This document shows positions 1-64,000 of a DNA stretch of 64,000 nt, in pieces; position 1 is the stretch's first letter; each line of letters starts with the position of its first letter. Origin of the DNA: Macrostomum hystrix (taxonomy: Eukaryota > Animalia > Platyhelminthes); NCBI GenBank assembly GCA_950097015.1, contig CATNEN010000003.1, positions 806,001 through 870,000 of the forward strand. The letters are read 5' to 3'. The notes under the pieces are model-generated. The model did no database searches. It worked only from the letters and a program-made list of their open reading frames with translations, and had not been told where the DNA came from. The position numbers and the translations under genes were made by a program.

Positions 1-698
1 GAAAGCGTACTGACTAATGCATCACATTTGCCAAGAGTAATCTGTAAAACACGCAACGGTTTCATTTAAAGTGACATCTTTTTCTTAACTATGAGTGGCT
101 TAACAAGTAATACTTTCATATGACATCACGACTATCAAATTAATTTACGATGTGCATTGTAGAATCTAGTAGCTTCAATACCAAAAGGGAGCGCATTTTG
201 GCATATCGGGCGGATTTTCAATGCATCTTGATTTTTTGTACATAAAACTTTTTGTCCTGGAAATTACAGAGATCCGAGTCGAATTTTATTTAAAGAGGCT
301 GCAACAACAACAGCAGCATAGGCTACGTAACATTCAATGCACATGTCTTGAATTTTTTAAATGGTCAACATTGACCAATCATTTTATATTTCGGTGAATG
401 CGAAAGGTTAAAACAGAATAGGCGCAAGTGTTTAAAAATATAAACCTGTTTTCTGTACAGTACGCTATTAAATGCTCTTAAATATGCAATACCCAATTTG
501 TAAAAAATGCGCACATCGTTCGAACACTTAAACAGCAATACAATATGCATAAACTGCGTACCGATTTTGCTATAAAAACATTTATGCGGTGAAATGAGTT
601 ACAAATTATTGTTCAAGCCGCACACTTACTCACTACTCAAAAAGTATAATTTCAGCAATGATTTAATAAAATAATAATAAGTGATTACAGCGTTAAAC

Positions 699-972
699 CA
701 GGGGCAGGCAAACTTCGGCCCGCAGGCGAGATGCGGCCATCGAAAATTCCCACATACGGCCCGTTGCACCTTCCGACACCTACAGCATCCTGTGTCATCT
801 TTCCCCTGTCACATCTCTTCACGGTCTCGTCTGTCCCGTGTCTCATCTATCCCGAGTCTCATCTCTCCTGAGTCTTATCTCTTCCGTGTCTCACCTCTCC
901 CCTATCTCATATTTCTACAGACAATGCGGCCCGCTGTCGTTGGCGTCTTTTAGGTTCTCGCTTTTGCCCGCT
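699..972. mobile_element. hAT/Charlie-type MITE-like remnant with an internal ctcatctc-type simple repeat
   Basis: Left end caggggcaggcaaacttcggcccgcaggcgagatgcggcc and right part atgcggcccgc...ttttgcccg resemble Charlie-type termini; the right TIR is degenerate. Confidence 0.4.
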
Positions 973-984
973 AGCTAACAAGTT

Positions 985-1057
985 TAATGGTTTCGGTGGA
1001 GTCTAGAATCGAACCTACGACCTACAAGTGTGTCGGACGCTCTAATTACTAAGACTG
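985..1057 (-). mobile_element. SINE family 2, 5' (tRNA-like) fragment
   Basis: Reverse complement reads cttagtagttagagcgtccgacacacttgtaggtcgtaggttcgattc, matching the head of the copies at 43615 and 62380. Confidence 0.55.
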
Positions 1058-1147
1058 ACAATGACAATGGATAAACAAAGCAAAAAGTAAATAACTGAAA
1101 GTTTTCGTGCAAAAAGGAAGACAAAGCTATTAGAAACTCTTCAGCTT

Positions 1148-3568
1148 CTAATCCAACCTCCGACTGTTAGCTCTGACACGATTAGCCGGCTCAAAGTAGC
1201 TGGTATCCTGGCAGTCTCCGCCCAGATCTGGCACAAATGGCGCCTCGGAGCTGTGCAAGCGTTGCCAAGCGACGTCGATAAACAGCGAATGCCGGCGCAG
1301 ATCGTTGATGTCCAATCGACTATCGGGATCGGAGCTGAGTAAGCCGTCGATTGCTGAGATGGCTTCAGGCGAGAGTTCGGGTTCAGCATCTTCAGCGTCC
1401 AGACAGGAGCGAGACTCTGGCCAAGGAATCTGCCTATTCAGAATGTTCTCCATGACCAGCTCGGGTGAGTTGGCGCTAAATGGCGGATAGCCGCTAAGAA
1501 ATTCGAACAGACAAACGCCAAGAGCCCAATAGTCAACGGCTGTGCCGTGTGGCAGGCCGCGAATCAGCTCCGGGGCCAGGTAGTCCGGAGTGCCCAACAG
1601 GCGCTGATGATGCTGGTGCTGGTGCTGCGCTGACTGGCCTGATGGATTCAAACACGTGCTTAAGCTCTAAACTTGAAACTTGGCAATCTACATAATACAA
1701 ATAGATAAGCTTTCTAGGGGGCTGAGTGGCAGAGCGATTAACGCGTTTGCCTCTCGCACAAAGGTGCCTGAGCTCGATTCCGCTGCGAAGCCAGATTTTG
1801 GAGCTTCAGGGCAATCTATACCCTTGAGGTCCAACCTCCAAGGCACAGAGAGAGTGTACACTGCGAAACGATGAGAAAGTCAAGGCGGATGTACACACTT
1901 GTCTGAGTACGGTGCTGCGTAAGGTATATGTGCGCGTGATCAGAAGTCAGAAATGGGCAGAATTGCTTCCTCGCTGGCTGTGGGTCTAGTGTCACCAAAT
2001 GATGTGCCATTGCCCACAGCCGTCCTGCAGTTATTATTATTAATATTATTACTTACCGTCAGGGAGCAGCAATGGATCGCAGAATTCATCAGATGACATC
2101 AGCCCTTCGGTAGTTGAATTAGCTGCAGCAACAGCAGCAGCAGTAGCGGCGGCGGCGGAGGCGCCAGATTTGAATCGAACCCTGGCAGCGGCACGATCCA
2201 TTGAAGGCTCCCCTACCTCGCTATCTTCTGCTGTCATCTCTTCATTGACGGCTTCCAGAAGTTCTGATTTAACGTCAGCAACATCGTCCGTTTCCTCGTT
2301 GCTTAGAAACAGAGACGGCGGCTGCTTCGCCTCGCCATTGTCCTGTGGCAAAGGCGACTCATCGAAGCACGGCGCCGGCAACGGCGAAGGAATCGTCGAC
2401 GTAGCCGCGTTCGCCTCTTCGTCGGCGGGTGTTAGAAATCTGGCAGCCCGCTGGCAATAGAGGCGTCGTCTACGCGAGCGCGGACAACTGCCGCCTCCGG
2501 CAGACAGTGGAGCTGCGGCTTCGCTAGCTGAGCCGAATGAGAAATCCGTTGCTAGGGACATCAGCTGACGCGGCGTCCTTGGATACCGTTTCTCAGCGCT
2601 AGCCTGATAGCCGCCAGGTGTGCAATTTCCATGCATAAGCTGCTGCTGAGTTAGTCGTTTAACGTTTACCTGTAGTGTTTAGGACGAAGAATTAAGGGGC
2701 TGCTAAACTAATGATACTTAGACTATCTACATTTTTCATGTTTTGTTTATGATTTAGCATTAACTATATTGCTATGTGATTTTAGTGATCATTACCCGCA
2801 CTATATCGCAATAGAAATGACCAATAGTCTTGTAGACCAGTGGAACTTTGTGTGTACTAGCTCACATGTCTTTTTTCACAAGGACGCAAATCGAACTCAC
2901 GACTTCTTGGTCAGAAGTGCGATGGTCCAATCACTGGTCTACAATCTGACATTATGATACTATTCAGATCAGTCATTGATTAGCAAATGACCTACCTGAC
3001 TCAATCCAAAGTCGGTAAGTTTAATATGGCCGTTAGCAGATACTAGCATATTATCCGGCTTAATATCCCGATGAATAATGCCGTGACTGTGCAAGTATTC
3101 TAACGCGATGGCAACCTCGGCTGTGTAGACAACCGCAGCCTCCTGTGACAGGCATCCGACAGCCAATAGCATCGATCTGAGATCGCCACCGCACAGGTAC
3201 TCCATCACCAAATAGACGTGACTATCAGTTTGCAAGGAATAATACAGATGCACAACATATCGGCAACGGCTAATTGCCAATGCGGCACGTTCGCATCTGA
3301 TCTGATCCATCAGATTCTTAGTGATTAAAGTCTTCTTGGACACACGCTTCACGGCAAACAATTGTCGATCATCGTGACCAGATCGTTTAGCCAGAAATAC
3401 ATCGCCAAATGCACCGCTTGATACGTGCTTGACTATTTCAAAATCGCTAATTAATGGCAGCAAATGTGTAGCTGACAATGTGGACTCTGAATCAGAGGAT
3501 TGAGGCTGCGAGACAACTGACGGTAGCTCTGATGTTGCTAGGCCTATGTTTTCGCTGTCTAGCGACAT
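1148..3568 (-). CDS. MASTL: Serine/threonine kinase Greatwall/MASTL-like; exons 3568-2996, 2669-2057, 1638-1148 (~558 aa)
   Basis: AGC kinase motifs: [10 protein letters not shown] glycine loop (Greatwall-type SxGAFG), [12 protein letters not shown] and DFGLS in exon 1; [23 protein letters not shown] and a C-tail PFVP...DTSYFE in exon 3. A ~200-aa low-complexity insert (exon 2) splits the activation loop between DFG and APE, a Greatwall hallmark. GT-AG introns join in frame (1677 nt). Confidence 0.9.
1716..2049 (+). mobile_element. tRNA-derived SINE family 1 (near full length) in Greatwall intron 2
   Basis: A-box (tggcagagcga) and B-box (gagctcgattcc) head, body shared with the copies at 9668, 8085, 25185 and 28150, and a (tta)n tail. 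Confidence 0.8.
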
Positions 3569-4067
3569 TGTGTTAAGACAATGTGAGTGGAAATTTTGAC
3601 ACACGGATGAACCGTTTTTTTCTTTTTCTTTTGTTCCGTTAGCTGTGGGGTTTTGGGTATCGTTCTCTGTTGTTTAGTTAATAATTTTATATTTAAGGAT
3701 GGCTGGTACAGGCAGCATTTGGAGAAAACTAAGGTAATCAGATTTGTGTGGTATAAACCCACCAGTCTAGGTTAGCTTGGTACTTGTACAATCGAATAGA
3801 GAAGTTAGGCATGAAAAATTACTTTTTGGACATTTATAAATTAGACTCAATGAGACTTGAAAAAAAATATATAATATTGAGATGCACATGTCAAAATTTG
3901 TCATAATTCGCATAATTTGTAGCAGACTCAAGTTTCCTTTGGTCCTGACGATTGCTGCATGGTAACAAAGGTTAAAATTTTAATTAATGCAGTCTGTTGG
4001 CAATATTGGCTAGAAATTCACCCCAGCTAGAAATATAAATGTGGAGGACAACAAAGCTGCTACCATC

Positions 4068-4200
4068 CTTAGTCTGCACCTGAGTCTGAGCCTAAGCTTG
4101 CACCTGAGTCTGAGCCAGAGCTTGCACTTAAGTCTAGGCCTGAGGTTATACCTAAGTCTGAGCTTGCACCAAAATCTGAGCTGCATCAGAGCTGCCTGAG
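4068..4200. repeat. 24-bp tandem repeat (tgcacctgagtctgagcctaagct)n, ~5 degenerate copies
   Basis: Visible periodicity; explains the spurious (LRLRCK)n ORF 4010..4291. Confidence 0.75.
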
Positions 4201-6475
4201 CATCCTTATTTGATGTTGGGGCTTCTGCTCCTTCTGGGATATCTGCCCCTATTGGAAAAAGTTGACAATCTGCGGACAACATCCAGAGCACTTTTCAAGT
4301 TTTCAGATTCTTCTAAAGCATAGTGGGCACGTTTTCTACATAGCTGCTACTCAAAAAGACTTAAGCAGTCAGTAGGAAGAGGCATTAACTGGCCAAAAAG
4401 ACAGGCACAAGCAGTTTTTTAGAAGTCTTTATGGCACAAATGGTGCAGTTTCTTGACCAAGGGGTGGCACTAGGCTAAAGTGCACCTTTCTCAATCCTTC
4501 TTAATTCTAAAGTGCACATCCATGGGTTTTCAACATTTATTCCTAATAGGGATAGTTGCCACACTGATAATTTGTACTGTTTGTAATTTGTGTTGATTTG
4601 CTACTATACTGGGATGGTTGATTATACATTTAGTAACATTTTCTTAAGCAGCTTTTAAGGAAGGCAGAAGTCTGTACCAATGTGGGTTACATGTTTCATA
4701 AAATTAGCAAAATAAGTTGCAACATATTAGTATCACAAGTTAAATATAAACTGTGATGAGGTCTACTTGTATTAAAACTACTATTATTTTTCCTGGCTCT
4801 AATTTCTAAAAAACAAGCCCTAAACCTGTTGGTCCAACCTTTTAAGATTGCTTAAAGGACATTTATAAACCGGAAAAATTCTAGTCACTATAAAATATTT
4901 GTTCTAAAAGCCCCTTATTTGTCAACTACTTTAGTGACTTAGTAGTCAAATGTATTAGACCTACTATTAACAGTTAGCATATATATCTATAGCAGCTTCA
5001 CTCAGTATAGACATAACTAAGCTAAGAAAAATATTTCCAAGTTTAAATACAAAAAAATAAATAGTTTAGCCTTAGCCTAGCCTAATTCATTAAAAATGTT
5101 AGCTAGCTAAATAAAAAATTGTATTCACTACATTCAAAATCTAATTCAACACTCAACCATACTTGTAATCATCAATTCAAGACTATTCATTCTTAGGCTA
5201 GCTATTATCAGTCCTAAGTTATTGATAGAATTATATCTATTTTTGGGCTCATATCATAACTAATCAAATAAACTAGGCCTACTCAAATAATAGTAGGGCC
5301 TAGCTAAGACTAGCTACACAACTGTGACTTACTTCACTAGCTAGCAAGCTTAACATACAGTGTAGCTTTATCAGCTTAGTCAAAAAACTATAATTTTTAA
5401 AATCATATAGCTAGGTTAGCTGCCTAGATAGGCTCATAGACATGAAGCACAGAATAATTCAGCTAAGTAGCCAGGCCTAGCTAGCTAGCTAGGCATAGGC
5501 CTAGCCTCATAAGCCTATTATTAATATTGTAATTTGTAGGGGGGCCTAATATAATTTGTCTATAGTGGTTAGGCTATATCTATAGGGCTATATGATATCT
5601 AGCAATTTGTCAATTGTAACCTATAAATTGCATTTGGAAAAATTAGTAACGATTTTAATAACCAATGAACTGCTTGGTGACAATGCTTTCTACCTTGGCC
5701 TTTTTCAGCTTCAAATGATATACAGAGAGTAGGCCTAGCCCTAGCCTAGGCCAGTCAAGTTATGGCCTTTATGCTTGTGCACTGCACCTGCACTGACCAA
5801 TGACATATACATTTATTAAAAACTGACAATAAAAGTATTATTAGGCAGACAATTCAATTGTGAATATGCTCTTAACTACCATAGTTATACTAATAAGCAG
5901 CAGTTGGTCAAAGTAGATAGAGCCTAGCTGATTTTTTATAATTGTGATCTTTTTTGAAGAGAGAGTCGATAATATGTCTAATAGGGCGATAGATATTACT
6001 TTCATATATATACATATACAGTACACATAGATAATAGATAGGTAATAAAAATAACTAAGAAAGAAAGATGGATAAATTGATAAATCGAAACATCAGACTA
6101 GGGCCATAGAATAGATACGACTAGACGGAGCCCACGTGCTTTAAAATTGTAATACCGGGCTTCAATAGTTATAACGCAAAATATCGAGTCTTTAAATAAA
6201 TGTAAAGTAAAATATAACACTCTAAACCTTAACTCGCTTTATATTGTATAGCCGTATTTATTGTTGATATTAATTTAACTATTCACTTACTGTATTTAGA
6301 GGCATCGGATAATTTAGATTCATTGAAGCGGACCATTTTCGTTTGTTAAGGCTACTACGGTTAGCAATTTGCAACACTCTTCTTCGTTTAATGCTATTCC
6401 TTTTTGATAATATTTTTGCCTTACCATTCGTTCAAGGTCAGTTGGTGGATAATGTAACATCACTAGCAAGAACTT

Positions 6476-9400
6476 ATGAACTCTGTGAGAACGGCGATCG
6501 CCATGTCACATTCTGTTGGGACGACGTCCGATGTTAATTGGATGATTGACGACTATTTTGAACAACTATTGAAAAAGGACAGAGAAGAGTTTGGCTATGC
6601 TCTAGAATTAATGGTTGATGATCTTCACAAGAGAAAAGAGAAGACAGTTAATCGGTTTATGTGTCATCAGAAAGTTAACGAATTCCTTTTCGCTCTTTTA
6701 CGACTACTAAGTGATGAAAACTTACGGTATGTGAACATATGCTTATTTAAAGTTTTACGAAAAAAATACATTTTTCATGCACTTAAAAAGTTTCTAGAAG
6801 TATGATGTAGAAGAAACACCCTTTAACTAGTTTTCTAAATATGGTTTTACTTTACAGCGGGAAAAAGTACAGTTTTAGATTTTTTTTACAAAAGATAATA
6901 ATTGTAATTAATAAAAATAAAAATAGTAATCTAAACTAATGCAAGTAAAGCAACTGAATCCAATTTCCTTCTGAAGTCTCGTTTGTCGGGACACTTTTTG
7001 ATGCCTAAATGTTACTCGATGAATTGTATTTCATTTTAATTCTTGCACAACCAGTGTTGCGGGAAATACGGCCTACATTTTGGGCTGCCTGGCGGAAAGC
7101 CAACTGGGCTGCTACAGACTTCTGTCGACTGTGACTAGCCACAAGAACTTCCGAGTGCTGCATTCTCTAGTACGTATGCTTCAAGTGTCGGACGGCGAGA
7201 CTGTAATGAATGCCGCCGGAACAATAGGCACCATGGTAAGAACTGTGAAATTGTTGTTTAATAGAGCTCCACCGAGGAGACGTAAAATCATACCAAGATT
7301 GTGCAACATATATTTTCGAAGGCTGAAAGTAGAGAAGGTCGCGACTGGATCCTTGGCGAAGACTGCCTCCCAGATCTAATCGATTTCTGCTCAAGTCTGT
7401 TGGCCAGTGACAACCAATGGACTGGCAGCAATGCGGCTCTCGTGCTTGCCAGGTTTGTGCTTATTTTTTTCGCAAGCTTTTAAAGCTAAGCCCCTTCAAC
7501 CAAGGTGCAGATTTCATCGATGAAAATTTAATCAACAGGCTATCAATCAGCGACCGAGGCTGCGCCCAGCTCGCTAGCCACAGTCAGGCCGTCGTCCTCC
7601 TGAGTCGCCTCTGTCGCGCTCTCGGCTGCGACGAAGCCGGCCGTGGCATGAACGCCGCTTTTGCACTTGGCAGGCTTGTAGACACTCCGACTTTGACATC
7701 AGCGGGCAACGGCGGAGGCGGCAGTCTTTTAGCCCGACTGGCAGTCGAAGATCTCGACTGTCTGGTGCGCGATCTCGCCGAGATGACCGGCAGCGGAGTC
7801 GGCATCAGCAAAGGAACCGCCGTCGTTGCCGCGGCAGATACCGGCTCGGCGAAGAATGCATGCTTCTGCCTGAGCTGCTTGGCTGGCAGCGACTTCGGCC
7901 ACGGCCTGGTCCTGGCGGATGCGGAACTGGCGGCGCGCCTGCTGGCCGGACTGGCTCGGCTGCTTCAGGGGCCCGACGAGGAGACAGCCTGGTTCGCTGC
8001 GCTGTGAGTGGCTTCACAGCTTGTCGCTAATTAGGCGTCAAAAAATATTGATAATAATAATTGAGTTGTCAGGCAATTGTCAGGCAGTGGAGTTGGCCCT
8101 CAAGGACAAACATTGCACGGCTAGCTCCCAAGCCTTCTCTCCGCGACTGCGTCCTAAATGAATGTGGCCTCGCCGCGGAATCGAACTTAGGGACCTTGGT
8201 GCGAGAGGCAAACGCGGTAACCGCTGTGCCACCGACCCCCTAATTGGGCGTCAAATCACTCCAAAAATACAAAAAAGCTAATATTTGTCAACTTTAAAAT
8301 TGTCAAAATTGTCATTTTTCGAGGCTTGAATTCATTAGATCCGGGAATATTTATTGCTAGCCGTCGCAATTGCACTTACAGAGCCATCCGAATTCTGTCC
8401 TCGAAGCCGAAGGGCGTCAAATTTCTTCGCAAGCAGCCGCAGATTGTTGACACTCTTCAGGTTTGCATTTCAGATTACAAATTAAATTTAATTTCAACCT
8501 TTACTGGGCTTACCGTTTTAATACCTACTGGCTGTGCCTTATTTATTTTAGAAGTTGGTCAGCGATCCCACCGTTTCGCCAGACCTTCGCGAAGAAATTG
8601 CCAGCACGCTAGAATTTCTTAGACCGTTGGAGAAACCATTTCCGCCTATGGTTGAAGGTAGGCGACTGACTCTAATTAAGCGCGGGTAGAAAATAGGACT
8701 CAAATCATTCAGATTCTGCCGAAAGTAGAACTCTAATTAAATAAGGCAAAAATACTTATTTCCTTGATGCCTACTTAGCGCTCGTAAAGTATGTTGTAAT
8801 GCGCTTGACATTTTCGTCTAATTTATACATTGTTTCAGTTCGGGGCTGCACGGAATTCAGCGTTCGCTGGTTGGCAACGGAGCCAAAGAATGGTTTCCCT
8901 GTCAGCTATGAGTTGCACTGCGACCAGGGCCTGATTTACAGCGGTGACAGGACCGAGTACTGCTTGACAAATCTCAGTCCGGCTACCACCTATGCGTTCA
9001 GAGTGCGAGTTTGCAGTGAAGCTGACCAGAGCCCATTCTCTGAAGCTATCGTTGCTACAACTGAAGAAGCCGGTGAGTGCAAGCAGTTATGGACATTTAC
9101 TATTGTCTATGGCTTTGCAAAGAAGCTGTGGCGTGCGACGTGTACATAGCCATCAAGCAGACTATTCTGGGGGACATTTCGGGGTAATAATCGCCTAGAA
9201 ACACACTGGATGTTAAGTACAACTACTCGAACAACCTTATTGTCAGGCAGTGAGTATAGACTCCTAAAGTGCCCTGTCGTTCAATACGATACCTTTTTGG
9301 GCGAATAATTGCACTAAGAGATCCTACTGCACCGAAAAATCCCAAGCAAATGGGACTTAATTAAGTGCGGCCTTGGTGATTGAGTCTGTTCGAAATAACT

Positions 9401-12400
9401 AAGCACTCGTAGATCAAACAGCTCGAACTGGCTGTCATTGCCAAATATTTCAGCACCGAGCAGGCCGCAGAACCTTCGCCTGCTAGCAGCTACAGCTACC
9501 CAGCTGAAAGTGGGCTGGGATGCATCAGCTAGCGGCACCGTGCGGACCTACATTGTGTTCTGCGATGGCCGACAGGTCGACTGTACCAGCGAGCTAACTA
9601 GCATTGTCTCCGGCTTGAACCCGTGCACTCAGTACACTGTGCAGGTCAGCATTGTTAAAATTGCATTGTCGCGTTTGCCTCTCGCACCAAGGTCCATGAG
9701 CTCGATTCCGCGGCGAGGCCATATTCAGTTGGGTCGCAGCCGCGGAGAGAAGGCTTGGGGACTTGTCGTGAAATTTACGTCCTTGAGGGCCAACCTCCCA
9801 TGGCCCAGAGAGAGTGTACACTGCCTGACTATGAGAAAGTCAGGGCAGATGTACACACCTGTGAGTGTGTATGCGTACAGTACCTGTGTGCGTGCGTGAT
9901 CTGGAGTCAGCGAAATGGGCAGAATTGCCTCCTCGCTGGCTGCAGGTCTAGTGTCACCAGATGATGTGCCATTGCGAGTAGCCCTCTTGTAATTATTATT
10001 ATTATTATTACTAGTATTATATGCCCTAATATACACAACAACTAACATCCTAAAATAACGCCCTAAACTAACTTTACAAAATGTATTCTTTTAGGAATAT
10101 TCGTTTCTGTCACTTCAATGTACATTATGTGACTTTCAAAGCAAGTTGCTAGTATAATTGATAAGCGAAAATGTTACTATTATATATTTTCAATAATTAT
10201 TTTTACAGGTTTGCGCTTCCTCATGCAAAGGAAAAAGTGAACGGGCCGTTTTGCAAGCCAACACTTTGGATCTTGGTGAGTATAGTTCTTGATTGAAAAC
10301 AAGACTTGATTGAAAAACCAAGGCTGAATATGGAACTTATCTGCGTTTATGTCATTAAAATATCTATTCCTTCTTCAAAAAGTAAAGAACTCCCTAATAC
10401 AAAAAATTGGGATAAGGTAAGACAGGGGAAAGATTAGACACGAGAGAGTTGAGGCTGGGGAGAGACGAGACGGGGGAGAGATAAGACATGGAGAGATGGG
10501 ACAGGAAAGAGATGAGGCAGGGGAGAGTCGAGACTGGGGAGAGACGAGACGGGAGACATGAGACATGGAAGACACGAGACAGGGAGAGATGAGACAGGGG
10601 GAGAGATGAGAAGGGGTAGAGATGAAGGAGGGGAGAGATGAGAAACGGGAGAGTTGAGACTGGGGAGAGACGAGACGGGAGACATGAGACATGGAAGACA
10701 CGAGACAGGGAGAGATGAGACAGGGGGAGAGATGAGAAGGGGTAGAGATAAAGGAGGGGAGAGATGAGAAACGGGAGAGTTGGGGCTGGGCAGAGACGAG
10801 ACGGAGACATGAGACACGAGAGAGACGAGACAGGGAGATATGAGACAGGGGAGAGATAAGACAGGGGAGAGATGAGACAGGGAAAGATGAGACAGGGGAG
10901 AGATGAGACAGGGGAGAGTTGGGGCTGGGGAGAGACGAGACGGGAGACATGAGACAGGGGAGATATGAGACAGGGGAGAGATGAGACAGGGGAGATAAGA
11001 GACGCGGGAGAGGTGAGACACGGCACACGGGACTGGAGATAAGAGCTGGTTAGAGTGGGTGTTAAAGTTTGCACTCGGGCGGGAGGTTGCTTGCTTCTGC
11101 TTTAGTGTCATTACTAATTACTCTTGATTTCAATATGCCAACTTTGCTATTGGCCAATTAATTTCACACGAAACAGGCGCGCATGCTCCGCCTAAGCCGC
11201 AGGTGACTGTACTCGGCAGGCACGAGATATCAGTCAGCTGGGAGGCGCCAGAGCAGCCGCTGGGCCGCATCAATCACTACAATGTGTTGCTCAATGGAAA
11301 GAAGGTGGTGTACTCCGGCACAGATATGGCTTGCAAAGTGTCCTCGCTGACTGCCGATACTGAGTATCTAGTCACGGTAAGACTGAATTAACTCTGCACC
11401 AAGTTAGTACCTCGTGGACAAAAGAAAATTCCAAGTGTTCTTTTCGAATTTCAGGTCGTAGTTGTTACTAACGAGGGCAAAGCAGAGAGTAAGCCAACTA
11501 AGAAGCGAACAGCAAAGGATGAGTGTAAGCTATAGTGGATCAGCTAGGGAATTCGCTGACGTTTGGGACTCTTGTGATACGATTAATTGGATTTTCCAGT
11601 ATACATATTCTATCGTTATTCTTCCACAGTTGATCCACAGCGGGCGCCACTGTGGGCTCCGAGCAGGCGCTATTCCCAGTCCAATTTGATGCAGGGCGAT
11701 GAAATAGCTGGCCAAACTGCTGCTGGTGAATTGGAGGGCCGCAGAGGATCCCTTGCCAAGGTATGGCCACGTATTAGTTCGTAATAATCATAAATAATAC
11801 TCGTGATGGACTATGAACACTGGTGAATCTCTTGGCGATAGTCGATCAGCAGCCAGCGAGGTGGGGATACTATGAATTTCACTGATCCCAGAGCACTTTG
11901 GCTAAGGAGGAGGAGGGACGAGCTTGGATGAGATACCGGGGAGATGAGACACGAGAGAGATGAGATACTGAAGAGATGAGACACGAGAGAGATGAGATAC
12001 TGGAGAGATGAGACACGAGAGAGATGAAATACTGGAGGGATGAGATACTGGAGAAATGAGACACGAGAGAGATGAGATACAGGAGAGATGAGACACGAGA
12101 GAGATGAGACACGAGAGAGATGAGATACTGGAGAGATGAGACACGAGAGAGATGAGATACTGGAGAGATGAGACACGAGAGAGATGAGATACTGGAGAGA
12201 TGAGACACGAGAGAGATGAAATACTGGAGAGATGAGATACTGGAGAAATGAGACACGAGAGAGATGAGATACTGGAGAGATGAGACACGAGAGAGATGAG
12301 ATACTGGAGAGATGAGACACGAGAGAGATGAGATACTGGAGAGATGAGACACGAGAGAGATGAGATACTGGAGAGATGAGACACGAGAGAGATGAGATAC

Positions 12401-15400
12401 TGGAGAGATGAGACACGAGAGAGATGAGATACTGGAGAGATGAGACAGAGAGTGACGAGACACGGGAGAGATGAGACACTGGAGAGTTGAAACACGGGAG
12501 AGATGAGACACTGGAGAGTTGAAACACGAGAGAGATGAGATACTGGTGAGATGAGACACGAGAGAGATGAGACAGGGGAGAGATGAGACAAGGGAGAGAT
12601 GAGACACGAGAGAGATGAGATACTGGAGAGATGAGACACGAGAGAGATGAAATACTGGAGAGATGAGATACTGGAGAAATGAGACACGAGAGAGATGAGA
12701 TACTGGAGAAATGAGACACGAGAGAGATGAGATACTGGAGAGATGAGACACGAGAGAGATGAGATACTGGAGAGATGAGACACGAGAGAGATGAGATACT
12801 GGAGAGATGAGACACGAGAGAGATAAGATACTGGAGAGATGAGACACGAGAGAGATGAAATACTGGAGAGATGAGACACTGGAGAGATGAGACACGGGAG
12901 AGATGAGACAGAGAGTGACGAGACACGGGAGAGATGAGACACTGGAGAGTTGAAACACGGGAGAGATGAGACACTGGAGAGTTGAAACACGAGAGAGATG
13001 AGATACTGGAGAGATGAGACACAGGAGAGATGAGACACGGGAGAGATGAGACAGAGAGTGACGAGACACGGGAGAGATGAGACACTGGAGAGTTGAAACA
13101 CGGGAGAGATGAGACTCTCAATGTCCCGTTGGGGTTGGCCTTCATGGAGGGTAATGCACAGTAAACCCCAAGCCTTCTCTGCGCCTTAATTAATGTACTA
13201 GAGCGTGGGCAATTTGCTACACCTCAAACCCAAAAGGTTAGCTATGCCTAGGTGAATCATTCAGTCTACCTGCCTCAGTCTGATTGCATTTCCAGATAGA
13301 GCCAGCGCGAACGCCGAAGCTGCTGCCAGAGAAAACTGAGTCAAAGCCGAAGGTTTCTCAGCGTCGCCGCTCGCTGCCGCAGGCTCCGGAACCGAAGGTA
13401 AAACGTAACTTTGAATAATGAAGTCGCATAACAAAAAATTGAGAGCACGAGACTTTTCCTCAGACGTTTTTCCCGCTGAGTTTTTCCTCACCACGAAGAA
13501 CACTTCCGCAGCCTTCCTCTGAAGCGGAATCATATTGTAAACTGGTGTAAACCCCGCCAAGATATCTGGAATTTGCTGGCGGACAGCATGTGATTATTCC
13601 TGGCAGACAAAGCTTCGACTGTATTCTGCAATATTCGTGGGGAAAGCACTGGAGTGTTTCGGTACGAAAACCCCCGGCGGGAAAGTCTCGGCGGGGAAAA
13701 CGCATGCGGGAAAAACTCATATAAACCCCAATAAATCGATAATTTACTGTCGTTTTGAAGCTTCTCCGCGAGCTTCGCGAGCCTCGACAGATGACCAGCC
13801 TGGCGCCCACCACCCTAGTGCTGGACCGATTCGGTGTCGAGGGCGGCAGCCACTTGCGACGGGTCAGCAGCGAGGACGCCAGGACGTCGTTGCAGTTCTC
13901 TGAACGTCCGCGACTGCAGCAGCTGGCAAGTCAACTGACGCCCTTGTCACCATTGCCTCCGACTCCACCTCTGCCTGACGCAGCGGAATTTTATGAATCA
14001 TCGTCGCCTGCGCAGGAATCGTCTTCCGCATCGGAGACTGGCGCTTCTGCTGCTGCGGCTGCTGGCAACGCTTCGCGACTATCGGAAACGACAAGTTTGT
14101 CCCAGTCCAGCCTGTTCCCGTCCACCAGGGCGCGCAGTAACGCGAAGACTGAGCTCGAACCTCTGCCGTTTATCGGCGAGGCGAAGCAGCAGCAGGCAGC
14201 GAATGCACCGCAGCAGTCGAAGAAGCAGTCGCGGTCACGACCAAATCGTAGGCGTCGATCGCAGGAGTCGGTTTGGTTTCAGAGCCGATCTCTGTGAGTC
14301 GCTCCTTTTGACCAGCTGTTTTTAGTTTAGTGTCATAGACTCGAGAGAACCTAATGAATAGGGGGTCCCATGGTTCATTACTTAAGTACAGCATGCTGTT
14401 TTAATTCAAAGTAAAAAACGTCTGAACACTACTACTTAAGTTCTGGTAAGTAGCAGAATACTGAAAATTAATCTTCAATGGCTGTGTTTGTTTCAGATTG
14501 AAAGAAGTGATAGAAATTACACCTACTCGTAGTTTGGTCAGATGTCAAGACAGTTGGCTGTGTATAGCTGACGGTCAGAAGATGGACAGACGTTTCAAAG
14601 ATTTTCATTTTAAGGCTTACCAGGCTACCAGATCGCTTACAACCGATGCTTTCCAGCACGATGGCGACATGGTCCGAGTCTTTGACTATTGTCGGGTCAG
14701 TAAGCGTCTGCAGTTTATACAAAGAAAAACAGCAGCGTTTTTAACCCGTCTTCATAGTCGAACAAAATAATTTTGTTATCTTTTTTTCCTCTAACTTAAG
14801 AAATTTTAGTTTCTATCGAATGTTCCCATGCACACTTGAAGAGAATTCATGTATAAGATATTTGCACGGCATGCAAGTCTTCAAACTCATTCTTCGCTTC
14901 CTTTATTTATGCTTTGTTTTTGTTTAAAAACTGATTTCATTTCATTAAAAATTCTACGCAAATGGTTTTTATTTCTCAGAATTTTTTTTCGAAAAATTAT
15001 CATCGAGAGCATTACTAATCCCAATGCCATTCAAATCCACACCAACGTACAGGGTATCGAAGCAGCGTGCAAAAGAAGCAGCTGCTGCAGAGACCGCCCA
15101 CTCAGATGAGGCTGGCACTTCGGATTTAAAACCGCCAGGAGGTCGGCAGTTCGATTCTCCGGCTGACACACCGGCAGGTGCCGCTGGTACCGGCGGATTT
15201 AACGGCGGTCTGCTGAACTTGAATTCCCGGTCTAGCACTGACAGGTGACTGAAAATATTGCTTCCAAGAGGCGGTTGGTTGTCACGGAAGATGGAAAAGA
15301 GCCACTTTGGAAACTGCTATTTCAGTGCAGAGACAGCGAGATGTTACCAGAGGCAGTGGGGTGTTACCAGAGACAGTGGGGAGTTACCAGAGGCAGTGGG

Positions 15401-18400
15401 GTGTTACCAGAGACAGTGGGTGTTACCAGAGACAGTGGGGTGTTACCAGAGACAGTGGTTGTTACCAGAGACAGTGGGGTGTTACCAGAGACAGTGGGGT
15501 GTTACCAGAGACAGTGGGTGTTACCAGAGACAGTGGGTGTTACCAGAGACAGTGGGTGTTACCAGAGGCAGTGGGGTGTTACCAGAGACAGTGGGGTGTT
15601 ACCAGAGGCAGTGGGGTGTTACCAGAGACAGTGGGTGTTACCAGAGACAGTGGGTGTTACCAGAGACAGTGGGGTGTTACCAGAGACAGTGGGTGTTACC
15701 AGAGACAGTGGGTGTTACCAGAGACAGTGGGTGTTACCAGAGGCAGTGGGGTGTTACCAGAGACAGTGGGGTGTTACCAGAGGCAGTGGGGTGTTACCAG
15801 AGACAGTGGGGTGTTACCAGAGACAGTGGGTGTTACCAGAGACAGTGGGGAGTTACCAGAGACAGTGGGGTGTTACCAGAGACAGTGGGGTGTTACCAGA
15901 GACAGTGGGGTGTTACCAGAGACAGTGGGTGTTACCAGAGACAGTGGGTGTTACCAGAGACAGTGGGTGTTACCAGAGGCAGTGGGGTGTTACCAGAGAC
16001 AGTGGGGTGTTACCAGAGGCAGTGGGGTGTTACCAGAGACAGTGGGGTGTTACCAGAGACAGTGGGTGTTACCAGAGACAGTGGGGAGTTACCAGAGACA
16101 GTGGGGTGTTACCAGAGACAGTGGGGTGTTACCAGAGGCAGTGGGGTGTTACCAGAGACAGTGGGGTGTTACCAGAGACAGTGGGGTGTTACCAGAGACA
16201 GTGGGGTGTTAACAGAGACACCCGGGTTAACAGAGACAGTGGGGTGTTACCAGAGACAGTGGGGTGTTAACAGAGACAGTGGGGTGTTAACAGAGACAGT
16301 GGGGTGTTACCAGAGACACCCGGGTTAACAGAGACAGTGGGGTGTTACCAGAGACAGTGGGGTGTTACCAGAGACAGTGGGGTGTTAACAGAGACACCCG
16401 GGTTAACAAAGACAGTGGTTGTTACCAGAGACAGTGGGGTGTTAACAGAGACAGTGGGGTGTTAACAGAGACAGTGGGGTGTTACCAGAGACACCCGGGT
16501 TAACAGAGACAGTGGGGTGTTACCAGAGACAGTGGGTGTTACCAGAGACACCCGGGTTAACAAAGACAGTGGTTGTTACCAGAGACAGTGGGGTGTTAAC
16601 AGAGACAGTGGGGTGTTACCAGAGACAGTGGGGTGTTACCAGAGACAGTGGGGTGTTACCAGAGGCAGTGGGGTGTTACCAGAGACAGTGGGGTGTTACC
16701 AGAGACAGTGGGGTGTTACCAGAGGCAGTGGGGTGTTACCAGAGACAGTGGGGTGTTACCAGAGGCAGTGGGGTGTTACCAGAGACAGTGGGGTGTTACC
16801 AGAGACAGTGGGGTGTTACCAGAGACAGTGGGGTGTTAACAGAGACACCCGGGTTAACAGAGACAGTGGGGTGTTACCAGAGACAGTGGGGTGTTAACAG
16901 AGCAGAGACAGTGGGGTGTTACCAGAGGACAGTGGGGTGTTACCAGAGACAGTGGGGTGTTACCAGAGACAGTGGGTGTTACCAGAGACAGTGGGGTTAC
17001 CAGAGCAGTGGGGTGTTACCAGAGACAGTGGGTGTTACCAGAGGCAGTGGGTGTTACCAGAGACAGTGGGGTGTTACCAGAGACAGTGGGGTGTTACCAG
17101 AGACAGTGGGGTGTTACCAGAGACACCGGGGTGTTACCAGAGACAGTGGGTGTTACCAGAGACAGTGGGGTGTTAACAGAGACAGTGGGGTGTTAACAGA
17201 GACAGTGGGGTGTTACCAGAGACACCCGGGTTAACAGAGACAGTGGGGTGTTACCAGAGACAGTGGGTGTTACCAGAGACACCCGGGTTAACAAAGACAG
17301 TGGTTGTTACCAGAGACAGTGGGGTGTTAACAGAGACAGTGGGGTGTTACCAGAGACAGTGGGGTGTTACCAGAGACAGTGGGGTGTTACCAGAGGCAGT
17401 GGGGTGTTACCAGAGACAGTGGGGTGTTACCAGAGACAGTGGGGTGTTACCAGAGACAGTGGGGTGTTACCAGAGACAGTGGGGTGTTACCAGAGGCAGT
17501 GGGGTGTTACCAGAGACAGTGGGGTGTTACCAGAGACAGTGGGGTTGTTACCAGAGACAGTGGGGTGTTAACAGAGACACCCGGGTTAACAGAGACAGTG
17601 GGGTGTTACCAGAGACAGTGGGGTGTTAACAGAGACAGTGGGGTGTTAACAGAGACAGTGGGGTGTTACCAGAGACACCCGGGTTAACAGAGACAGTGGG
17701 GTGTTACCAGAGACAGTGGGGTGTTACCAGAGACAGTGGGGTGTTAACAGAGACACCCGGGTTAACAAAGACAGTGGTTGTTACCAGAGACAGTGGGGTG
17801 TTAACAGAGACAGTGGGGTGTTAACAGAGACAGTGGGGTGTTACCAGAGACACCCGGGTTAACAGAGACAGTGGGGTGTTACCAGAGACAGTGGGTGTTA
17901 CCAGAGACACCCGGGTTAACAAAGACAGTGGTTGTTACCAGAGACAGTGGGGTGTTAACAGAGACAGTGGGGTGTTACCAGAGACAGTGGGGTGTTACCA
18001 GAGACAGTGGGGTGTTACCAGAGGCAGTGGGGTGTTACCAGAGACAGTGGGGTGTTACCAGAGACAGTGGGGTGTTACCAGAGGCAGTGGGGTGTTACCA
18101 GAGACAGTGGGGTGTTACCAGAGGCAGTGGGGTGTTACCAGAGACAGTGGGGTGTTACCAGAGACAGTGGGGTGTTACCAGAGACAGTGGGGTGTTACCA
18201 GAGACAGTGGGGTGTTACCAGAGACAGTGGGGTGTTACCAGAGACAGTGGGGTGTTAACAGAGACAGTGGGGTGTTAACAGAGACAGTGGGGTGTTACCA
18301 GAGACACCCGGGTTAACAGAGACAGTGGGGTGTTACCAGAGACAGTGGGTGTTACCAGAGACACCCGGGTTAACAAAGACAGTGGTTGTTACCAGAGACA

Positions 18401-20071
18401 GTGGGGTGTTAACAGAGACAGTGGGGTGTTACCAGAGACAGTGGGGTGTTACCAGAGACAGTGGGGTGTTACCAGAGGCAGTGGGGTGTTACCAGAGACA
18501 GTGGGGTGTTACCAGAGACAGTGGGGTGTTACCAGAGGCAGTGGGGTGTTACCAGAGACAGTGGGGTGTTACCAGAGGCAGTGGGGTGTTACCAGAGACA
18601 GTGGGGTGTTACCAGAGACAGTGGGGTGTTACCAGAGACAGTGGGGTGTTACCAGAGACAGTGGGGTGTTACCAGAGACAGTGGGGTGTTACCAGAGACA
18701 GTGGGGTGTTAACAGAGACAGTGGGGTGTTAACAGAGACAGTGGGGTGTTACCAGAGACACCCGGGTTAACAGAGACAGTGGGGTGTTACCAGAGACAGT
18801 GGGGTGTTACCAGAGACAGTGGGGTGTTAACAGAGACACCCGGGTTAACAAAGACAGTGGTTGTTACCAGAGACAGTGGGGTGTTAACAGAGACAGTGGG
18901 GTGTTAACAGAGACAGTGGGGTGTTACCAGAGACACCCGGGTTAACAGAGACAGTGGGGTGTTACCAGAGACAGTGGGTGTTACCAGAGACACCCGGGTT
19001 AACAAAGACAGTGGTTGTTACCAGAGACAGTGGGGTGTTAACAGAGACAGTGGGGTGTTACCAGAGACAGTGGGGTGTTAACAGAGACACCCGGGTTAAC
19101 AGAGACAGTGGTTGTTACCAGAGACAGTGGGGTGTTAACAGAGACAGTGGGGTGTTAACAGAGACAGTGGGGTGTTACCAGAGACACCCGGGTTAACAGA
19201 GACAGTGGGGTGTTACCAGAGACAGTGGGTGTTACCAGAGACACCCGGGTTAACAAAGACAGTGGTTGTTACCAGAGACAGTGGGGTGTTATCAGAGACA
19301 GTGGGGTGTTACCAGAGACAGTGGGGTGTTACCAGAGACACCCGGGTTAACAGAGACAGTGGTTGTTACCAGAGACAGTGGGGTGTTACCAGAGACACCC
19401 GGGTTAACAGAGACAGTGGTTGTTACCAGAGACAGTGGGGTGTTAACAGATACAGTGGGGTGTTACCAGAGACACCCGGGTTAACAGAGACAGTGGTTGT
19501 TACCAGAGACACTAGAAAGTTAAAAAATTCTATTAAATTAGATGTCACGAGAAGCAAATTAGTGACAGTTTTATGAATAGAGAAAGAAAATAACATTGCC
19601 TTAAGATTCAGCGCAATTTGAACCCATGTCAAAACGAATGCGTATGCTTTCAATTACAAAGGAAAATACATTTTTGGTTTACAATCTGCTCGTCTGCTGC
19701 TCAGAGGCCAAGAATGGCACTTATTTGTAGAAGCCGAAAAACATGTTTCCACCATTAGACAGGCCAATGAAGATCAGATTTTGCTTTTACAGTGAAGCAG
19801 GGACAATAATATTTTAGTTTATCACCGAATCTCGAGACTATAGTTAACGGCTCAGAGTATAGCCGTGACGGTTCTGGGGCAAATATGAGTTTTAAAGTCT
19901 TGAATAAAACATAATATTTAATTGTCAATAAAGTACGCACACAATGGAGCTAATGAATAAATAAATATAAAATGCTTTATGTCAATAATATTTATTCTCT
20001 AATTGCACAGGTTTAAGACGAATCTAGCCATTCTGAACAGTAAATCATTTGGAAGTCTCGCTCATCAGAGT

Positions 20072-20125
<54 letters not shown>

Positions 20126-20641
20126 GTCAATGATCGTTCAAATCACCAAAATAACTGGATGGTCAGGGAACCAACGTCAACTGGCGCCTCTGGAAGATAC
20201 AACAGACAGGGGACTCTCGTTAGACTCGGTGAGTTGGACAATACAACAGACAGGGGACTCTCGTTAGACTCGGTGAGTTGGACAATACAACAGACAGGGG
20301 ACTCTCGTTAGACTCGGTGAGTTGGACCATACAACAGACAGGGGACTCTCGTTAGACTCGGTGAGTTGGACGATACAACAGACAGGGGACTCTCGTTAGA
20401 CTCGGTGAGTTGGACGATACAACAGACAGGCGACTCTCGTCAGACTCGTTTTGCTTCGATTTGAATCGCAGTTTTAGAAGTCAGTTCGCTTTTTCGAATT
20501 TTCAAGTCTCCAATGACTAGCTGCTAGGCATTAATTTAATAAAATGGTCAATTTTCAGATCGACTAAATCGGGAGCGCAGCGTGATGCAAACGAAAAGTA
20601 TGGACTTCCCAATGAAACGACATTCGCAGAAGCTAGATTAG
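6476..20641 (+). CDS. Armadillo/HEAT-like repeat + 3x fibronectin type III protein with a long disordered polyQ-containing C-terminus (~1169 aa). 18 exons: 6476-6726, 7055-7235, 7322-7452, 7539-8003, 8382-8460, 8552-8657, 8839-9072, 9454-9644, 10209-10275, 11177-11376, 11455-11524, 11630-11760, 13296-13397, 13761-14293, 14497-14699, 14980-15244, 20011-20228, 20559-20641
   Basis: All 17 introns are GT-AG and phase-compatible (3510 nt in total, stop TAG at 20639-20641). ARM-like helices recur as NTAYILGCLAE, NAAGTIGTMAE, NAALVLARLS, NAAFALGRLV and NACFCLSCLA. FN3 signatures include LTNLSPATTYAFRVRV, SGLNPCTQYTVQV and SSLTADTEYLVTV, each with an upstream W. The start could be ATG 6476 or 6503. 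Confidence 0.8.
8085..8241 (-). mobile_element. SINE family 1, 3'-truncated (head retained), intronic
   Basis: Reverse complement has ggggtcggtggcacagcggttaccgcgtttgcctctcgcaccaaggtccctaagttcgattcc, the same head as the 1716 copy. Confidence 0.75.
9668..10020 (+). mobile_element. SINE family 1, intronic
   Basis: cgcgtttgcctctcgcaccaaggtccatgagctcgattcc head, body colinear with 1741-2010, and a (tta)n tail. Confidence 0.8.
10415..11043. repeat. GA-rich ~17-bp-unit minisatellite (gagagatgagacaggg) in intron 9 of the ARM-FN3 gene
   Basis: Tandem gagagatgagaca units with an internal ~124-bp higher-order duplication; produces spurious SHLS/CLIS ORFs. Confidence 0.9.
11926..13117. repeat. 34-bp (2x17) minisatellite gagagatgagacacgagagagatgagatactg in intron 12
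   Basis: Direct periodicity; same family as the arrays at 10415 and 63350 (the latter in reverse orientation). Confidence 0.95.
15330..19512. repeat. ~20-bp minisatellite (gttaccagagacagtggggt)n, ~4.2 kb, in intron 16, with higher-order structure
   Basis: About 200 units of 19-20 bp; variant units acacccgggttaac recur, including a 454-bp period (17838 vs 18292). Confidence 0.97.
20072..20125 (+). repeat. Coding (CAG)17CAA polyglutamine tract
   Basis: Pure CAG run, in frame within exon 17 (18 Q). Confidence 0.9.
20197..20448 (+). repeat. 44-bp tandem repeat (~5.7 copies) spanning the exon 17 splice donor
   Basis: Unit atacaacagacaggggactctcgttagactcggtgagttggacr; five copies contain ctcg|gtgagt. 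Confidence 0.9.
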
Positions 20642-21019
20642 CCGTTCGTTAAAAAAATTAAACCTTTCTTTATTTAGTTCTAGTAATCTTCCACGAACCG
20701 CTCCGATCTCTCTAACTTTTTTGTGAAAATCTGAGTAGTATATGTACATAGCAGTTTAACGATCGTCATGACAAAACGTAGTGTTCTATCATAAGCCTAA
20801 CCTCATTATTCAGTTGATCATTTTGCGAAGATTGTATTCATTGTACGTCTCATTTACTATATATTTTGAGCTAATAACTCGTAAAAAAGGAGTGAATCTC
20901 AAATTTTAAAGCTTATCTTTGCGACCTCACGAAAATAAACTGTATTACAATGCATTGGGCAGTTGATTTCTATCATCTAAAATAATCTAAAATCATCAAT
21001 CTCTTTGTGCAAAGTACTA

Positions 21020-22519
21020 AATGTCACAGAAGATAGCTGTGGAATGTCGCAGAAGATAGCTGTGGAATGTCACAGAAGATAGCTGTGGAATGTCGCAGAA
21101 GATAGCTGTGGAATATCGCAGAAGATAGCTGTGGAATGTCGCAGAAGATAGCTGTGGAATGTCGCAGAAGATAGCTGTGGAATGTCGCAGAAGATAGCTG
21201 TGGAATGTCGCAGAAGATAGCTGTGGAATGTCGCAGAAGAAGGCTGTGGAATGTCGCAGAAGAAAGTTGTGGGATGTCGCAGAAGAAGGCTGTGGAATGT
21301 CGCAGAAGAAAGCTGTGGAATGTCGCAGAAGAAAGTTGTGGAATGTCACAGAAGAAAGTTGTGGAATGTCACAGAAGATAGCTGTGGAATGTCGCAGTAG
21401 AAGGCTGTGGAATGTCGCAGAAGAAGGCTGTGGAATGTCGCAGAAGAAAGTTGTGGGATGTCGCAGAAGATAGCTGTGGAATGTCGCAGAAGAAAGCTGT
21501 AGAATGTCGCAGAAGAAAGTTGTGGAATGTCACAGAAGATAGCTGTGGAATGTCGCAGTAGAAGGCTGTGGAATGTCGCAGAAGATAGCTGTGGAATGTC
21601 GCAGAAGATAGCTGTGGAATGTCGCAGAAGAAAGCTGTAGAATGTCGCAGAAGAAAGTTGTGGAATGTCGCAGAAGAAGGCTGTGGAATGTCGCAGAAGA
21701 TGGCTGTGGAAAGTCGCAGAAGAAAGTTGTGGAATGTCGCAGAAGATAGCTGTGGAATGTCGCAGAAGAAAGTTGGGAAATATCGCAGAAGAAGGCTGTG
21801 GAATGTCGCAGAAGAAAGTTGTGGAATGTCGCAGAAGAAGGCTGTGGAATGTAACAGAAGATAGCTGTGGAATGTCGCAGAAGAAAGTTGTGGAATGTCG
21901 CAGAAGATAGCTGTGGAATGTCGCAGAAGAAAGTTGGGAAATATCGCAGAAGAAGGCTGGGGAATGTCGCAGAAGAAAGCTGTAGAATGTCGCAGAAGAA
22001 AGTTGTGGAATGTCGCAGAAGAAGGCTGTGGAATGTCGCAGAAGATGGCTGTGGAAAGTCGCAGAAGAAAGTTGTGGAATGTCGCAGAAGATAGCTGTGG
22101 AATGTCGCAGAAGAAAGTTGGGAAATATCGCAGAAGAAGGCTGTGGAATGTCGCAGAAGAAAGTTGTGGAATGTCGCAGAAGAAGGCTGTGGAATGTAAC
22201 AGAAGATAGCTGTGGAATGTCGCAGAAGAAAGTTGTGGAATGTCGCAGAAGATAGCTGTGGAATGTCGCAGAAGATAGCTGTGGAATGTCGCAGAAGATA
22301 GCTGTGGAATGTCGCAGAAGAAAGTTGTGGAATGTCGCAGAAGAAGGCTGTGGAATGTCGCAGAAGAAGGCTGTGGAATGTCACTAAAGAAAACTGTAGA
22401 ATGTCGCAGAAGAAGGCTGTGGAATGTCACTAAAGAAAACTGTGGAATGTCGCAGAAGAAGGCTGTGGAATGTCACTAAAGAAAACTGTGGAATGTCACA
22501 GAAAAAGGCTGTGGAATGT
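21020..22519. repeat. 23-bp minisatellite (gaatgtcgcagaagatagctgtg)n, ~65 copies
   Basis: Direct periodicity with a 345-bp higher-order duplication (21665 vs 22010). Confidence 0.97.
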
Positions 22520-22971
22520 GATGATGAGTTGGACAAGTGATAGAGAAGTTGCTTTATATTTTTTCCCACGAAAATTTTGGAGCTTCTGGGAATGCCTTAA
22601 AGAGCAATATTTCGTTGAGTGCATACAGGTAAAAAAAGACAAGTCCAGCGTTGACTAGGCAATGACAGACTATCAAAACAGCCAGCACCTTATAGTCTCG
22701 CCGACGCCAAGTAAAAAAAGCTATTTCGGCTAACCGAAGTCTCGGCGGCAGACTTCAAAGTAGATTTGAAGAAAAGCTCTGCTTTTGTGCGACAAAGAAA
22801 TGGGACTGAATTGGGGCATAAAAATTAAATGAGTCTTAGCAGATGAATTTCTATATTATAAAAGTCCTAATTTCTATTACGATATAATTAAGCATTAATT
22901 TTTTTTCATTCACTCAATGCTAGAGACAATTATGCGGATTCTTAAAATCTTCGGGCTTGAGCAAAGCAGTT

Positions 22972-24060
22972 AAGTTCCCAGGTAGATTTCTAGGATCCAT
23001 GGCAGACAGTTGGGTTCCAAGGTAGATTTCTAGGATCCATGGCAGACAGTTGGGTTCCAATGTATAATTCTTGGTTCCATGGTAGACAGTTGGGTTCCAA
23101 TGTAGATTTCTAGGTTCCATGGTGGACAGTTGGGTTCCAAGGTAGATTTCTAGGATCCATGGCAGACAGTTGGGTTCCAATGTAGATTTCTAGCATCCAT
23201 GGTAGACAGTTGGGTTCCAATGTAGATTTCTAGGCTCTAAGACAGCTAGGCTCCATGGAAGACAGTTGGGTTCCCAGGTAGATTTCTAGGTTCTATGGTA
23301 GACAGTTGGGTTCCAATGTAGATTTCTAGGTTCCATGGTAGACAGTTGGGTTCCCAGGTAGATTTCTAGGTTCTATGGTAGACAGTTGGGTTCCCAGGTA
23401 GATTTCTAGGTTCCATGGTAGACAGTTGGGTTCCCAGGTAGATTTCTAGGTTCCATGGTAGACAGTTGGGTTCCAATGTAGATTTCTAGGTTCCATGGTA
23501 GACAGTTGGGTTCCAATGTAGATTTCTAGGTTCCATGGTAGACAGTTGGGTTCCAAGGTAGATTTCTAGGATCCATGGGAGACAGTTGGGTTCCAAGGTA
23601 GATTTCTAGGTTCCATGCTAGACAGTTGGGTTCCAATGTAGATTTCTAGGTTCCATGGTAGACAGTTGGGTTCCCAGGTAGATTTCTAGGTTCCATGGTA
23701 GACAGTTGGGTTCCCAGGTAGATTTCTAGGTTCCATGGTAGACAGTTGGGTTCCAAGGTAGATTTCTAGGATCCATGGGAGACAGTTGGGTTCCAAGGTA
23801 GATTTCTAGGTTCCATGGTAGTCAGTTGGGTTCCAATGTATATTTCTAGCATCCATGGTAGACAGTTGGGTTCCAATGTAGATTTCTAGGCTCTAAGACA
23901 GCTAGGCTCCATGGTAGTCAGCTGGATTCCAAGCTAAGACAGCTAGGCTCCATGGTAGTCAGCTGGATTCCAAGCTAAGACAGCTAGGCTCCATGGTAGA
24001 CAGCTGGATTACAAGCTAAGACAGCTAGGCTCCATGGAAGACAGTTGGGTTCAAAGTTAG
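22972..24060. repeat. 40-bp minisatellite (gtagatttctaggttccatggtagacagttgggttccaak)n grading into a 41-bp variant
   Basis: Direct periodicity; from ~23895 the unit becomes gctaagacagctaggctccatggtagtcagctggattccaa. Confidence 0.95.
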
Positions 24061-25184
24061 ATAACTGCAGGGTTCTATTGTAGACAAATATTTACAAGGT
24101 GGACATTGATTTTAAGAAGAACACACTTCCGTGACATTTGTGCCCAATATGATTGGTAAAATATTAATTTGACGTTACTTAATAAGTTAAAAAGTCACAA
24201 ATGCCACATGCAACAGTATAATCGAGCGCATATAGTAAGTAGAAAATTATATTAACAACATTTTTTATAAACTCTGTTTGCTAATCCAGCTAACTTTGAG
24301 ACACTTGAGCAGCATCGGCCACTCAGAACGGGCACTCTCAGAGCACAGCTTCATTTTCCTTGACGTCACAGAGCCCCGCACACGGAGACGTAGAAAGAAA
24401 ATAATTCATATATGGTCTTTCTCCAGCCGGCCCGTCTGCCAGGTTGGCTCCATCAGTCCACTTCAATCTAACTCCTGGGCGTATTAAATAATGCAGTGAC
24501 CCCAGAAGGCTTATAGCATTCTGCCCTACTAAGATGGCTAAGTTAAGTGAATGATGAAGAAGTTGACGGGATGATGCGAGTGCTGCCTCATCTCACTCGC
24601 TAGCTTAATCTTATATCTCTCTTATTTAGAGACTTATTAGCAGGACTTGGCATTCATTACTTTATTACCCTCCCTTAGTTTCACACCAAAAAAGGATGCC
24701 TAGTTGTGGCATTTTTTGTCAATTATCTTCATACGCAACCCCAGCAGGCAGCATCAATTATTCATTGGGATTTGGCAGCACGCAGTTGCATATTCCTTGA
24801 CAATGAAACGCGCGCGCACAAAAACAGACACTGATGCATTTGGCGCCGCTTTGGGCTGGGCTGTAGTGCGCTGAAGTTTATTTATAAATAAAATTGCTAC
24901 TTTTTTCAGCTTTTTTGCATTGCCATAACCGGATGGAACCGCCATGCCAAGCTACGCATGCTGTTAATTTAGACAGAGCACTGAGCTGATCAGGTAATCC
25001 GGGAAGCTTAATGAGAGCCTGACTAACTCAACGGTGTTTTTCTCGCTTGTTGTTTAATTAAACTTTGACGATTTTGCCGTCTTAAAAGGAAAGGCTGTGT
25101 ATTGAAGCCTTCATTGACTAAAATCTGGAACTGATGTGTTTTTAGAATGACCAACTTTGCTCAAACTAAATCTGTTCATGAGGC

Positions 25185-25360
25185 CGCACACTCTCACAGG
25201 TGTGTATATCTGAGCCTACTTTCTCAACGCCAGTCAGTGTACACTCTCATTGTGATTTCAAGGTTGGCCTTCGACTGAAAGCACATGAAATGAATGTGGC
25301 CTCGCCGTGGATTCGAGCTCAGGGACCTTGTTGCCAGATTCGAACAAGCTAACACTGCGA
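25185..25360 (-). mobile_element. SINE family 1, degenerate
   Basis: cacactctcacaggtgtgtatatctg...gtgtacactctc...atgaatgtggcctcgccgtggattcgagctcagggaccttg is the reverse complement of the family 1 body and head. Confidence 0.65.
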
Positions 25361-25854
25361 GGAAATAAAATTCAAGTTTTGTTCTCAAACTGTATATAGT
25401 TTGCCATGCTTATAAGTTATTCTGTGTTATTCTCTCAGTTTTTTATTTCGAAGGCTTACAAATAGATGTCAGCTGTGGTATACAAGATGCCATTCTGGGA
25501 CTGGCACAAAAAGTACATCGTTTTAACTCAATCCAGTCATTGCGGCGCACAGTTTGAAGTCCCTCACAAGATCCTGGTTTTCATACAGCTTCTATTGTAC
25601 CAGCTATAACTTGAGTAACATTGAGCTTCGATAGAAACTTTAGGTTAAAAAATAAACGTTAATTTTATCTTTATTAGAGTTAAGTAGGCCTTAGAAAACT
25701 ATAAAACCTCTCTATAATCAGTTTTTTAGAATGTACGAGATAATGTTAAAGCATGCCTACTTTTAAGTTATTTAGCAAAAAACGCCCTCCATTATCATTC
25801 GTTCGAGACTGAAAAAGACAGCCAGCCAGTTGTTGGTTTCGGCGATCGTCGACG

Positions 25855-28466
25855 TCACTTTGAAGCGGCGTCGGTGCCGAGAAAGCCGGACTGAACCAAC
25901 CGGCCAAACAGGGCGTAGGACTCGCGATAGGCCTCCTCCGGCATGCCCTCCATGATCAGGTCGATGACGCGGCCTTCCTTGGCGTACTCAAGCGTGCGAA
26001 TGAGCAGCTGCGTCTGCTCCGGCGTCATGCTCTGCTTGTTGGCATAGTCACGGACGTTGGGTTCCTCTGTTAGGGTTTCAATTGAGTCGATAAGGGATTT
26101 CTTTATTGGCTAGGCCACAAAATGTGATCGACTATCGCAGAAACGCTGTCGAGTAATTGAAACCCTAAATACGTGCTCGCATGTGTACTAATCTGTGTTC
26201 TCATTGGCGGGGCTCAAAAGTAAGTACGATCAGAATTGTCATTAAATTTTCATTCGCTTCTTCTGCAAATCCGATTACTTTAGTCACGATCGCATCATTA
26301 CAGTTGGGGTGTCAATCCAAGACTTGCCTGACAGTAAGCCGACTCTCCACGACTTCTGCTGTCAATATTTCATTAGTCTGCGATGAGCACGCTCATAAGT
26401 TGCTCAAATTAGTATAAAAAATAGAGACTAATTTTTTCAGAGAAATAAACTAGTAGTTACGAGTACATTGAAGGACGAAAATTTTGATAAAACCGGCACG
26501 TCAAAGAAATAATGTGACATCCTCGAATGTTGAAAACGAGTTGTAGCATAAAAAACACACTTGAAACAGACAGAATGAGGGCTCGACCAACTCACCAGTG
26601 AGCAGTTTCGCCAGATATTCTGGCCTGCCTTCGCCGAGAACGTTTGGTACCAGCCAGCTGTGAAAGCGCTTGATGAATCCGGCGAGAACCACGGAGGCCG
26701 GGCGGTCCTCTGTAGTGATTGTCATCATTTGGGTTTTTATTTAGTAACAGATAAAGTTGCTTCATATAGCAGATTGATATCTAAATCTATACGTTAGGAG
26801 AGAAAGTTTTAGTGGATTCATTTTCAATCTTTAACTTGCTTTTTACTCCTTTTTAAACCAGCTCAGCAAACACGTTTTTTGAAAATCGATCTCCAATCAA
26901 AATTGGCTGATACTCAATGTCCCAGCTTTTTTAGTCTCTCTAATCCCACCACATTACCATTGGGATCGATTTCCTAATTTGCCTAGTTGATTTCCTGTGC
27001 ACTACTGTCTGGTCGCTGCTGATCCTTCGTGTGTTAGACATGTACTTTTACCGGTCTCACTCACTGGCGGTGCACAGGGCGCTGTCCTCGTCGTAGCCGT
27101 CTTCGATGCAGTCGCGCCGGCCGTCGCAGATGAAGGAGAAGGCGAGGCATTGGCCGCTCTTACAGGGCCACGGAGCAGTCTTCGGGCAGTCGTTGCCAGC
27201 TGGACTCCCTGCAGGCAGTTCAAGGGTCCAAGGTTACGATAAGTATGGTTCTTCCATGCTGGAGAAACATTTAAGATGTGTGCTCATGTGCAAGCACTTT
27301 GACTGCGTATTGGTGAGAAAGCTCACGAAATTCCAAGCAGACTGACACACAATATCATTTCTTATGATTATTTCGCTACATATAATTGCAGCTTAGAAAA
27401 ATATGCATAGTTACGAGCGATAATGATGTATTCGAGACGTCGCAGACGTTTAGTGTGTTCCGACATAAAAAAGTCACGTGCATATTGTTAATATTTATCC
27501 ACTTACACTTGACTGATTCTCCTGAAAGCAAAAATGAGGTATTAAATTTCAATTAAAATAACTAATTTCTCATTCAGTGAGGAAGCCAAGCTATAGCAGA
27601 TTATATAAAATGACTTGTGTGAAGCTGAAACTGAAGCTTCATCAATACTGTAATAAAACCACAAGCAAAGGCAGGATGGTGATGTCTTTGATGCTATCGA
27701 GTAAGGGTGACCTTTTTGTAATATTTACCTTCTTCAGTTCGGAAATTAGTTGCTTTGTCTGAAGAAAAGATGTATTTTATTTACACTATTTGGAACTCTT
27801 CTTAGAAAAGTAAACTAAATGTTTATTTTGCTTTACAAAAGTCTGAGAAAAATGCTTTCAAAATTCACGTATTTAACATATAGCTACCTGAAATATTTTG
27901 CTAACAAAATTTAAGCTTTTTGAAATCAAATTCAGCAAAATAGCGTATTAAAAACAGGACAAACGTCACCTTTCTTCACCAGAGGCTGTCGGTAGCCTGT
28001 CACTGTGGCGAGAATTCCAAGGAGAAGCACTGTTGCCATGACAACACTTGCTGCGGTAGTTGCTGAAGTTACCGAAAATGATCGAAAATTACTTGGAGAC
28101 TTAAACCAGCTATTCGATATAGCTACAAGTCATTACAGGCACTGGTACATCATTTGGTGTCAGTAGGCCCGCAGCCAGCGAGGAGGCAATTCTGCCCGAA
28201 TCGCTGACTCCTGAGCACACACGCACACAATGTGAACATCTGCCCTGACTTTCTCAACGTCAGGCAAAGTACACTTTCGCTGTGCCTAGAAAGTTGGCCC
28301 TCAAGGGCGTAAATTGCACGACAAGCCCCCATGCCAAATTAATGTGGCTTCGCCGTGAAATCGTGCTCAGTTGGGTCGAGAGGTAACTGCGTTAGACAGT
28401 TCTGCCACTCATCCCCTAAGTTTAACAATAAAAAATAAGGTACTAATACACTGCTTTACCTTTCAT
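25855..28466 (-). CDS. Prohormone-4-like secreted protein (signal peptide + LDLa + conserved helical C-terminal domain); exons 28466-28460, 28062-27970, 27208-27065, 26709-26596, 26066-25855 (~189 aa)
   Basis: Spliced protein MKATTAASVVMATVLLLGILATVTG-YRQPLVKKGSPAGNDCPKTAPWPCKSGQCLAFSFICDGRRDCIEDGYDEDSALCTAKDRP...LFGRLVQSGFLGTDAASK*. The six-Cys LDLa ending DGYDEDxxLCTAxxRP and the C-terminal LVxxGFL match the invertebrate prohormone-4 family. All introns are GT-AG and phase 1 (570 nt). The 7-nt first coding exon is less certain; ATG 28039 is an alternative start. Confidence 0.85.
28145..28418 (-). mobile_element. SINE family 1 in intron 1 of the prohormone-4-like gene
   Basis: catcatttggtgtcagtaggcccgcagccagcgaggaggcaattctgccc... 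is the reverse complement of the family 1 body. Confidence 0.75.
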
Positions 28467-28939
28467 CTTCAATTAAGCAGAACGTTCCGTCAGAGTAGGT
28501 GGAAAGGCGACTTGTATCTCACGTGTCGATTATCCTGGGTGCGCAAGCCTTGAACTCGCGGCCAAACCGGGATTTTGTATGCTTCGGCCGGTAAGAAACA
28601 GCAGCCCCTTTAACTGATAGCATTGGCTGCCTGACAGTATTGGTTGTTTGGGCTTTGTGTTAAACAAGTCCCGTCAAACTAGCCCGCTGTAATGACTACT
28701 CAGTTAGTAGCCTCAGCCAAAAATTATCACGTTTCGATAGGAATTAGTTTTATTGTGAATAACGGTTCCATTATTGCCGATTCCCGAGGGAATAATTTCA
28801 TCTCCTAGATCAAAACGCTTGATTGCCTAGTACTTCACTTCACTGTGCTGTAAAAATAGGTACTGCATGTAGCTTTGGCTGCGAAAGACATTTTGGTCTA
28901 TGTGGCGGCCTCCACCGTCTTTATAGAGTAATAAAGGCA

Positions 28940-29410
28940 TGCTCAACGTGCTACTTAAAGTAATATTACAGGGAAATCTAAGCAATAACAGTTTATTCTT
29001 TAGGAATATGTCATAAAAACTCATATGCTTTTTTAGAAATTATGTCACGTTGGTTTGGAATATTACTTTAAGGTACATAGTCACAAAACTTGTTCTTGGC
29101 AGCTGCATTTGCTTAAACTCTGCAAACACAATTGACCCCCCATAAATCAAACATGTATGACCTAAGTAAATGGCTAGTCCTAAACCGGGTTTTTCAAATA
29201 TAAATACAAGCTTAAATCCTGTAAATAGTAGTAAAATGTGTCATAGGCTCAACGCGCTACTTTAAGTAATATTACAAAAGACCCTAAGCTATAATTGCTA
29301 ACATGTTTTTAGGAATGAGTCATGATGACTGATATGCTATTTTTAGAAACAAATTCATGTGACTTAAAACCGGAGAACCGGTTCTCGACAGCTGTATTTG
29401 CTTAAACTCC
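28940..29410. repeat. Diverged direct repeat (~180 bp, two copies at ~28940 and ~29247)
   Basis: gctcaacg-gctactt-aagtaatattaca...taggaat..gtcat...atatgct.ttttagaaa...cagctg.atttgcttaaactc occurs twice. Confidence 0.6.
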
Positions 29411-29912
29411 AAATATGGTAATGCCCACCTAAAAAAACACGAAACCGCAGCTGGACAAACAAGTTTAACCTCGCTGCGCAAACAGAGAAGACGCTCTTCA
29501 GGAGGAATTTTTAGAAAGGGACTAGAGAGCCTTCAATTGTTACTTGCACGGGTTTCTACTGTGAATTTTGAGCTCAATGGAACCATCAAGTAATCTGATT
29601 CGCTTTCGTCCTTTGTTGGCCAACAGATAAAGTCATGCGCAACGGACCGGATCGACTAGCAGCTGCTAAGAAGGCTAAGGAGACAAGAGAACACCAAGAA
29701 GACACGATAGACCAATAAGCGGAAGAACTGCCGGCATAAGAAGAGCTGCAGTAAGTGTCACGTGACTAGTATATGTACATAGGCACTTGTTCCTCAGTGT
29801 CTACAAGTTAGGAGTTTGAGCGTTTAGACGCAATGTTAAATCCTCTATATTTTCTCTTTCTCCCTCTCTCTCTCTTCTGTCAAGTTTCCAATGTGCGCCA
29901 AACCCAGACTCT

Positions 29913-30000
29913 TCAAGTCCACGCACTGAACGGCTGTACACAGCCTTTGGAAGCGCTGCGCAATGGCTGCAACTGTGCCCCTGGCTGCACAACTGAGCTA
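29913..30000 (+). mobile_element. SINE family 2, 3' body fragment
   Basis: agtccacgcactgaacggctgtacacagcctttggaagcgctgcgcaatggctgcaactgtgc..ggctgcaca matches 43795-43870 and 62562-62628. Confidence 0.6.
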
Positions 30001-30084
30001 GGTATCAATATTGTATCCCTGAACGGAAAAATACTACTTTTAAGAAAGTTTTCCCTTTAAGAAGCCCATCAATAATCCCATGTA

Positions 30085-31140
30085 CACTTGGTGCGAGCTG
30101 TACACCCGATGCTACTTCGTTGGAAAAACGCCTTGCTGCGGTTCGCACTCGTCTCGCGGAAAAGCGGGTTACTATATATTAACGAATCCAAGTGCATAAA
30201 TTACAGTGGTTCGATCTCTTTTCTTGGGTTCAAGATTTCTGCCGCCGGAATTCAGCCGGACAAACGACTGGTTGAAAAAGTCGGGCAAGTGTCTGCCCCA
30301 ACGAACAAATCGGAACTCGCGAGTTTCTTTCTTAGGACTGGTCAACTTTTTCGGGAGACTGATTCCCAACTTCGCCAAGACGACCGCTCCCCTGAATCGG
30401 CTGCGCAAATCTAATGTCGATTTCAATTGGACAGCGGAGTGCTCTCTAGCCTTCAGAAATTTAAGGCCGAAATCGCCTCCGCACCAATAGTGCAACCCTA
30501 TAGCATATCAAAACAACTGACGCTAACGACCGATGAATCGAAAAGTTCAATCGCCGCAGTAGTTACTCAGGAGGGACATCCGGTAATATTTGCATCGAGA
30601 ACGCTGTCATCGGCTGAATTGAATTACTGTAATATTGAACGAGATGCTCTAGCCATCTTTTGGGCCGTCGCTCGGTTGAAGCGTTTCCTTCATGGTCGTC
30701 AGTTCACGATTCACACTATCAACCACTAACTCATCTGTTCCGATGAGGCATTCCTCTAAATCATCAGCTAGAATCGGTCGCTGGGCCATGCATCTCATGC
30801 AGTTTGACTTCAACATCGTATATGTGCGAGGTCGCGACATCCCACATGCCGACGCCCTGTCTCGGCTCCGCTTTGATTTCGTCTCATCGGACGACAACGA
30901 AACATTTGATGCCATCAATGCCGTGGCATTTGAATCACCTGTAATTGAGACCGGAAGGATTTTGGAGAACTCGATGCAGACCCATTCATCCAGAAGATAC
31001 TCGCCAGAGTATGTAGCGGCAACTGTCAAGGATGCACGCAGGCCGAGTCAAGTTTCAAAGTGGTCTCCGAAACTCTGACACTTGAAAACGGACTTTTATA
31101 TATGAAGAGAATGGTTTACATTCCACCACGATTGCGCCAC
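30085..31140 (+). pseudogene. Degenerate Ty3/gypsy LTR-retrotransposon pol fragment (RT thumb/connection + RNase H)
   Basis: Motifs NESKC...ISFLGFKIS..GIQPD, SFLGLVNFFGRLIPNFA, LTTDES, FASRTLS.AE.NY..IER.ALAI.WAV, RIGRWA.L.QFDF.I.YV.G and ADALSR, spread over different frames with frameshifts and stops. Confidence 0.9.
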
Positions 31141-32648
31141 GCCGTGCGATGCCTCTCGCACCAAGGTCCCTGAGCTCGATTTCACCGCTTCCTGAGATAT
31201 TTAGTATTTCTGAGACTTCTTGCATAGATGTATGTTGTACCTTCTCCATAGCTATAACAGGAAAGTTTTGTCTTCCTGTTACCTTCTGCTACAGTAACAG
31301 AGAGATAAACCCAGAGGCCCGTTTCTGTGTGGACTCCGGAGTCACATGAAAAGCGGCAGCGTAGCTCTGCCTCTCGCTTCCAGTGTATTTAAATTCAAGC
31401 AGCGCGCACAACAGAGGCAGAATGGGGAGAGAGGGAGAAACGCTGGGGGATTGCTAACACAGGGGCAGCTGTTTCTTTGTCCCACACGCACACGCTCCCC
31501 AGCGAACGCTCGCTAAACCTCTTCCTCCCATTCCTGGGCCGTATCGATCCACGGACGCCTCGTCGTGTACGCGAATCATGTGAGCCATGCAAATACAATG
31601 TTCTGAAGCGTATTTGCAAGGCTCACAATAGCATCGGAATCTGCTGTTCCATTTGAATAGATGCATCTACTTGGGTTCCTGTACAGTTACCTACTTCGCA
31701 TCCAATAAGAACCATGATAGGAGAGACTTCTCGGACACTCATGACTGCCACGAGGTATCAGCACTTGCTCTGACAGGGATCTGTCCAGCATCCCTTCCTT
31801 TCTCTCTCGTCTCTTCCTCTCCTCTCTTAGCAAACCTCAATTTTGGCATTCAACGCTTATATAGCTTATATATAGCTTACAGAATCGGTTAAAACCCCTA
31901 TTTCTTAAGCAATCAGTTCTAAATCTCATTTTAGAAATCATAATTATCAAATCGAAAGCATTGCTGATTAAAACTGTAATTTTCTTCACGGAAAATGTAA
32001 CTGAACTACATTGTCATCTCTAGTACGTCAAAAAGATTTCCGTTTTTTCTGAATAACTTTAGATACTTTGTGGTTAGGAGTGAATTCTGTGCTACCTTCA
32101 AGCATCGGGGAGCCCTCGAAATGATAGGACATCGTGTCTCTGTCAAAGGAGTTCTAGATATAGCATCTAATAAATGTTCTAGAGCATTCTAGAGCAGTCC
32201 ATGGACCAAGAGGCGGCGCCAAACCCATTCAAGTTTCTACCCCATCCAATGTTGGTAAAAGTACACATTATTCACCGGGCTAAGCGGAAGATTTACTGAA
32301 GCTTGGGGAGTTAAGTTCTTGCTCAGGGAACAGTGAAAGTTTCCTTGAGCTGATAATCTAACCCTTATACACAGGTATTTAAAGGCTAAACATCCCTTGT
32401 ACTCGTATATTAGTGCAAACAGGCAGCTGGAGACTGTGGGAACTGCTGCAGGAAACTTTGGCCGCTCACAAATTTCGACCATTGCTGATATTCTCTACAC
32501 CTTCGTATCTGCATTGTAGACAGGTTCTTCTGATCTTACGATTACTCAAGATTGATGAGCGACCCACTGCTCGGGTGGATTGTTCTCTGCTAAATCTAAA
32601 TAAGTCTCAATTAAAGAGGCAACACAATCACACTCAGCAATAAGCAGC

Positions 32649-35600
32649 ATGAACGAATGCTTCAAAAGCTTTGATGCCGTAGAATGTCACTCGAAGTGGC
32701 TTCCATCGCTGAATTGTGACAGCAGCAAGGTTTCCAAGATTATTGATGATCTTCGGTGGCAAGCGGACAACATACCTTGGCTGAGAGGACTGTGTCTATT
32801 AAGCATGGCTCACCTGCACACTTTACCTGGGCGCTGTGATTTAAATCAAGCCAACGATTTGCTAAAGTCCATTACTGAGACACAACAATCAGAACATGAT
32901 GATCAACCGCAACTGGACATCGAGTTTTTAATCAAGGCGACGGAGCTCCGGCTTGCCATGTTACACTCATTTCCTGGACTTCCAAACAATTACACACTGC
33001 AGCTCAAACACCTGTCAGATCTGTGGAAAGACGAATTCAATCGAGCAACCGTTTGGGCTGTGAAAGGCTGGACAATGCACTGGTTCGCCATCGAGCCAAA
33101 TCGAGAAGCAGTTTTCAAAGAGTGCGAGGCGGCCTTGAACGAAGCGCGACGCATCTTTGACGAATGTCCAGAAGAGGACAGACCGAAAGCGGCAGACTTT
33201 CTGTGTCGATACGAACTGGCCTTTACATTATTTCGTCAAAGGAACGACACTTATCGAATCTGTAGTCAAGAACTGGAGCTGTGGGAAGCTGCAAGGAGCA
33301 TTTTGACACGCAACAATTGGAAACAGCCTCTTTTCTCTGCTAAATTCGCATTGGCAATCGCTTATGCTGCAGACAATCTTGAATTATTTGAGGAGCTAAT
33401 AAAGGAAGCAAAAGATGGCTTCAGTTATATCCTAGAGTATCCGAAAGTACCCGAAGTATCCGAAAAGCACAGGGATTTGGTCGTTAGTTTGGTGAGAGCA
33501 CTCTTGCAGCATCAAAAAGTTCGTGGAAACAGTGATGACAAAAGAGCTATAGAGAACTATCTGGATGAAGCTAGTCGTCTGGAGAGGTGCAAAAAGCACC
33601 CTAATTTCATTCTCCAAAAAATCTATTTCATTCTACAAACGGAAAATAAAAGTGCTGCAAAAGATTATATGCTCAAAATGAGAACCGAGGTGCCCGCCTT
33701 GAAGGAAGAATTCTGGTTCGAGTTGCGCCTAATCGGTCTAGAGAAGCCTGACAACCCCGAGCAGTTGTCAGAAGAAATGCGGAACTCATTTTTGGCCCGA
33801 TTCGAATCTCTCTGCTCGAATTTTCCTTCTAGGGCTCCACGTTCAAGATTTGAGAAAGGCAGCTTTCTGATCTGGGCTGGCTTGATTGACGATGGAATGA
33901 GGTGCCTCACGTGGGCCATGAACGACTACCTTCACCCGCTGCCGACAGTTTTCAGTGACGACAAAGTAAAAAAGCTAATTAACAGTAGAACAGAAGAACA
34001 GCTGGAGCGAATTAACGCTGAAATGTATTCCATCTGGCTAGAGAGTCAGTTCAAGACTGATGCTTCGACTTTTCACGTGAAAGACTCAATCGAAAAGTTC
34101 GAGAAACTTCTTAAACAAAATGCTCTATCCGATGAGCAGAGCAACTTTATCAACGAGCACCTCGGTCGGCTGATGATGCGAAAGTCGAGATTCGAAGAGG
34201 CTGAGCAGCTGTTTCACTCACTGCCTGAGTCAGTGCACCACAGAACTGCAATGATCGCTGACTCTCTGCTGTGCCAGGCGGAGAGCTTGTCGAGCGGAGA
34301 TCCCGTCAGCGAGGTGTGCAAGGAAAAGCTAGTCAGGATGCAAGCGGATCCCGTGAAATCAGTGTTCACAAGCAGCATCGGAATGCGGCTGCACCTGCTG
34401 AACGAGTGCGCGTCACTCGGCTGCAAGGACTCCGTACATGAAGCACTGCTGCTGCTGAAGGACATTCGAAATCAGAGCAACAGAGCCCACGTGTCGAAGG
34501 CGGACCACTTGTTCCTGCACAGCACATGCGTCTATGAATTCTGCGCCCGTTTGCTTCGACTTAAAGAGAATGGCTTTTATGTCGAACGGCGTCACACATC
34601 GGTCGCGTGTAGAAACGAGCAAGTGGCCGAGATGCTCCAGAAAGTTGAAAAAATGCTGTGCACGGACCTCTATCCAAGGAATTATCGACTAAGCATGGCG
34701 GAACAGTCTCTTCGCTATCTGTCTGTCCAGGAACAAATAACCCATTCACCATCGAACATTTGGCACACTCTGGAAGAGTCTCGCAAAGTGCTTGACGCTG
34801 TCTGGAATGAGCTGGTGTCCGATGCCCTGAAGGAATCGACTGAAAAGCGTATTCCTATCTATAAAAAGGCGCCAAAATACTATCCCTTTGCATACACATA
34901 CTCGTATTTATCTAGCTCTTCTGATGATATGCAGCTCACAATAAACGATATAGAGCAAGCCGTGCGAAAGAACTGGACTGGAACAGAAATAGTGATCGAC
35001 AGCTTAGTAAAAGAAATAAGTGAAGCCTCTATCAAGCTACTTGCAGGGTCGGATTCAATTGTAAAATCATCTTCAGAAACCGAAAGCAAAATGGAAGAAT
35101 GCTGCAAATACTTTTCCGAAATGTTGCAATTGATCGGAAGTCGGAAGTCGGAAGAGACCGATACAGTTAAAAAAAGTGTCATTGACCTACAGGAAATCTT
35201 CAAAACATTTAATATAAGGTATCGCTTCTTGACGTTCATTTCGATGTTGAATCAGAATATTCCACCAGGACCTAATGCAGACAGAAATCACAATAACAAA
35301 TTCGTCGACTATGGTACACTGAGAGATTTGACTTTGAAGGTGAAGAGGTGCAAGGATACCTTTGTGGGGATGTTCACCGCACCATTCCCAGTCGCATTTC
35401 GACCTGATGAGAGCGCTTGCAGGTGGATGATCGAACGGGAAGAGATCATGCTGAAGCATCAAGGCAGTTGGCACAAGATTTGGTGCGCAGCAATCAACCG
35501 CGATAAGCACAATGCACAAAAAAGCTTAGACGACATTAATAAAATAATCAAAGACAATTTTAAAGATAAGGGCCCAGCTCACTTGGTACAGATGGCACAT

Positions 35601-38600
35601 TTTGCTGCCGAGTTTGCGGAGGAAGCAAGACTGGTGCTACGAAATTATACAGTGAGGATTATAGTCTTTTTTGGAAAAAAATCAATGCATTTTAATCAAA
35701 TCTAATGCATTTATTTGAAAATACGAGCAGCGTTTAAAGTAAATGACTAGCAAGTAATCAATAACTGCAACCAAACTTCACATAGCCAACCAATTCTTTT
35801 CAGTACCCTCCAGTGGACGTAGCAACCAAATCCGATATCCTAAAATCGAATTACGAATGGCGCCTGGCTTGCTATGAGTGCTGCACTTTTACGGATCCCC
35901 TGCTCAGCACATCCAGTGTAAAGGAAGACGCGTGTGCAAACTGCGAGCAGTGGATTCTCCTTGTCCGAAAAAAGAACCAGCGGGCAGCTGAACTAGCTGG
36001 CACGTGGAAGCGGGTCAGACCCAGATCAAGGAAGCTAGTTAAGCTGAGGATGTGCAATAAGTACAGCGACATAATGAGCTACAACGGATGCCGACGCTCG
36101 GATTGTCCGTTCGCCCACGGAGAAGTGGAGTACTGGCTCTGGGAGCAGGAACGTATAGGAAAGTTCTCATACAACAGGTTTCTGAGGGAGAACCGCCCAG
36201 CTGGGTCACAACTGCCGCTGATTCTCCGCGAGCTCCCGAGAAAACCGAGTCGCATTGTGTACGCGGGTACAAAGCAACTGCCCGCTAGGCTGCAGCCTGA
36301 CGGGTCACGAGAGTCAGCACCCAGGCTGTGTGAAAGCCTTTTTGATGGGAAAAAATGCAGACACTCGACCAATTGTAGCAATGCTCATTGTGCGGAAGAG
36401 GAGCAGTTGTGGAAAATAATGCAGCAGCCTAAAGGTAAATTCCATAGTTAAGCTTTTCAATGGCATAATTCCTATTTCCGCCATTCTCCCTATCCTACAA
36501 ACATCCCAAACCATATCCACTTCCTATCCTACACCCACCCCAAACTATACCCTCTCCCTATCCTACACCCATCCCAAACCATACCCTCTCCATATCCTAC
36601 ACCCATCCCAAACTATACCCTCTCCCCATCCTACCCCATCCTACACCCATCCTACACCCATCCCAAAGCATACCCTCTCCCTATCCTACCCCATCCCAAA
36701 CGATGCCCTCTCCCTATCCTACACCCATCCCAAAGCATACCCTCTCCGTATCCTACCCCATTCCAAAGCATACCCTCTCCCTATCCTACCCCATCCCAAA
36801 CGATGGGGTACAAAGGTTTTGCTTGGATTTATTAGAGGCTTGTTTCTGCTTGGGCTGGATCCCAATCCCAGTTTCGCTGGTGATCCGCAGCAAGCACGTT
36901 AGTCTTTTTACTGTATTTAGTTTCTCTTAGCAATAAAGCCTGGCACTCATCTCAGAGGGCACTATAGCTCGGTGGCAACTGTGATCCGAATAGTTGTGAG
37001 CTCGAATAGTTGGATTCTGGAGATGGAAGGTTTCATGTCTTTGTCAAGCAATATGTTTGCTAAAATGACTCGCGAAGCAACTGGTGGTTCCATCAGATCA
37101 GGCTGAGCTGTACAGTTGGCTTACATCAAACAACATCACTACTACAAATTCCAGAGGACTGGCCAGCTGGACTAAGAGACCTAATCGACAACATCGAGCC
37201 TGAACTAGTTGGCTGGAGCCTGGAGTCTCACTGTGACTGGAAACTGGCCTGCTACAAGTGCGCCAAGTCTATTGATGCCCTGCAGAGCAAGTTCTCAATT
37301 AATGAGTCCCTTAATATATGTGAGCAATGTGAGCAGTGCTTCCTACTGGTCAGACCGAAGGGTAACGCAGTCAGCAACGAGTGGCGGCGAGTCCGCCTCA
37401 AAGTGCGGAAAGTGATTAGGTGCCAGAATTATGACTCGGGAAAATGCCGTTGCTCCGACTGCGACAGGGCCCACGGTGACTTGGAGCTGAAAATCTGGAA
37501 ACTGGAGAGGCTCCAGAAGTTCTCGATTGAACAGTTTCTAGAAGACAACCGCACAGCTGCGTCACAACTGCCGCTGATTCTCCGCGAGGTCCCAGGAAGC
37601 AGCGGACAACTGAGTCGCATTGTGTACGCGGGTCCACAGCAACGGCCCGCTAGGCTGCAGCCTGACGGGTCACGAGTAAGAGAGTCACCCAGGCTGTGTG
37701 AAAGCCTTTTTGATGGGAAAAAATGCAGACACTCGAGCAATTGTTGCAATGCTCATTGTGCGGAAGAGGAGCAGTTGTGGAAAATAATGCAGCAGTCCAA
37801 AGGTAAATTTCTGCGTTAAGCTTTTCTATGTCATAACTCCTATTTTTCTTTATATTATCTCCCTATCCTACACCCATCCCAAAGCATAGCCTCTCCCTAT
37901 CCTACACCAATCCAAAACCATACCCTCTCCCTATCCTACACCAATCCCAAACCATACCCTCTCCCTATCCTACACCCATCCCAAACCATACCCTCTCCCT
38001 ATCCTTCACCCATCCCACCATACCCTCTCCCTATCCTTCACCCATCCCACCATACCCTCTCCCTATCCTTCACCCATCCCACCATACCCTCTCCCTATCC
38101 TTCACCCATCGCACCATACCCTCTCCCTATCCTTCACCCATCCCACCATACCCTCTCCCTATCCTTCACCCACCCCACCATACCCTCTCCCTATCCTTCA
38201 CCCATCCCAAACCATACCCTCTCCCTATCCTACACCCATCCCACCATACCCTCTCCCTATCCTACACCCATCCCAAACCATACCCTCTCCCTATCCTACA
38301 CCCATCCCACCATACCCTCTCCCTATCCTTCAACCATCCCAAACCATACCCTCTCCCTATCCTACACCCATCCCAAACCATACCCTCTCCCTATCCTACA
38401 CCCATCCCAAAGCATACCCTCTCCCTATCCTACACCCATCCCAAACCATACCCTCTCCCTATCCTACCCCATCCCAAAGCATACCCTCTCCCTATCCTAC
38501 CCCATCCCAAACGATGCCCTCTCTCTATCCTACACCCATCCCAAACCATTCCCTCTCCCTATCCTACACCCATCCCAAACCATACCCTCTCCCTATCCTA

Positions 38601-41443
38601 CACCCATCCCAAACCATACCCTCTCCCTATCCTACACCCAGCCCAAACGATGCCCTCTCCCTATCCTACACCCATCCCAAACCATACCCTCTCCCTATCC
38701 TACACCCAGCCCAAACGATGCCCTCTCCCTATCCTACACCCATCCCAAAGCATACCCTCTCCCTATCCTACACCCATCCCAAACCATACCCTCTCCCTAT
38801 CCTACACCCATCCCAAACCATACCCTCTCCCTATCCTACACCCATTCCAAAACATACCCTCTCCCTATCCTACACCCATCCCAAACCATACCCTCTCCCT
38901 ATCCTACACCCATCCCAAACCATACCCTCTCCCTATCCTACACCCATCCCAAACCATACCCTCTCCCTATCCTACACCCAGCCCAAACCATACCCTCTCC
39001 CTATCCTACACCCATCCCAAACCATACCCTCTCCCTATCCTACACCCATCCCAAAGCATACCCTCTCCCTATCCTACCCCATCCCAAACGATGGGGTACA
39101 AAGGTTTTGCTTGGATTTATTAGAGGCTTGTTTCTGCTTGGGCTGGATCCCAATCCCAGTTTCGCTGGTGATCCGCAGCAAGCACGTTAGTCTTTTTACT
39201 GTATTTAGTTTCAATTAGCAATAAAGCCTGGCACTCATCTCAGACCATCCGAAAAAGTGAGCCATTAGTCTCAGCTGATCAGATCACCCAGCTTGCACTA
39301 TAGCTCGGTGGCAACTGTGATCCGCTTGGAGCACGAATAGTTGGATTCTGGAGATGGAAGGTTTCATGTCTTTGTCAAGCAATATGTTTGCTAAAATGAC
39401 TCGCGAAGCAACTGGTGGTTCCATCAGATCAGGCTGAGCTGTACAGTTGGCTTACATCAAACATCATCACTACTACAAATTCCAGAGGACTGGCCAGCTG
39501 GACTAAGAGACCTAATCGACAACATCGAGCCTGAACTAGTTGGCTGGAGCCTGGAGTCTCACTGTGACTGGAAACTGGCCTGCTACAAGTGCGCCAAGTC
39601 TATTGATGCCCTGCAGAGCAAGTTCTCAATTAATGAGTCCCTTAATATATGTGAGCAATGTGAGCAGTGCTTCCTACTGGTCAGACCGAAGGGTAACGCA
39701 GTCAGCAACGAGTGGCGGCGAGTCCGCCTCAAAGTGCGGAAAGTGATTAGGTGCCAGAATTATGACTCGGGAAAATGCCGTTGCTCCGACTGCGACAGGG
39801 CCCACGGTGACTTGGAGCTGAAAATCTGGAAACTGGAGAGGCTCCAGAAGTTCTCGATTGAACAGTTTCTAGAAGACAACCGCACAGCTGGGTCACAACT
39901 GCCGCTGATTCTCCGCGAGCTCCCAGGAAGCAGAGGACAACCGAGTCGCATTGTGTACGCGGGTCCACAGCAACGGCCCGCCAGAATTCAGCCCGAGGTC
40001 CAAATGGGAAACGATTCCAGGGCCAAGCTTTGTAAATTTGTTTTAGATAATAAGCAATGTCGCAATTGGGACACTTGCACATTTGCGCATTGTGCCGAAG
40101 AGGAGCAATTGTGGAATGTCATGAAGAATCCCAAAGGTAAATCGTGATCTACATCAATGAGTTGTGGTATAAGTAGTCTTCTCCACAGAACTCGCATCAG
40201 ATCTGCTGGCCCACCCAGCACATTAGCATGACGCCCGTTTCCCAAACCCCAACCCAATGCCTAGCACATTTTATTTTCCAAACTCCTGGCCAAAGAATCT
40301 GCAAACTCTTATCAAATAGATGCTGCCCGAGAGACCGAATAGTGGAAGCTCTTTCAGGCGCTTCCCAAAGCATACCCTCTCCCTATCCTACCCCATCCCA
40401 AACCATACCCTCTCCCTATCCTACACCCATCCCAAACCATACCCTCTCCCTATCCTACCCCATCCCAAACCATACCCTCTCCCTATCCTACACACATCCC
40501 AAACCATACCCTCTCCCTATCCTACACCCATTCCAAACCATACCCTCTCCCCATTCTACACACATCCCAAACCATACCCTCTCCCTATCCTACACCCATC
40601 CCAAACCATACCCTCTCCCCATTCTACACACATCCCAAACCATACCCTCTCCCTATCCTACACCCATCCCAAACCTTACCCTCTCCCTATCCTACACCCA
40701 TCCCAAACCATACCCTCTCCCTATCCTACACCCATCCCAAACCATACCCTCTCCCTATCCTACACCCATCCCAAACCATACCCTCTCCCTATCCTTCACC
40801 CATCCCAAACCATACCCTCTCCCTATCATTCACCCATCCCAAACCATACCCTCTCCCTATTCTACACACATCCCAAACCATACCCTCTCCCTATCCTTCA
40901 CCCATCCCAAACCATACCCTCTCCCCATTCTACACACATCCTAAACCATACCCTCTCCCTATCCTACACCCATCCCAAACCATACCCTCTCCCCATTCTA
41001 CACACATCCCAAACCATACCCTCTCCCTATCCTACACCCATCCAAACCTTACCCTCTCCCTATCCTACACCCATCCCAAACCATACCCTCTCCCTATCCT
41101 ACACCCATCCCAAACCATACCCTCTCCCTATCCTACACCCATCCCAAAGCATACCCTCTCCCCATTCCTATCCTACAGTCCTACAGGCATTGATCGCGTG
41201 TTTGAAACCCACAATCGACTTTGTCTGGCGCAAGCAGACTAAATTACAAAGCATTTATTTTATGTTCCAGACACCTGGCCGATTGCTCTGCGATCTTTTA
41301 TCGAAAAGATACCAGCACAAAATATCTTTGCGTTTGGCGGAAGCTCTGCCAGCCAATCAGGCGACCGCAGGAGTCTGGTACAGCAGAAGTCAAAAAAAGC
41401 CAAGAACCTGTTTGAGGTACTGCCTTGCGATGTGCAAGACTAA
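32649..41443 (+). CDS. IFIT-like TPR / HEPN-like / CCCH zinc-finger multidomain protein, copy A; exons 32649-35651, 35804-36434, 37155-37802, 39486-40136, 41271-41443 (~1701 aa)
   Basis: A 3-kb open first exon; GT-AG junctions join in frame (5106 nt). The N-terminus FDAVECHSKW...SEHDDQ...AVKGWTMHWF resembles the IFIT N-terminus (LxxLxCHFTW...EEHDNQ...EEGWALL). LEESRKVLDAVWNELV, YYPF and NRDKH suggest a HEPN-like domain. Three homologous exons each carry CxxC-CxxC, WxRVR and two CCCH fingers followed by AHxxxExxxW. The gene structure is solid; domain names are motif-based inference. An upstream exon is possible (acceptor cag at 32635-32637). Confidence 0.85.
36484..36803. repeat. 34-bp C-rich satellite (ccctctccctatcctacacccatcccaaaccata)n, intron 2 of copy A
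   Basis: Direct periodicity. Confidence 0.9.
37857..39092. repeat. 34-bp C-rich satellite, intron 3 of copy A
   Basis: Direct periodicity; explains the (PSPYPTPIPNHTLSLSY)n ORFs. Confidence 0.95.
40363..41176. repeat. 34-bp C-rich satellite, intron 4 of copy A
   Basis: Direct periodicity. Confidence 0.95.
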
Positions 41444-41829
41444 TGTTTACTGTTTCGTCACCTTTTGTACGACTTTATTTTACCATTTCAATTTGATGCT
41501 GCCGATCTGCTCCATTAATATTTGCACCCATTGTCCACATTGTTAATGCCAAAGAAACTATGGAAAGATGGCAGCTAAGTACAGGATCTGATTGAGCTGG
41601 TTTTCGCTCAAAAAGTTTTTCACAGTCTTGCTGGTGTGAGAGCATGCATTGTGACTCGTCCATTCCCTGAGTTTGCGCTAAAATCGTCTGGTTATCACAT
41701 CTGTGCTAGTTGGGCCATAGACATCCATGCAGGAAAAGTTTCCCGTTCCTTACGACACACTCAAAATCCATGATTCTGCTGAAATTTACTACTTAAAGCA
41801 CGAGAGACCTTTAATATTAGACTCGTTGC

Positions 41830-42324
41830 TTACTAGCCTTGACTGTGAACTCAGAGAGGTATCAAGGGCAATATATAACCAAGGTTACTAGCCTGGACTG
41901 TGAACTCAGAGAGGTATCAAGGGCAATATATAACCAAGGTTACTAGCCTGGACTGTGAACTCAGAGAGGTATCAAGGGCAATATATAACCAAGGTTACTA
42001 GCCTTGACTGTGAACTCAGAGAGGTATCAAGGGCATTATATAACCAAGTTTACTAGCCTGGACTGTGAACTCAGAGAGGTATCAAGGGCAATATATAACC
42101 AAGGTTACTAGCCTGGACTGTGAACTCAGAGAGGTATCAAGGGCAATATATAACCAAGGTTACTAGCCTGGACTGTGAACTCAGAGAGGTATCAAGGGCA
42201 ATATATAACCAAGGTTACTAGCCTGGACTGTGAACTCAGAGAGGTATCAAGGGCAATATATAACCAAGGTTACTAGCCTGGACTGTGAACTCAGAGAGGT
42301 ATCAAGGGCAATATATAACCAAGG
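41830..42324. repeat. 55-bp tandem repeat x9 (ttactagcctggactgtgaactcagagaggtatcaagggcaatatataaccaagg)
   Basis: Nine near-identical contiguous units with no spacers. Confidence 0.95.
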
Positions 42325-43611
42325 CGTCTCAAGTTGATTTTGTTTATGAATTCCTGCGATGCCCCGTCGACATGCACTAAATTACACAAGTGCAGTAACT
42401 TTTCCAACTAAAACTGTCGACATTGCTTGGTGTTTTGTCAGCTTTTTGTCAGTTTTTTATTTGATTTGTGTATGTTACTGTCTGAGATTTCTGACTGTTT
42501 ATTAACGAAAAAACTCACTAAAGTAAACTTTTTCATAACTTAACATTTTGCGATTCAAAACTGACTAATACTGGGTGCGAGCGTATATTCAGAAGCTTAC
42601 AGAAGCACAACTTTTCTAATTATTTTAGCTAGTTTTCTCTGCTCTCTAAAACAGTAATATTGAAACATTTTTTGCGCATGCGGGTGTAAAACTTTGAAGT
42701 CGTACTTGGCACGTAGTTTCACAATTACTTAAACGTAAAATGGCATGCACCTGATTTTAATCTTTTGCCCAGTAGTTAGAGCTTCGAAATTTTGATCGAG
42801 TGTTCGGGAGTTCGAATCTTGGCCTAACCGGCCCAACCAAGCTGGGATAAGACATTGGGTTGGCTGTATTGGCTCATCCATTTGCATGAGCGTTACACCA
42901 TTTTTGGAAGCTCCTACGGAATAGCTTTGGTTTTGTAACTGGCTGCACAACTGGGACGTTTGGCGCACTTTTTTCTCTTTTTAGATTTTTCTATCGTACA
43001 TTTCTTTCTTTAATTATAACATAACATTAACTATAACAAAATGTTTTATAAGGTTACTGAAATTCTTTGCTTAATGCGAATCACAAATAGTCGACAACAA
43101 TATACACAGTGGAAGGTGTTACTTATGTTTTGATCGCAGCATAAATGGAACGTGAAGTGACGTTTGAGAATAGATCGAATGCTCATTGAGGTAACGGAAT
43201 GGAAATTTTACTATCGAGAATATTCTTCCGCAGCACGAAAGTCTAGTGCCAGTAGTGTCGCACTGCCTCTGTTGTCATGACAACAAGCTGCCCCGCTTTG
43301 TTCGCATTGTGAATTATTTCTATCTATTTTTTTCTCAACTGAGTACATGTAGCTAGGAACTTGGATGTACGTGCTTGTAAGAGAAACTAGGAACTACGTT
43401 TCCAAATGAACAGAGCTAGCTGAATGTGCATTAAGAAAGGAACTGCATGGGGTGAAGTCTATAGGATGGAAGCAGTTTCCTGAACAGGCTTTGAGCGAGC
43501 TGCAGCACAGACTGCCAATATTAGCACTTCCTTTATACTACAGCTAACTGTCTTTGCAGTTACAGATACTATAACTCAAACTGACACCTACTGTATATAG
43601 AAACAGTAGGT

Positions 43612-43905
43612 TCTAGTAGCATTTGTGGTTAGAGCGTCGGACTCACGACTTGAAGGTCGGGGGTTCGATTCCCGACTGGAACAATTTGCGTCCTCCTTTA
43701 GCAGGCAATTAACTTAGCATTGCTTCAGTTCACCCCAGCTGCTTAATGGGTTCCAGCATTACAGGAATAATTGAGGGTGGGTGTGGCGTCTCCACAGTCC
43801 ATGGACTGAACAGCTGTACGCAGCCTTCAGATGCGCCGCGCATTAGCTGCTGCTGTGCTGTCGGCTGCACATCTGACCCAATTGGGGCAGGTGTAATCAA
43901 TTAAT
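43612..43905 (+). mobile_element. tRNA-derived SINE family 2 (near full length)
   Basis: A-box gtggttagagcg and B-box ggttcgattccc, followed by a ~230-bp body shared with 62380-62650. Confidence 0.8.
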
Positions 43906-44693
43906 TTTTTTACAGAAACAATTGAGGCAAGCACGATGTAAATAAACATTTATTTACATCGTACATTAAATTAGTACCCATTCAATTTTGGAAATTTGAA
44001 CAAAAACTTAATTGCACACCAGGTGAAACAGACCGATTTAAGCACGCAAATAAAATAAAAATGTGGCAGTTTATTTAGCGAAGTTGATGTCGCTGAGTTA
44101 AGCAATATTAAATCAGATTGGCCTGTACAATACATGAGCACAGAACTTTTTAATCAATTGCATGCTGTACGCGTGTAATTCGCAGAGAAATAAAAATTAG
44201 TTAAAATAACATAATTTAATTGTTAAGAAAAAACTGGCACATTATAAAGTAAACGACGCCGTATAACAATTAGACTACAAATTATTGTAGTCTATGGTAA
44301 TGAGAGCTGTGCGCTGTAGCGATTCCCAAATTGATTCTGAATTGCGGCAGAATAATAAAGTTAATGTGTGTCGTAAAGTAAAGTGAAAACATTTCCAGCA
44401 TGTCTATGGCCCAACCTACACAAAGATGTCTCGCAAATCAGACGATTTTAATGCAAACTTAGGGAATGTACGAGCGTAAGAGTCACGATTCATGCTCACA
44501 TCAGCAAGACTGTGAAATACTTTTTAGCCAAGCAAAAAGTAAACCAGCTCTATCAGATCCTGTACTTAGATGCCAGCTGTCCATAATTTATTCGACATGT
44601 GAACAATGGGTGCAAATTCTTTTATAGCATATCGGCAGCATCAAATCAAAATGGTAAAATAAAGTCTTGTCAAATGTGACGAAACAGTAAACA

Positions 44694-47600
44694 TTAGTGA
44701 TCTAGCACATCGCGAGGCAGTACCTCAAACAGGTTCTTGGCTTTTTTTACTTCTGCGGTACCAAAGAATCGCCTGTACGGTTTTGTTTGCTTTGTTCCTA
44801 CAGCCCGCGCTGATTGGCTGGCAGAGCTTCCGCCAGAGGCAAGGCTATTTTGTGCTGGTATCTTTTCAACAAGAGATCGCAGAGCAATCGGCCAGGTGTC
44901 TGGAACATAAATGCTTTGTAATTTAGTCTGCTTGCGCCAGACAAAGTGGATTGTGGCTTTCAAACACGCGATCAATGCCAGAATGTTGCATAGGAATGGG
45001 GTATGGTGTGGCATGGACTGTAGGATAGGGAGAGGGTATGCTTTGGGATGGGTGTAGGATGGGGATGGGGCATGGTGTGGTATGGACTATAGGAAAGGAA
45101 TGGGGCATGGTGTGGTATGGACTATAGGAAAGGAATGGGGCATGGTGTGGGATGGACTGTAGGATGGGAATGGGGCATGTGGGATGGACTGTAGGATGGG
45201 ATCACCAGCGAAACTGGGATTGGGATCCAGCCCAAGCAAAACAAGCCTCTAATAAATCCAAGCAAAACCTTTGTGTCTGTTGGAGATCTTGCTCTATCAG
45301 CCTTAAGTAATTATCCGTGCAATGAGGCTGGGCATCGTTTGGGATGGGTGTAGGATAGGGAGAGGGTATGGTTTGGGATGGGTGTAGGATAGGGAGAGGG
45401 TATGGTTTGGGATGGGTGTAGGATAGGGAGAGGGTATGGTTTGGGATGGGGTAGGATAGGGAGAGGATATGGTTTGGGATGGGGTAGGATAGGGAGAGGG
45501 TATGGTTTGGGATGGGGTAGGATAGGGAGAGGGTATGGTTTGGGATGGGGTAGGATAGGGAGAGGGTATGGTTTGGGATGGGTGTAGGATAGGGAGAGGG
45601 TATGGTTTGGGATGGGTGTAGGATAGGGAGAGGGCATCGTTTAGGATGGGTGTAGGATAGGGACAGGGCATCGTTTAGGATGGGTGTAGGATAGGGAGAG
45701 GGCATCGTTTAGGATGGGTGTAGGATAGGGAGAGGGCATCGTTTGGGATGGGTGTAGGATAGGGAGAGGGCATCGCTTAGGATGGGTGTAGGATAGGGAG
45801 AGGGCATCGTTTAGGATGGGTGTAGGATAGGGAGAGGGCATCGTTTAGGATGGGTGTAGGATAGGGAGAGGGCATCGTTTAGGATGGGTGTAGGATAGGG
45901 AGAGGGCATCGTTTAGGATGGGTGTAGGATAGGGAGAGGGCATCGTTTAGGATGGGTGTAGGATAGGGAGAGGGCATCGTTTAGGATGGGTGTAGGATAG
46001 GGAGAGGGCATCGTTTGGGATGGGTGTAGGATAGGGAGAGGGCATCGCTTAGGATGGGTGTAGGATAGGGAGAGGGCATCGTTTGGGATGGGTGTAGGAT
46101 AGGGAGAGGGCATCGCTTAGGATGGGTGTATGATAGGGAGAGCTCTATCCTACTTTCTTAGTCCAGCTGGCCAGTCCTCTGGAATTTGTAGTAGTGATGT
46201 TGTTTGATGTAAGCCAACTGTACAGCTCAGCCTGATCTGATGGAACCACCAGTTGCTTCGCGAGTCATTTTGGCAAACATATTGCTTGACAAAGACATGA
46301 AACCTTCCATCTCCAGAATCCAACTATTCGTGCTCCAAGCGGATAACAGTTGCCACCGAGCTATAGTGCAAGCTGGGTGATCTGATCAGCTGAGACTCAT
46401 GGTTCACTTTTTCGGTTGATCTGAGAAGAGTGCCAGGCTTTATTGCTGAGAGAAACTAAATACAGTAAAAGACTAACGTGCTTGCTGTGGATCCCCAGCG
46501 AAACTGGGATTGGGATCCAGCCCAAGCAGAAACAAGCCTCTAATAAATCCAAGCAAAACCTTTGTTTCTGTTGGAGATCTTGCTCTATCAGCCTTAGTAA
46601 TTATCCGTGCAATGACGCTGGGCATCGTTTGGGATGGGTGTAGGATAGGGAGAGGGTATGGTTTGGGATGGGTGTAGGATAGGGAGAGGGTATGGTTTGG
46701 GATGGGTGTAGGATAGGGAGAGGGTATGGTTTGGGATGGGGTAGGATAGGGAGAGGGTATGGTTTGGGATGGGTGTAGGATAGGGAGAGGGTATGGTTTG
46801 GGATGGGTGTAGGATAGGGAGAGGGTATGGTTTGGGATGGGTGTAGGATAGGGAGAGGGTATGGTTTGGGATGGGTGTAGGATAGGGAGAGGGTATGGTT
46901 TGGGATGGGGTAGGATAGGGAGAGGGTATGGTTTGGGATGGGTGTAGGATAGGGAGAGGGTATGGTTTGGGATGGGTGTAGGATAGGGAGAGGGTATGGT
47001 TTGGGATGGGGTAGGATAGGGAGAGGGTATGGTTTGGGATGGGTGTAGGATAGGGAGAGGGTATGGTTTGGGATGGGTGTAGGATAGGGAGAGGGTATGG
47101 TTTGGGATGGGTGTAGGATAGGGAGAGGGTATGGTTTGGGATGGGTGTAGGATAGGGAGAGGGTATGGTTTGGGATGGGTGTAGGATAGGGAGAGGGTAT
47201 GGTTTGGGATGGGTGTAGGATAGGGAGAGGGTATGGTTTGGGATGGGGTAGGATAGGGAGAGGGTATGGTTTGGGATGGGGTAGGATAGGGAGAGGGTAT
47301 GGTTTGGGATTGGGTAGGATAGGGAGAGGGTATGGTTTGGGATGGGGTAGGATAGGGAGAGGGTATGGTTTGGGATGGGTGTAGGATAGGGAGAGGGTAT
47401 GGTTTGGGATGGGGTAGGATAGGGAGAGGGTATGGTTTAAGATGGGGTAGGATAGGGAGAGGGTATGGTTTGGGATGGGGTAGGATAGGGAGAGGGTATG
47501 GTTTGGGATGGGGTTGGATAGGGAGAGGGTATGGTTTGGGATGGGGTAGGATAGGGAGAGGGTATGGTTTGGGATGGGGTTGGATAGGGAGAGGGTATGG

Positions 47601-50600
47601 TTTGGGATGGGTGTAGGATAGGGAGAGGGTATGGTTTGGGATGGGGTAGGATAGGGAGAGGGTATGGTTTGGGATGGGTGTAGGATAGGGAGAGGGTATG
47701 GTTTGGGATGGGGTAGGATAGGGAGAGGGTATGGTTTGGGATGGGTGTAGGATAGGGAGAGGGTACGGTGGGATGGGTGTAGGATAGGGAGAGGGTATGG
47801 TTTGGGATGGGGTAGGATAGGGAGAGGGTATGGTTTGGGATGGGGTAGGATAGGGAGAGGGTATGGTTTGGGATGGGGTAGGATAGGGAGAGGGTATGGT
47901 TTGGGATGGGGTAGGATAGGGAGAGGGTATGGTTTGGGATGGGGTAGGATAGGGAGAGGGTATGGTTTGGGACGGGGTAGGATAGGGAGAGGGTATGGTT
48001 TGGGATGGGTGTAGGATAGGGAGAGGGTATGGTTTGGGATGGGGTAGGATAGGGAGAGGGTATGGTTTGGGATGGGTGTAGGATAGGGAGAGGGTATGGT
48101 TTGGGATGGGGTAGGATAGGGAGAGGGTATGGTTTGGGATGGGTGTAGGATAGGGAGAGGCTATGGTTTGGGATGGGGTAGGATAGGGAGAGGCTATGGT
48201 TTGGGATGGGGTAGGATAGGGAGAGGCTATGGTTTGGGATGGGGTAGGATAGGGAGAGGGTATGGTTTGGGATGGGTGTAGGATAGGGAGAGGGTACGGT
48301 GGGATGGGTGTAGGATAGGGAGAGGGTATGGTTTGGGATGGGTATAGGATAGGGAGAGGGTATGGTTTGGAATGGGTGTAGGATAGGGAGAGGGTATGGT
48401 TTGGGATGGGGTAGGATAGGGAGAGGGTATGGTTTGGGATGGGTGTAGGATAGGGAGAGGGTATGGTTTGGGATGGGGTAGGATAGGGAGAGGGTATGGT
48501 TTGGGATGGGTGTAGGATAGGGAGAGGGTATGGTTTGGGATGTGTGTAGAATGGGGAGAGGGTATGGTTTGGGATGGGTGTAGGATAGGGAGAGGGTATG
48601 GTGGGATGGGTGTAGGATAGGGAAAGGGTATGGTTTGGGATGGGTGTAGAATGGGGAGAGGGTATGGTTTGGAATGGGTGAAGGATGGGAAGAGGGTTTG
48701 CCTTGGGATCGGTGTAGGATAGGGAGAGGGTATGGTTTGGGATGGGTGTAGGATAGGGAGAGGCTATGGTTTGGGATGGGTGTAGGATAGGAAGAGGGTA
48801 TGGTTTGGGATGTGTGTAGAATGGGGAGAGGGTATGGTTTGGAATGGGTGAAGGATGGGGAGAGGGTTTGCCTTGGGATGGGTGTAGGATAGGGAGACGG
48901 TATGGTTTGGGATGGGTGTAGGATAGGGAGAGGGAATGGTTTGGGATGGGTAGGATAGGGAGAGGCTATGGTTTGGGATGGGTGTAGGATAGGGAGAGGG
49001 TATGGTTTGGGATGGGTGTAGGATAGGGAGAGGGAATGGTTTGGGATGGGGTAGGATAGGGAGAGGGTATGGTTTGGGATGGGTGTAGGATAGGGAGAGG
49101 CTATGGTTTGGGATGGGGTAGGATAGGGAGAGGCTATGGTTTGGGATGGGGTAGGATAGGGAGAGGCTATGGTTTGGGATGGGTGTAGGATAGGGAGAGG
49201 GTATGGTTTGGGATGGGGTAGGATAGGGAGAGGGTATGGTTTGGGATGGGGTAGGATAGGGAGAGGCTATAGTTTGGGATGCGTGTAGGATAGGGAGAGG
49301 GAATGGTTTGGGATGGGTGTAGGATAGGGAGAGGCTATGGTTTGGGATGGGGTAGGATAGGGAGAGGCTATGGTTTGGGATGGGTGTAGGATAGGAAGAG
49401 GGTATGGTTTGGGATGTGTGTAGAATGGGGAGAGGGTATGGTTTGGAATGGGTAAAGGATGGGCAGAGGGTTTGCCTTGGGATGGGTGTAGGATAGGGAG
49501 AGGCTATGGTTTGGGATGGGTGTAGGATAGGGAGAGGGTATGGTTTGGGATGGGTGTAGGATAGGGAGAGGGAATGGTTTGGGATGGGGTAGGATAGGGA
49601 GAGGGTATGGTTTGGGATGGGTGTAGGATAGGGAGAGGGAATGGTTTGGGATGGGGTAGGATAGGGAGAGGGTATGGTTTGGGATGGGTGTAGGATAGGG
49701 AGAGGCTATGGTTTGGGATGGGGTAGGATAGGGAGAGGCTATGGTTTGGGATGGGGTAGGATAGGGAGAGGCTATGGTTTGGGATGGGTGTAGGATAGGG
49801 AGAGGGTATGGTTTGGGATGGGGTAGGATAGGGAGAGGCTATAGTTTGGGATGCGTGTAGGATAGGGAGAGGGAATGGTTTGGGATGGGTGTAGGATAGG
49901 GAGAGGGTATGGTTTGGGATGGGGTAGGATAGGGAGAGGCTATGGTTTGGGATGGGTGTAGGATAGGGAGAGGGTATGGTTTGGGATGGGTGTAGGATAG
50001 GGAGAGGGAATGGTTTGGGATGGGGTAGGATAGGGAGAGGGTATGGTTTGGGATGGGTGTAGGATAGGGAGAGGCTATGGTTTGGGATGGGTGTAGGATA
50101 GGGAGAGGCTATGGTTTGGGATGGGGTAGGATAGGGAGAGGCTATGGTTTGGGATGGGTGTAGGATAGGGAGAGGCTATGGTTTGGGATGCGTGTAGGAT
50201 AGGGAGAGGGAATGGTTTGGGATGGGGTAGGATAGGGAGAGGCTATGGTTTCGGATGGGTGTAGGATAGGGAGAGGGTTTGGGATGGGTGTAGGATAGGG
50301 AGAGGGAATGGTTTGGGATGGGTGTAGGATAGGGAGAGGCTATGGTTTGGGATGGGTGTAGGATAGGGAGAGGCTATGGTTTGGGATGGGTGTAGGATAG
50401 GGAGAGGCTATGGTTTGGGATGCGTGTAGGATAGGGAGAGGGAATGGTTTGGGATGGGGTAGGATAGGGAGAGGCTATGGTTTGGGATGGGTGTAGGATA
50501 GGGAGAGGGTATGGTGGGATGGGTGTAGGATAGGGAGAGGGTATGGTGGGATGGGTGTAGGATAGGGAAAGGGTTTGGTTTGGGATGGGTGTAGGATAGG

Positions 50601-53600
50601 GAGAGGGTATGGTTTGGGATGGGTGTAGGATAGGGAGAGGGTATGGTTTGGGATGTGTGTAGAATGGGGAGAGGGTATGGTTTGGGATGGGTGTAGGATA
50701 GGGAGAGGGTATGGTGGGATGGGTGTAGGATAGGGAAAGGGTATGGTTTGGGATGGGTGTAGAATGGGGAGAGGGTATGGTTTGGAATGGTCGAAGGATG
50801 GGAAGAGGGTTTGCCTTGGGATCGGTGTAGGATAGGGAGAGGGTATGGTTTGGGATGGGTGTAGGATAGGGAGAGGCTATGGTTTGGGATGGGTGTAGGA
50901 TAGGAAGAGGGTATGGTTTGGGATGTGTGTAGAATGGGGAGAGGGTATGGTTTGGAATGGGTGAAGGATGGGGAGAGGGTTTGCCTTGGGATGGGTGTAG
51001 GATAGGGAGACGGTATGGTTTGGGATGGGTGTAGGATAGGGAGAGGGAATGGTTTGGGATGGGTAGGATAGGGAGAGGCTATGGTTTGGGATGGGTGTAG
51101 GATAGGGAGAGGGTATGGTTTGGGATGGGTGTAGGATAGGGAGAGGGAATGGTTTGGGATGGGGTAGGATAGGGAGAGGGTATGGTTTGGGATGGGTGTA
51201 GGATAGGGAGAGGCTATGGTTTGGGATGGGGTAGGATAGGGAGAGGCTATGGTTTGGGATGGGGTAGGATAGGGAGAGGCTATGGTTTGGGATGGGTGTA
51301 GGATAGGGAGAGGGTATGGTTTGGGATGGGGTAGGATAGGGAGAGGGTATGGTTTGGGATGGGGTAGGATAGGGAGAGGCTATGGTTTGGGATGGGGTAG
51401 GATAGGGAGAGGCTATGGTTTGGGATGGGGTAGGATAGGGAGAGGCTATGGTTTGGGATGGGGTAGGATAGGGAGAGGGTACGGTTTGGGATGGGGTAGG
51501 ATAGGGAGAGGCTATGGTTTGGGATGGGTGTAGGATAGGAAGAGGGTATGGTTTGGGATGTGTGTAGAATGGGGAGAGGGTATGGTTTGGAATGGGTGAA
51601 GGATGGGGAGAGGGTTTGCCTTGGGATGGGTGTAGGATAGGGAGAGGCTATGGTTTGGGATGGGTGTAGGATAGGGAGAGGGTATGGTTTGGGATGGGTG
51701 TAGGATAGGGAGAGGGAATGGTTTGGGATGGGGTAGGATAGGGAGAGGGTATGGTTTGGGATGGGTGTAGGATAGGGAGAGGGAATGGTTTGGGATGGGG
51801 TAGGATAGGGAGAGGGTATGGTTTGGGATGGGTGTAGGATAGGGAGAGGCTATGGTTTGGGATGGGGTAGGATAGGGAGAGGCTATGGTTTGGGATGGGG
51901 TAGGATAGGGAGAGGCTATGGTTTGGGATGGGTGTAGGATAGGGAGAGGGTATGGTTTGGGATGGGGTAGGATAGGGAGAGGCTATAGTTTGGGATGCGT
52001 GTAGGATAGGGAGAGGGAATGGTTTGGGATGGGTGTAGGATAGGGAGAGGGTATGGTTTGGGATGGGGTAGGATAGGGAGAGGCTATGGTTTGGGATGGG
52101 TGTAGGATAGGGAGAGGGTATGGTTTGGGATGGGTGTAGGATAGGGAGAGGGAATGGTTTGGGATGGGGTAGGATAGGGAGAGGGTATGGTTTGGGATGG
52201 GTGTAGGATAGGGAGAGGCTATGGTTTGGGATGGGTGTAGGATAGGGAGAGGCTATGGTTTGGGATGGGGTAGGATAGGGAGAGGCTATGGTTTGGGATG
52301 GGTGTAGGATAGGGAGAGGCTATGGTTTGGGATGCGTGTAGGATAGGGAGAGGGAATGGTTTGGGATGGGGTAGGATAGGGAGAGGCTATGGTTTCGGAT
52401 GGGTGTAGGATAGGGAGAGGGTTTGGGATGGGTGTAGGATAGGGAGAGGGAATGGTTTGGGATGGGTGTAGGATAGGGAGAGGCTATGGTTTGGGATGGG
52501 TGTAGGATAGGGAGAGGCTATGGTTTGGGATGGGTGTAGGATAGGGAGAGGCTATGGTTTGGGATGCGTGTAGGATAGGGAGAGGGAATGGTTTGGGATG
52601 GGGTAGGATAGGGAGAGGCTATGGTTTGGGATGGGTGTAGGATAGGGAGAGGGTATGGTGGGATGGGTGTAGGATAGGGAGAGGGTATGGTGGGATGGGT
52701 GTAGGATAGGGAAAGGGTTTGGTTTGGGATGGGTGTAGGATAGGGAGAGGGTATGGTTTGGGATGGGTGTAGGATAGGAAGAGGGTATGGTTTGGGATGT
52801 GTGTAGAATGGGGAGAGGGTATGGTTTGGAATGGGTGAAGGATGGGGAGAGGGTTTGCCTTGGGATGGGTGTAGGATAGGGAGACGGTATGGTTTGGGAT
52901 GGGTGTAGGATAGGGAGAGGGAATGGTTTGGGATGGGTAGGATAGGGAGAGGCTATGGTTTGGGATGGGTGTAGGATAGGGAGAGGGTATGGTTTGGGAT
53001 GGGTGTAGGATAGGGAGAGGGAATGGTTTGGGATGGGGTAGGATAGGGAGAGGGTATGGTTTGGGATGGGTGTAGGATAGGGAGAGGCTATGGTTTGGGA
53101 TGGGGTAGGATAGGGAGAGGCTATGGTTTGGGATGGGGTAGGATAGGGAGAGGCTATGGTTTGGGATGGGTGTAGGATAGGGAGAGGGTATGGTTTGGGA
53201 TGGGGTAGGATAGGGAGAGGGTATGGTTTGGGATGGGGTAGGATAGGGAGAGGCTATGGTTTGGGATGGGGTAGGATAGGGAGAGGCTATGGTTTGGGAT
53301 GGGGTAGGATAGGGAGAGGCTATGGTTTGGGATGGGGTAGGATAGGGAGAGGCTATGGTTTGGGATGGGGTAGGATAGGGAGAGGGTATGGTTTGGGATG
53401 GGGTAGGATAGGGAGAGGGAATGGTTTGGGATGGGTGTAGGATAGGGAGAGGGAATGGTTTGGGATGGGGTAGGATAGGGAGAGGGTATGGTTTGGGATG
53501 GGTGTAGGATAGGGAGAGGCTATGGTTTGGGATGGGGTAGGATAGGGAGAGGCTATGGTTTGGGATGGGGTAGGATAGGGAGAGGCTATGGTTTGGGATG

Positions 53601-56600
53601 GGGTAGGATAGGGAGAGGCTATGGTTTGGGATGGGTGTAGGATAGGAAGAGGGTATGATTTGGGATGTGTGTAGAATGGGGAGAGGGTATGGTTTGGAAT
53701 GGGTGAAGGATGGGGAGAGGGTTTGCCTTGGGATGGGTGTAGGATAGGGAGAGGCTATGGTTTGGGATGGGTGTAGGATAGGGAGAGGGTATGGTTTGGG
53801 ATGGGTGTAGGATAGGGAGAGGGAATGGTTTGGGATGGGGTAGGATAGGGAGAGGGTATGGTTTGGGATGGGTGTAGGATAGGGAGAGGGAATGGTTTGG
53901 GATGGGGTAGGATAGGGAGAGGGTATGGTTTGGGATGGGTGTAGGATAGGGAGAGGCTATGGTTTGGGATGGGGTAGGATAGGGAGAGGCTATGGTTTGG
54001 GATGGGGTAGGATAGGGAGAGGCTATGGTTTGGGATGGGTGTAGGATAGGGAGAGGGTATGGTTTGGGATGGGGTAGGATAGGGAGAGGCTATAGTTTGG
54101 GATGCGTGTAGGATAGGGAGAGGGAATGGTTTGGGATGGGTGTAGGATAGGGAGAGGGTATGGTTTGGGATGGGGTAGGATAGGGAGAGGCTATGGTTTG
54201 GGATGGGTGTAGGATAGGGAGAGGGTATGGTTTGGGATGGGTGTAGGATAGGGAGAGGGAATGGTTTGGGATGGGGTAGGATAGGGAGAGGGTATGGTTT
54301 GGGATGGGTGTAGGATAGGGAGAGGCTATGGTTTGGGATGGGTGTAGGATAGGGAGAGGCTATGGTTTGGGATGGGGTAGGATAGGGAGAGGCTATGGTT
54401 TGGGATGGGTGTAGGATAGGGAGAGGCTATGGTTTGGGATGCGTGTAGGATAGGGAGAGGGAATGGTTTGGGATGGGGTAGGATAGGGAGAGGCTATGGT
54501 TTCGGATGGGTGTAGGATAGGGAGAGGGTTTGGGATGGGTGTAGGATAGGGAGAGGGAATGGTTTGGGATGGGTGTAGGATAGGGAGAGGCTATGGTTTG
54601 GGATGGGTGTAGGATAGGGAGAGGCTATGGTTTGGGATGGGTGTAGGATAGGGAGAGGCTATGGTTTGGGATGCGTGTAGGATAGGGAGAGGGAATGGTT
54701 TGGGATGGGGTAGGATAGGGAGAGGCTATGGTTTGGGATGGGTGTAGGATAGGGAGAGGGTATGGTGGGATGGGTGTAGGATAGGGAGAGGGTATGGTGG
54801 GATGGGTGTAGGATAGGGAAAGGGTTTGGTTTGGGATGGGTGTAGGATATGGAGAGGGTATGGTTTGGGATGGGTGTAGGATAGGGAGAGGGTATGGTTT
54901 GGGATGGGTGTAGGATAGGGAGAGGGTATGGTGGGATGGGTGTAGGATAGGGAGAGGGTATGGTGGGATGGGTGTAGGATAGGGAAAGGGTTTGGTTTGG
55001 GATGGGTGTAGGATATGGAGAGGGTATGGTTTGGGATGGGTGTAGGATAGGGAGAGGGTATGGTTTGGGGTGGGTGTAGGATAGGAAGAGGATATGGTTT
55101 GGGATGTTTGTAGGATGCTAGGGAGAATGGCGGAAATAGGAATTATGCCATTGAAAAGCTTAACTATGGAATTTACCTTTAGGCTGCTGCATTATTTTCC
55201 ACAACTGCTCCTCTTCCGCACAATGAGCATTGTTACAATTGGTCGACTTTCTGCATTCTGTGCCATCAAAACAGCTTTCACACAGCCTGGGTCCTGACTC
55301 TCTTACTCGTGACCCGTCAGGCTGCAGCCTAGCGGGCAGTTGCTTTGTACCCGCGTACACAACGCGGACGCAACTCGTGTCGTGCTCACTTGCGGGCAGC
55401 TCGCGGCGGAGAATCAGCGGCAGTTCTGACACGGCTGTGCGGTTCTCCTTCAGAAACCTGTTATAGGAGAACTTTCCTATACGTTCCTGCTCCCAGAGCC
55501 AGTACTCCACTTCTCCGTGGGCGAACGGACAATCCGAGCGTCGGCATCCGTTGTAGCTCATTATGTCGCTGTACTTATTGCACATCCTCAGCTTAACTAG
55601 CTTCCTTGATCTGGGTCTGACCCGCTTCCACGTGCCAGCTAGTTCAGCTGCCCGCTGGTTCTTTTTTCGGACAAGGAGAATCCACTGCTCGCAGTTTGCA
55701 CACGCGTCTTCCTTTACACTGGATGTGCTGAGCAGGGGATCCGCAAAAGAGCAGCACTCATAGCAAGCCAGGCGCCATTCGTAATTCGGTTTTAGGACAT
55801 CGGATTTGGTTGCTACGTCCACTGGAGGGTACTGAAAAGAATTGGTTGGCTATGTGAAGTTTGGTTGCAGTTATTGATTACTTGCTAGTCATTTACTTTA
55901 AACGCTGCTCGTATTTTCAAATAACTGCATTAGATTTGATTAAAATGCATTGATTTTTTTCCAAAAAAGACTATAATCCTCACTGTATAATTTCGTAGCA
56001 CCAGTCTTGCTTCCTCCGCAAACTCGGCAGCAAAATGTGCCATCTGTACCAAGTGAGCTGGGCCCTTATCTTTAAAATTGTCTTTGATTCTTTTATTAAT
56101 GTCATCTAAACTTTTTTGTGCATTGTGCTTATCGCGGTTGATTACTGCGCACCAAATCTTGTGCCAACTGCCTTGATGCTTCAGCATGATCTCTTCCCGT
56201 TCGATCATCCACCTGCAAGCGCTCTCATCAGGTCGAAATGCGACTGGGAATGGTGCGGTGAACATCCCCACAAAGGTATCCTTGCACCTCTTCACCTTCA
56301 AAGTCAAATCTCTCAGTGTACCATAGTCGACGAATTTGTTGTTGTGATTACTGTCTGCATTAGGTCCTGGTGGAATATTCTGATTCAACATCGAAATGAA
56401 CGTCAAGAAGCGATACCTTATATTAAATGTTTTGAAGATTTCCTGTAAGTCAATGACACTTTTTTTAACTGTATCGGTCTCTTCCGACTTCCGACTTCCG
56501 ATCAATTGCAACATTTCGGAAAAGTATTTGCAGCATTCTTCCATTTCGCTTTTGGCTGCTGAAGATGGTTTTATAATTGAATCCGACCTAGCAAGTAATT

Positions 56601-58986
56601 TGCTAGAGGCTTCACTTATTTCTTTTACTAAGCTGTCGACCACTATTTCTGTTCCAGTCCAGTTCTTTCGCACGGCTTGCTCTATATCGTTTATTGTGAG
56701 CTGCATATCATCAGAAGAGCTAGATAAATACGAGTATGTGTATGCAAAGGGATAGTATTTTGGCGCCTTTTTATAGATAGGAATACGCTTTTCAGTCGAT
56801 TCCTTCAGGGCATCGGACACCAGCTCATTCCAGACAGCGTCAAGCACTTTGCGAGACTCTTCCAGAGTGTGCCAAATGTTCGATGGTGAATGGGTTATTT
56901 GTTCCTGGACAGACAGATAGCGAAGAGACTGTTCCGCCATGCTTAGTCGATAATTCCTTGGATAGAGGTCCGTGCACAGCATTTTTTCAACTTTCTGGAG
57001 CATCTCGACCACTTGCTCGTTTCTACACGCGACCGATGTGTGACGCCGTTCGACATAAAAGCCATTCTCTTTAAGTCGAAGCAAACGGGCGCAGAATTCA
57101 TAGACGCATGTGCTGTGCAGGAACAAGTGGTCCGCCTTCGACACGTGGGCTCTGTTGCTCTGATTTCGAATGTCCTTCAGCAGCAGCAGTGCTTCATGTA
57201 CGGAGTCCTTGCAGCCGAGTGACGCGCACTCGTTCAGCAGGTGCAGCCGCATTCCGATGCTGCTTGTGAACACTGATTTCACGGGATCCGCTTGCATCCT
57301 GACTAGCTTTTCCTTGCACACCTCGCTGACGGGATCTCCGCTCGACAAGCTCTCCGCCTGGCACAGCAGAGAGTCAGCGATCATTGCAGTTCTGTGGTGC
57401 ACTGACTCAGGCAGTGAGCGAAACAGCTGCTCAGCCTCTTCGAATCTCGACTTTCGCATCATCAGCCGACCGAGGTGCTCGTTGATAAAGTTGCTCTGCT
57501 CATCGGATAGAGCATTTTGTTTAAGAAGTTTCTCGAACTTTTCGATTGAGTCTTTCACGTGAAAAGTCGAAGCATCAGTCTTGAACTGACTCTCTAGCCA
57601 GATGGAATACATTTCAGCGTTAATTCGCTCCAGCTGTTCTTCTGTTCTACTGTTAATTAGCTTTTTTACTTTGTCGTCACTGAAAACTGTCGGCAGCGGG
57701 TGAAGGTAGTCGTTCATGGCCCACGTGAGGCACCTCATTCCATCGTCAATCAAGCCAGCCCAGATCAGAAAGCTGCCTTTCTCAAATCTTGAACGTGGAG
57801 CTCTAGAAGGAAAATTCGAGCAGAGAGATTCGAATCGGGCCAAAAATGAGTTCCGCATTTCTTCTGACAACTGCTCGGCGTTGTCAGGCTTCTCTAGAAG
57901 GATTAGGCGCAACTCGAACCAGAATTCTTCTTTCAAGGCGGGCACCTCGGTTCTTATTTTGAGCATATAATCTTTTGCAGCACTTTTATCTTCCGTTTGT
58001 AGAATGAAATAGATCTTTTGGCGAATGAAATTAGGGTGCTTTTTGCACCTGTCCAGACGACTAGCTTCATCCAGATAGTTCTCTATAGCTCTTTTGTCAT
58101 CACTGTTTCCACGAACTTTTTGATGCTGCAAGAGTGCACTCACCAAACTAACGACCAAATCCCTGTGCTTTTCGGATACTTCGGGTACTTTCGGATACTC
58201 TCGGATATAACTGAAGCCATCTTTTGCTTCCTTTATTAGCTCCTCAAATAATTCAAGATTGTCTGCAGCTGGAGTGATTGCCAATGCGAATTGAGCAGAG
58301 AAAAGAGGCTGTTTCCAGTTGTTCTGTTTTAAAATGCTCCTTGCAGCTTCCCACAGCTCCAGTTCTTGACTACAGATTCGATAAGTGTCGTTCCTTTGAC
58401 GAAATAATGTAAAGGCCAGTTCGTATCGACACAGAAAGTCTGCCGCTTTCGGTCTGTCCTTTTCGTGACATTCGTCAAAGATGCGTCGCGCTTCGTTCAA
58501 GGCCGCCTCGCACTCTCTGAAAACAGCCTCTCGATTTGGCTCGATGGCGAACCAGTGCATTGTCCAGCCTTTCACAGCCCAAACAGTTGCTCGCTTGGAT
58601 TTGTCTTTCCACAGCTCTGACAGGTGTTTGAGCTGCAGTGTGTACTTGTTTGGAAGTCCAGGAAATGACTGTAGCATGGCAAGCCGGAGCTCCATCGCCT
58701 TGATTAAAAACTCGATGTCCAGTTGCGGTTGATCATCATGTTCTGATTGTTGTGTCTCAGTAATGGACTTTAGCAAATCGTTGGCTTGATTTAAATCGCA
58801 GCGCCCAGGTAAAGTGTGCAGGTGAGCCATGCTTAATAGACACAGTCCTCTCAGCCAAGGTATGTTGTCCGCTTGCCACCGAAGATCATCTAGAATCTTG
58901 GAAACCTTGCTGCTGTCACAATTCAGCGATGGAAGCCACTTCGAGTGACATTCTACGGCATCAAAGCTTTTGAAGCATTCGTTCAA
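44694..58986 (-). CDS. IFIT-like TPR / HEPN-like / CCCH zinc-finger protein, copy B; exons 58986-55984, 55831-55177, 44899-44694 (~1287 aa)
   Basis: Inverted paralog of copy A, with ~38 amino-acid differences counted by eye in the 1018-aa ORF. Same splice sites as copy A but only one complete zinc-finger exon; the terminal exon DTWPIALRS...NLFEVLP is homologous to 41271-41443. The codon matching copy A's ATG is TTG, so the true start is uncertain. Confidence 0.75.
44990..46142. repeat. G-rich 34-bp satellite and related variants, interrupted by a duplicated unique intron segment (45200-45335)
   Basis: Reverse complement of the copy A intron satellite; the ggcatcgtttaggatggg variant is amplified at 45630-46130. 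Confidence 0.9.
46620..55120. repeat. 8.5-kb G-rich 33/34-bp satellite (gggtatggtttgggatgggtgtaggatagggaga)n in copy B intron 2, with a ~2.1-kb higher-order repeat
   Basis: About 250 units; the diagnostic variant tttcggatggg recurs at ~50250, ~52394 and ~54500. Confidence 0.97.
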
Positions 58987-59189
58987 GTTGCTTATTGCTG
59001 AGTGCAGTCGTTTTGCCCTTGTTGTAGTTGAATCTGAGGCCAGATAACTAAAAATGGATCAAACGGAAACCATGGTTTGCCTAAGGCGAAAGGCGAATAC
59101 ATAAAAACATTTTTAATGTCTTTGTTGTGAACTTTCCGGTTTTTTATGTTTACATATTTTCAATAGTCTGGTTCATTACGTAATAGGGG

Positions 59190-59332
59190 AGAAAATGGTC
59201 TTAGTCAAATGGTTAGAGACTCAGGGTTAAGACTTAAAGGTCTGGTACCCGTCTGACTCCACTGGAAAATGTGTCCTTTAGACATGCACTTAACTCAGCA
59301 TGTCAAGCAGCCGAATTCCAGCATTAGCAGTT
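59190..59332 (+). mobile_element. SINE family 2, degenerate head
   Basis: tagtcaaatggttagagactcaggg..gacttaaaggtc...ctgactccactgg...gtcctttag...cacttaactcagcat matches the 62380 copy. Confidence 0.55.
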
Positions 59333-59567
59333 ACTCGTATTCTGATTCGTAAAATAATAATTTGATCCCATTTCGAGTATGTTGAAATTCTATTAAAATT
59401 GGCGTGTGGGGGCGAAGCGACCGCAAATGATCATTTAAATTTTTTATCATCGATTTCTAAGATGAACTATTAAATGACTTGAAGATAATATTTTACGAGT
59501 ATTATTTTATTATAAACCATTGATTACGGTACTATGTCTTTGGTTACGAGATTTTTCAATTTCTTTA

Positions 59568-59722
59568 AGGGATTTACGACTATTTTCAGTTCATTTTCGA
59601 TTCCTCTGTTCGTTGTGGACCTTGGACCTAAACCCGGAGATTTTTCAGCTTCTTTCAGGGATTTACGACTATTTTCAGTTCATTTTCGATTCCTCTGTTC
59701 GTTGTGGACCTTGGACCTACAC
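59568..59722. repeat. Direct duplication of a ~65-bp segment (period ~89 bp)
   Basis: agggatttacgactattttcagttcattttcgattcctctgttcgttgtggaccttggaccta occurs twice. Confidence 0.8.
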
Positions 59723-59919
59723 CCAGAAATTTTTCTACGATTTATATGAAACTTTGCATATATCCCCCACTTGCCCTGGGCGAATGTCTATGATATCAGT
59801 GTAAATTTCATTTATTTGCATCGGTGCAGATAAACGGTTTATTTCACTCGACCATAGACATCGAATCTTTTTTTAAAAATTGTCTCCACGTTATTAAGTG
59901 CGGGGGCTCTGCCCTTATA

Positions 59920-60080
59920 CCCCTGGGTATGCATGAACTGAGTTAAGTGTCTGGCTGGATGACACAAATTGTTCCAGTATAGTCAGGAATCTAATCCCGA
60001 ACCTTTTAAGTCGTGAATAAGGCGCTTTTAACACTAAGCTGAAACCACTTACTAGGCTTCAATCGCCTAGTTAAAGTTGT
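59920..60080 (-). mobile_element. SINE family 2 head, reverse orientation
   Basis: gcatgaactgagtta.gtgtct.gct..atg.cacaaatt...tagtcaggaatc.aa.cc..acctt..aagtcgtgaat..ggcgctt..acactaagctgaaacc, near-identical to 62215-62360. Confidence 0.7.
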
Positions 60081-61334
60081 CTAAAAATGGTTGCTGATCA
60101 GTATTATCACACGAGATTTGTTGTTCGCTCCTTGAAGTGTTTGATAAAATTTTTAATCCCAATCCAGGTCACAAGCATGTGTCTGGATGTTGCATGTTAT
60201 AAAATGCAGAGACTTACCCAATGAGTAGAACAGATGAGATCCGCACTAAGTGCTTAGAATACTGGAAAATATGGGAGCTTCGAGTAAATTCAACGAATCG
60301 TTCGCAAGGAAGCTCACAAAGGCAAAACTTTAGAAAATTTTCGCCTTATTTAGAAATATACAGCAGTCACCCGCTTGCGGAGAGGTGGACCGAGTCAGCT
60401 GGTTTTACAGTGCTCGCGCCAAATAAGCAACTTTGAAGACTGCTGAAACAATTGGGCTTTGAAAAGCTAATCAATAATTCCACGTGGAAGTCCACCCAGG
60501 CTAGGTTTTTACTTGGCGGATCAACAGTGGAACTATCATGGGGGAAGGATTCCTTCCCCATAACCATTTTTTTCGCTGCACCCGAATGGAGTAACGCAAG
60601 CCCACCAAACTCAAGAACACGGACCAAATTTTTGTTCTTTTGTTTTGTTTTTTTGTAGTTGAATTTAGCTTGTAGAAACGGCCAGAAAGGGCCGGCTGAC
60701 GATATATTTGATAGAATCAATGGTTAGAATGACACAGCTTTGGCTCGACGCGAAGGTGAAAATTGGAGGTGGGCTAAAGCCGCAGGGTTCTCGTTAAAGA
60801 AAGTGAACGCGCGCTTAAACGATGTACGCGCGTTGTACATATTCAAAGTACGTCTATGAGTTGGAGGCATGCACATGCCCAAACAACCGAACAGGGGTAG
60901 AAAATGAAGTTAGGGTTAGTAGAAGATACGACATGAAAATAATGATTTTGCACTTTTCCGCCACACTCCCCCAGTGACCTCAAAAACCTAGGTCACGCGA
61001 GGTCACTGACACGGGGAAAAGTGAAAACTCGAAAAGATAGAAAGATCGTACTGTACGGAAAAATGATTCTGAATTAGTCCTGCAAAAGCAGTTACAACAC
61101 AGAAATTTAATTTGAGGCATAGGACAGAGAACTGAAGCAAGCTGAGGAACTTTATTAAATCACAATTTATTAAATCAATATTATTCGGCCGAAAAAAATG
61201 TACCAGAAAGCAACCCTGAGTTGAGACCTACTCTATCCTCGTTTAGACAAGAAAAGCGTAAGCTTTCATATACTCGTATGTTATCTAAATGTTTTGATAT
61301 GTATGTTTTGACATGATAAAGATATTTTCCGCAC

Positions 61335-61855
61335 CATCACGCCACTAGCACTGCGGTCCAATCACCGGCTCCTTGTCTGCGATCTCAATCTACACGATCC
61401 GCTCTACCGACCACCAAAGCGGCCACCGCGGCGCTACTACCGCGCTCTCAAGGACGCTGACACACGTCGCCGCTTTATGCTAGCACTTGCATTCACCACC
61501 GCACTGCTGGGCGGCAAATGTGGAAGCGCTGATTACACGGAAGTCAGTGCTGCAGTTCGAGCCGCGGCAGAGCAAGCGGTTCCGGTGATGCGACCGGCCC
61601 AATGTGGGCAGCCGGTCTGGCAGTTCGACCCCAAAATTCGGCAAGCGAGGGAGGAGCTGGAGGGGCTCTATCTGAGCAGGCCGGCGGCCTACCCGTGAGG
61701 CGGAGGAAGCCCTGGCAGCGGTCTACCTGAAGCGACAGCAAGCTGCTGTGGATGACGCAATCAGCGCTGTATCTGCCGCTGGGCCCGACCCTATCCTAAT
61801 CTTCGTAGATTTCAGGAAGGCCTTCGATTCGGCCATGAGGGTCGTCCTTCCTCCG
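61335..61855 (+). mobile_element. Non-LTR retrotransposon (LINE) ORF2 remnant with a large internal deletion
   Basis: GC-rich island in AT-rich DNA; 61793-61831 translates ILIFVDFRKAFDS, a conserved non-LTR RT motif. The preceding frameshifted sequence resembles the endonuclease-RT linker. Confidence 0.7.
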
Positions 61856-62174
61856 CTCTCATGTACCTTCTCCTGCCCTTCTCCTCTTCTCTTGAAAATT
61901 TGCAGATTTTTGACGTTTGAATAAAAAAAATTTGCGAAGGAAGAAAAGGTGGATTCTGTTCATCTTAGTGACATTAATTCAAAGTTGTCAGGACACTAAT
62001 TTACACTCATGGATGTGCGAATGAAGGAAAATAAAACACAGACACACAATCGATTCGGCTATGGTTAAAATAGATGTGCATGGTCATGTGGTCACTTCTG
62101 TTCATTTGAGTGGATTGAATCATAGCCTTCACGAAAATAATGTACCGTCTTTGTGTAGACTGTACAAAAACTAA

Positions 62175-62360
62175 CTTAATTTACCCAAGCTGATGCTGGT
62201 ACCCATTTAACAGCTGCATGAACTGAGTTAGGTGTCTTGCTAAATGGCACAAATTGCTAGTGTAGTCAGGAATCGAACCCCCAACCTTTCAAGTCGTGAA
62301 TCCGGCGCTTTAAGCACTAAGCTGAAACCCCTTACTAGGCTACAATAGCCTAACTAAAGT
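62175..62360 (-). mobile_element. SINE family 2, reverse orientation
   Basis: Contains ggaatcgaacccccaacctttcaagtcgtgaatccggcgcttt, the reverse complement of the tRNA-like head. Confidence 0.75.
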
Positions 62361-62377
62361 TTTCTTTTAATAAAAGG

Positions 62378-62652
62378 ATATTGTAGCCCATTGTCTAGGA
62401 CTCACGACTTGAAGGTCGGCGGTTCGCCTCCTGACTCCACTAAGACAGTTTTGTCCTTTAGCAAGACACTTAACTCTGCATTGCTTCAGCTCACCCAGCT
62501 GTTAAATGGGTATACCAGCATTAGCTGGTGTAATTGAGGTGGCTGCATGTGTGGCGTTCCCCAGTCCATGGACTGAATAGCCGTACGCAGCGCCACGCAA
62601 TAGCTTCAGCTGTGCGTTCGGCTGCACATCTCGCTCAATTAGGCAGGTGAAA
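62378..62652 (+). mobile_element. SINE family 2, near full length
   Basis: ggactcacgacttgaaggtcggcggttcg head plus a body colinear with 43612-43905. Confidence 0.8.
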
Positions 62653-63349
62653 TTCGATATTATGATTCCAATTTTTTGAAAACTTTTTTTCTCTTTAACT
62701 TTTATTGTAGAATACTTTAATTTTCATTGTCTTTTTTAAACTCATGTACTAATCCATCATTCCATTATGTAGAATAATAGTATTTTAAAACTAAATAACG
62801 TTGAATTTTTTATTTTTTATTATTCTAGATTTGAATCTATATCTAACACCGTCATACGGGTAGGTTTACACTTAGTCGATTAACTTTACGCACAATATTA
62901 CTACGAGTAACAAATCAAAAGTAGTGTTGCATCTTCAAAACTTTTGAAACGGTTTTGACTTTGCGGTAAGGAACCACAAATAAAAAAGCTCATCTGAAAT
63001 CTGCTGCGCATGGAGTTGTACATCAGCCTGGCATATTTAATGTAAGCATATTAACTTTTTTTTAACTTTGCCTACTGTAAGAACCACATAATCTCTAACA
63101 AGGCTTAATCATCTTTTCAGCGTAATCCCTTTTCGCTTCTCGTACTCCTGGGTGATCATTAAATTAGTGAAAAGCTACATCTAACCTACAGCACGGCAGT
63201 CGGGTACTCAAATGCTGCTCAGAAAGTGCGACCATGCCCAAAAAATCGCCTAGCAAATGCCGTCACCCACATCAAAGCCTTCCATTTGTAAATAGAAAAA
63301 AATATCACAAGACCGGACTTGACCAATCGAAATCTCGACCAATAAACCG

Positions 63350-64000
63350 TGTCTTATCTCTAACGAATCTTATCTCTTCATCTCATCTCTTTCCCATCTA
63401 ATTTCTCCTTGTCTTATCTCTCCGGTGTCTAATCTCTCCCTTGTCTCATCTCTCCGGTGTCTAACTTCTCATTGTCTCATCTCTCCGGTGTCTAATTTCT
63501 CCCTTGTCTTATCTCTCCGGTGTCTAATTTCTCCTTGTCTCATCTCTCCGGTGTCTAATTTCTCCTTGTCTCATCTCTCCGGTGTCTAATTTCTCCCTTG
63601 TCTTATCTCTCCGGTGTCTAATTTCTCCTTGTCTTATCTCTCCGGTGTCTAATCTCTCCCTTGTCTCATCTCTCCGGTGTCTAATTCCTCCTTGTCTCAT
63701 CTCTCCGGTGTCTAATCTCTCCCTTGTCTCATCTCTCCGGTGTCTAATTTCTCATTGTCTCATCTCTCCGGTGTCTAATTTCTCCTTGTCTCATCTCTCC
63801 TGTGTCTAATTTCTCATTGTCTCATCTCTCCGGTGTCTAATTTCTCCTTGTCTCATCTCTCCTGTGTCTAATTTCTCCTTGTCTCATCTCTCCGGTGTAT
63901 AATCTCTCCCTTGTCTCATCTCTCCGGTGTCTAATTTCTCCCTTGTCTTATCTCTCCGGTGTCTAATTTCTCCTTGTCTCATCTCTCCGGTGTCTAATTC
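63350..64000. repeat. CT-rich 33/35-bp minisatellite (gtctcatctctccggtgtctaatttctcctt)n running off the window end
   Basis: Direct periodicity; reverse-complement relative of the 11926 array. Confidence 0.95.

What the first reader, a model, noticed from the sequence alone, without database searches (positions are those of the whole stretch)
32649..41443. Candidate RNA sensor-effector immune protein: IFIT-like TPR + HEPN-like domain + CCCH zinc-finger array in one gene
Seen: splicing joins the 1001-codon first exon to three zinc-finger exons and a short tail (~1701 aa). Residues ~1-200 follow the IFIT N-terminal pattern (FDAVECHSKW vs IFIT1 LEQLRCHFTW; SEHDDQ vs EEHDNQ; AVKGWTMHWF vs EEGWALLKC), and TPR-like helices follow (HLGRLMMRKSRFEEAEQLF). 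Then come a HEPN-like region and ZC3H7/HELZ2-type CCCH modules. Established: vertebrate IFITs bind 5'-triphosphate or cap-0 viral RNA and have no catalytic domain; HEPN domains are RNase effectors (RNase L KEN, Cas13, bacterial toxins); CCCH fingers bind RNA (ZAP, ZC3H7). Inference: a single-chain invertebrate antiviral sensor-nuclease, an architecture I do not recognise as described.
Basis: partly seen in the sequence, partly recalled or inferred. Interest (0 to 1): 0.92.

Follow-up and report, generated by a model that had tools for sequence, protein, structure and literature searches.

The report
Flatworm IFIT-like gene with zinc fingers
A flatworm gene that is really spliced and expressed joins a complete copy of the fold of vertebrate IFIT virus-RNA sensors to an unknown helical domain and three zinc-finger modules, which is notable because IFITs were reported only from jawed vertebrates; the proposed RNA-cutting (HEPN) domain is not supported.

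Summary
The gene is real. The 1001-codon exon 1 (32649-35651) is spliced to zinc-finger exons. Assembled contigs of four public runs skip 35652-35803 (GT..AG) exactly as predicted, and the exon 2 to exon 3 joint was seen in three runs. A Macrostomum lignano orthologue reads straight across the same junction.

The rest of exon 1 is helical, conserved only within Macrostomum, and has no recognisable relative. HEPN is not supported: there is no HMM hit, no fold hit, and no Arg 4-6 residues before the conserved His in any of 15 family members.

Each of the three later exons encodes a Cys4 unit plus two CCCH fingers. Paralogues carry RGG tails instead.

A 96.6% identical inverted copy with one zinc module lies at 58986-44694 and is also transcribed.

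Most likely this is an RNA-binding, possibly antiviral, protein with no evident nuclease. The architecture is new, its function is untested, and the sensor-nuclease reading is only half supported.

The parts
32649..34283 (+). Exon 1, codons 1-545: complete IFIT-fold TPR domain (N-terminal signature FDAVECHSKW)
34284..35651 (+). Exon 1, codons 546-1001: family-specific helical region. Includes a poorly conserved three-helix insert (about aa 777-870) and a conserved C-terminal block (aa 919-1001, nt 35403-35651) with R-x-E931, W941, W945, N950-x-D-K-H954 and A-H984-x-AAEFAEE
   Evidence: Alignments A1 and A3. AF2 models are all-helical. No Pfam, PADLOC or PDB relative.
35652..35803 (+). Intron 1 (152 nt, GT..AG, phase 0)
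   Evidence: Skipped in contigs of 4 of 4 runs. The M. lignano orthologue P0001 reads ..EEYT|YPEV.. across the same point.
35804..36434 (+). Exon 2: zinc module 1 (Cys4 unit, CCCH finger 1, linker SQLPLILRE, CCCH finger 2)
   Evidence: 53% identical to P0001 residues 1005-1221. All 12 zinc ligands are invariant in the four modules of the window. Weak zf-CCCH_2 hit. Covered by spliced contigs.
36435..37154 (+). Intron 2 (720 nt, GT..AG, phase 1), holding a short array of the 34-bp C-rich satellite (36485-36800)
   Evidence: Joint 36432>37153 (cut +2) in 3 runs. Satellite found by TRF.
37155..37802 (+). Exon 3: zinc module 2
   Evidence: Frame and splice sites. E3-specific contigs in all 4 runs.
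37803..39485 (+). Intron 3, filled by the 34-bp satellite (37858-39089, about 37 copies)
   Evidence: TRF. Donor GTAAAT and acceptor TTCCAG.
39486..40136 (+). Exon 4: zinc module 3. The first 405 nt are identical to exon 3 and the 3' third is divergent.
   Evidence: 78-nt contigs carrying the three E4-specific letters are present in all 4 runs. zf-CCCH_4/zf-CCCH weak hits.
40137..41270 (+). Intron 4 (predicted), filled by the 34-bp satellite (40363-41170)
   Evidence: TRF. Donor GTAAAT at 40137 and acceptor TGTTCCAG ending at 41270. No RNA was laid here.
41271..41443 (+). Tail exon (57 codons plus stop). It begins D-TWPIALRSFIEKI, like the starts of exons 3 and 4.
   Evidence: Phase-1 compatible reading. 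A homologous intact tail ORF is present in the second gene copy. Not verified by RNA.
55984..58986 (-). Second copy (B), exon 1: 1001 codons, 39 amino-acid differences from copy A, first codon TTG instead of ATG
   Evidence: One run's spliced contig carries all four copy-B-specific letters.
55177..55831 (-). Copy B, its single zinc-module exon
45330..55116 (.). About 9.8 kb of the same 34-bp satellite (about 290 copies) inside copy B's last intron
   Evidence: TRF. GC skew up to 0.94.
44694..44899 (-). Copy B, tail exon (intact ORF, 81.6% DNA identity to copy A's tail region)

Best explanation
The locus is an expressed five-exon gene of a macrostomid flatworm. The closest public proteins are from Macrostomum lignano, at 41-67% identity, so the species is related but different. 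The gene encodes about 1701 residues in four parts.

(1) Residues 1 to about 545 are a complete IFIT-type TPR clamp, homologous to vertebrate IFIT1/IFIT5.

(2) Residues about 546-1001 are a helical region known only from Macrostomum. It ends in a strongly conserved block (R-x-E..W..W..N-x-D-K-H..AH-x-AAEFAEE) of unknown activity.

(3) Three tandem zinc modules follow, one per exon. Each has a Cys4 unit and two CCCH fingers.

(4) A short tail ends the protein.

Inferred mechanism: the protein binds RNA with two kinds of surface. The IFIT-like clamp would thread a single-stranded RNA end, and the CCCH fingers would bind single-stranded RNA. The protein would then act by sequestering that RNA or recruiting partners, not by cutting it, because no nuclease domain is detectable.

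The same IFIT-plus-C-domain core occurs in paralogues with RGG-repeat tails, and short IFIT-only paralogues are followed by a degenerate zinc module. RNA binding is therefore the common theme.

A role in defence against foreign RNA is plausible. It rests on IFIT homology, family expansion, a recent inverted duplicate and a dN/dS of 0.58. It has not been shown.

Shown: gene structure, expression, IFIT homology and fold, zinc-ligand conservation, absence of HEPN features.

Inferred: RNA binding, mode of action, immune role.
For: Splicing and expression:
- The E1>E2 joint is present in 4 of 4 runs and the E2>E3 joint in 3 runs. E3- and E4-specific contigs are present in 4 of 4 runs.
- The orthologue P0001 is continuous across the E1/E2 junction.

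IFIT:
- The profile hit to IFIT5 has E = 2e-11 and begins at LLELECHFTW.
- Foldseek target-normalised TM is 0.47-0.53 for IFITs (one entry 0.41), against 0.07-0.27 for all but one of the other listed TPR proteins; OGT 1w3b_A reaches 0.43.
- ESM Atlas neighbours are IFIT-like/TTC22 clusters.
- The equivalent of IFIT5 R186, which PMC13197388 calls critical for RNA binding, is kept as R196 and is conserved in the family consensus.

Zinc modules:
- The 12 Cys/His ligands are invariant in 4 modules.
- ZC3H7A finger 2d9m is hit at E = 0.03.
- Sub-threshold zf-CCCH hits.

Modularity:
- RGG tails occur in P0003, P0007 and L005.
- A zinc module lies downstream of the short paralogues L006 and L007.

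No nuclease.
Against: - No binding or induction data exist.
- By the HMM alignment, the equivalents of IFIT5 K150 (W145 here) and of the E33/T37/Q41 triphosphate/metal site are not kept. The 5'-ppp pocket may therefore not be conserved.
- The second half of the pocket could not be mapped.
- The conserved C-terminal block was never folded alone. Fold searches mostly tested the variable three-helix insert, so an undetected catalytic fold is not excluded.
- TTC22 clusters score as high as IFIT clusters in the Atlas. No TTC22 structure was among the compared chains, so the nearest vertebrate relative could be TTC22 and not IFIT proper.
- The runs' kind is not on record as RNA. That they are transcriptomes is inferred from their size (43-48 Mb of contigs for a 220 Mb genome) and from their GT..AG skips.
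Confidence: 0.55

Rival explanations
1. One reading: a single-chain sensor-nuclease, in which the IFIT-like clamp and CCCH fingers select RNA and a HEPN-type RNase at the end of exon 1 cuts it.
Against: No member of the family has Arg 4-6 residues before the conserved His; that position is Ile/Val/Leu/Ala. There is no HEPN hit in Pfam or PADLOC for the window protein or for 15 family members. Foldseek and VIA gave no HEPN match above noise. The motif is followed by two more helices instead of opening the last one.
Confidence: 0.1
2. A non-immune post-transcriptional regulator. The TPR region would be a protein-protein scaffold and the CCCH fingers would bind the animal's own mRNAs (for example in the germline), as in ZC3H7/RoXaN-type TPR + CCCH proteins. 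The IFIT likeness would reflect shared ancestry of fold only.
For: The first CCCH finger is most like the ZC3H7A finger (E = 0.03). The gene is expressed in all four runs found, with no sign that these were challenged animals. Most mapped IFIT5 triphosphate-site residues are not kept. CCCH and RGG proteins are common housekeeping RNA regulators (general knowledge).
Against: No orthologue exists outside Macrostomum among 1.84 billion representatives, which is unusual for a housekeeping factor. The family is expanded, with at least 7 further matching loci in this genome (L003-L009, about 6 paralogous genes). The locus carries a young inverted duplicate with dN/dS 0.58 and variable module number, as fast-evolving defence genes do. 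The fold match covers the whole closed IFIT clamp, not generic TPR.
Confidence: 0.3
3. An artefact: a duplicated pseudogene, or an assembly error in satellite-rich DNA, with the 'zinc exons' being unrelated ORFs.
For: The window is full of satellites. Copy B has TTG in place of the start ATG. E3 and E4 are near-identical repeats.
Against: Both copies keep 1001 open codons. Spliced contigs with exact GT..AG joints come from four runs. The orthologue has the same domain order. All zinc ligands are kept.
Confidence: 0.02

Closest known systems
[quoted passage not shown]
   Different: - It comes from a flatworm, whereas IFITs were reported only from jawed vertebrates (PMC3688568).
- Identity is 11-14%.
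- It has insertions that stretch the domain to about 545 residues.
- The K150 and E33/T37/Q41 equivalents are not kept.
- About 1150 further residues (C-domain and zinc modules) are fused on; IFITs have no such additions.
- No interferon system is known in flatworms.
TTC22 (tetratricopeptide repeat protein 22)
   Same: ESM Atlas places TTC22 clusters at the same score (0.92) as IFIT clusters.
   Different: No sequence or structure comparison with TTC22 could be made here. TTC22 has no zinc fingers, according to the Pfam content of its clusters.
ZC3H7A/ZC3H7B (RoXaN): TPR plus CCCH zinc-finger proteins
   Same: The order is the same: TPR region, then CCCH fingers. The first finger of each module, with its following 'AHG-x-x-EL-x-x-W', resembles the ZC3H7A finger 2d9m (E = 0.03).
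   Different: The TPR part here is IFIT-like, not ZC3H7-like. No ZC3H7 protein was found by the exhaustive search with exon 1. The modules here carry an extra Cys4 unit and are exact tandem exon repeats.
ZAP (ZC3HAV1) and PARP12-type antiviral CCCH proteins
   Same: Arrays of CCCH fingers used to bind RNA in an antiviral protein that has no nuclease of its own and recruits cofactors. This is a functional analogy from general knowledge.
   Different: No sequence or fold similarity was detected or tested here. ZAP has no TPR/IFIT domain.
HEPN / KEN RNase domains (RNase L, Ire1, Cas13, Csm6)
   Same: A small all-helical region with a conserved Asn and His four residues apart.
   Different: The catalytic Arg is absent in all 15 members. 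There is no HMM or fold match.

Membership tests
IFIT | N-terminal signature L-x-x-L-x-C-H-F-T-W and sequence similarity of subdomain I | tested here: met
   Profile A2 against PDB: IFIT5 is the only natural strong hit, at E = 2e-11, with positions 19-199 = IFIT5 13-188. The window protein has the variant AVECHSKW; paralogues have ECHFTW.
IFIT | Whole closed TPR clamp fold (subdomains I-III with pivot), not a generic TPR superhelix | tested here: met
IFIT | Residues of the RNA 5'-end pocket (IFIT5 K150 and R186 critical; E33/T37/Q41; Y250/R253; PMC13197388) | tested here: inconclusive
   By the HMM alignment: R186 maps to R196 (kept, and conserved in the family). K150 maps to W145 (not kept). 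E33/T37/Q41 fall on K/V, I, L/R (not kept). The second half of the pocket lies in a weak alignment (E 0.88) and was not mapped.
IFIT | Binding of 5'-ppp or cap0 RNA; induction by interferon or virus | not testable with these tools
   Needs biochemistry and challenge experiments.
HEPN RNase | Conserved R-x(4-6)-H catalytic motif | tested here: not met
   In all 15 aligned family members, the residues 4-6 positions before the conserved His954 are hydrophobic or small, never Arg.
HEPN RNase | Match to a HEPN family model | tested here: not met
   No HEPN family up to E = 1 in Pfam for the window protein or for 15 members. No hit in PADLOC up to E = 10 for four members.
HEPN RNase | Four-helix HEPN fold | tested here: inconclusive
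CCCH (C3H1) zinc finger | C-x(7-11)-C-x(4-5)-C-x3-H ligands, conserved | tested here: met
   Two such sets per module, invariant in all four modules of the window. A third, Cys4 set (C-x2-C..C-x2-C) is also invariant. UniRef names the orthologues 'C3H1-type domain-containing'.
CCCH (C3H1) zinc finger | Score above Pfam gathering threshold | tested here: not met
   zf-CCCH_2 scores 18.4 bits against a threshold of 25.8. zf-CCCH_4 scores 17.1 against 24.6. zf-CCCH scores 14.5 against 20.5.
ZC3H7 / known housekeeping orthologue | Detectable orthology of the whole protein to a conserved animal gene | tested here: not met
   phmmer of exon 1 against 1.84 billion representatives gave 9 hits. The named ones are all M. 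lignano and the rest are unnamed ENA contigs.

The most novel reading that the evidence does not exclude
IFIT-type RNA-end sensors are older than vertebrates and than interferon. Macrostomid flatworms would keep a modular family in which one IFIT-clamp-plus-C-domain core is combined with interchangeable RNA-binding tails: Cys4+CCCH modules in variable number, or RGG repeats. This would form an interferon-independent antiviral RNA-surveillance system. Its conserved C-terminal block (E931, N950, K953, H954, H984) would be a new kind of effector or signalling domain.
Probability: 0.25. Interest if true: 0.85.

Novelty: new variant of a known kind. Interest (0 to 1): 0.72.

Why it matters
IFIT proteins are central vertebrate sensors of non-self RNA 5' ends. 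They were reported to have arisen with interferon in jawed vertebrates (PMC3688568). Full-text searches of the held library found no IFIT report from flatworms, and the one mollusc paper opened mentions only IFITM.

A flatworm protein with the IFIT signature and the whole IFIT fold has two possible meanings. Either the origin of the family goes back to early bilaterians, or this is a striking case of retention in one lineage. In both cases it provides an interferon-free setting in which to ask what the ancestral IFIT clamp did.

The fusion to zinc-finger or RGG tails predicts that RNA binding is the core function. Macrostomum is amenable to RNAi and transgenesis, so the prediction can be tested directly.

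The conserved C-terminal block is a domain with no recognisable relative, attached to an immune-type sensor.

Tried and rejected
- Pfam on exon 1 gave nothing meaningful. phmmer of exon 1 against PDB gave only noise.
- HEPN was tested by Pfam, PADLOC, Foldseek (PDB and viral), two VIA searches and motif inspection. All were negative or noise.
- The C-domain profile against PDB gave only consensus-TPR noise from the overhanging N-terminal columns.
- The ESM Atlas search on aa 885-1001 gave no hit above 0.86, so leads only.
- The search for homologous proteins with the N-terminal profile found nothing new. This query could not be made.
- A Pfam scan of paralogue ORFs, to look for other fused domains such as RRM, found only TPR hits. 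A 986-aa ORF on contig C2 with a weak zinc-module match has no Pfam domain.
- The 'goes back 648' joint was first read as E3>E4. On checking, the contig carries 4 non-E3 letters, two of them of E2 type. The exon order E3>E4 is therefore not proven by contigs.
- A back-splice (circular RNA) reading of that joint was considered and not pursued.
All searches were done exon by exon, by reference.


Full report
**Observation**

The window holds a 1018-codon ORF at 32649-35705 on the + strand. After codon 1001 the sequence reads ACA|GTGAGG. After a TTTTCAG acceptor, the frame resumes at 35804 as YPPVDVATKS...EWRLACYEC.

The only close public protein is Macrostomum lignano A0A1I8J5T1 (P0001, 1346 aa, 41% identity over 98% of exon 1). 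It reads ..AAEFAEEARLVLEEYT-YPEVT...EWSLVCYSC without interruption. The junction is therefore supported by an orthologue.

tblastn of P0001 on the window, together with inspection of splice sites, gives five exons:
- E1 32649-35651
- E2 35804-36434
- E3 37155-37802
- E4 39486-40136
- tail 41271-41443 (stop TAA)

All later introns are phase 1. The joined protein was never assembled or searched.

**RNA evidence**

One search found four runs of one study that hold the stretch. Their kind is not on record. Each consists of 43-48 Mb of contigs for a 220-Mb genome, and the contigs skip introns, so I take them to be transcriptomes.

Laid on 35300-37850, they show:
- All four runs have a contig that skips 35652-35803 (GT..AG).
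- Three runs have the joint 36434>37155 (GT..AG).

E4's first 405 nt are identical to E3's, but three diagnostic letters differ further on. 112-nt contigs with the E3 letters and 78-nt contigs with the E4 letters are both present in all four runs. Both exons are therefore transcribed.

A joint that 'goes back 648' (37802>37155) would be E3>E4. Its contig, however, has four non-E3 letters, two of them of E2 type. The exon order is thus likely but not proven. The E4-to-tail joint lay outside the laid stretch.

Each zinc exon is followed, just past its donor, by an in-frame stop (GKFHS*, GKFLR*, GKS*). Intron retention would therefore give isoforms with one, two or three modules.

**The N-terminal domain is an IFIT**

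Pfam sees nothing in exon 1. An exhaustive phmmer search of 1.84 billion representatives finds only nine relatives. The named ones are all M. lignano and the rest come from unnamed ENA assemblies. The window's own genome (220 Mb, 42 contigs) gives seven further matching loci.

A profile of the N-terminal halves (A2, 15 sequences) was searched against all PDB sequences. IFIT5 was far the best hit (E = 2e-11), aligning profile positions 19-199 with IFIT5 13-188 from LLELECHFTW onward. Everything else was consensus-TPR designs and LapB at E > 1e-5. The ESM Atlas neighbours of exon 1 are IFIT2/5/1-like and TTC22 clusters at 0.91-0.93.

Sequence and predicted fold thus agree that residues 1 to about 545 are a whole IFIT clamp with insertions.

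[quoted passage not shown] In the HMM alignment:
- R186 falls on R196, which is conserved in the family.
- K150 falls on W145.
- The E33/T37/Q41 positions are not kept.

Conservation of the 5'-ppp pocket is therefore unproven.

**The rest of exon 1 is not a recognisable HEPN**

In 15 members the terminal block reads R-x-E..(G/A)W..W....N-x-(D/E)-K-H ... AH-x-AAEFAEE. The defining HEPN motif is R-x(4-6)-H. Here no sequence has Arg at any of those positions.

Other tests were also negative:
- No HEPN family appears in Pfam for the window protein or for any of the 15 members.
- PADLOC gives nothing.
- The PDB profile search gives nothing.
- Foldseek on PDB and on viral models finds nothing below E = 0.04.

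One caveat applies. I therefore reject HEPN membership on the motif and HMM tests, and leave the fold open.

**Zinc modules**

E2, E3, E4 and the single zinc exon of the second gene copy align over about 210 residues. Twelve Cys/His ligands are invariant:
- a C-x2-C..C-x2-C unit followed by ILLVR..W-x-RVR
- a C-x(7-11)-C-x4-C-x3-H finger followed by G-x-x-E-x-x-x-W
- a conserved linker SQLPLILRE
- a C-x8-C-x5-C-x3-H finger followed by CAEEEQLW

Pfam zf-CCCH models hit below threshold. The ZC3H7A finger 2d9m is the only PDB hit (E = 0.03).

Within the genome, the module also follows the two short IFIT-only paralogues on C10 and C41. Other paralogues and M. lignano proteins end in RGG repeats instead. 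Earlier notes of this scan on the same genome report IFIT-like paralogues with an unidentified tail that also failed HEPN tests. They also report one paralogue said to carry RRMs. I treat these as leads. My Pfam scan of the paralogue ORFs I fetched found no RRM.

**Locus**

A second copy lies inverted at 58986-44694. It is 96.6% identical to copy A over 4.2 kb, from 18 nt before the start codon to the beginning of intron 2. Its features are:
- Exon 1 keeps 1001 open codons with 39 amino-acid changes and dN/dS 0.58.
- Its first codon is TTG.
- It has one zinc exon (55831-55177).
- It has a 9.8-kb intron of the same 34-bp satellite that fills introns 2-4 of copy A.
- It has an intact tail exon (44899-44694).

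One run's spliced contig carries all four copy-B-specific letters, so copy B is transcribed and spliced too.

**Interpretation**

The following are shown:
- an expressed, spliced gene
- an IFIT-homologous clamp
- a Macrostomum-specific conserved helical domain
- three zinc modules

The following is inferred. The protein binds RNA through the clamp and the fingers, and it acts without a nuclease of its own. It would do so by sequestration or recruitment, as IFITs and ZAP do (general knowledge). An antiviral role is plausible, given the lineage restriction, the family expansion, the young duplicate with variable module number and the moderately raised dN/dS. It is untested, and a role in endogenous RNA regulation is a serious rival.

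Relative to the literature in the held library, IFIT genes were reported only from jawed vertebrates (PMC3688568), and no flatworm IFIT report was found. I file the finding as a new variant of a known kind.

Noticed in passing
window 44694-58986 (- strand): An inverted, convergent second copy of the gene, 96.6% identical over 4.2 kb. Its start codon is TTG in place of ATG. It has only one zinc module and a 9.8-kb satellite intron. It is transcribed and spliced in at least one run. Homology with copy A begins only 18 nt upstream of the start codon, so the two copies do not share a promoter.
   Followed up: partly
window 36485-36800, 37858-39089, 40363-41170, 45330-55116: One 34-bp satellite (TCTCCCTATCCTACACCCATCCCAAACCATACCC, C-rich on the coding strand) fills the introns between zinc exons in both gene copies. 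Exon 3 plus its satellite and exon 4 plus its satellite form a 2331-bp tandem unit. Module number therefore probably changes by unequal exchange within the satellite.
   Followed up: partly
window 36435-36451, 37803-37819, 40137-40147: Each zinc exon is followed, just past its donor, by an in-frame stop (GKFHS*, GKFLR*, GKS*). Unspliced or early-polyadenylated transcripts would thus encode proteins with one, two or three modules.
   Followed up: no
L007:2926-3369 (G000 C10:588358-588801) and the matching place on C41: The two short IFIT-only paralogues (about 485 aa, lacking the C-domain) are followed within about 30 nt by an ORF with a degenerate Cys4 + CCCH module. The IFIT-plus-zinc-module pairing therefore occurs in a second gene type.
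   Followed up: partly
L010:3056-6016 and L010:8522-9340 (G000 C2:5677055-5683339): Two further places match the zinc module weakly. One lies inside a 986-aa ORF without any Pfam domain. The other lies in a 272-aa ORF with a sub-threshold zf-CCCH hit. Possibly another gene family uses the same module.
   Followed up: partly
P0003, P0007, L005:1489-4530: Paralogues of the IFIT-plus-C-domain core end in long RGG/RGRGG repeat tails instead of zinc modules. In P0007 (M. lignano) the tail is about 500 residues long.
   Followed up: no
window 10420-13115, 15328-19511, 20197-23890, 41830-42324, 63397-63999: The rest of the window is largely tandem repeats: units of 16, 20 (213 copies), 23, 40, 44, 55 and 31 bp. 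These account for the strong GC skew and for most other long ORFs, which are therefore not genes.
   Followed up: no
window 37645-37800 (contig record 10 of run X2): A contig joining an exon end to the E3/E4 start has four letters unlike E3, two of them of E2 type. This suggests an allele or gene conversion among the zinc exons in the sequenced animals, or a chimeric contig.
   Followed up: partly
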